The translations under genes and the position numbers were made by a program. Source: Microcoleaceae cyanobacterium (GTDB lineage: Bacteria; Cyanobacteriota; Cyanobacteriia; Cyanobacteriales; Microcoleaceae). From it: DNA of 30,379 nucleotides. The stretch covers positions 1 to 30,379 of the forward strand of contig JBOFUV010000021.1 of assembly GCA_051652765.1 (NCBI GenBank), in the 5' to 3' direction. Positions within the stretch are counted from its first letter, which is position 1. Each line of letters begins with the position of its first letter. The notes below the pieces were generated by a model, which had not been told where the DNA came from, did no database searches, and worked only from the letters and a program-made list of their open reading frames with translations. This document shows, one piece after another, positions 1 through 30,379 of this stretch.

Positions 1-2190
1 CTCGCAAAACCCTAAATCCCGTGTTCGGGACTGAAACAGTTGCGTAGCCTGACGGGAACCACTCACCAAACGGACTCGCAAAACCCTAAATCCCGTGTTC
101 GGGACTGAAACTCGTCATGAAATTCAACTCCGCGAATCGGGGAATAGGCTCGCAAAACCCTAAATCCCGTGTTCGGGACTGAAACTTCCAATAGGCCCAA
201 CCTTCTGGATTTGGGCTTACATGTCCGCTCGCAAAACCCTAAATCCCGTGTTCGGGACTGAAACTAGCGACTTTATTCTTGACCTCGGACTGCTGACGAC
301 TCGCAAAACCCTAAATCCCGTGTTCGGGACTGAAACGCAACGGGCCTAACTCCCCTTTCTCTATTTTGCACACCTCGCAAAACCCTAAATCCCGTGTTCG
401 GGACTGAAACTAGAAAAACATCAAAAGAATTAGCAATTCTAAAAATCTCGCAAAACCCTAAATCCCGTGTTCGGGACTGAAACCATCTTCGTCAAGTTTG
501 CCCAACTCGTCATAGGCTTTAGTCTCGCAAAACCCTAAATCCCGTGTTCGGGACTGAAACAGATAATGATCTCTCTGTCAATCAAGATCGCTGACTCGCA
601 AAACCCTAAATCCCGTGTTCGGGACTGAAACTTGAGAATCACACTGTCGAATGGCTGCGAGACTTCTCTCGCAAAACCCTAAATCCCGTGTTCGGGACTG
701 AAACTTTCAGGGTCACGCTCGTTTGTTGCAACAAACAGGTGACTCGCAAAACCCTAAATCCCGTGTTCGGGACTGAAACCTCACCAAGATCCTAAGCAAG
801 CTCTAGCCGTCAGGCTCGCAAAACCCTAAATCCCGTGTTCGGGACTGAAACCTGTTCAACGGATTAGACAAACAGCTCTGCTTAGCTCGCAAAACCCTAA
901 ATCCCGTGTTCGGGACTGAAACAAAACGGCCGACACCGGTTGAAAACACTCAGATACTCATCTCGCAAAACCCTAAATCCCGTGTTCGGGACTGAAACAT
1001 TTCAAATCAAATTTAAGAAGGAATATTCATCGGCATACTCGCAAAACCCTAAATCCCGTGTTCGGGACTGAAACTTTCACATTGATTTACGATATTCTCC
1101 ATGGCAAATATCTCGCAAAACCCTAAATCCCGTGTTCGGGACTGAAACACGACCATAGCAAAAGAATATCTAGTAGGTGCAACTCGCAAAACCCTAAATC
1201 CCGTGTTCGGGACTGAAACGTTACGGAAAGTGGCGCATATGATCTGACGGCTCCCATCTCGCAAAACCCTAAATCCCGTGTTCGGGACTGAAACAAGGCT
1301 AGAGCTTTGTCATTGTGAAGCTCGTATTGCTCGCAAAACCCTAAATCCCGTGTTCAGGACTGAAACAACTTGAGAAGGCATCTAAAGATTTGGAGTCTAT
1401 TGACTCGCAAAACCCTAAATCCCGTGTTCGGGACTGAAACCCTGTATTCGATTGACTCTCGGAATTGATCCCAGAACTCGCAAAACCCTAAATCCCGTGT
1501 TCGGGACTGAAACATCTCTCTCTTAGATGCCCTCAATGAGGAAGGTGAGTTTGCTCGCAAAACCCTAAATCCCGTGTTCGGGACTGAAACATGTGATAAT
1601 CAGCTAATGCGGGTGCGCCTGCCAACCTCGCAAAACCCTAAATCCCGTGTTCGGGACTGAAACAAATGCCTGTGTGATTTTCGCGAATCCACAGGCGTGA
1701 TCTCGCAAAACCCTAAATCCCGTGTTCGGGACTGAAACATGTGCCGCCTTTTCTAGATTTTTGGCGACATGCACTCGCAAAACCCTAAATCCCGTGTTCG
1801 GGACTGAAACTCCCCTGCGGCCCTTGCGGCCCCTGAAGGGTTCGGGTCGTGCTGACTCGCAAAACCCTAAATCCCGTGTTCGGGACTGAAACTGTTATCG
1901 TCAATTACCTCAACAGTCTCGTTCACGTAGCTCGCAAAACCCTAAATCCCGTGTTCGGGACTGAAACAAGGTAAGCGATCACTTCTTCTAGTCCAAAAAC
2001 CTTACTCGCAAAACCCTAAATCCCGTGTTCGGGACTGAAACTCTCCCAAGACAAAGCTCTGTCAGGTTAGTTAGCTGCCCACTCGCAAAACCCTAAATCC
2101 CGTGTTCGGGACTGAAACATGCAAAAACCGTTAAATCGTTTAGAGTTGATTGCCTCGCAAAACCCTAAATCCCGTGTTCGGGACTGAAAC
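1..2190 (+). CRISPR. CRISPR array, 30 repeats (CTCGCAAAACCCTAAATCCCGTGTTCGGGACTGAAAC, 37 bp) and 29 spacers of 34-45 bp; may continue left of the window
   Basis: Repeats counted at 1,75,149,228,300,374,447,524,595,668,743,815,886,962,1038,1112,1183,1258,1330,1404,1477,1554,1627,1702,1774,1856,1931,2005,2082,2154. Hairpin TCCCG-TGTT-CGGGA and a 3' ACTGAAAC handle suggest + strand transcription and resemble cyanobacterial type I-D repeats (subtype is inference). Confidence 0.99.
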
Positions 2191-2247
2191 CTCCGAATGG
2201 AGGGGTGACAACCCAACTATAATGCTTGCTATACTGAAGAAACGCCT

Positions 2248-4773
2248 TCAAACCAATCGTTGTAGAGTTGCAATCAAGACATCCTGGTTGAAGTTCCCTT
2301 TCGTGATGTAAGCATTGGCTCCAGCTTCGGCCCCTCGGAGCTTGTCTGCGTCAGAAGCCAGAGATGTTACCAGAATAATCGGTAGTTCACTGGAACCGAA
2401 TTGCTGACGAATTTTTTCTGCAAAGGTCAAGCCATCCATATTAGGCATTTGAATATCGGAGATCACCGCATCGAAGTTCTGGGTACAAAGCTTGTTGAAG
2501 CCATCCACACCGTCAACGGCGGTGATCACTTCATAACCCGCCGCTTCCAGAATGCGCTTTTCTTGGATACGGGTAGCAATGGAGTCTTCAACGAGGAGAA
2601 TGATAGGTTTTTTCTGCTTAGCAACCCATTCAGTTGTCGCTTTGGGGTTGACATTAGGGGCGAACGTTCTGGGCGAGAATCCTTTGCGGACTGACTGGAT
2701 TAAATCTTGGGGATTCAATATCATACAGACTTCTCCGGTTCCAAGAATAGTTGCTCCAGAAACATTTCGCACTCGTTTCAATAGTTGACTTTGAGGTTTT
2801 AGAACAACATCTTGAGCATCAATCAGTTCATCGACGAACAAGCCCACTTGTTCCTCGCCCACTTTGAGAATAATGCAAGGGCGAGATTCACTAGACGATT
2901 CAGTTCCTGAGTGCTGAATCTCCCGGTGTTGAATCGCTTGGGGTTGAAGTTCTAGTAAGTCAGCCAGTTCAGCAACGGACGTAGGCTGTTCCGCCAACAA
3001 AATCGTTGAGTGACCTTCAATGGTGAAAACTTCTTCGGCCTTGATCAAGCAAGTCGTCTGCACAAAATCCACTGGAATCCCATAGGAAATTCCCTGAACG
3101 GCAACGATGAGCACATGAGTCGTAGCCAGAGTTGTCCTGAGTTGAATCCGGAAGGTACAACCTTTGCCGGGGTTAGAACTAACAGTAATTGTCCCTTTGA
3201 GGCGCTCTATATTTTCCCGCACCACATCCATGCCAATGCCACGACCCGAAACCTCTGTTACCGTGGTTCGCGTGCTGAAACCGGGGACAAAGATCAAAGA
3301 TTGAATTTGATTGGGGCTCATTGCATCTAACTCTTCAGCAGAATACAAGCCCCGCCTCAAAGCCGTTTGCTTAATGTTCTCAAGCCCTAGCCCTCGACCA
3401 TCATCCTGAATTTCAATCACAACAGAGGCGGGGGTTTTCTGACCTTTGAGGCAAATCTGAGCAGTTCTGGGTTTGCCTTGGCGTTCCCGCTCCTCTGGGG
3501 ACTCAATCCCATGATCCACTGCGTTGCGGAGAATATGCATCAGCGGATCTTTCATCTCTTCCAGAACTCGTTTGTCTGCCAGAGTTTCTCCCCCCTCAAT
3601 CCCGAGATCAATTAATTTTTGTTGTTGACGGGCGAGATCCCGCACCATGCGAGGGTAAAGGTTGAAAATCGCTGACAGAGGGAGTAATCTCAGGGTTTGA
3701 ACGGTTTCTTCTAACTCAGTGGAGATCAGGTTCAGCCGGGTAATGTCTTCATAGAGAGCGCCTCTGAGTTGGTTCGTTAGTGAACTCAATTGGTCTAACC
3801 GTGCTGTGGCCCGCTGATGATAGTGCTGGAGCTGGGTTGACCTGCCGCCGCTAAGGATGGTAAGACCGTTCTGTACACCAACATCTTGAAAGGCCGAACG
3901 ATTGACAAAGGCATCTCGATTCCACTCTTCCAACCGGGCTAGAATTTCCTCAACTTCGCTGAGTCGATGAGCAATGCGGATTTTTGTGACAGTGAGTTCC
4001 CCCGTTTGAGTCATGAGTGCATCTAGATTGCGCGTTGGAACTCGAATGGTGTCGATGGTATAAGTTGTAGAAGGAGTTGTCTGGGAATCTGGGGAAGTTG
4101 CGTTAGGAACTGGAGCCTTTGTAACGTTGGCTGATGGAGGCTCGGTAGGGTTAGGGGCGATCGCAATCGTAGAGACAGGAACAGCCTGAATCACTGAAAT
4201 TGTAGGACTTTCTGTGATCGCCTGAATTTCAGGGGATTGAATTTCGGTTGTAACGGTTGCCGCAGGTTCAGGATTCTCCGGGGCTAGGTTGGGGCCTTCT
4301 GCGTTTTGTTCATATTGGGTCAGTTCTTCCAGAGACGGAGCTTGGGGTTCAGGGAAATGAGCCACTTCCAAATCTGCTGTTGAGGCCGCCCTAGCACCCA
4401 GGAGATGCGCGAGTAGATAAAAGGTGTTCACTCCGGCGGGTTCTCCAGTCACAGCTTCATGAACCAGTTTTCGCAACCCATCCAAGCCCTGAAACAGGCG
4501 ATCACTCACCTCGGCGGATGGGGGGATTTCACCCCGTTGGAGACTGCCCAACAGGTATTCGATCTCGTGGGACAAGGTGGCTACGTCCTTCACCCCCAAC
4601 ATACCGGCATCCCCTTTGAGGCTATGGGCTTCTCGGAGCAAATCATTGAATGTATAAATGTCTTCAGGGTGCTGTTCTAGATGGAGCAAACCCTGATCTA
4701 AGTTCTGTAAATGCTCCTCACTCGCAACTTTGAAGGCTTCCCGCAGTTCCTCGTCTTCGATCATGGTGGCCAA
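2248..4773 (-). CDS. cheA: Hybrid chemotaxis histidine kinase CheA (HPt-dimerisation-HATPase-CheW-REC); ATG at 4764 is a likely alternative start
   Basis: HPt motif REAHSLKG, HILRNAVDHGIE, DDGRG, FVPGFST...SGRGIGMDVV, CheW domain, C-terminal receiver (LVEDS...SDIQMPNMDG...YITK). Confidence 0.95.
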   Translation of the reverse strand: MATMIEDEELREAFKVASEEHLQNLDQGLLHLEQHPEDIYTFNDLLREAHSLKGDAGMLGVKDVATLSHEIEYLLGSLQRGEIPPSAEVSDRLFQGLDGLRKLVHEAVTGEPAGVNTFYLLAHLLGARAASTADLEVAHFPEPQAPSLEELTQYEQNAEGPNLAPENPEPAATVTTEIQSPEIQAITESPTISVIQAVPVSTIAIAPNPTEPPSANVTKAPVPNATSPDSQTTPSTTYTIDTIRVPTRNLDALMTQTGELTVTKIRIAHRLSEVEEILARLEEWNRDAFVNRSAFQDVGVQNGLTILSGGRSTQLQHYHQRATARLDQLSSLTNQLRGALYEDITRLNLISTELEETVQTLRLLPLSAIFNLYPRMVRDLARQQQKLIDLGIEGGETLADKRVLEEMKDPLMHILRNAVDHGIESPEERERQGKPRTAQICLKGQKTPASVVIEIQDDGRGLGLENIKQTALRRGLYSAEELDAMSPNQIQSLIFVPGFSTRTTVTEVSGRGIGMDVVRENIERLKGTITVSSNPGKGCTFRIQLRTTLATTHVLIVAVQGISYGIPVDFVQTTCLIKAEEVFTIEGHSTILLAEQPTSVAELADLLELQPQAIQHREIQHSGTESSSESRPCIILKVGEEQVGLFVDELIDAQDVVLKPQSQLLKRVRNVSGATILGTGEVCMILNPQDLIQSVRKGFSPRTFAPNVNPKATTEWVAKQKKPIILLVEDSIATRIQEKRILEAAGYEVITAVDGVDGFNKLCTQNFDAVISDIQMPNMDGLTFAEKIRQQFGSSELPIILVTSLASDADKLRGAEAGANAYITKGNFNQDVLIATLQRLV

Positions 4774-4792
4774 ATAAAATATTAGATCAGTA

Positions 4793-4867
4793 TTAAACGT
4801 TACACAATTAAACCTGGCATAGTTAAACCTGACAGAGTTAAACCTGACAGAGTTAAACGTTATACGG
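4793..4867. repeat. Five tandem 15-bp units (TTAAAC-N9) between mcp and cheA
   Basis: TTAAAC at 4793, 4808, 4823, 4838, 4853; units 3 and 4 identical (TTAAACCTGACAGAG). Confidence 0.85.
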
Positions 4868-6314
4868 TTGATTGAAGTTCAGAGGCGACTTGGTTCAATT
4901 GTTGCACACCCAAACGAGTCTGACTAATGCCGTTGGCTGTTTCTGCCGCCCCTTGATTGAGAGCACCCATGGCTTCTAAAACTTGACCAATGGCGATCGC
5001 CTGTTGCTTAACATTAAGGGAAATTTGTTGGTTACTAATGACGACGTTATTAACCGCTTCTGCGACCCCAGCAAAAGCATTCGAGGTTTGTTGAGACATG
5101 GCTACCCCAGATTGAACTGTTTTTGTGCCTTCTTCTGTTACCATTACAGTTGAATTAATGGCACTCTGAATATCAGAAACCAGAATGTTAATGCGTTGGG
5201 CAGATTTCTGGCTTTCATCAGAAAGCTTACGAATTTCTGCAGCAACAACGGAAAAACCTTTGCCATGATCTCCCGCTCGTACCGCTTCAACGGCAGCATT
5301 CAAAGCTAGCATATTGGTCTGATTTGCCAGGGAACTTACCAACTGAGAAATACTGCCGATTTGATTGGTTTGTTCACTTAAACGAATAATTTGTTGGGCG
5401 ATCGCTTCAACTTTGTCCTGTAAATCTCTCATCCCTGTTAGCGTCATTGCAACAGCTTGTGAACCACTTTCTGCTAATGTCAAAGCATGTCTAGCTCCAA
5501 TGGCGGCAGACTCTGCCTGTTCTGCCGTGGACTGGGAAGAGGCACTGAGTTCATCCATCGTTGCTGTCGTTTGGTTAACCGCCGCAGCCTGTTGAGCAAT
5601 GGTTTGTTCTTGTTGTTCGGTAACAATCGCGATCTGCGAAGAACTGTCTAAAACTTGTTGGATCGTCTCTCTTAATGTTTTGGCAATTGACCGACTGAAA
5701 AAGTAACCAATGGGCGAAGCCACCAGAATTGCGAGCAACACTAATAAGCTAAATAACCAAAGCGTTCGGCGATAGATAGCATCTGCTTTTTCGCGTTCCA
5801 AAGCCCCATCTTTAAGCTGTTGCTCAATTAGTTCTTGAATCTTGTTAGTGACTGGATCAATGACTGTATACAAAGAGCCATCAAATGCAGACCATCTTGC
5901 CTTATTTCCTGAGGCAAAAGCTTGCTCAAGCCGATTAATTTCTTCATTAGCAGCATTCAGCAAAGGTTCTATTTCTGCAACCAGTTTTTCCTCTTCCTGT
6001 GAAAGAGAAACTTGATTAAAAGCTTGCCAACTTTGATCAATGTCCTGCTGTGCTTGATTAACAGAAGCCAAGGCTAGTTCTGAAGTTAATAAACCTGCAT
6101 TGGCTTTATTAACAGCATCAATAATCTTAATTCCATAGTCATCTGAAATCGACTTCAATGTTTTAAGGTGAAACAAATTATCATCATAAATTACTGCCAC
6201 TTGCCGATGAAGTTGATTAAATGCATAAAGAGAGTAACCGCCAATCGCAAGCAGAATTGCAGCAGGGATCAGAAAAAAACCGCAATAAAGTTTGGTGCTT
6301 AGTTTTAGACCCAT
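4860..6314 (-). CDS. Methyl-accepting chemotaxis protein with periplasmic four-helix-bundle sensor; likely start MGLKLSTK at 6314 (ORF open to 6395)
   Basis: Two TM segments; signalling hairpin [33 protein letters not shown]. Confidence 0.95.
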
Positions 6315-6408
6315 TATTTTAGACTCATTATTTTTTTGACCGGCAAATCCAAGAGATATAGACAACTTTCTCGATTGTAGGTGAAAGCTGTACATTTTCT
6401 CAAACTAT

Positions 6409-7476
6409 TTAGACTTCTGCGTTAACGACAAGTTCTCCGCCCATAATTATTTTCTTTAAATCAAGTAGCGTCATCACATGATCGCAGTATGAAGCCGCTC
6501 CTTGAAAGTATTCAGTTTCTTTACTACAGACAGAGATTGGCACAGCTTTAACCATGGCTGGATCGAGATAAACAATATCAAAAATATCATCTACATTGAT
6601 TCCAGCAACAACATTATCTACCTGAATAATCATGACTCTCCTTAGGTGTTTAATAGATCTTAAAGGCAGCTTAAGCACACCGCAGAGATCAACTAACGTC
6701 ACGATTTCACCCCGAAGATTCATATTGCCAATAATGTGACTTGGTGTACAAGGAATCGGTGTAACTTTTTTCGTCTCAGTAAACTCTCGGATTAGATTCA
6801 AGGGTACTCCAAAATACTCCCCATGAAGTCCAATAACAGCGATTGGAGCTTTTCCTAAAATATCTTTTTCTTGATTTTTTTTAATTAAATTATTTGCTCT
6901 TTCATGAAAGATGGCTTTTTCTTCTGAAGTGGCGTTTGGGCAAAATTCTAGAGTTCTTAAGTTTATTTGGGCGCTCGCATCGCTCTCAGAATATTGTAAG
7001 CCTTTCGGATTTTGCGAATTGAGTCTAGTTTGAGTCAATGCTTTTACGTCTACCAGGGTAATCACTCGATTTTCAATCTGAGTGATTCCCTTAAAAAAGG
7101 AAATGTTAGAGTAATCTAGTTCTGATTTTTTAGGACTTTCAAATGAAGGATTTAAAAAGGTATTGGTAATTGCTGTTCCTGCAATATTTTCTAAATATTC
7201 GACTTGACTGACCAACAGTCCAAGTTGAATATTTTGATGGGCGATTACGATCACAGTATCAGTTAAAGTATAGTTCAAATTAAGAGTGGTAAAATAGGCG
7301 TTAAAATCAAAAACAGGCAGTAGTTCACCCCGAAGATTGATTGCCCCAACAATTCCTTTCGGAGCATTTAGAATCGGTGTAAATTCAGGAAGAAAGAAGA
7401 TTTCGTGAACCGCAGCAGCTTCAATTCCGTAGATCAAGTAACCAATTCTAAAAACAAGATAGGGATGAATTTTCAT
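6409..7476 (-). CDS. cheW: CheW protein with two tandem CheW domains
   Basis: Two copies of the G-x-x-NLRGE motif (GAINLRGELLPV; GNMNLRGEIVTLVDL). Confidence 0.92.
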   Translation of the reverse strand: MKIHPYLVFRIGYLIYGIEAAAVHEIFFLPEFTPILNAPKGIVGAINLRGELLPVFDFNAYFTTLNLNYTLTDTVIVIAHQNIQLGLLVSQVEYLENIAGTAITNTFLNPSFESPKKSELDYSNISFFKGITQIENRVITLVDVKALTQTRLNSQNPKGLQYSESDASAQINLRTLEFCPNATSEEKAIFHERANNLIKKNQEKDILGKAPIAVIGLHGEYFGVPLNLIREFTETKKVTPIPCTPSHIIGNMNLRGEIVTLVDLCGVLKLPLRSIKHLRRVMIIQVDNVVAGINVDDIFDIVYLDPAMVKAVPISVCSKETEYFQGAASYCDHVMTLLDLKKIIMGGELVVNAEV

Positions 7477-7478
7477 AG

Positions 7479-7503
7479 TTAGTCTCCATAATTAGTCTCC
7501 ATA
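7479..7503 (-). promoter_or_regulatory. Duplicated ribosome-binding region upstream of cheW
   Basis: Minus strand TATGGAGACTAA-T-TATGGAGACTAA-CT-ATG: a 12-bp direct repeat, each copy containing GGAG. Confidence 0.6.
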
Positions 7504-7526
7504 TAATAAACTACTCTAAAAAGCAA

Positions 7527-8960
7527 TTAGGAATTTATTATAGTTTCAATGGAAGCTGTAAGTTCAGCAACTGTAATTTCTCCAGCATATTCAACCTGAC
7601 TTGTATTCGGTAGTTTTCGCAGTAGCTCTAAAGCCGTTTTATAGAGCTTTAGAGCTTTTTCAAAATTATCTTCCTGTTCCAAAATCGCTGCCATTTTAGT
7701 ATATGCAAGGATGGCTGAAGATGAAAATCCAGCCAAATAAATAATCCGTTGGGCAAGTGTTTTAGCTTTTTCCATATCACCTGTTTCATCAGCAATGTTT
7801 AACATTAGATACCAGGGTAAAATAGAGAAGGAGTTAATCTGCAAGGCTTTTTCGCAGTGAAAATTAGCCTGGGAATATTGACCTAGATTGGCATGAACTT
7901 CAGCTAAAAGGCAGTGAATTTCAAAGTTATCAGAGTTATTTTTAATAACCTGATCGGCGGCTTGAATAGCCTCAGCATATCGTTTTTGTTGAACAAGTTG
8001 ATCAATAAACCTGGATTCAGTTGCCGGACTGAGTGAATGAGTTGCAAGAAAACTCTCTGTTCCTGGAGGACTGATCGGCTGAAAACTTGACTGAATAATA
8101 TCAGACTTTGGTGGGATGCTAGACGCTGAACTCGGCTCACGTTGGTAGATCACTGATTCCGGAAAAACCACAATTTTAAATGGATTATTAACAAGTTGTT
8201 GAATCTCAGCATGACCTGTGATCAAATATCCTTCTGGGCACAGAACTTGATGGAACTTGCAAATCACTTGATTAATATAGTTTTTATCAAAATAAATTAG
8301 GACATTTCTGCAAAGAATAAGGTCAAGATCTTGCAAAAGGTGAGCTTGACTAAAAGCATCTCCAATCAAGTTGAACTTGGAAAATTTAACAGAGTTTTGG
8401 ACTTTAGGATTGATTTTCCAGGAATCACCATAAGGGTGAAAATATTGGGCTTGAATATCAGGATCAACTCCTCGAAATGACCAAGAGTTATAGATTCCAG
8501 CTTGTGCCTTCTCCAGAACGAGGGGATTGATATCAGTACCCATAATAAGAATCTGCCATTGCTGCCAGTTTGGGAGAAGTTGTTGGAGCAGAATCGACAG
8601 GGAATAGGGTTCTTCTCCGGTGGAACATCCGGCACTCCAAATCCGCATAGTTTTTGTTAGTTTGCGTCGATCAATAATTTCAGGAAGAATAGTTTGCCCT
8701 AGGAGTTTAAATTGACCTGCATCTCGAAAAAAATAACTTTCAGCCGTTGTTAATAATGGAATCAATTGATTCCACTCCATTTGACTGGCTTGGAGATTGG
8801 CTTGGAGTAGAGTGTAGTAATCTTCCGAGCTAGATAGATTCAGCGCTCGAATTCGGGATTGGATTTTCTGAGAAAAACTTGCATAGTCTTTAGGTCGAAT
8901 GTAGCCGCCAATTCGATCCGAGACGAGCTGGATAAATTTTTTCAGCAGAATTTGATCCAT
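7527..8960 (-). CDS. cheR: CheR protein-glutamate O-methyltransferase with C-terminal TPR region
   Basis: ESYFFRD, RIWSAGCSTGEEPYS, GTDIN, DLILCRNVLIYF, GHAE; helical TPR-like C-terminus. Confidence 0.95.
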   Translation of the reverse strand: MDQILLKKFIQLVSDRIGGYIRPKDYASFSQKIQSRIRALNLSSSEDYYTLLQANLQASQMEWNQLIPLLTTAESYFFRDAGQFKLLGQTILPEIIDRRKLTKTMRIWSAGCSTGEEPYSLSILLQQLLPNWQQWQILIMGTDINPLVLEKAQAGIYNSWSFRGVDPDIQAQYFHPYGDSWKINPKVQNSVKFSKFNLIGDAFSQAHLLQDLDLILCRNVLIYFDKNYINQVICKFHQVLCPEGYLITGHAEIQQLVNNPFKIVVFPESVIYQREPSSASSIPPKSDIIQSSFQPISPPGTESFLATHSLSPATESRFIDQLVQQKRYAEAIQAADQVIKNNSDNFEIHCLLAEVHANLGQYSQANFHCEKALQINSFSILPWYLMLNIADETGDMEKAKTLAQRIIYLAGFSSSAILAYTKMAAILEQEDNFEKALKLYKTALELLRKLPNTSQVEYAGEITVAELTASIETIINS

Positions 8961-9152
8961 CAAAAATTTGAGGTTAACAGTCTAGAATGTCAGGATACAG
9001 AGCTTAGACGATTTTTTTATAGGTAACCTAGCTAAGGCCGCTGTTTGCGGTATCGTTATGTTTGCGTTCATCTACGAGATCACCGTATCGGATTATAATT
9101 TCTTTCAGATTTAAGACTCAAACGGCTGTTAATGATTGCGGGTGTAAGTGGG

Positions 9153-9848
9153 TTATTGTGCGATTAGCTTACGCCCTCCATATACAGAAAAATTGTAGTA
9201 TTTCCAAACAACATCAACTTCTGCAAAACCAATAGTTTGCAGCCAAGCTAATTGACTCATTAGACTAGCCGGATGATCTTCGTTGTAGTGCCGAGGTATC
9301 CACTTTTGTTCAATTTCCTCTACCGAAACTTGCAGACGCATGTACTCTTGCCATTTCTCCAGATAACGCTCTTGGAGATCAGAACTAGAGCCTAAAATCA
9401 CATCAGCATTATAAAAAACACCACCCAGATTTAGACAATCATAAATCTTTTTGTAAAGCCTAATTTTGTCATCATCACTCACTAAATGATGCAGAGCAAG
9501 TGAGGAGACAACGACATCATAGGTTGTATCGAACTCATAGTTTTCAAGATTTGCAAGCTGATAACGCAAATTATCTCCAGCATCACCAAGTTTTGCCTTT
9601 GCTATCTGCAACATCTTCTCCGCAATATCAACGCAGGTAATTTGAGCTTGAGGATAAAGACCTTTAATTCGTTGTGCAATTGTTCCTGTTCCACACCCAA
9701 GATCAACTACACGAATAGATTGGAACGGATTGAATGGCAGTACCGTAATGAGGGCATCAAGCATTTGCTCATAGTTAGGAATAAGGCGACGAATAGTTGC
9801 GTCGAACTCTCGAGCTTCTTCTTCAAAGTGTTGTTTAACCTTCTCCAC
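9153..9848 (-). CDS. Class I SAM-dependent methyltransferase (GTG start)
   Basis: VVDLGCGTG motif I, VDIAEKML, YDVVVSSLALHHL, LNLGGVFYNAD. Confidence 0.9.
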   Translation of the reverse strand: MEKVKQHFEEEAREFDATIRRLIPNYEQMLDALITVLPFNPFQSIRVVDLGCGTGTIAQRIKGLYPQAQITCVDIAEKMLQIAKAKLGDAGDNLRYQLANLENYEFDTTYDVVVSSLALHHLVSDDDKIRLYKKIYDCLNLGGVFYNADVILGSSSDLQERYLEKWQEYMRLQVSVEEIEQKWIPRHYNEDHPASLMSQLAWLQTIGFAEVDVVWKYYNFSVYGGRKLIAQ

Positions 9849-10009
9849 TATAACCCCTTTTCAGTTAACGACAAGCTTACATTGATGGCTAGTATGAAAT
9901 GCAGACAAGAACGCTGCAGATCTAGATGTACATTTAACAGTCTTTCCCGGATCTTACTTGTAGCAAATACCTGAGTATTTCATATCACTCTAACAGATGG
10001 CTTTGCAAC

Positions 10010-10157
10010 TGTAGCAATCCTAAATCAATGACTAGAAAACCATAGAGGGGTTTGGGGACAAAGTTCCCAAGGAGGAGCAACGCCCCTCCACCCCTGCTTA
10101 TCAAGCATTTAGCACTGCTATGTAGCAATGTTCACCTTTACAAATCAGATTGCCATA
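10010..10157. mobile_element. Miniature inverted-repeat element (MITE-like) with a GC-rich double-hairpin core
   Basis: Ends TGTAGCAATC...GATTGCCATA; core GGGG-TTTGGGGAC-AAA-GTTCCCAA-GGAGGAGC..GCCCCTCC-ACCCC (10047-10094); termini shared with elements at 12814, 18191, 21061. Confidence 0.65.
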
Positions 10158-10716
10158 GCAATTAGGAACGGTTTGTGAGCAGAGGGCAACGTCCCCAGGG
10201 AGCATTCTGGGTATGCTGGCCGGGGTTCCTGAGTGAGAACCAGAAGTATATACTGGATTGTCAGGACATGGCGCTACCCTTCTGGATGGGATTGCCTGTG
10301 CTAATCCTGCGGAGGAAAATGTGACAACCTGCATGAGAGATGGTATAACTGAGGTGGCTCGCACTGTATGGGTTTAAGGGCTTCATATTGCTAGGTTATG
10401 CTATGGGGGACAAGTGTAGCTTAGTAACGGTTGAGAGAGTTACCTGGGTACTTTCAATGACTGTCAGATATGGTGTCATGGGCACACTGATGTGGTGTTA
10501 CTGCCAAGAGTGCAGCAAACAGAATTTTGATTCCTGACGGATACGCATTGACAATCTGCCTTTCAGTTTTTAGTTCTACCAATACCCTCTTCGGTCAATT
10601 ATCTTGAGTCAATAATACGAGTCAATAGTGACCTGATTTGTGATCAGCACTCTTAGCCCTGCCGAGATGTCCAAGACGGACTATATATCGAGTGGCGTGT
10701 CTGAGTAGACCTCTTT

Positions 10717-12747
10717 ATGCTAATCAAGATCAAATCACTAGGCCGCGTTTTCTCCAAGGCATCGCGTCGCTATTCTCTTAGACTTGCTTTGATTCTTCCT
10801 TCGATTCTCCAAACACTTCTGACTGCTGGACTAATCAGCTTTTTTGCGTTAAAACATGGTTCGATCGCAGTTAATGATCTGGCTTATCAACTGCGATCGC
10901 AAGTTGCTAATCGAGTACAGGATTACCTAGAAAGTTACCTGGCAACTCCCCATAGCATTATCGGACTCAATGCTGGCGCTGTTCGGCGGGGAACGCTAGA
11001 CCTGAATAACTATCAAATGTTAGTCGGTCGTTTGCAAAACCAACTCGAACAATTCGATGATGTTAATTATACCATGTTTGGCAGTGCTAAGGGTGAACTC
11101 GCAGGGGTTGAACAACTGACTGACGGCGAGTTTCGGGCAGAAATCAAGCATGAACTTGACTCAGGATTCAAGGTTTATGCTTTCAATGAATCTCAGTATG
11201 ATCCGAGTCATCCCATTGAGAGCTTTGCAAACTATGATCCTCGTCCCCGTCCCTGGTATCAGGCGGCCATTCAAATAGGTCAGCCAACTTGGAGTGAGAT
11301 TTATCAACCGATTAGTAATAGTCAAAAAACGCGGTTAGCCCTCACAGCAGTACATCCCGTGTACAATGCCAGCGGTCAATTGGTCGGTGTTTTTGGGGCG
11401 GATATCACTTTGGATGAGCTGAGTAATTTTCTAGATGAGCTGAGAATCACTCAGTCAGGAACTGTGTTTATCATGGAGCGCGATGGGCTACTCGTGGCAA
11501 ATTCTAGCCTGCACCGCCCCTTCAAGATCCGAGATAATCAAGCCATCCGCATTTCTGCAACGCAAAGCGAAGACCCGATTATTCGTTCCACTACCCAAGC
11601 ATTAATGAAACAGTTTGACAGCTTGCTAGTCATTGGTGATCTGAAGGAACTTGACTTGGAGATTGAAGGAAAACGGTATTTTATTGAAGTCTTGCCGTTT
11701 CAGGATGGCCGAGGCGTTGACTGGTTAATTGTCGTCACCCTGCCTGTGTCAGACTTTCTGGCCAATGTTGGGATCAGAAGACAAGCGATGGTTTTCCTCT
11801 GCCTGGTGACAACTGGGGGAGCGATCGCCCTGGGAATTCTCTCCACCCACCGAGTGACTCGCCCGCTTGTGCTGTTGAATACGGCTGCTAGGGATTTGGC
11901 CACGGGAAAATGGGCAGAAACGATTGAGATTGAACAGATGGACGAAGTGGGACAATTGACCCAATCCTTTAATCACATGGCCCATCAACTGCAAAATTCC
12001 TTTAATGTATTAGAAGAAACAGTGGCCAAACGCACCCTCAAGCTCACCCAGACCAACCTTCAACTCAAAAAAGAAATTCGTCAAAATCGCAACACTGAAC
12101 TCGCCCTGCGAATTGCCAAGCAGCAGTCTGAGAAACTGTTGTTGAATATTCTGCCCTACAGCATTGCCGAACAGTTGAAACAAGCGCCCCGAGCGATCGC
12201 AGAACAGTTTGAGGAAGCCACGATTTTGTTTGCCGATATTGTGGACTTTACTCCGCTAGCCAGTCAGTTGGAACCCATTCAACTCGTAGAGCTGCTCAAT
12301 GAGATTTTTTCTACCTTTGATCAGCTGATCGAGCCACATCAATTGGAAAAAATCAAGACAATTGGGGATGCTTACATGTTGGTGGGAGGAGTGCCAATTT
12401 ATTACCCAGATCATGCAGAATCTATTGCTGATGCTGCCCTGAAGATGCAAGCAGCAGTTGCTCACGTTTATAAACAGGATGGCACTCCCTTTCAAATCCG
12501 GATTGGCATTAATACTGGCTCAGTAGTGGCCGGAGTGATTGGTCGCAAAAAATTTGCCTATGACCTTTGGGGAGACACCGTTAATGTGGCTAGTCGGATG
12601 GAATCCTCAGGGAAACCCGGAAAAATCCAGGTGACTCAAGCCACCTACGAACGCCTGAAAGATCAATACCAACTGAAAAAACGAGGGTCGGTTCATGTCA
12701 AGGGGAAAGGAGAAATGTTGACGTACTGGCTACTGGGGAAAAATTAA
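10717..12747 (+). CDS. Membrane class III adenylate cyclase (TM-Cache-TM-HAMP-cyclase)
   Basis: YDPRPRPWY Cache motif, HAMP (DEVGQLTQSFNHM), FADIVDFT, EKIKTIGDAYM, YDLWGDTVNVASRMES; Lys/Asp specificity residues indicate ATP substrate. Confidence 0.93.
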   Translation: MLIKIKSLGRVFSKASRRYSLRLALILPSILQTLLTAGLISFFALKHGSIAVNDLAYQLRSQVANRVQDYLESYLATPHSIIGLNAGAVRRGTLDLNNYQMLVGRLQNQLEQFDDVNYTMFGSAKGELAGVEQLTDGEFRAEIKHELDSGFKVYAFNESQYDPSHPIESFANYDPRPRPWYQAAIQIGQPTWSEIYQPISNSQKTRLALTAVHPVYNASGQLVGVFGADITLDELSNFLDELRITQSGTVFIMERDGLLVANSSLHRPFKIRDNQAIRISATQSEDPIIRSTTQALMKQFDSLLVIGDLKELDLEIEGKRYFIEVLPFQDGRGVDWLIVVTLPVSDFLANVGIRRQAMVFLCLVTTGGAIALGILSTHRVTRPLVLLNTAARDLATGKWAETIEIEQMDEVGQLTQSFNHMAHQLQNSFNVLEETVAKRTLKLTQTNLQLKKEIRQNRNTELALRIAKQQSEKLLLNILPYSIAEQLKQAPRAIAEQFEEATILFADIVDFTPLASQLEPIQLVELLNEIFSTFDQLIEPHQLEKIKTIGDAYMLVGGVPIYYPDHAESIADAALKMQAAVAHVYKQDGTPFQIRIGINTGSVVAGVIGRKKFAYDLWGDTVNVASRMESSGKPGKIQVTQATYERLKDQYQLKKRGSVHVKGKGEMLTYWLLGKN

Positions 12748-12770
12748 AGTAGGGTCATTGATAGACTTAG

Positions 12771-12979
12771 TATGCCACTTACAAGACTGTCTACTCTGTA
12801 ATTCGCAGTACCGATAGCAATCTGATGGGAACTGTGAGTGTGGAGTGGGTATCTTGCTCGCCTAGGCTAGAAGCCCACAAAACATCTCAATTACTGATTG
12901 CTATAATTCTTAAGAAATTTGGAACTGGCTTGATAGATTCAAACACGTTCTTAACTGTGATGCTTCAAAGAGTGGCATA
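12771..12979. mobile_element. Nested miniature repeats: outer 9-bp inverted repeat enclosing an inner MITE-like element (12814-12905)
   Basis: Outer TATGCCACT (12771) / AGTGGCATA (12971); inner ATAGCAATC...GATTGCTATA with core TGGAGTGGGTATCTTGCTCGC..GGCTAGAAGCC homologous to the 18191 and 21061 elements. Confidence 0.6.
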
Positions 12980-13067
12980 GAATACCCTGGATCTGATGAA
13001 AAATTTTATACCTTAGATCTAGGTTTAGTCTGTTGATTAAGCCCGTAATTCTTTTCAGAACTTTGCG

Positions 13068-13823
13068 ATGAATACTACTCGTCTTGTGTCGGTTTCAGCC
13101 TTATCAAACTCAGAACGAGAAGCGCTCTATTTATTATTTTCTACACATTTTGAGGGAGTTAAACCAGAGATCTTTACGGCAGATCTAAATGAGAAAAATT
13201 GGGTGATCTTACTCGAATCCAAAGGAATCCTCAAGGGATTTTCTACCTTATTATTCTATACAACTCAATTTAAAAATACATCCCTAAATGTCATTTACTC
13301 TGGAGACACCATTGTTGACCCAAGTGCCTGGTCAAGTCCAGACCTTTCAAAAGCTTGGATCGCAACAGTGCAATATTTACAAACAACTGCTCCCGAGAAT
13401 AAACTCTATTGGTTATTGATTTCTTCTGGTTATCGCACCTACCGTTTTCTGCCAATATTCTGGAAAGCGTTTTTTCCTCGATATGATGTCACCACTCCAA
13501 CTTGGGCACAAGACTTAACTGAATTTTTGGCAAGCAATCGCTTTGGGCAATACTATGATCCAAGCACAGGAATTGTGCGGTTTCCTAGTCCTCAAATTTT
13601 GCGTTCTCTATTGCAGGGCATTCCCTCTGAGCGATTGCGTGACCCCCACATTTCATTTTTTCAAACCCAAAATCCAAGTCACTTTCAGGGTGATGAACTA
13701 GTTTGTTTAACAGAAATTTGTGAACCAAATCTCACTCCCGCAGGTCGAAGAATGTGGTTTAATCAATCTCTTAAATTGGAAATCTGCGATCGCCCCCAAG
13801 CCTCTGAACTTGCAATACTGTAA
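13068..13823 (+). CDS. Hypothetical protein, probable GNAT-like fold; first gene of the GH3/Rieske cluster
   Basis: 251-aa ORF, stop overlaps next ATG (TAATG); pattern LKGFSTL...YSGDTIVDPSAW...YWLLISSGYRTYRFL resembles acyltransferase-fold proteins (inference). Confidence 0.7.
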   Translation: MNTTRLVSVSALSNSEREALYLLFSTHFEGVKPEIFTADLNEKNWVILLESKGILKGFSTLLFYTTQFKNTSLNVIYSGDTIVDPSAWSSPDLSKAWIATVQYLQTTAPENKLYWLLISSGYRTYRFLPIFWKAFFPRYDVTTPTWAQDLTEFLASNRFGQYYDPSTGIVRFPSPQILRSLLQGIPSERLRDPHISFFQTQNPSHFQGDELVCLTEICEPNLTPAGRRMWFNQSLKLEICDRPQASELAIL

Positions 13824-14878
13824 TGGAAACTAACCTAAAATCATCTGAAACAGTTCAACACAATCAGACCATAATTTTTAATCATCCAAAAATTTTTAAT
13901 CATCCAAACTGCTTTATTGAAGGTTGGTACTGGGCACTTCCGTCCCATCACCTCAAACAAGGTCAGGTCAAACCTGTTACCCTGCAGGGACGGGAACTCG
14001 CAGTCTATAGAGGATTTGACGATCAAGTTGTAGCCCTAGATGCCTACTGTCCTCACATGGGAGCCCATCTTGCCGAAGGCAAAGTGGAAGAAAATAGTTT
14101 GCGCTGCTTATTTCATAACTGGAAATACGATGCTTTTGGTCACTGTATTGAAGTTCCCTGTTTAAAGAAAGCTTTACCCATTCAGATCAAAACCTGGCCA
14201 ACACTAGAAAAGTATGGTTTAGTGTGGGTTTGGACAGGAAAAACACCGCAGCAACCACTGCCATTTATTCCTGAATTGCAACATGAAACCTGTGAGACAG
14301 TGCTAGGTTCTCGCTTTATCAGAAACTGTCACCCTAATGTAGTGATGATTAACGCGATTGATGCCAATCACTTTAACACTGTTCATCAGTTGCCCTTAGA
14401 AATTGTATTTCAAGCCCAAGAATTTGACTACAATACTATTACTTTTAACAACATTACACGGGGAGGTGAAGCATCTAATTTCATTAAACTTATTCGACAA
14501 TTCTATCAAAATAAAGTGACTTATAAAATGTGCTATTGGCAAGGTAGTATTGGAACAGTTACATTGGGGCCAGACTTCCTACATTTTTATATCATGTTTG
14601 CTCTCCGGTTACTGCCAGACGGAAAAACAGAAGGTCAAACCATTCTGATGGCCAAAAAGCGTTCTGGCTTGATCGGGTGGGGATTGAACCAACTGATTTT
14701 GAAGTTAACACAATGGGTTGCAAGCTACTTCGCTAAAGGAGACACTCGAATTTTTCAAACGATTAAATTCAACCTCAAAACCCCAACTAAAGCAGACCAA
14801 TCTATCTTGCAATTTATTCAGCATGTGGAGCAGCAAAAAGCAATAGACTTTGAAACCTGGGAACCAATTCAATCCTGA
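13823..14878 (+). CDS. Rieske non-heme iron oxygenase 1
   Basis: CPH...CLFH Rieske ligands; NAIDANHFNTVH mononuclear Fe motif; distal Asp (KGDTRIF). Confidence 0.92.
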   Translation: METNLKSSETVQHNQTIIFNHPKIFNHPNCFIEGWYWALPSHHLKQGQVKPVTLQGRELAVYRGFDDQVVALDAYCPHMGAHLAEGKVEENSLRCLFHNWKYDAFGHCIEVPCLKKALPIQIKTWPTLEKYGLVWVWTGKTPQQPLPFIPELQHETCETVLGSRFIRNCHPNVVMINAIDANHFNTVHQLPLEIVFQAQEFDYNTITFNNITRGGEASNFIKLIRQFYQNKVTYKMCYWQGSIGTVTLGPDFLHFYIMFALRLLPDGKTEGQTILMAKKRSGLIGWGLNQLILKLTQWVASYFAKGDTRIFQTIKFNLKTPTKADQSILQFIQHVEQQKAIDFETWEPIQS

Positions 14879-14959
14879 GATAACTATTAAAGAGAATTAG
14901 ATTTGTGATGGATTACTGCCAAGTTCACCCTCATAAAAAATCAGCTAAAGAGAACTTAA

Positions 14960-15928
14960 ATGATGAATTATATGCCTACAGTTTCTGGATTTAACTTGTT
15001 GTCTGCCAACTCGAACCACAAACTTAATCGAGTTTTTAGATTGATATTTGGACACGAAGAAAGTGCTAATACTTATGAGTTAAATACGACTAGTCTTCCT
15101 TGGAATTCAACTTATTTTAGGCTAGATCAAGTAAGAATTTTTCAAGAATCAACTCTACAAGAACAACAGAGCATTCTCAAGTTAGCCAATCAAAGCCTGT
15201 TAGAAGAAGCTTACTTTATTGAAAAAGCTGGAATGGGATATATGGCAAAGATGGTGTTGCTAGCAGACACCCTAGAAGAACGAATGCTCTATAGCCAGTT
15301 CAGTGCTGATGAAGCAAATCATTTGGCTCAAATTCGACGATTTTTTCCAAGTACTGAACCAACTCAACCTAATAATATTTTTTTAAATTTTCTGGCAGAT
15401 TTGGTTGAGCACTCTGACAAAACAATTCTGTTATTCGTTCTGCAAGTTGTTCTAGAAGGTTGGAGTTTAAGCCATTATCGACAACTTGCAAAATATTGCC
15501 AAAACCCCCAGGTGGGTCAAATTTTCCAAAACTTTCTTCAGGCTGAAGCCTATCATCATACAACAGGAGTAGCTTTGTTTCAAAAACATCAAGTTTCTCT
15601 CACAAGTCAAACAATATTAGTCGAAATCTTGAGTCAATTTCTCAATATGATCCAGGCAGGCCCTCAAGGAATTCTGGCTACAATCAAGCAGGTTAAAGGA
15701 GATTTATCTCAAGCTCAAAAACTACAAATTCTCCAGGACTTAGATGCTAAGTCCCATAGCCAAAAGCGCTTGAATTTATTGCGATCATTAATGAATTCTT
15801 CAGCCAGTCAAATTGTTCAAGACCTAGAAGAACATAACTTGTTCCAGCCTTTTTCTCTGGAATACTGTGTCAGCTTGTCTAATCAAGCAATGATTTTGAA
15901 TCCAGCACAACATTCTCCGATTTCTTGA
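14960..15928 (+). CDS. Ferritin-like diiron protein
   Basis: FIEKAG, DEANH, VLEGW, AEAYH: two E...ExxH sets. Confidence 0.8.
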   Translation: MMNYMPTVSGFNLLSANSNHKLNRVFRLIFGHEESANTYELNTTSLPWNSTYFRLDQVRIFQESTLQEQQSILKLANQSLLEEAYFIEKAGMGYMAKMVLLADTLEERMLYSQFSADEANHLAQIRRFFPSTEPTQPNNIFLNFLADLVEHSDKTILLFVLQVVLEGWSLSHYRQLAKYCQNPQVGQIFQNFLQAEAYHHTTGVALFQKHQVSLTSQTILVEILSQFLNMIQAGPQGILATIKQVKGDLSQAQKLQILQDLDAKSHSQKRLNLLRSLMNSSASQIVQDLEEHNLFQPFSLEYCVSLSNQAMILNPAQHSPIS

Positions 15929-15955
15929 AGTTTTTAGATAATAGCTAAAATCACT

Positions 15956-17158
15956 ATGACCATCGCAAGCAACAAAACAAATACTCTGCTAGCACATTCA
16001 ACTATTTGTCGAAAACTAGAACTTAATTATAAGCGTAATCAGCAACAAGATCATACTCAACTTCTAGATCAAGCTGCCTCTGAATTTCGATATCAAGACT
16101 GTGAAAAGGAATATTGGAATCCCGAAGAATTTTCTCTCTTATATGGTACTCCACTGTGGGAGCAAGCGAGTCAATATCAGCGGACAATTCTCAATCAACT
16201 CTATTGGGTTGCCTATTATTCACAAATTATTTCGGCTGAAATTGCAACTATCTTTTTCAATCAAACGAGTGCTGCTGGACTCTATTCTCAAGAGGACTTT
16301 CGTTTAGTTTGTGACACTTTAGATTTAGAATCTGCTCAAGAACGGGCTCACATTAATGCATTTAAAGCTATTTCTGAACAGGTAGAAGAGAAACTATTTG
16401 GCAAACGCATTTTTACTTATCAAATGCGAACTCCATTTACAGAGACAATGATCTATACAGAGACCAATCGACTGAAACGAATCTGGAAAAATCTTCAACT
16501 TCAAAGCTTTGGTGTGCTCTCAGCAAATAGTCCCTTTCTAGCTTGTCAATACTTTACAGTGAGGGGTATACGAACCTTAAATGGCAAATTAGTTCAGCAT
16601 AAACTCAGCCAATATTATCAGAAACATCCTCAACCTGATCAAGCTCCAATTCCAGCCAAGATTTCATATTATCATTTTATGGATGAGAGCTTTCACTTTA
16701 ATAGCTCGACAATTCTATCCCATGAAGTTGTGAATTGCTTGCCTCAACCAAATTTTTTAGAAAAACAAATTTTCAACTTAGGATTACGAGGTTGCCAGCA
16801 AGATCACTATCATTTTTCCACTGCAATTAATGGGATTTTTTGGTATGATCCAGCACTTTACTCTGCAATTCATCAGATTTTATACTCAAGAATTTTCAAT
16901 ATGAATAATCGCGATGCAAAGGAGATCATACGACAATGCTTTACTCAAGAAACTGAAGGACTCCATCGCAGTTATCAAACTCATCGAGAAGCAATAGACT
17001 CTTACAAAGCCTACTTAGAAAAAGTCAACGATACTTGGAAAAGTAATCGAGAGATGTTAATTATGTCATCAAATTCAATTGCCAAATATCTATTGATTCA
17101 AAACCAGCAATTCTCTCGATTTAAACAAATAAATATTAATTCGGATTTATCCCAATGA
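15956..17158 (+). CDS. AurF-like (ferritin-like) diiron oxygenase
   Basis: SLLYGTPLWEQAS N-terminal pattern, SAEIA, QERAH, MDESFH. Confidence 0.78.
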   Translation: MTIASNKTNTLLAHSTICRKLELNYKRNQQQDHTQLLDQAASEFRYQDCEKEYWNPEEFSLLYGTPLWEQASQYQRTILNQLYWVAYYSQIISAEIATIFFNQTSAAGLYSQEDFRLVCDTLDLESAQERAHINAFKAISEQVEEKLFGKRIFTYQMRTPFTETMIYTETNRLKRIWKNLQLQSFGVLSANSPFLACQYFTVRGIRTLNGKLVQHKLSQYYQKHPQPDQAPIPAKISYYHFMDESFHFNSSTILSHEVVNCLPQPNFLEKQIFNLGLRGCQQDHYHFSTAINGIFWYDPALYSAIHQILYSRIFNMNNRDAKEIIRQCFTQETEGLHRSYQTHREAIDSYKAYLEKVNDTWKSNREMLIMSSNSIAKYLLIQNQQFSRFKQININSDLSQ

Positions 17159-17183
17159 TCAATCTATATAATCTACAAGAAAA

Positions 17184-18179
17184 ATGAGGATTTTCAATAA
17201 TTGGAATGTACTTGTAAAAGGTTGGTATATTGCTTGCCCCAGCCAAAAGCTATTAGAAGGTCAAGCAAAATCTATTACAATTTATGGAAAGAGAATCGTT
17301 TTGTTTCGGGGAGAAAATCGTCAAGTCCGAGCTTTAGATGCCTACTGTCCACATCTTGGAACTGATCTGGGTATTGGAACTGTTGAAGGGAATTGGATTC
17401 GATGTTTTTTTCATCATTGGGCTTTTGATGGTGCTGGGAACTGTCAAGAGATTCCTTGTCAATCTAGTATTCCAAAGAAAGCCCATTTACAGGCTTATGC
17501 AACGGATGAGAAATATGGATTTATCTGGGTTTATCCTGAAACAACTGCACCTGAAGGGGTCGCTGAATTTGATGAGTTAAAAGGAAAATCTTTGGTTTTT
17601 CAGCATGATAAAGCGTTTAAGCGTCACTGCCATCATCACATTTGTATGATGAATGGTATTGATGTTCAGCACCTTCAAACTGTGCATCAAATCAATATTA
17701 AGATGGAGTTACTTACTCAACAAAATCAATTGGGAAACGTCATTGATTTTACCCTTAAAGGTCAGTTTCCTAAAACAACATGGCAAGAACAAATTATTCA
17801 AAAAGTTTTAGGTGAACACTATGAGTATTCTATGCGATACGCTGACGGATGCCTAGGACTTCTAACGATTATGAAAAACGTGAAGCTGATTCCTCGACTC
17901 TATATGATCTATTCTTATTTGCCTCTCACTTCAGATCAAACTCAGATTCAACCTATTTATATTGCTGAGAGAAGACCTGGAATTTTAGGATGGATACTAA
18001 CTCAAGTTTTATTATTACTGACTCGAATTGCTTACTATGCTTTACGAGGGAAAGATGGCCAAGTCTATGACAATATTTGTTTTAATCCAAATGCCATTTT
18101 AGAAATTGACACTCCCTTGGTGAAATATATGAATTATGTCAATACACTAGAAATATCGAGTTGGTCAAGAAGTAACTAA
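17184..18179 (+). CDS. Rieske non-heme iron oxygenase 2
   Basis: CPH...CFFH; NGIDVQHLQTVH; distal Asp (KDGQVY); paralogous to 13823 (ALDAYCPH). Confidence 0.92.
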   Translation: MRIFNNWNVLVKGWYIACPSQKLLEGQAKSITIYGKRIVLFRGENRQVRALDAYCPHLGTDLGIGTVEGNWIRCFFHHWAFDGAGNCQEIPCQSSIPKKAHLQAYATDEKYGFIWVYPETTAPEGVAEFDELKGKSLVFQHDKAFKRHCHHHICMMNGIDVQHLQTVHQINIKMELLTQQNQLGNVIDFTLKGQFPKTTWQEQIIQKVLGEHYEYSMRYADGCLGLLTIMKNVKLIPRLYMIYSYLPLTSDQTQIQPIYIAERRPGILGWILTQVLLLLTRIAYYALRGKDGQVYDNICFNPNAILEIDTPLVKYMNYVNTLEISSWSRSN

Positions 18180-18190
18180 AATGTTTCTGA

Positions 18191-18299
18191 TGCAGCAATC
18201 TGATTTGAGATGTGGATATGGAGTGGGCATCTTGCCCGCACAGGCTACAATCCTGCACCATAGACATCTCCATCTCATAAATTATTACGGATAACTATA
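18191..18299. mobile_element. MITE-like dispersed repeat inside the cluster
   Basis: GCAGCAATCTGATTTG...GGAGTGGGCATCTTGCCCGC...CATCTCATAAATTATTACGGATAACTATA aligns with the reverse complement of 21061-21161. Confidence 0.7.
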
Positions 18300-18314
18300 G
18301 ATTTCTAGCTAATA

Positions 18315-18614
18315 ATGATGAACCAGAATTCTTGCATTATTCGATTTCCAGGGACAATCTATTCAGCCGTTACCTTAGAGAAGTTCGCTAATCTTTCTGA
18401 ACATTTAACTATACAAAACTCCCCAGTTTTATTTGGTTGTCGAACAGGAGTCTGTGGGATTTGTGTGGCTGTAATTCAAGGAAAAATTCCTCTAGCTAAT
18501 GTGGCTGAACAAGAAATTTTAGAGGTAATTGCCCCTGGAAATTCTCAGATTAGACTAGCCTGTCAAATTGATCTAACTCATGATATCGAAATCACTCCAT
18601 ACATTGAAAAATGA
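18315..18614 (+). CDS. 2Fe-2S ferredoxin
   Basis: FGCRTGVCGIC (C-x4-C-x2-C) and RLACQ; ATGA overlap with next gene. Confidence 0.92.
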   Translation: MMNQNSCIIRFPGTIYSAVTLEKFANLSEHLTIQNSPVLFGCRTGVCGICVAVIQGKIPLANVAEQEILEVIAPGNSQIRLACQIDLTHDIEITPYIEK

Positions 18615-19636
18615 CCAGATTTGAAGATTTTTGGTATGTTGTTGCAGAGAGTCGCCAACTTAAACCTAATGTTGCTTTGAGCCGAACAGTTTTGAATGAG
18701 TGGCTAGTTGTATTTCGAGGAAAAGATGGGCAGCCTGTGGTTTTGCGCGATCGCTGTATCCACCGCAATAGTCGTTTATCTGGTGGCATTGTCCAAGAGG
18801 GTAATTTACACTGCCCCTATCATGGCTGGGTTTATAACCAAAAAGGTCAAGTTATTGTCGTTCCCTCAGAAGGAGAAAACCCCAAAAATTTGGCTCAACA
18901 CTGTACTCAATATTATGAAACTCAGGAACAAGACGGCTATGTTTATGTGCGGTTAGCTCTTAATCCAATTGACAAATTTCACCCTTTTAAAATGCCACAT
19001 TATGGTGAACTAAACTGGGAAACTGTACGAGTTATTAATCGGTTTCAAAACACCCTGACTAACTGTATTGAAAACTTTATTGATATTCCTCATACGGTCT
19101 CTGTACATCCTGGAATTTTTCGCAAGCCGTGTCAGCAAAGGTTAGAAATGACTGTTACTAGACGACAAGGATCTGTTATTGCAGAATATCAGAATGAAAG
19201 CAGAAATCTGGGCTGGTATACTAAATTTCTGAACAGTCAAAAGCAAGAAGTTCGACACATTGATCAATTCTTGATGCCAAATGTTACCAATGTTGAATAT
19301 GACATCAGTAAGAATAGACAATTATTTATTACTAGTCAATCTATTCCAGAGACAGAAAACTCAACCCTAGTTTATACGGATGTTACCTACAACTATGGAA
19401 TTTGGAATAAAATAGCACGGCCCTTCGTTCATTGGACAGCTCAGAAAATTATTAGACAAGATATTAATATTCTAAATATTCAGAAGCAGGTAATTGATAA
19501 GTATGGAACTCATTTTACTCATACTCCTGCCGATACAATTCATGTTTTTGTAGAGTCTATTTTCCGTGCTTTAGTCCAGGGAAAAGATCCAGAAGAACTT
19601 TCAGAACAATCTGCTCAAATCAGTTTTTGGGTTTAA
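18611..19636 (+). CDS. Rieske non-heme iron oxygenase 3 (VanA/CAO-like architecture)
   Basis: DRCIHR...CPYHGW; ENFIDIPHTVSVH; IIRQD. Confidence 0.92.
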   Translation: MTRFEDFWYVVAESRQLKPNVALSRTVLNEWLVVFRGKDGQPVVLRDRCIHRNSRLSGGIVQEGNLHCPYHGWVYNQKGQVIVVPSEGENPKNLAQHCTQYYETQEQDGYVYVRLALNPIDKFHPFKMPHYGELNWETVRVINRFQNTLTNCIENFIDIPHTVSVHPGIFRKPCQQRLEMTVTRRQGSVIAEYQNESRNLGWYTKFLNSQKQEVRHIDQFLMPNVTNVEYDISKNRQLFITSQSIPETENSTLVYTDVTYNYGIWNKIARPFVHWTAQKIIRQDINILNIQKQVIDKYGTHFTHTPADTIHVFVESIFRALVQGKDPEELSEQSAQISFWV

Positions 19637-19662
19637 TCTAAAGTTAAAGTAATGAATAGATT

Positions 19663-20382
19663 ATGATCATTTTAATCACATTCTGGAGTTTAATTTTAGT
19701 TACAGTTATTGATTCTAAGCAATGGAAAATACTTTGTGAAAAAAGCATACATGATTGGATTCTAGATGTTATGGGATTATGTATTCAAGGTATCGTAATT
19801 CCTTTATTACAATTAGTTTTGGTCTATCAAATTTATCAAGTTCTAGTTCCTCAGTTGCATCATGTTCTATTTTTATCTCCAGTCTGGCAGTTTTTGATTA
19901 GTTTTATTGCGATTGATTACCTATATTATTGGAACCATCGCTTGCTGCACAATCATTGGCTTTGGCCACTACATCAAGTGCATCATACAGTTACTCAATT
20001 TGACGTTGTCGGAACCTCTCGAAATAGCCTTTGGACAAGCTTCTTTATTCTCTATCTCTGGATTCATGCTCTGTTTATTTATTTACTTCAAGATGCTAAT
20101 GGTTATTTATTTGGAGTCAGTTTAACAGCCTCTTTTGATCTCTGGCGACATAGTTCAATCACTTTTGCAGGAGACTTACATCATATTCTTGCTAGGTTTT
20201 TAATCTTGCCCCAGGATCATGCTTTGCACCATAGCACTTCTGCTACTGTTCAAAACTATGGAGCCAACCTAAAGCTTTGGGATCAGATTCATGGTACATA
20301 CACCGAAGCCAAGGACTTTCCCAAACATTTGGGAGTTAAAATTCAGCTCAAACTGTGGCAAAAAATCCTTTTACCATTCTAA
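19663..20382 (+). CDS. Sterol desaturase / fatty-acid hydroxylase family membrane diiron enzyme
   Basis: His boxes YWNHRLLH, HQVHH, HALHH; NYG..L.LWDQIHGT; several TM helices. Confidence 0.9.
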   Translation: MIILITFWSLILVTVIDSKQWKILCEKSIHDWILDVMGLCIQGIVIPLLQLVLVYQIYQVLVPQLHHVLFLSPVWQFLISFIAIDYLYYWNHRLLHNHWLWPLHQVHHTVTQFDVVGTSRNSLWTSFFILYLWIHALFIYLLQDANGYLFGVSLTASFDLWRHSSITFAGDLHHILARFLILPQDHALHHSTSATVQNYGANLKLWDQIHGTYTEAKDFPKHLGVKIQLKLWQKILLPF

Positions 20383-20397
20383 TTTACATATCATAAT

Positions 20398-21024
20398 ATG
20401 ACTATTCTTAGTAGAATTTTGTCACTTTTTCCAGCTCTAATAATATTGATTTCTGCAGCGTTATTTTTATGGCTACTTTATGCTCCTAGAGTCCTTGTTT
20501 TTATAGCTCTCATCTTTTTAATTTATGGCTTTCCATTATTAGTCTATCGAGTCCATCACTATTTTTATCCTGTTAAATCTGGCATCAGTTACTTACAAGA
20601 TTGTGGGTATTCTCCCTGGTGGGGCAGTCATCAAATTCAAGCGATTTACATTGCCTTTCCGATTTTTGAAACAGTTTTGAGATTAATTCCAGGGGCTTTT
20701 TCTTGTTGGTTAAGATTATGGGGATCGCAGATTGGCAAGGATGTTTGCTGGACATCTCAGTTGGAAATTGCTGATCGGGGATTGTTAGAAATTGGCGATC
20801 GCGTTGTGTTTGGTCATGGAGTTGGGCTGTATTCTCACATTATCAAACCCAAAAAGCAAAACTTAATGCTTTATATTAAACCGATTAAGATTGGCAGTGA
20901 TACTTTTTTAGGAGCCTGGAATCATATTGGCCCAGGAGTAAAAATTGAGTCCAGTAGTTACCTTCCTGTCGCAACTCATCTTTATCCAAATCGAAAAATA
21001 AATGAGTCTATTCATACTAAATAA
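20398..21024 (+). CDS. Membrane-anchored hexapeptide-repeat (left-handed beta-helix) acyltransferase
   Basis: N-terminal TMs; LRLWGSQIGKDV, LLEIGDRVVFG, IKIGSDTFLG..IGPGVKI. Confidence 0.82.
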   Translation: MTILSRILSLFPALIILISAALFLWLLYAPRVLVFIALIFLIYGFPLLVYRVHHYFYPVKSGISYLQDCGYSPWWGSHQIQAIYIAFPIFETVLRLIPGAFSCWLRLWGSQIGKDVCWTSQLEIADRGLLEIGDRVVFGHGVGLYSHIIKPKKQNLMLYIKPIKIGSDTFLGAWNHIGPGVKIESSSYLPVATHLYPNRKINESIHTK

Positions 21025-21060
21025 TTAGCAAAAATTAGAGTGTTAATGTCTTGTCAACAA

Positions 21061-21161
21061 GTAGCAATCCCAAATAATTCATGAGATGGTGTTGTGCAAT
21101 TTTCCAACTTGTGCGGTCAAGATATCCACTTCACACCCACACTGCAAATCAGATTACTATA
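21061..21161. mobile_element. MITE-like dispersed repeat, inverted relative to the 18191 copy
   Basis: GTAGCAATCCCAAATAAT...CAAATCAGATTACTATA; reverse complement aligns along its length with 18191-18299. Confidence 0.7.
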
Positions 21162-21213
21162 GGCAAATTACCCGCCCTCAAGCTTTGCAACTTAAACCAG
21201 ATTATTACATACT

Positions 21214-22746
21214 ATGATTTCTGTATTTGTTCAGTTATTTGGAAAGTTCTTATCCCCTGTTGCTCAACAATTTAATCAAGCTTTGATGAATCCTAAAGCG
21301 GCACAAAGAGCTGTACAATTAGAGCTAATCAACGGATTAATTCAAACAGAGTATGGAAAGTTTTATAATATTAATGGTGTTGAAGATTGGCATAGGCTTC
21401 CAATTGTAGATTATCCAGAGATTGAATCCTGGATTCATCGCCAACAAAATAGTCACGCTCATCTGATCACACCGCACCCAATTTTATTCTATGAAACAAC
21501 CTCTGGAAGTACGGGCAGTAACAAGCTAATTCCCTATACTCCAGCCTTGAAATCTTCCTTTAATCGAATGTTTTGTATCTGGGCTTATGATTTAATCAAA
21601 AATGGCCCAAAGTTCTCAACGGGTCAAGTTTATATGTGTATTTCCCCTACATTTGCCCGTGAAGGTGATTCTAAGATTAAAGGTTTTGAAAAGAATTTGA
21701 AAGATGATTCAGAATATCTAAATTGGGGGTTGAAATTAGTATTAAAACCTTTTTTAGTTGCTTTAAATGGGCTGGGTTCTGCACGAAATGCTATGGAGTT
21801 TAAGCATCAACTGGCAATTAATTTAATCTTGGCACAACGATTAGAAATCATCTCAATTTGGAGCCCAAGTTTTTTAATCACTATTCTGAATTATATTCAA
21901 GAAAATCGTGAGATTCTTTGTCAGAAACTTCAAACTCGGCTTTCATTGAAAAGGGTTCAGATTCTCTCTAGTCAGAGAATTGATTGGGAAAAACTTTGGC
22001 CTCATTTAAAGCTGATTTCCTGCTGGAATAGTGCCATGGCTGCGGACTCAGCCAAACATTTAAACTCCTATTTTCCCACGGTGATGGTTCAGGGAAAAGG
22101 GTTATTAGCAACTGAAGCTCCACTGACAATTCCACTCATTGCTGCTCAGGGTTATATACCTGTTTTACAGGAAGTCTTTTTTGAGTTTGAGGATAGTCAA
22201 GGTCAAATTTATCACCTTGACCAGATTCAAACTGGAAAAGTTTACTCTATGATTGTGTCTCAAAAAGGGGGATTATACCGCTATCGAATTGGTGATCGCG
22301 TCAGTGTTAGTCATTTTTATCAACATACGCCCTGTTTAGAATTTCTGGGGCGAACTCAAACCACTACTGACTTAGTCGGAGAAAAATTACATTGTGATTT
22401 TGTTGCCGCTGTTCTGGCAAGTTTATCGCTTCAAGCGGCAACATTTAAAACATTAATTCCAGTTCGACAGCCGATGCCTCACTATCTTTTACTCCTCGAT
22501 CAAACATCCCAGTCAGTGGAGGAGATCGCTCAACAACTCGACCAAGCTTTGATGCAATCCTATCACTATCGCTATGCTCGTCAATTGGGTCAACTGGCTC
22601 CCGTCACAGTTCAAGTCTCCTCTCAAATTCCTGAAATTTTAGCAACTCAGCGACTCACTTCAGGAACTCGATGGGGTGATGTCAAGTTTCCACTTCTAAC
22701 CTTAAATCCTTGGGAAACAGAAACAGAATTGATCAGTCTCAATTAG
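21214..22746 (+). CDS. GH3-family acyl-adenylate-forming amide ligase
   Basis: TTSGSTG..KLIPYT P-loop, GLLATEA, GGLYRYRIGDRV, FLGR, DLVGEKL. Confidence 0.9.
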   Translation: MISVFVQLFGKFLSPVAQQFNQALMNPKAAQRAVQLELINGLIQTEYGKFYNINGVEDWHRLPIVDYPEIESWIHRQQNSHAHLITPHPILFYETTSGSTGSNKLIPYTPALKSSFNRMFCIWAYDLIKNGPKFSTGQVYMCISPTFAREGDSKIKGFEKNLKDDSEYLNWGLKLVLKPFLVALNGLGSARNAMEFKHQLAINLILAQRLEIISIWSPSFLITILNYIQENREILCQKLQTRLSLKRVQILSSQRIDWEKLWPHLKLISCWNSAMAADSAKHLNSYFPTVMVQGKGLLATEAPLTIPLIAAQGYIPVLQEVFFEFEDSQGQIYHLDQIQTGKVYSMIVSQKGGLYRYRIGDRVSVSHFYQHTPCLEFLGRTQTTTDLVGEKLHCDFVAAVLASLSLQAATFKTLIPVRQPMPHYLLLLDQTSQSVEEIAQQLDQALMQSYHYRYARQLGQLAPVTVQVSSQIPEILATQRLTSGTRWGDVKFPLLTLNPWETETELISLN

Positions 22747-22772
22747 GAGAATTGAATTCAGATTAATTCAGA

Positions 22773-24656
22773 TTAATTCATCAGGGTCATGAAAGGTTGA
22801 GCAGGAAGAAAACGGATTGGAGTGTCCTCAATCAGATAACCAATCTCGGTCTGCATTTCTGCTGGGGATAAATCCTCTTGAGTGATCAAACACTGAAGAA
22901 TTTTGAAGCTAGAAGTATCTGTCCAATAATAACCCCCATGGACATCAATTTTTTTCCGAAAATAAAGCCAGGTATTAATAGCATCAATCAGTAAACCATT
23001 GCGGGGGTTAAGTTTCAATTTAGAGCCATTGACACCGGGCATTTCAGAACAGTCCAGGTAGTTAAACTTTTCAAACAAATCATAGGCTGAAGTGGGTTGC
23101 ACAGCCGCCTGAGAAAACATCATCACTCGAATATAGGGACGATATTCTAATTGGTCTTGAGATGCTTTCATTGGTCTGAGATAAACATTGCCTAACCTTA
23201 ATCCTGACATTTCTAAACTCGGTTCACTAAACCAGTTGCCCAATAGGGAAAGATACCGCAAAACCGTATCACGATCGCTTGAAAATAGATAAATCCCCCG
23301 GCATCGTAAAATTGCAGACCGAACATAATTGTTGCGCCCCTCCCGCAGAAATTCTAGGGGGATATCAGGGGAGGATAAAATTAACTTATCCAGTTTTAAA
23401 TAATCTCCCATATTGGTGCTAGTCCGTTGTTCCAGCCGATCATCTTTGCCAAATCGATCGGATAAGGTTCGCAATAGATTCACCAACAGCAAACACCCCA
23501 TGCTATGGCCAATTAAATTAACATTGAGGGTTGAAAGTTTGGGCATCCTGGAGGCTGTTTCTAGATCAAAGGGAATACTGGCATAAGGATTTTCCCCTAA
23601 AACTTTATCCAATCGCCAAAAGAATTCTGCCAAATCGGGAGCCCCATAGTGAATGGCTCGATAGCGATCGCGTTGATAGACCACCAACCTCAAGAGTTGC
23701 ATCAACATCAGCCACAGAACAAACACTACAAACGCAACTGCTTGCCATTGCCAAAACAACGAACTCAGTTGTTTCCAGTTCAGCCAAGCCCAGAGCGGAT
23801 CAAGAATCGGATCGAGCCCAAACCCTTGTAATATAGGAACCACAACCAAGGCAGAGAGCACATACAGAACCGTACCAATTCCCCAGGAGAGCAGCGCAAT
23901 AATCAGCAAAAATTTGAAGAAAATTCCCCAATTGCGGCGGGCATCCAGCCAAAGTTGGGGGGCAACAAAGGGCTGTTCACTGGGCCAGCAATAGCCAATA
24001 TAAGCGCTTTGATCAGCTAGTGTCCCGACATAATTAAAAGGCCCTTTGAGACAGAGAGATTCTGCTTCATCCACAAAGGCCGTGTAAAAGTTGGGTGGTG
24101 GAGTTGCATAGCCATGGGTTCGGAGGGTCAAACGCTCAAATTGCCCAGAGCGCATCAACAGGCCCAGTTCAGCAATATTAAACAGGGGACGAAACCGCTC
24201 CAGCGGCGGCAGTTGCCGATCAACGTTCAAAGAGGGCGGAGCAGTACTGACGACTAGAAAAATGTTGGAGTACTTCCGATCGGCATACACCTCAAAGTTA
24301 CGACTGACGGCATTGGCAAATTCCTGATTGTGCCAACTGTTCAGGGCTCGAATCACGTACTCTTCATTCACTTGGCTCGCAAACGCAGGGTACTCTTCTA
24401 GAGGACAGGTTGAGCGGAGTGCCTCGGCAATTTCGGATTCAGATGAGTAAGCGCCATAGGCTGGCAAGCCCTGAACCATCGGAGGCTGGGCTTTAGAGGG
24501 TTTAGGATGGGCAAGCTGCACAATCCGGGCCTTTGCCCACCAGTCTGAGAAAGGAGCCGCATTCCGCACAATGGACTCGAGCCACCGCCGATCATTTTCG
24601 ACTGTTTCTGGTTGCCACTGCAAGGGCAACCCCAGATACAACTTCACAGTTTCCAT
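22773..24656 (-). CDS. Alpha/beta hydrolase (DUF900-like) with inserted transmembrane segments
   Basis: HGY oxyanion region, GYCWP, nucleophile elbow GHSMG, SSPDI, SSDRDTVL, C-terminal HGGY. Confidence 0.78.
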   Translation of the reverse strand: METVKLYLGLPLQWQPETVENDRRWLESIVRNAAPFSDWWAKARIVQLAHPKPSKAQPPMVQGLPAYGAYSSESEIAEALRSTCPLEEYPAFASQVNEEYVIRALNSWHNQEFANAVSRNFEVYADRKYSNIFLVVSTAPPSLNVDRQLPPLERFRPLFNIAELGLLMRSGQFERLTLRTHGYATPPPNFYTAFVDEAESLCLKGPFNYVGTLADQSAYIGYCWPSEQPFVAPQLWLDARRNWGIFFKFLLIIALLSWGIGTVLYVLSALVVVPILQGFGLDPILDPLWAWLNWKQLSSLFWQWQAVAFVVFVLWLMLMQLLRLVVYQRDRYRAIHYGAPDLAEFFWRLDKVLGENPYASIPFDLETASRMPKLSTLNVNLIGHSMGCLLLVNLLRTLSDRFGKDDRLEQRTSTNMGDYLKLDKLILSSPDIPLEFLREGRNNYVRSAILRCRGIYLFSSDRDTVLRYLSLLGNWFSEPSLEMSGLRLGNVYLRPMKASQDQLEYRPYIRVMMFSQAAVQPTSAYDLFEKFNYLDCSEMPGVNGSKLKLNPRNGLLIDAINTWLYFRKKIDVHGGYYWTDTSSFKILQCLITQEDLSPAEMQTEIGYLIEDTPIRFLPAQPFMTLMN

Positions 24657-24742
24657 AAAAGTCCTCCTCAGTCCGCGCTACTGTCATCCTGTTATATCAG
24701 GAAGCTAGAACCATCAGTTCAAATCATGAAGATACTTAACTT

Positions 24743-26062
24743 TTAATTCCACAACTGTCGCCACCAAGGTTGAGGTTCTCCGTTGATCAATTGAACTTGA
24801 GGGCGGATATCCTGAGAACTCCAACCCGTGAGTCGGGCCAGGTTTTGAATTTCCTGTTCCTGCCGTGCTCGAACTGATGCTTTATAACTTTGGGCTTCAC
24901 TGCAATTCATCGTCCCAGTGTAGGGATGGTTAATCACATATCGTCCCTGAAACAGCTCTCGATTCCCCGTTGTCTGAAAATTCAAGTCCTCTGGAAACGT
25001 GTCACGGGCATAACGAATATGAATCCGAGTGATAAAAACGTTCGTGGGTTGCCCTGGATTGAGCCAAAAAACTCCTGCCTGTTTGAGTTCCTCTGGAGTC
25101 AGGGGATCGGCTGAACAGGGATCACAGCTTCCCATATCCCAGGCATACTCTACGAAAGCAACTTTTTTCTGTTCTCGCTGATGGGCCGTTTTGAACAGGG
25201 CCGTGTAAAACTCGGGAAACTTTTGCTGCACAAATTCTGGAACCTCCACATCCGAAGGAATCTTCGCCGTGCGATAGTTCGCCAGTTCCGCTTGTCCCTT
25301 GGGAGACAACAAATAAACGATTAAATCCTGCTCCCCTTGAGCATTGATCATGCCCAAACGAATGGGCAACATAAATCGCGGGGATTCATAAGCCATCATT
25401 AGAGGCCGCAGGGATTGGAACCCACTTTTATCAAACTCGGCCAAGTTCACCTTGGCAACGAAAAACTTTAACCCTTGGCGGATATAAGGTTGCAACAACT
25501 GGGCGGCACCTGGGGGAATTTTGTACCCACTCTGAACTAGCCAGGTTTCTAGGCCATCTGACTCCTTGGCACTGAGAATAACAATGTCATATTCCCCCAC
25601 GGTAAAGCGGGATTCCACCGTAACGCCCAAACTGCGATCGCTCTCACTGTTCCGCGCTTCAGGAGCCGACTGAAACACCCCATCTCCTGACCCACGGGTT
25701 GTAGGTCTAGGATAAATTTCACAGGGATTGGAGTCAAAGTACTCCACCAGTCGAGGGGCACTAAACGCATCAATCCGCTGAATGATTTTGGGCTCTGCGA
25801 CTCGGACTTGATCCTCCTTCAAAACCACTGGAACCGGCACCACCAACGCAAAATCCTTGGCCGCGCCTTTGTAGTCGTTGGCCATGGTCAGTACTGTGCG
25901 ATCGCCATCCCGAGCAATAATCACTTGGGACGCTTGATTGTACAAACTAGCATCCGCCTTGCCCACATAAAAGCCACAAAAGGCCAGAGCCGGAGTTGCC
26001 AATAAAAACACGGTCGCAATTGCCCCTAAAAGAGCAACAAACAGTCGAGCTAGATGTTTCAT
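24743..26062 (-). CDS. DUF2330-family exported protein
   Basis: Signal peptide ending ALA-FCGFYV; DFALVVPVP, VGEYDIVILSA, EYAWDMGSCDPC. Confidence 0.85.
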   Translation of the reverse strand: MKHLARLFVALLGAIATVFLLATPALAFCGFYVGKADASLYNQASQVIIARDGDRTVLTMANDYKGAAKDFALVVPVPVVLKEDQVRVAEPKIIQRIDAFSAPRLVEYFDSNPCEIYPRPTTRGSGDGVFQSAPEARNSESDRSLGVTVESRFTVGEYDIVILSAKESDGLETWLVQSGYKIPPGAAQLLQPYIRQGLKFFVAKVNLAEFDKSGFQSLRPLMMAYESPRFMLPIRLGMINAQGEQDLIVYLLSPKGQAELANYRTAKIPSDVEVPEFVQQKFPEFYTALFKTAHQREQKKVAFVEYAWDMGSCDPCSADPLTPEELKQAGVFWLNPGQPTNVFITRIHIRYARDTFPEDLNFQTTGNRELFQGRYVINHPYTGTMNCSEAQSYKASVRARQEQEIQNLARLTGWSSQDIRPQVQLINGEPQPWWRQLWN

Positions 26063-26116
26063 GTCAATGCACTTAAATCCATTTTTTCAAGTGAGGAATT
26101 TCTGTTTAAGGACTTT

Positions 26117-26983
26117 TTAACCCTTCTCTAGTCCTTGCTCCAAACCCGGTAACTGCCAGATAAACCGAGGCGCTGCCCAAATCTCATCCAGCAGTATCGT
26201 CAAGGGAGAGAGACTGAATAACGCCCAAAACATCGCCGTTGAGAGGAAGAATTGATGCTGCAAAATAAACGTTAATCCCGCTAGAGCAACCGCCCAAATG
26301 ACTCGACCTTGAGGCGCATTGGGAATTGACCGGGGATCGGTCAGCATAAATAGAGCGAACAATAGCAAGCTACCACTCATTAATTGATGACTATAAACAT
26401 CCCAACTCCAGCCCAACCAAGCCGAACGTATCACTTCCAAGCCTGCGTAGGCGGCGAGAAAGGTTGCGGACGTATCCCATCGCCCCACCTGCTTTAACAC
26501 CAAACCCCCGGCACCCAAAAACAGCAAAATGTACCACCAGTCCGTACCCCACTGCCCCGGAGAAACCCAAGCATCAGAGGTGAAGGTGAGGACAGCGATA
26601 ATCCCGAAATTGGCTGGATTAAACCAGTGCTTGCCTTGATAACGAAACAAAAACTTACTGGCGATCGCGCAGCTTCCAGCTAAAACCATGGTTAGAGGAG
26701 TATTTGCCCGCAGCAAGAGACACAAGCCCAAGGCGGTAATCAAGGCACTGCGCCAGGATGAGCCCTGCTGTCTTATGGAGTCTTGGCCGGATTCTGAAGC
26801 AGCTTGAGCAGATCTGTTCAGCCACATCTGTTGTAGACGTTCAGCCATACCCTGAGTTAGTAAACAGGTACAAAGAGTAACGATCACGAGATCTGGCCGC
26901 ACTGTCCAATCGCGAGTGCCAATGCCCAGAATCAAAAACGTTGTGAGGAAAAGAATCTGTGGATTGCGGGCATCTTTGATCAT
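26117..26983 (-). CDS. RnfD/NqrB-like integral membrane protein (stand-alone)
   Basis: Polytopic; SALITALGL, ASKF...KHWFNPANFG, FALFMLTDPRS. Confidence 0.8.
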   Translation of the reverse strand: MIKDARNPQILFLTTFLILGIGTRDWTVRPDLVIVTLCTCLLTQGMAERLQQMWLNRSAQAASESGQDSIRQQGSSWRSALITALGLCLLLRANTPLTMVLAGSCAIASKFLFRYQGKHWFNPANFGIIAVLTFTSDAWVSPGQWGTDWWYILLFLGAGGLVLKQVGRWDTSATFLAAYAGLEVIRSAWLGWSWDVYSHQLMSGSLLLFALFMLTDPRSIPNAPQGRVIWAVALAGLTFILQHQFFLSTAMFWALFSLSPLTILLDEIWAAPRFIWQLPGLEQGLEKG

Positions 26984-27233
26984 AGTTTGTACTCCTGCTG
27001 AACTGACTAACCCAACTGACTAATCGATTTATTCAGCCCATGACTGAACTATCAGGATTGACGTATTCTACAAAACAACGGCTGAGAATCTTTATATTTT
27101 TTTACATCCTGATATTTACAAACTAACAAAATGAACCGTTCCTTTAGAATCAAGCCCTAGCGAATGGTCTAAGGATGCAACATAATGTCAGCAAAACTTA
27201 ACTTCGATCTGATTTATTCTTTTCCTGATTTCT

Positions 27234-28223
27234 ATGACTGCATTGTGGACACGCCGCCATATTTTGTCCTTAGCTGACTTTACGCCAGAAGAGTACAATA
27301 CCGTATTACAAACTGCCCTCAGTTTCCGCGAAGTTCTCGGTCGGCGCACCAAAAAAGTTCCGGCCCTTCAGGGTCAAGTTGTTGCCAATCTTTTTTTTGA
27401 ACCCTCGACCCGAACTCGCAACAGTTTTGAGCTAGCCGCGAAGCGACTCTCCGCAGATATCTTAAATTTTGCTCCGGGTACTTCATCGCTCTCTAAAGGA
27501 GAAACGATCCTCGACACTGCCAAGACTTACTTAGCCATGGGCACTAATATGATGGTGATTCGCCATCAGCAAGCGGGTGTTCCGATGGCGATCGCCACCG
27601 AGTTGGATCGGCTCAAATCAAAGGTTTCTGTGCTCAATGCCGGAGATGGTCAACATGAACATCCCTCCCAAGCTTTGCTAGACTTATTTACCCTGTGCAC
27701 CCTGTTGAGCCCAGATCAGCCCCAAGTAGAACTGCTTCAAGGGAAAAAAATTGCCATCATTGGAGACATCTTGCACTCTCGGGTTGCCCGTTCTAATCTC
27801 TGGAGTTTGACTGCAACAGAAACAGAGGTACATTTGGCCGCTCCCCCGACCTTGTTACCGCAATTGTTTGATATCTATGATCATGAACGGCCAGGTCAGG
27901 TTATGCTTCACTGGGAATTAGAGCCTGCCTTAGAAAATGCAGACTTTGTGATGACCCTACGTTTACAACGGGAGCGGATGACCGATCATCTGTTGCCCAG
28001 CCTGCGAGAATATCATCAATGCTATGGAATCAACCACAATCGCTTGAAACTTTGTAAACCTGGTGTCAAGATTCTACATCCCGGCCCAGTTAATCGGGGG
28101 GTAGAAATTAGCTCTGAACTGATGGACGATCCTGACTTCAGTCTGATTGCCCAACAAGTCACCAGTGGGGTTGCTGTCCGTATGGCCTTACTTTACCTGA
28201 TTGCTGGAGGGGGAGATACATAA
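27234..28223 (+). CDS. pyrB: Aspartate carbamoyltransferase catalytic subunit
   Basis: [54 protein letters not shown]. Confidence 0.98.
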
Positions 28224-28321
28224 TTAATGTCATTCACAAATTCATCATAATCTGTTCTATATTCATGAGAATCAGAAATGATATTTAAAAGCTCCTTCCC
28301 TGAAGTTATTCTTGTCAAAAA

Positions 28322-28413
28322 TCTTAACGGCTTGCGCTTCATCGGACGGCAATGGAGTTTGTAACACAATTAATTGGGTTTGCCGCCGTTCCATGTGCAA
28401 GCGCTTGTTAGGC
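28322..28413 (-). mobile_element. Integron attC site 1 (closes the brnTA cassette)
   Basis: Minus strand R'' GCCTAAC (contains the brnA TAA stop) ... R' GTTAAGA; 92 bp imperfect palindrome. Confidence 0.75.
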
Positions 28414-28686
28414 TTTGTGCTGAGTTTTGTTGTTCTCTATATATTGGCGTAAAACATCGTTAATTAGAGTTTTATACTGTTCTCCTTGAGCCTGAAACCA
28501 CTGCTTCACATCGGGATCAAGCTGAACTAGGTTATGGGCTTGATCTGCTGGAACACGTAAAGTTGCTCTTTCAAAAAATTCATCTGTCAGCGGTGGAATA
28601 TCTGAATAATCAATATTCTCTTCTGACCTTGACTCTAAAGCTGCCCAGTTAGTACGAGAGGTACTGCTCAAATCGTTTCTGCTCAT
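28408..28686 (-). CDS. brnA: BrnA-family antitoxin
   Basis: TNWAAL, IDYSDIPPLTDEFF, LDPDVKQWF...YKTLINDVLRQY; overlaps the brnT 3' end. Confidence 0.9.
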   Translation of the reverse strand: MSRNDLSSTSRTNWAALESRSEENIDYSDIPPLTDEFFERATLRVPADQAHNLVQLDPDVKQWFQAQGEQYKTLINDVLRQYIENNKTQHKA

Positions 28687-28926
28687 GACGGTTTGCTCTT
28701 CGTGCTGAAATGATTCGGATTACATCTTTCTGACGTTCTGTCCAGACTATCACCGCTATTCCAAAACCGAGAAACCCAATTCCGAACCAGCGATCTTCAC
28801 CATAATCCAAACGATCATCTAGCTCAATCAGCATTTCACCATCAAACATTGAGGGAACATCGGCAAAATCAATTTCATGTTTACGAATGTTTTCAAGGTT
28901 TTTGTTTCATCCTGCTCAAATTGCAT
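28649..28926 (-). pseudogene. brnT: BrnT-family ribonuclease toxin, frameshifted near codon 9
   Basis: ATG 28926 gives MQFEQDETK; the BrnT-like continuation NLENIRKHEIDFADV...YGEDRW...IRIISARRA is in another frame; one base is missing in the T5 run 28899-28903. Confidence 0.85.
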
Positions 28927-29037
28927 GAAGGGTTAGGGTATGCCAGATCAAGCTAATTTCTTTTATCATCACATATTCAGATGAAGTGATCTCATTATGG
29001 ACTGGAGATCCATGATCTAATCGTAATAAATATCAGA

Positions 29038-29121
29038 GCCTAACGGTGAAGTTGTGCGGCGGTAGACAACATTTAAACGCAGCAAAAAATCTTTATCTGC
29101 CGCTCCAACGACTTGTTAGCT
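29038..29121 (-). mobile_element. Integron attC site 2 (closes the mazEF cassette)
   Basis: Minus strand R'' AGCTAAC ... R' GTTAGGC; + strand arms GTTG-T-GCGGCGG / CTGCCGC-TC-CAAC; 84 bp. Confidence 0.78.
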
Positions 29122-29128
29122 GGCGCTG

Positions 29129-29473
29129 TTAAAGGTACAAGATTGTTCGTAGTCCCTCATCTACCTCTTCCTGCAAATGCTCTGATAATGAACCAATACG
29201 TTCAACCAGAAATGTTTTATCGACTGTGAGAATTTGAGATACGTTAGCCACTGAATCCTTAGATAAGCCTGTTACTCTTTGTGGCAACAATACATTGCCT
29301 GGAGCTTCTGCCAACTGAATATTTGAAGTGATAATTACAACAATGACCGTACTGATACAACTTTGAGTAAAAGTATCATCCTGAACCACCAAAACAGGAC
29401 GACGATAGCCAGGTTCTGAGCCTATCGGATCGGGTAAATTCGCCCACCAGATCTCTCCCCGATACATTACCAA
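29129..29473 (-). CDS. mazF: PemK/MazF-family endoribonuclease toxin
   Basis: RGEIWWANL.DP.GSEPGYRRPVLVVQ, ITSN, GLSKDSVANVSQILTVDK. Confidence 0.93.
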   Translation of the reverse strand: MVMYRGEIWWANLPDPIGSEPGYRRPVLVVQDDTFTQSCISTVIVVIITSNIQLAEAPGNVLLPQRVTGLSKDSVANVSQILTVDKTFLVERIGSLSEHLQEEVDEGLRTILYL

Positions 29474-29703
29474 TCCTCACGGGATAGAGACATAAATTGC
29501 ATTCTTGCCATCACCGGATCTAGTTCAGAAGGCTCTTGAGAGTAAACCTGATTTAGCTTAAGCAAAATTTGATTACGGTTGTACTTCTTCAAATACGCTT
29601 GTAACGCTTTCGTGTAAAGTTCGCTGCGCGACAATCCTAACTGCTGGGCTAGTGCTTCTGCCTCTTCAAAAACTGAATCTGGAAGGGAAATCGCAGTTCT
29701 CAT
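29467..29703 (-). CDS. Ribbon-helix-helix antitoxin cognate to the PemK/MazF toxin
   Basis: MRTAISLPD...LAQQLGLSRSELY RHH pattern; stop overlaps the toxin start. Confidence 0.88.
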   Translation of the reverse strand: MRTAISLPDSVFEEAEALAQQLGLSRSELYTKALQAYLKKYNRNQILLKLNQVYSQEPSELDPVMARMQFMSLSREDW

Positions 29704-29824
29704 AATAATCTGAACTGAATTCCTACTCTTCAGTTATATCTTAGTTATGCCGGAACTGCAAGAATCAGTAAGCTCAAATACTAGCAGGTAGCCTCTTTGT
29801 ACGCCCCAAGCCAAAAACGAAGCC

Positions 29825-29911
29825 AGCTAACGGTTGAACTCACCCGCCGCCAACAGCTTCAGAATTAATCCAGTAATGCTATTGCAGGTCGGGTGCAGTG
29901 ATTGGTTAGCT
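29825..29911 (-). mobile_element. Integron attC site 3
   Basis: Minus strand R'' AGCTAAC ... R' GTTAGCT; + strand arms ACT-CACCCG-CC / GG-T-CGGGTG-C-AGT with two extrahelical bases; 87 bp. Confidence 0.82.
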
Positions 29912-30036
29912 TGACTTGGGCGAGCTGACTGTCTCTTAACTCAGCAAAACGACCAGCGCAGATGATACAAACCCTCTCTCAACATAGTCAGTCGCCCTTC
30001 GGTTCAACTCCACTGGGAAACTGTGGTGCGCTGGCA

Positions 30037-30122
30037 AGATAACGGCTCGCTTGAGCGGCTGCGAACAACTTTTGCAATGCACCAACATCTTTCGGCAGTC
30101 CGCTCCAAGCGAATTGCTATAC
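30037..30122 (-). mobile_element. Integron attC site 4 (R'' mutated)
   Basis: + strand TCGCTTG-AGCGG-CTGC / GCAG-T-CCGCT-C-CAAGCGA with two extrahelical bases; minus strand R' GTTATCT, R'' GTATAGC containing the upstream gene's TAG stop; 86 bp. Confidence 0.78.
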
Positions 30123-30377
30123 GGCTCCACCGCCACAACCTCCGCCACCGCAACCCCCGCCGCCACAACCTCCGCTACCACAACCACTACCGCCGTCACT
30201 ACCACCAGAGTCACTAGAATTATGACTACCAGAATCACCCCCACCCCAGCCACCTCCAATACGAGGACGTGAAGGATTTTTGATGAAATCTACTATTCCC
30301 ATAAGAATCCGTATCGCTCCAAATCCTGCGGCAACACAAATAGCGGCGAGTAAAATTCCTGCGAATGGATTGATATT
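30117..30377 (-). CDS. 3' part of a membrane protein with a Gly/Ser/Cys-rich C-terminal tail (starts beyond the window)
   Basis: Frame open to the window edge: NINPFAGILLAAICVAAGFGAIRILMGIVDF (TM) ... GGSGCGSGGCGGGGCGGGGCGGGAV*. Confidence 0.75.
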   Translation of the reverse strand, partial: NINPFAGILLAAICVAAGFGAIRILMGIVDFIKNPSRPRIGGGWGGGDSGSHNSSDSGGSDGGSGCGSGGCGGGGCGGGGCGGGAV

Positions 30378-30379
30378 GC

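What the first reader, a model, noticed from the sequence alone, without database searches (positions are those of the whole stretch)
13068..22746. Ten-gene PKS/NRPS-free oxidative biosynthetic cluster built around a GH3 amide ligase
Seen: ten co-directional genes, two junctions translationally coupled (TAATG 13821-13825, ATGA 18611-18614): GNAT-like, Rieske, ferritin-like diiron, AurF-like diiron, Rieske, ferredoxin, Rieske, desaturase/hydroxylase, hexapeptide acyltransferase, GH3. Six are iron oxygenase-type enzymes with their metal ligands apparently intact. Established: GH3 proteins adenylate carboxylic acids and join them to amines; Rieske and AurF-like enzymes take electrons from ferredoxins. 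Inference: a pathway for a heavily oxidised acyl-amide or lipid metabolite. With no scaffold synthase or carrier protein, rule-based cluster finders may miss it. I cannot assign it to any pathway I know.
Basis: partly seen in the sequence, partly recalled or inferred. Interest (0 to 1): 0.85.

Follow-up and report, generated by a model that had tools for sequence, protein, structure and literature searches.

The report
Orphan oxidised amide-lipid gene cluster
This cyanobacterium carries an intact ten-gene cluster of a type catalogued in 2021 with no known product; it likely joins a free fatty acid to an amine and then oxidises (possibly chlorinates) the resulting amide lipid with six iron enzymes.

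Summary
In detail: ten co-directional intact genes (13068-22746), both overlaps, metal ligands conserved. The cluster type is not new. The 'AurF-like' gene is a CylC homologue (published cylC primers would give the expected 299-bp product) and the layout matches the orphan 'Rieske-containing' clusters of Eusebio et al. 2021 and fed6 'cluster f' (2014). My seven literature searches found no product. All ten genes occur in 38 of 55 fully flanked related loci. In 301 genomes of the phylum, all 27 with this CylC clade also carry the GH3 and GNAT orthologues, even where the genes are scattered. The GNAT-GH3 pair also occurs without the CylC-like gene, beside other tailoring enzymes, so it is likely the scaffold-building core. 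The CylC-like protein keeps 8 of 9 halogenase residues; the ninth (NocO E252, needed for chlorination) is Gln in 87 of 87 cluster copies and Glu in 10 of 10 carrier-linked relatives, so chlorination is open. Best reading: a carrier-free pathway to an oxidised fatty-acyl amide lipid. This copy has the lowest GC in its genome, likely acquired horizontally. The scan found this cluster before in other genomes.

The parts
13068..13823 (+). g1: GNAT-fold acyltransferase of an unnamed family (251 aa); likely acyl-transfer partner of GH3
   Evidence: No Pfam hit; 17 of 118 homologues hit Acetyltransf_9 weakly; model pLDDT 93.7; Foldseek AAC(2')-Ia E 9.5e-7, 149 chains at E<=0.001; VIA Z 12.3 NatD, LasI 11.3, RpaI 11.2, FeeM 10.6, subfamily not resolved
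13823..14878 (+). g2: Rieske non-heme iron oxygenase 1 (351 aa)
   Evidence: PF00355 E 6.6e-23; C76/H78/C95/H98, D180/H183/H188, D307 conserved; distant PDB relatives SxtDIOX, SxtT, KshA
14960..15928 (+). g3: ferritin-like diiron protein with a 2-His/4-Glu site (322 aa); predicted desaturase or hydroxylase
   Evidence: Ferritin_2 E 5.8e-5, below cut-off; E88, E118xxH121, E166, E196xxH199 conserved; Atlas neighbours include acyl-ACP desaturase clusters at 0.92-0.93 (lead only)
15956..17158 (+). g4: CylC-like dimetal-carboxylate enzyme of the Rieske/PriA clade (400 aa); Gln214 where carrier-linked relatives have Glu
   Evidence: ExxQExxH (125-132) and HxxDExxH (240-247); published cylC primers CF, DF, DR match, DF-DR span 299 bp as published; 1147 homologues; tree
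17184..18179 (+). g5: Rieske oxygenase 2 (331 aa), 32% identical paralogue of g2; the most often moved or missing oxygenase, often paired with an Mpo1-like gene elsewhere
   Evidence: PF00355; ligands C55/H57/C74/H77, D160/H163/H168, D291
18315..18614 (+). g6: [2Fe-2S] ferredoxin (99 aa); by gene order the fed6 of 'cluster f'
   Evidence: Fer2 E 2.4e-6; C42/C47/C50/C83; gene order as in PMC4284462
18611..19636 (+). g7: Rieske oxygenase 3 (341 aa), VanA/PobA-type C-terminal domain
   Evidence: PF00355 and VanA_C E 2.1e-8; C49/H51/C68/H71, D158/H161/H166, D284
19663..20382 (+). g8: membrane fatty-acid hydroxylase/sterol-desaturase family enzyme (239 aa)
   Evidence: PF04116 E 9.5e-22; His boxes H92/H96, H104/H107/H108, H186/H189/H190; OlsE model 51.8 bits vs cut-off 475; hydrophobic segments
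20398..21024 (+). g9: hexapeptide-repeat acyltransferase-like protein with two N-terminal hydrophobic segments (208 aa)
   Evidence: Hexapep E 1.1e-6; WcaF-like and Pls terminal-domain models far below cut-off; maltose O-acetyltransferase E 5.5e-5
21214..22746 (+). g10: GH3-family acyl-acid amido synthetase (510 aa)
   Evidence: GH3, GH3_M, GH3_C; motifs TTSGSTGSNK, GLLATE, GLYRYRIGD correspond to the three GH3 nucleotide-binding motifs of PMC12493201; JAR1 E 1.5e-12; OlsH model 36.6 bits vs cut-off 620

Best explanation
The ten genes travel as one unit and likely make an oxidised fatty-acyl amide lipid without a carrier protein: the GH3 enzyme is predicted to activate a free fatty acid with ATP and join it to an amine, the GNAT and the membrane hexapeptide enzyme likely add further acyl groups, and six iron enzymes, likely fed by the cluster's ferredoxin, would hydroxylate, desaturate or possibly chlorinate the product. 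Shown: genes, folds, intact ligands, co-occurrence, membership of the published Rieske/CylC cluster type. From known biochemistry: GH3 adenylation and amide formation, with bacterial OlsH using free fatty acids; ferredoxin dependence of Rieske and CylC-type enzymes. Inferred: fatty-acid substrate, order of steps, the amine (unknown). For g4 I put O2-dependent C-H or N-oxidation at about 60% and chlorination at about 40%.
For: All ten genes in 38 of 55 fully flanked loci, same order in 16 of 55; flanking genes in 0-1 of 55. GH3 and GNAT orthologues in 27 of 27 genomes with the close g4 clade among 301 searched, including G167, G105, G129 where GH3, ferredoxin, g9 and g5 lie elsewhere in the genome. 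All 36 genomes with a g1 homologue have a GH3; in 7 of the 9 that lack the close g4 clade the two lie within 5 kb, beside radical-SAM/B12 enzymes, a fatty-acid desaturase or P450, Rieske and MMPL genes. Lipid-pointing parts: FA_hydroxylase g8; Mpo1-like 2-hydroxy-fatty-acid dioxygenase in 31 of 80 loci, 30 of them with g5; MMPL and SDR genes in some distant loci. Precedent: OlsH makes N-acyl ornithine from free fatty acid and ATP (PMC12493201). Eusebio et al. also proposed action on fatty-acid intermediates.
Against: No metabolite, enzyme assay or transcript. g10 is not an OlsH orthologue (36.6 vs 620 bits) and g8 not OlsE, so the lipid precedent is by analogy; plant GH3 proteins use aryl and indole acids. 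The Rieske proteins' nearest solved relatives act on alkaloids, steroids and aromatics. Only g8 and g9 have clear membrane segments. In 17 of 55 fully flanked loci at least one gene is not within 10 kb. The sampled genomes are kin, so the co-occurrence counts are not independent.
Confidence: 0.55

Rival explanations
1. Chlorolipid pathway: g4 is a true halogenase acting on a free or lipid-bound acyl chain, giving a chlorinated amide lipid or a cryptic chloride that is displaced later. This is a variant of the best explanation in which halogenation is the central step.
For: g4 keeps ExxQExxH and HxxDExxH, including the Gln that distinguishes CylC from AurF; all six predicted iron ligands of NocO are kept; Wang et al. 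judged E252 not to be a metal ligand and saw Gln there in a subset of homologues.
Against: NocO E252A is inactive and this site is Gln in 87 of 87 cluster copies against Glu in 10 of 10 carrier-linked copies (also Gln in 80 of 80 metagenome loci). The clade lies on a long branch (1.54 changes per column, support 93/93). CylC and NocO were assayed on ACP-bound substrates and no ACP is in the cluster. Glu-to-Gln was not tested in that paper's listed variants.
Confidence: 0.25
2. Small-molecule natural product or signal: GH3 joins an aryl or short acid to an amine and the oxygenases build an N-oxidised or ring-hydroxylated, non-lipid product.
For: Rieske relatives include aromatic and alkaloid oxygenases; g4 has a weak AurF N-oxygenase hit; g1 resembles AHL synthases as much as other GNATs; plant GH3 substrates are aryl acids.
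Against: g4 lacks AurF's Asp (has Gln128) and the Glu196-equivalent; membrane FA-hydroxylase and membrane-anchored g9 are core; accessory Mpo1-like and MMPL genes point to lipids.
Confidence: 0.12
3. Tailoring of hopanoids or sterols: the oxygenases oxidise a triterpenoid to an acid that GH3 then conjugates.
For: Best NCBIfam hit of all three Rieske proteins is SdmA 4-beta-methylsterol monooxygenase, far below cut-off; KshA among PDB relatives; sterol-desaturase family g8; G000 has a triterpene cyclase.
Against: No SQHop_cyclase_C match in 12 of 27 cluster-bearing genomes and only weak partial matches in 2 more (completeness 90-100%).
Confidence: 0.04
4. Catabolic or detoxifying cassette that conjugates and oxidises an outside acid.
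For: Rieske oxygenases are common in degradation; patchy distribution and low GC suggest mobility.
Against: No ring-cleavage enzyme, transporter, reductase or regulator among the ten genes or among the recurring neighbours I inspected in 87 loci; three acyl-transfer enzymes build bonds; hosts are mostly phototrophs.
Confidence: 0.04

Closest known systems
'Rieske-containing' and 'PriA-containing' CylC-homologue clusters (Eusebio et al. 2021, PMC8406957; abstract, passages and Results part 1 of 2 read; supplement not readable)
   Same: Single CylC homologue, three Rieske proteins (2-4 described), sterol-desaturase family protein, ferritin-like protein, acyltransferases, no carrier or activating enzyme of the FAAL type, no known product, missed by antiSMASH/CORASON; primers match g4.
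   Different: The main text never mentions GH3 (0 occurrences) or the GNAT fold; whether Fig. S4 shows them could not be seen. Here GH3 and GNAT are shown to be core members.
fed6 'cluster f' of cyanobacteria (Cassier-Chauvat and Chauvat 2014, PMC4284462; passages read)
   Same: Order hypothetical, Rieske, hypothetical, hypothetical, fed6, PobA-like Rieske, sterol desaturase, hypothetical matches g1-g4, g6-g9.
   Different: The window adds g5 and GH3. Match rests on gene order; I did not compare g6 with a named Fed6 sequence. fed6 was reported essential in 2014 but fully deleted in a later study.
CylC/NocO dimetal-carboxylate halogenases (Wang et al. 2025, PMC12101540; text parts 1-2 of 5, supplement part 4 of 5 read)
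   Same: Eight of nine active-site residues, both motifs, ferredoxin nearby.
   Different: About 26-38% identity to carrier-linked homologues, about 60 residues shorter, Gln for NocO Glu252, no FAAL/ACP/PKS neighbours; no activity reported for this clade in what I read.
OlsH/OlsI GH3-dependent ornithine-lipid pathway of Singulisphaera acidiphila (PMC12493201; passages and section 8 read)
   Same: Bacterial GH3 that makes an N-acyl amide from free fatty acid and ATP, paired with a second acyltransferase; OlsE-family hydroxylase tailoring.
   Different: g10 scores far below the OlsH cut-off; no alpha/beta-hydrolase OlsI inside the cluster; GNAT and hexapeptide enzymes and six oxygenases instead; amine unknown.
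AurF p-aminobenzoate N-oxygenase
   Same: Ferritin-like fold family, 3-His core; public annotation of g4 homologues.
   Different: Pfam AurF below cut-off; Gln at AurF Asp135 and at Glu196 positions; the annotation is a misleading transfer.

Membership tests
Rieske-containing CylC-homologue cluster (Eusebio 2021) | One CylC homologue | tested here: met
   Primers CF, DF, DR match g4 with 2, 1, 1 mismatches; DF-DR span 16259-16557 = 299 bp as published; 29% match over 93% to the Stanieria sulfotransferase-linked homologue; one copy in G000
Rieske-containing CylC-homologue cluster (Eusebio 2021) | Two to four Rieske-domain proteins | tested here: met
   Three
Rieske-containing CylC-homologue cluster (Eusebio 2021) | Sterol-desaturase family protein; no carrier protein nearby | tested here: met
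   g8 PF04116; no PP-binding hit among the 14 proteins scanned
Rieske-containing CylC-homologue cluster (Eusebio 2021) | CylC homologue falls in the Rieske/PriA clade, sister to carrier-linked homologues | tested here: met
   20 cluster rows on one side of a branch, 93/93 (just under the starred threshold); carrier-linked plus one other 96/91; 31 rows chosen by me
fed6 cluster f | Gene order ho-rieske-ho-ho-fed6-pobA-des-ho | tested here: met
   g5 inserted before the ferredoxin
fed6 cluster f | Ferredoxin is a sequence orthologue of ssl2559 | not tested
   No named Fed6 sequence was compared
CylC-type halogenase | ExxQExxH and HxxDExxH motifs | tested here: met
   E125-H132 and H240-H247, invariant in 87 of 87 (definition)
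CylC-type halogenase | Glu at NocO 252 / CylC 283 (needed for NocO activity; Gln in a subset of homologues) | tested here: not met
   Gln214 in 87 of 87; Glu in 10 of 10 carrier-linked homologues. Placed by alignment to unnamed carrier-linked homologues; spacing to the next His is 26 here against 27 in the named enzymes
CylC-type halogenase | Cognate ACP/FAAL supplying a tethered acyl substrate | tested here: not met
   None in the cluster or among recurring neighbours inspected in 87 loci
CylC-type halogenase | Chlorination activity | not testable with these tools
   Needs assay
AurF N-oxygenase | 3-His/4-carboxylate site with Asp135 and Glu196; Pfam cut-off | tested here: not met
   Gln128, Gln214; 21.7 bits vs 29.6
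GH3 acyl-acid amido synthetase | Three GH3 domains and three nucleotide-binding motifs | tested here: met
   motif II reads LLATE against plant YGSSE
OlsH lyso-ornithine lipid synthetase | NF052613 cut-off; OlsI partner | tested here: not met
   36.6 vs 620 bits; the DUF900 hydrolase next door is convergent and in 0 of 80 loci
GNAT acyltransferase (g1) | GNAT fold | tested here: met
N-acyl amino acid synthase / AHL synthase subfamily (g1) | Closer to FeeM/LasI than to acetyltransferases | tested here: inconclusive
   LasI Z 11.3, RpaI 11.2, FeeM 10.6, best NatD 12.3; no row stands out

The most novel reading that the evidence does not exclude
GH3 + this unnamed GNAT (+ the membrane hexapeptide enzyme) is an undescribed carrier-free machine for a widespread class of bacterial amide lipids, fitted with exchangeable tailoring cassettes: iron oxygenases here, B12 radical-SAM or P450 enzymes elsewhere. 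Within it the Gln-variant CylC clade is either the first dimetal halogenase working on untethered substrate or a diiron enzyme with different chemistry.
Probability: 0.35. Interest if true: 0.8.

Novelty: new member of a known kind. Interest (0 to 1): 0.45.

Why it matters
This is the most common context of CylC homologues in the 2021 survey (36 of 95 clusters) and still has no product in the literature I could search. Finding it would add a likely new bacterial lipid class and tell whether a carrier-independent C-H halogenase exists, a property the survey's authors called important for biocatalysis. The analysis narrows the test: assay GH3 and GNAT first, look for an N-containing lipid, and check the Gln/Glu site. 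This particular copy is ordinary for its class, though complete and compact, so suited to heterologous expression.

Tried and rejected
Single-sequence fold of g1 failed (pLDDT 36); repeated with an alignment. No PDB sequence match for g4 or the g1 profile. PF28091, carried by g4 homologues, is not in the Pfam copy here, so its name is unknown. Promoter/terminator scan uninformative: 47 promoter-like sites against 31.4 +/- 5.6 in shuffles, on both strands and mostly inside genes; 8 terminator-like against 6.9. Expression: no RNA holder listed; the one DNA run gave only short scattered contigs; neither is evidence. Flanking genes rejected as members: adenylate cyclase 1 of 80 loci; DUF900, DUF2330, RnfD-like 0 of 80. 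Hopanoid/sterol substrate largely rejected. fed6 essentiality not used as support, since the two reports conflict. Literature searches with no product found; PMC13436972 irrelevant (GH31); bioRxiv 2026.09.06.749771 does not mention Rieske or GH3; the library lacks most subscription papers. Supplement of PMC8406957 unreadable. Plasmid search gave only four distant g4 homologues. No complex prediction was run.
Full report
1. Observation. Gaps run from -4 to 189 nt. Pfam confirms three Rieske proteins, a Fer2 ferredoxin, an FA_hydroxylase, a hexapeptide protein and a three-domain GH3; the two diiron proteins hit Ferritin_2 and AurF only below cut-off; gene 1 has no hit. No NCBIfam model reaches its cut-off. 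Alignments with 59-81 homologues per gene show the Rieske cluster ligands and 2-His/Asp mononuclear sites of g2, g5 and g7, a 2-His/4-Glu diiron site in g3, four ferredoxin cysteines, three His boxes in g8 and the GH3 nucleotide motifs, all conserved. An alignment-based model of g1 (pLDDT 93.7) has a GNAT fold (Foldseek E 9.5e-7; VIA Z up to 12.3); acetyltransferases, AHL synthases and FeeM score alike, so the subfamily is open.

2. Boundaries and origin. The block has 37.4% GC against 46.1% for the genome; 1 of 800 same-sized windows is as low. Only 1 of 16 other genomes of the same family carries g4. Flanking genes are not conserved: adenylate cyclase 1 of 80 loci, the three downstream genes 0 of 80. 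Horizontal acquisition as a block is the likely reading (inference); no mobile-element gene borders it.

3. Conservation. In the 80 best genome loci (of 141 found) all ten genes are present in 42; among the 55 with 10 kb on both sides, all ten in 38, in the window's order in 16, GH3 in 43. In 301 genomes drawn from the phylum, 36 hit g4; 27 of them at 54% identity or more over the full length. All 27 also have the GH3 orthologue (38-57% outside G000; in G028 as two adjacent stretches) and the g1 orthologue. In G167, G105 and G129 the GH3, ferredoxin, g9 and g5 orthologues lie far from g4 yet are all kept, so the linkage is more than hitch-hiking. These genomes are kin, so the counts are not independent. 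Rearranged versions occur in metagenome contigs of 36-64% GC (34 of the 80 loci were displayed).

4. What g4 is. PMC8406957 (passages; Results part 1 of 2) describes 'Rieske-containing' clusters, 36 of 95, with one CylC homologue, two to four Rieske proteins and usually a sterol desaturase, no carrier protein and no known product, and related 'PriA-containing' loci with dispersed genes. Three of its degenerate primers match g4 once each in the window, and DF-DR span exactly the published 299 bp. Locus L092 has the PriA-type layout. The gene order also matches fed6 'cluster f' (PMC4284462). So the cluster type is known. PMC12101540 gives nine NocO residues, all needed for chlorination. g4 has E95, Q128, E129, H132, H240, D243, E244, H247. 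The ninth position is Gln214 in 87 of 87 cluster-type homologues and Glu in 10 of 10 carrier-linked homologues from L081-L089 and L100 (FAAL/ACP/PKS neighbours checked by Pfam for L081 and L082, and read from the ORF list for the rest); it is Gln in 80 of 80 metagenome loci, some of which duplicate genome loci. The named CylC and NocO sequences were not retrieved; the register rests on the alignment and differs by one residue in spacing. A tree of 31 chosen rows puts the 20 cluster-type rows on one side of a long branch (1.54; 93/93). g4 therefore passes the motif rule used to call dimetal halogenases (bioRxiv 2026.01.20.700248) but differs at one essential second-sphere residue and has no carrier. 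It is not AurF. Halogenation is open.

5. Is it built around GH3? Largely yes, with the GNAT. All 36 genomes with a g1 homologue have a GH3. Nine lack the close g4 clade; in seven of these g1 lies within 5 kb of a GH3 (G083, G022, G025, G061, G088, G114, G140), in two they are on different contigs (G070, G073). Their neighbours are radical-SAM/B12 enzymes (L111, which also has a g9 homologue; L112), a fatty-acid desaturase (L110), or P450, Rieske, a second GNAT and MMPL (L106, a second module in G055). This fits a scaffold module of acyl-transfer enzymes with exchangeable tailoring genes. I saw this in my own calls; earlier scan notes on other genomes say the same and are not independent support.

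6. Likely mechanism. OlsH, a bacterial GH3, makes N-acyl ornithine from free fatty acid, ATP and Mg (PMC12493201). g10 is not its orthologue but keeps the motifs. I infer: GH3 forms a fatty-acyl amide; g1 and membrane-anchored g9 add acyl groups; g8 and g3 hydroxylate or desaturate; three Rieske enzymes and g4 oxidise further, reduced through g6 by a reductase encoded elsewhere. An Mpo1-like 2-hydroxy-fatty-acid dioxygenase accompanies the cluster in 31 of 80 loci, mostly about 400 bp upstream of g5, which points to fatty acids; it was not found in G000 (tblastn with two homologues). A triterpenoid substrate is unlikely: no cyclase match in 12 of 27 cluster genomes. Against: no experimental data, and the enzymes' solved relatives act on many non-lipid substrates.

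7. Physiology from the literature, tied to this cluster only through the gene-order match of g6 to fed6: reported essential in Synechocystis in 2014, fully deleted later, induced by phosphate limitation. Phosphate induction would suit a phosphorus-free lipid, but that paper ascribes it to an upstream operon, so it is weak. sll0266 and three other homologues that may be of this clade were among 12 screened for expression, of which only NocO was taken further.

8. Verdict. Real, intact, a new member of a published orphan cluster type; product not found in seven literature searches. The open question is good and testable, the instance ordinary. Interest 0.45.

Noticed in passing
window 12816-12875, 18194-18297 (+), 21062-21158 (-): Three copies of a 60-110 nt dispersed intergenic repeat (70-78% alike), upstream of the cluster and in its two largest gaps; the middle copy gives 60 blastn hits across the genome. 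Possibly a MITE-like element that entered after the cluster arrived.
   Followed up: partly
L101:3899-5881 (G167): The g5 (Rieske 2) orthologue is split by a roughly 950-bp insertion that encodes two transposase-like ORFs; it is whole in G105 and G129. A natural g5 mutant, and a caution for choosing a test strain.
   Followed up: partly
L041:5563-5982 and 30 further loci: Mpo1-like gene directly upstream of the g5 orthologue in many Nostoc clusters: an accessory two-gene module.
   Followed up: partly
window 24743-26983 (-); L106:4386-7196: DUF2330 + RnfD-like pair downstream of the cluster is not conserved beside it, but RnfD-like/FG-GAP/ASPIC fusion proteins sit next to the GNAT-GH3 module in L106, L107, L110 and L116. 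Link unexplained, perhaps chance.
   Followed up: no
window 2248-9848 (-): Chemotaxis-like operon (CheA-like kinase with receiver, MCP, double CheW, CheR with TPR) plus a methyltransferase, read from the translations; 6001-10000 is also low in GC (38%).
   Followed up: no
L020, L024, L037, L043, L047, L057, L061, L064, L071, L072 (between ferredoxin and Rieske 3): In Nostoc the gap between the ferredoxin and Rieske 3 often holds unrelated passengers (toxin-antitoxin-like PIN genes, SMI1/KNR4-like and deaminase-like ORFs by appearance), probably the 'two hypothetical genes' of cluster f'.
   Followed up: no
L090, L091 (G105, G129): A second, shorter CylC homologue (31% to g4, Glu at the variable site) beside a ketosynthase-III gene, a glycosyltransferase-like gene and ABC transporter genes; looks like a dialkylresorcinol (bartoloside-type) cluster.
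   Followed up: no
window 28408-28686, 29129-29703 (-): Small toxin-antitoxin-like genes (BrnA-like; MazF/PemK-like with a ribbon-helix-helix partner), named from recall of the translations.
   Followed up: no

Follow-up and report, generated by a model that had tools for sequence, protein, structure and literature searches.

Four attC sites beside pyrB as the likely far end of an integrase-less array in a cyanobacterial genome with 21 attI copies

Contig JBOFUV010000021.1 of the Microcoleaceae cyanobacterium assembly GCA_051652765.1 ends in a row of small genes set between hairpins, just past pyrB, with no integrase gene beside them. Is this the far end of an integron, or a group of attC sites without an integrase (CALIN; two or more attC sites and no whole intI close by, PMC4889954, 2016), and how would cassettes have reached it? 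The window analysed here is this complete contig, 30,379 nucleotides long (C21 below), of an assembly of 5.04 Mb in 158 contigs that is 99.97% complete. The origin of CALINs is still debated and attI is undefined for most integrons, and this genome bears on both questions. The 2016 study lists cyanobacteria among the genomes with integrons, proposes intI loss and mobilisation in trans, and describes attI as unknown for most integrons and not searchable. Published attC models and integrons already include cyanobacteria (PMC4889954, PMC8352920).

We consider it likely that the four attC sites of the window form the distal end of an array with about eight cassettes, at whose head stand an attI and a 22-codon intI stub, and that this array is one of 21 integrase-less platforms probably filled by an integrase acting in trans.

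attC sites and cassettes of the window

The four hairpins in the window are real attC sites (Table 1). They have R''/R' cores (RYYYAAC...GTTRRRY) and paired L boxes that form a bottom-strand hairpin, and a covariance model (R1), trained on 22 attC sites from other cyanobacterial genomes and one cyanobacterial plasmid, matched all four on the plus strand over the full model each time; the sole further match in the remaining window had an E value of 0.76. The sequence-only reading had called four attC palindromes here and had named failure of an attC covariance model on all of them as part of what would count against it; our own model instead matched four of four, at E 2.8e-17 to 1.1e-6. R1 is not fully independent, because its training sites were located by a profile seeded from this genome, and we therefore added a training-free rule scanner, which is sequence-free (R and L boxes, extrahelical base; threshold 12). 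Among control loci this scanner found class 1-3 attC sites in all six class 1-3 plasmid loci and missed an Alteromonas array. In the window it scored sites 2-4 at 13.5-15 with the minus strand as top strand, left site 1 (10.5) under the threshold, and gave one unrelated match (score 13.0, at 5733); none of 200 shuffles of the window tail contained two or more such sites. Both methods agree with the earlier assignment of the plus strand as the attC bottom strand, which places the minus-strand genes in cassette orientation.

Both extrahelical bases are present in each of sites 3 and 4, as had been read from the letters, while sites 1 and 2 are partly degenerate or eroded and the fold of site 2 is no better than that of shuffles (z -0.29). 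The plus-strand terminus of site 4 is GCTATAC, with TAGC in place of TAAC. Covariation across 54 sites of the genome also speaks for attC: 84% of cells are paired, 15 of 20 pairs have changed on both sides, and the score is 0.394 versus 0.139 when shuffled and at most 0.105 when slid. An exact-repeat search did not reveal the sites, and a crude palindrome scan was noisy and was replaced by the other scans.

Table 1. Features of the window at the pyrB end of the array
Feature	Position	Strand	Remarks
pyrB (aspartate carbamoyltransferase)	27234..28223	+	chromosomal flank convergent with array; Pfam OTCace_N + OTCace
Single-copy chromosomal sequence	28224..28327	.	past last crossover point (G|TTAAGA); without repeated right end
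attC site 1	28322-28413	+ (bottom strand)	92 bp; degenerate; distal array end; R1 E 1.1e-6; rule score 10.5; fold z -2.23
brnT/brnA cassette	28328..29043	-	716 bp; opens TTAGGC, closes GCCTAAC
brnA antitoxin gene	28408..28686	-	Pfam PF14384 E 2e-10; stop (TAA) within R'' of site 1
brnT toxin gene	28649..28926	-	frameshifted near start; PF04365 E 1.1e-14 for 3' part; T run 28899-28903 on plus strand
attC site 2	29038-29121	+ (bottom strand)	84 bp; second bulge eroded; R1 E 2.4e-13; rule score 14
mazF/PemK toxin + ribbon-helix-helix antitoxin cassette	29044..29830	-	787 bp; opens TTAGCT, closes AGCTAAC; junction match 4/4; mazF PF02452 E 2e-29 at 29129-29473; antitoxin PF12651 E 4.6e-5 at 29467-29703
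attC site 3	29825-29911	+ (bottom strand)	87 bp; both extrahelical bases; part of gene-less cassette; R1 E 8.8e-14; rule score 15
Gene-less cassette	29831..30042	-	212 bp; 125-bp body at 29912-30036; attC site 3
attC site 4	30037-30122	+ (bottom strand)	86 bp; R'' = GTATAGC; both extrahelical bases; R1 E 2.8e-17; fold z -3.48
Membrane-protein cassette, 3' part	30043..30379	-	glycine-rich tail; two-copy; contig ends inside

Read along the minus strand, the window holds the 3' part of a membrane-protein gene, the gene-less cassette, the mazF/RHH cassette, the brnT/brnA cassette, some 100 bases of single-copy DNA and the pyrB 3' end. The two toxin-antitoxin cassettes have the matching ends of excisable circles that had been proposed for them (G/TTAGCT with AGCTAAC, G/TTAGGC with GCCTAAC), and the stops of brnA and of the last gene (TAA and TAG) both fall inside R'', again as described. 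Two statements of the sequence-only reading held in part. The palindromes said to separate the genes are real sites, but sites 3 and 4 enclose a cassette with no gene; and the boundaries of the mazEF and brnTA cassettes match, but brnT is frameshifted, which had been missed, its start codon lying in a different frame from the rest of the gene. The toxin-antitoxin cassettes may have a stabilising role in the array; one of the two has this broken brnT. A brnT/brnA homologue about 88% alike is present in contigs from two metagenome studies, with an indel difference at the frameshift spot; its alignment starts at 28325, at the crossover core, and gives way to divergent sequence, the pattern expected of a cassette that sits in a different context. 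The membrane protein with the glycine-rich tail matched no Pfam or NCBIfam family.

Searched against the genome, positions 28220-28321 match only themselves. The genes downstream of pyrB differ between relatives, where a fixed gene order had been put forward as an argument against a cassette array. In the congener G002 a degenerate attC lies about 630 bases after pyrB (C106, L055:2069-2135), in the same orientation and with different genes; an older array may have ended at the 3' end of pyrB. Farther from the array, two stretches of the window are low in GC (6000-10000 and 13000-22000; 34-40% versus a genome mean of 46%), and a GH3-family gene at 21214-22746 adjoins.

Likely continuation of the array and the attI platforms of the genome

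The remark that no integrase was in view proved true of the assembly as a whole, in which no whole intI scored above the family cut-off and the longest fragment, which is frameshifted, spans residues 1-117; nor does the assembly hold a high-identity 3' intI remnant. A whole intI could be hidden, because the assembly is without contigs under 1,614 bases and may lack plasmids.

The end of C21 matches the start of C30 without difference for 127 bases or more, and C146 and C132 likewise share identical ends; these four ends are one two-copy cassette whose middle was dropped by the assembly. C146 enters this cassette directly from an attI. C132 enters it after three attC sites and has a unique 139-base overlap with C51, which carries one more attC, a 67-bp attI at 9414-9480 and a 22-codon intI stub. 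The attI of C51 lies between the intI start and the first cassette, with the array divergent from intI, and that first cassette opens TTAGGC and closes GCCTAAC. C132 and C146 each provide a TTATAC opening that matches R'' of site 4. The glycosyltransferase gene found on C146 adjoins, in G001 and G002, the gene that follows the C30 array, so that C146 pairs with C30 and C132-C51 is left for the window; synteny thus favours a putative join of the window to C132 and C51. This join rests on graph logic and synteny because the assembly lacks the middle part of the two-copy gene, and it has against it that the 5' and 3' pieces of that gene matched different homologues, not one protein.

The joined array would have eight attC sites, four of them in the window, and its added cassettes would carry a short-chain dehydrogenase, a DNA methylase with a partner gene, vapBC and unknown genes. 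Since both contigs able to precede the window lead to an attI and an intI 5' stub, the window array is likely the distal end of a decayed integron of about eight cassettes, with an attI and a dead intI stub, and not a headless cluster. The earlier proposal had left open whether the distal end of an integron or a CALIN sits after pyrB, and had pointed beyond the window for intI, attI and more attC; C132 and C51 supply four more attC sites, an attI and the stub, and favour the former. IntegronFinder's definition would still score the array as a CALIN, because no recognisable intI is nearby: there are more than the minimum of two attC sites, and in place of the intI that stands beside the array in a complete integron there is only the short 5' stub on linked contig C51. 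A crude scan of the C51 platform for a Pc promoter of the array gave no sigma-70 consensus match. A five-attC array for which no attI was found runs from C114:436-4700 into C146, upstream of the glycosyltransferase gene, and the upstream neighbour that this gene has in G001 and G002 sits here on a separate contig (C130).

Across the genome, an iterated profile gave 88 attC-like matches, or 89 with site 1 (below the final profile threshold and added by hand), in 39 clusters before contig joining, some of the 89 being weak or partial; R1 matched 72 of the 73 candidates scored. Of the 21 attI copies, which head different arrays, 16 carry an intI 5' stub, and a repeat tail is present in 13. On the reversed genome none of the five profiles found a match. 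At the 16 of 21 platforms that could be tested, R'' of the first attC agrees at 54 of 64 positions with the four variable bases that follow G|TT (null mean 37.0, and 0 of 20,000 permutations reached the value), and attC-to-attC junctions match at 122 of 160 positions (40 pairs; null 87.6). Cassette capture by recombination between attC and attI is established integron chemistry and fits these junctions, IntI presumably having recombined folded attC bottom strands into attI. No upstream attI was found for clusters on C114, C134, C144 and C156. One attC, at C22:53918-54006, is inverted relative to the other four of its array.

Because intI is absent, we infer that integrase was supplied in trans, and an enzyme from a lost or unassembled copy, or from a passing plasmid, could have served all platforms. 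The 58-kb plasmid pB of Kovacikia minuta (NZ_CP083584.1, L133) carries a whole integron, intI included, of the same attC family, and a plasmid of this type is a possible kind of source.

Relatives hold integrons in varied states. R1 found 0-24 candidates in each of 60 relatives, several of which had supplied training sites, with 0 and 17 in the two congeners. A whole intI is present in 5 of 61 genomes searched; in the order, intI is above the cut-off in 25 of 301 genomes, and truncated intI is common. About nine platform matches, variously truncated and multiple of them without tail, occur in G002, together with one full-length intI with a stop. On contig C63 of G002 (L099:2614-2898) intI is interrupted near codon 70 by an attC whose fusion point is precisely a G|TT, a natural event between an attC and a secondary site within the integrase gene. 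In G016 (C1:4478000-4510000; L059, L060) four tandem units each start at an attC G|TTAAAT and contain toxin-antitoxin genes, an intI copy (two whole, two broken), an attI and different cassettes, which makes an integron repeated in the manner of a cassette. Together, the G016 units and the C63 fusion suggest that IntI can treat the platform as part of a cassette.

Proposed multiplication of the platforms

A single chimeric module recurs in twelve platforms, joined in all of them at an identical base, with intI cut after codon 21. In order, it consists of 22-bp repeats in a variable tract, a tail 66 bp long, 63 antisense bases from the start of intI, as many as five boxes (mostly at a spacing of about 41 bases) and attI; copies are 81-95% alike pairwise over tail and stub. 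At its fixed end (...CTTCCATC) the 66-bp tail also adjoins other sequences, and it is absent from 8 of 21 platforms, the likely head of the window array among them. The 22-bp repeats may be iterons or transposase sites. Standalone 22-bp minisatellite tracts of the GAGATCAACGCGGGTTT type, lacking attI, are found at C49:7050, C63:18270, C109:8295, C134:30406, C145:12556 and C22:13274. The repeat-tail part of the module had no match in 60 relatives or in plasmids. Exact patterns for the long attI in the genome contig set, the module junction in metagenomes and the short attI in viral contigs gave none either; the short attI pattern in the genome contig set gave 11 loci, five in one cyanobacterial genome record and six in Nostoc records, the latter with no intI or attC within 1.5 kb.

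One platform stands at a site that is empty in two congeners. This was the only clean empty site among eight loci; at the other seven (two on C34, those on C64, C17, C82 and C22, and the window's kinase-pyrB pair) the flanks lie about 9 kb apart on one G002 contig in one case and on different contigs in six, including the window's locus. From the shared chimeric junction and the one empty site among these eight loci we infer that the platform multiplied by copying to new loci, the twelve copies probably descending from a single chimera of a 22-bp repeat element and an intI cut after codon 21. As the route of copying we would favour IntI-driven movement of compound cassettes containing attI, followed by erosion of intI, with transposase-driven movement as second choice. 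Against the first route, the stub breakpoints are off AAC/GTT (IntI-type breakpoints were sought for the intI stubs of this genome and not found); against the second, left boundaries within the repeats vary, and neither a conserved right end nor a target duplication was found for the platforms.

The second route would be the main one if the repeat and tail were the end of a MITE-like non-autonomous transposon, copied with the platform by a transposase in trans and not by IntI, a reading that differs from our preferred explanation in the copying step only and that we hold to be rather doubtful. The fixed tail end abutting other sequences, the repeat tracts without attI, the IS-like end left of several platforms and the known movement of class 1 integrons by MITEs and IMUs (PMC3575428) are consistent with it, but no second end, inverted repeat or target duplication was found after the arrays, and 8 of 21 platforms, including the likely head of the window array, have no tail, nor have multiple platforms in G002. 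An immobile platform is also conceivable if whole integrons arrived separately, by horizontal transfer or rearrangement, and their intI decayed in place while recombination between copies spread the truncation. We judge this unlikely: seven aligned stubs have seven different breakpoints, the copies (81-95% alike) look mosaic, and truncated intI is common across the order and is reported in Xanthomonas (10.1101/2025.06.18.660453), but the assembly is devoid of 3' intI remnants of high identity, the junction is the same to the base in twelve copies, and one platform occupies a site empty in two congeners.

Two further accounts concern the integrase and the head of the window array. A whole active intI might have been dropped by the assembly, making this an ordinary multi-array integron system; short contigs are indeed absent and repeats collapsed, and intI is over the cut-off in 25 of 301 genomes of the order, but a single-copy intI has about 600 unique bases plus flank, none of which was seen, and the 21 attI copies would stay unexplained, which makes this quite improbable. 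Least probable, in our view, is an array that never had a head, started by IntI-mediated cassette insertion at a chromosomal attG after pyrB and extended at attC, with attI copies elsewhere unrelated. The distal junction G|TTAAGA into single-copy DNA is what attG insertion would leave (10.1101/2022.09.11.507474), some clusters of the genome are without an upstream attI, and G002 has its degenerate attC after pyrB; against this, both candidate preceding contigs lead to attI and an intI stub and both give the TTATAC opening matching R'' of site 4.

Returning to the reading that we prefer, of platforms copied to new loci and filled in trans, we propose tentatively, as an idea with nearly as much for it as against it, that the docking module of about 450 bp may itself be a non-autonomous mobile element, present at no fewer than 12 loci with related stubs at about nine more, each capturing its own cassettes. 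The chromosome would then be a distributed integron with a visiting or a single remote integrase, and many cyanobacterial CALINs might be live attI-headed arrays invisible to current tools.

The integron platform is usually described as immobile by itself. Taken by itself, the window array is a known element of the ordinary sort; what is unusual is the multiplication of a defective platform throughout the genome. Like the CALINs of PMC4889954, the arrays are small and without a whole nearby intI; unlike them, the window array has likely kept its attI together with a 5' intI stub, in a genome with 21 attI copies. Insertion at attG, giving SALINs (Loot et al., 10.1101/2022.09.11.507474), accounts for scattered single or small attC clusters, and the distal junction of the window fits a secondary site, but it moves cassettes and not attI; that study found attI-genome recombination not to occur at a significant rate and cites 95% of CALINs as having no nearby intI pseudogene. 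Chromosomal integrons of Xanthomonas likewise retain variable arrays with truncated or deleted intI, at one ancestral locus (ilvD) with few exceptions, whereas here 21 platforms lie at unrelated loci (10.1101/2025.06.18.660453). Defective class 1 integrons flanked by MITEs or IMUs resemble our case in that a defective platform is moved by a non-coding element and an enzyme in trans, but have paired flanking elements, mostly with target duplications (PMC3575428), where this genome has a one-sided variable repeat tract in 12-13 coexisting copies, variable left ends and no shared right end. Among the titles and abstract openings of mostly open-access papers, our literature search found no description of a multiplied integrase-less attI module; cyanobacteria with many CALINs may be listed in the per-genome tables of IntegronFinder. 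The genome offers a cyanobacterial attI in 21 natural variants, for which junction matching gives validation, and 89 attC-like sites, and with a cyanobacterial plasmid that carries a whole IntI of that attC family, both the liveness of integrase-less arrays and the multiplication of the platform are directly testable.

The gene-less cassette

The gene-less cassette has no ORF, its own attC and matching ends (3 of 4 positions at the junction). Its profile matched 22 times in the genome, two of the matches being one locus split across overlapping contig ends, and the copies comprise 11 near-full and 10 partial loci. It had no match among 200 other genomes of the order, in which four candidates per genome were scored. 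Copies are preceded by differing attC sites and, in C50 and C67, stand directly at attI; these varied neighbours support the view that the cassettes have probably been mobile and, with the junction matches, lend indirect support to recombination of the attC sites by IntI.

ORF-less cassettes with their own attC, located in arrays and in first position, are reported from Vibrionaceae and Treponema, where they bear promoters (10.1101/2023.11.21.568050, PMC8876359); in ours, by comparison, a promoter would be putative, and its sigma-70 scan was not above chance. The scan for consensus promoters found 7 versus 3.8 +/- 1.9 in shuffles, and the one sigma-70-like match in the cassette (9/12), itself not above chance, has a -10 that differs in most other copies. 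No Rfam family matched, and a structured RNA in the body was considered and rejected (z +0.37 and +0.49).

Two copies, at C50:50265 and C68:1656, are broken at the same base by a short IS-like element, which is also found left of several platforms. A second short unit, starting TTGCCAGCGCAGCAGAG, follows two attC sites (C123:15947 and C34:110329) and resembles the start of the gene-less cassette.
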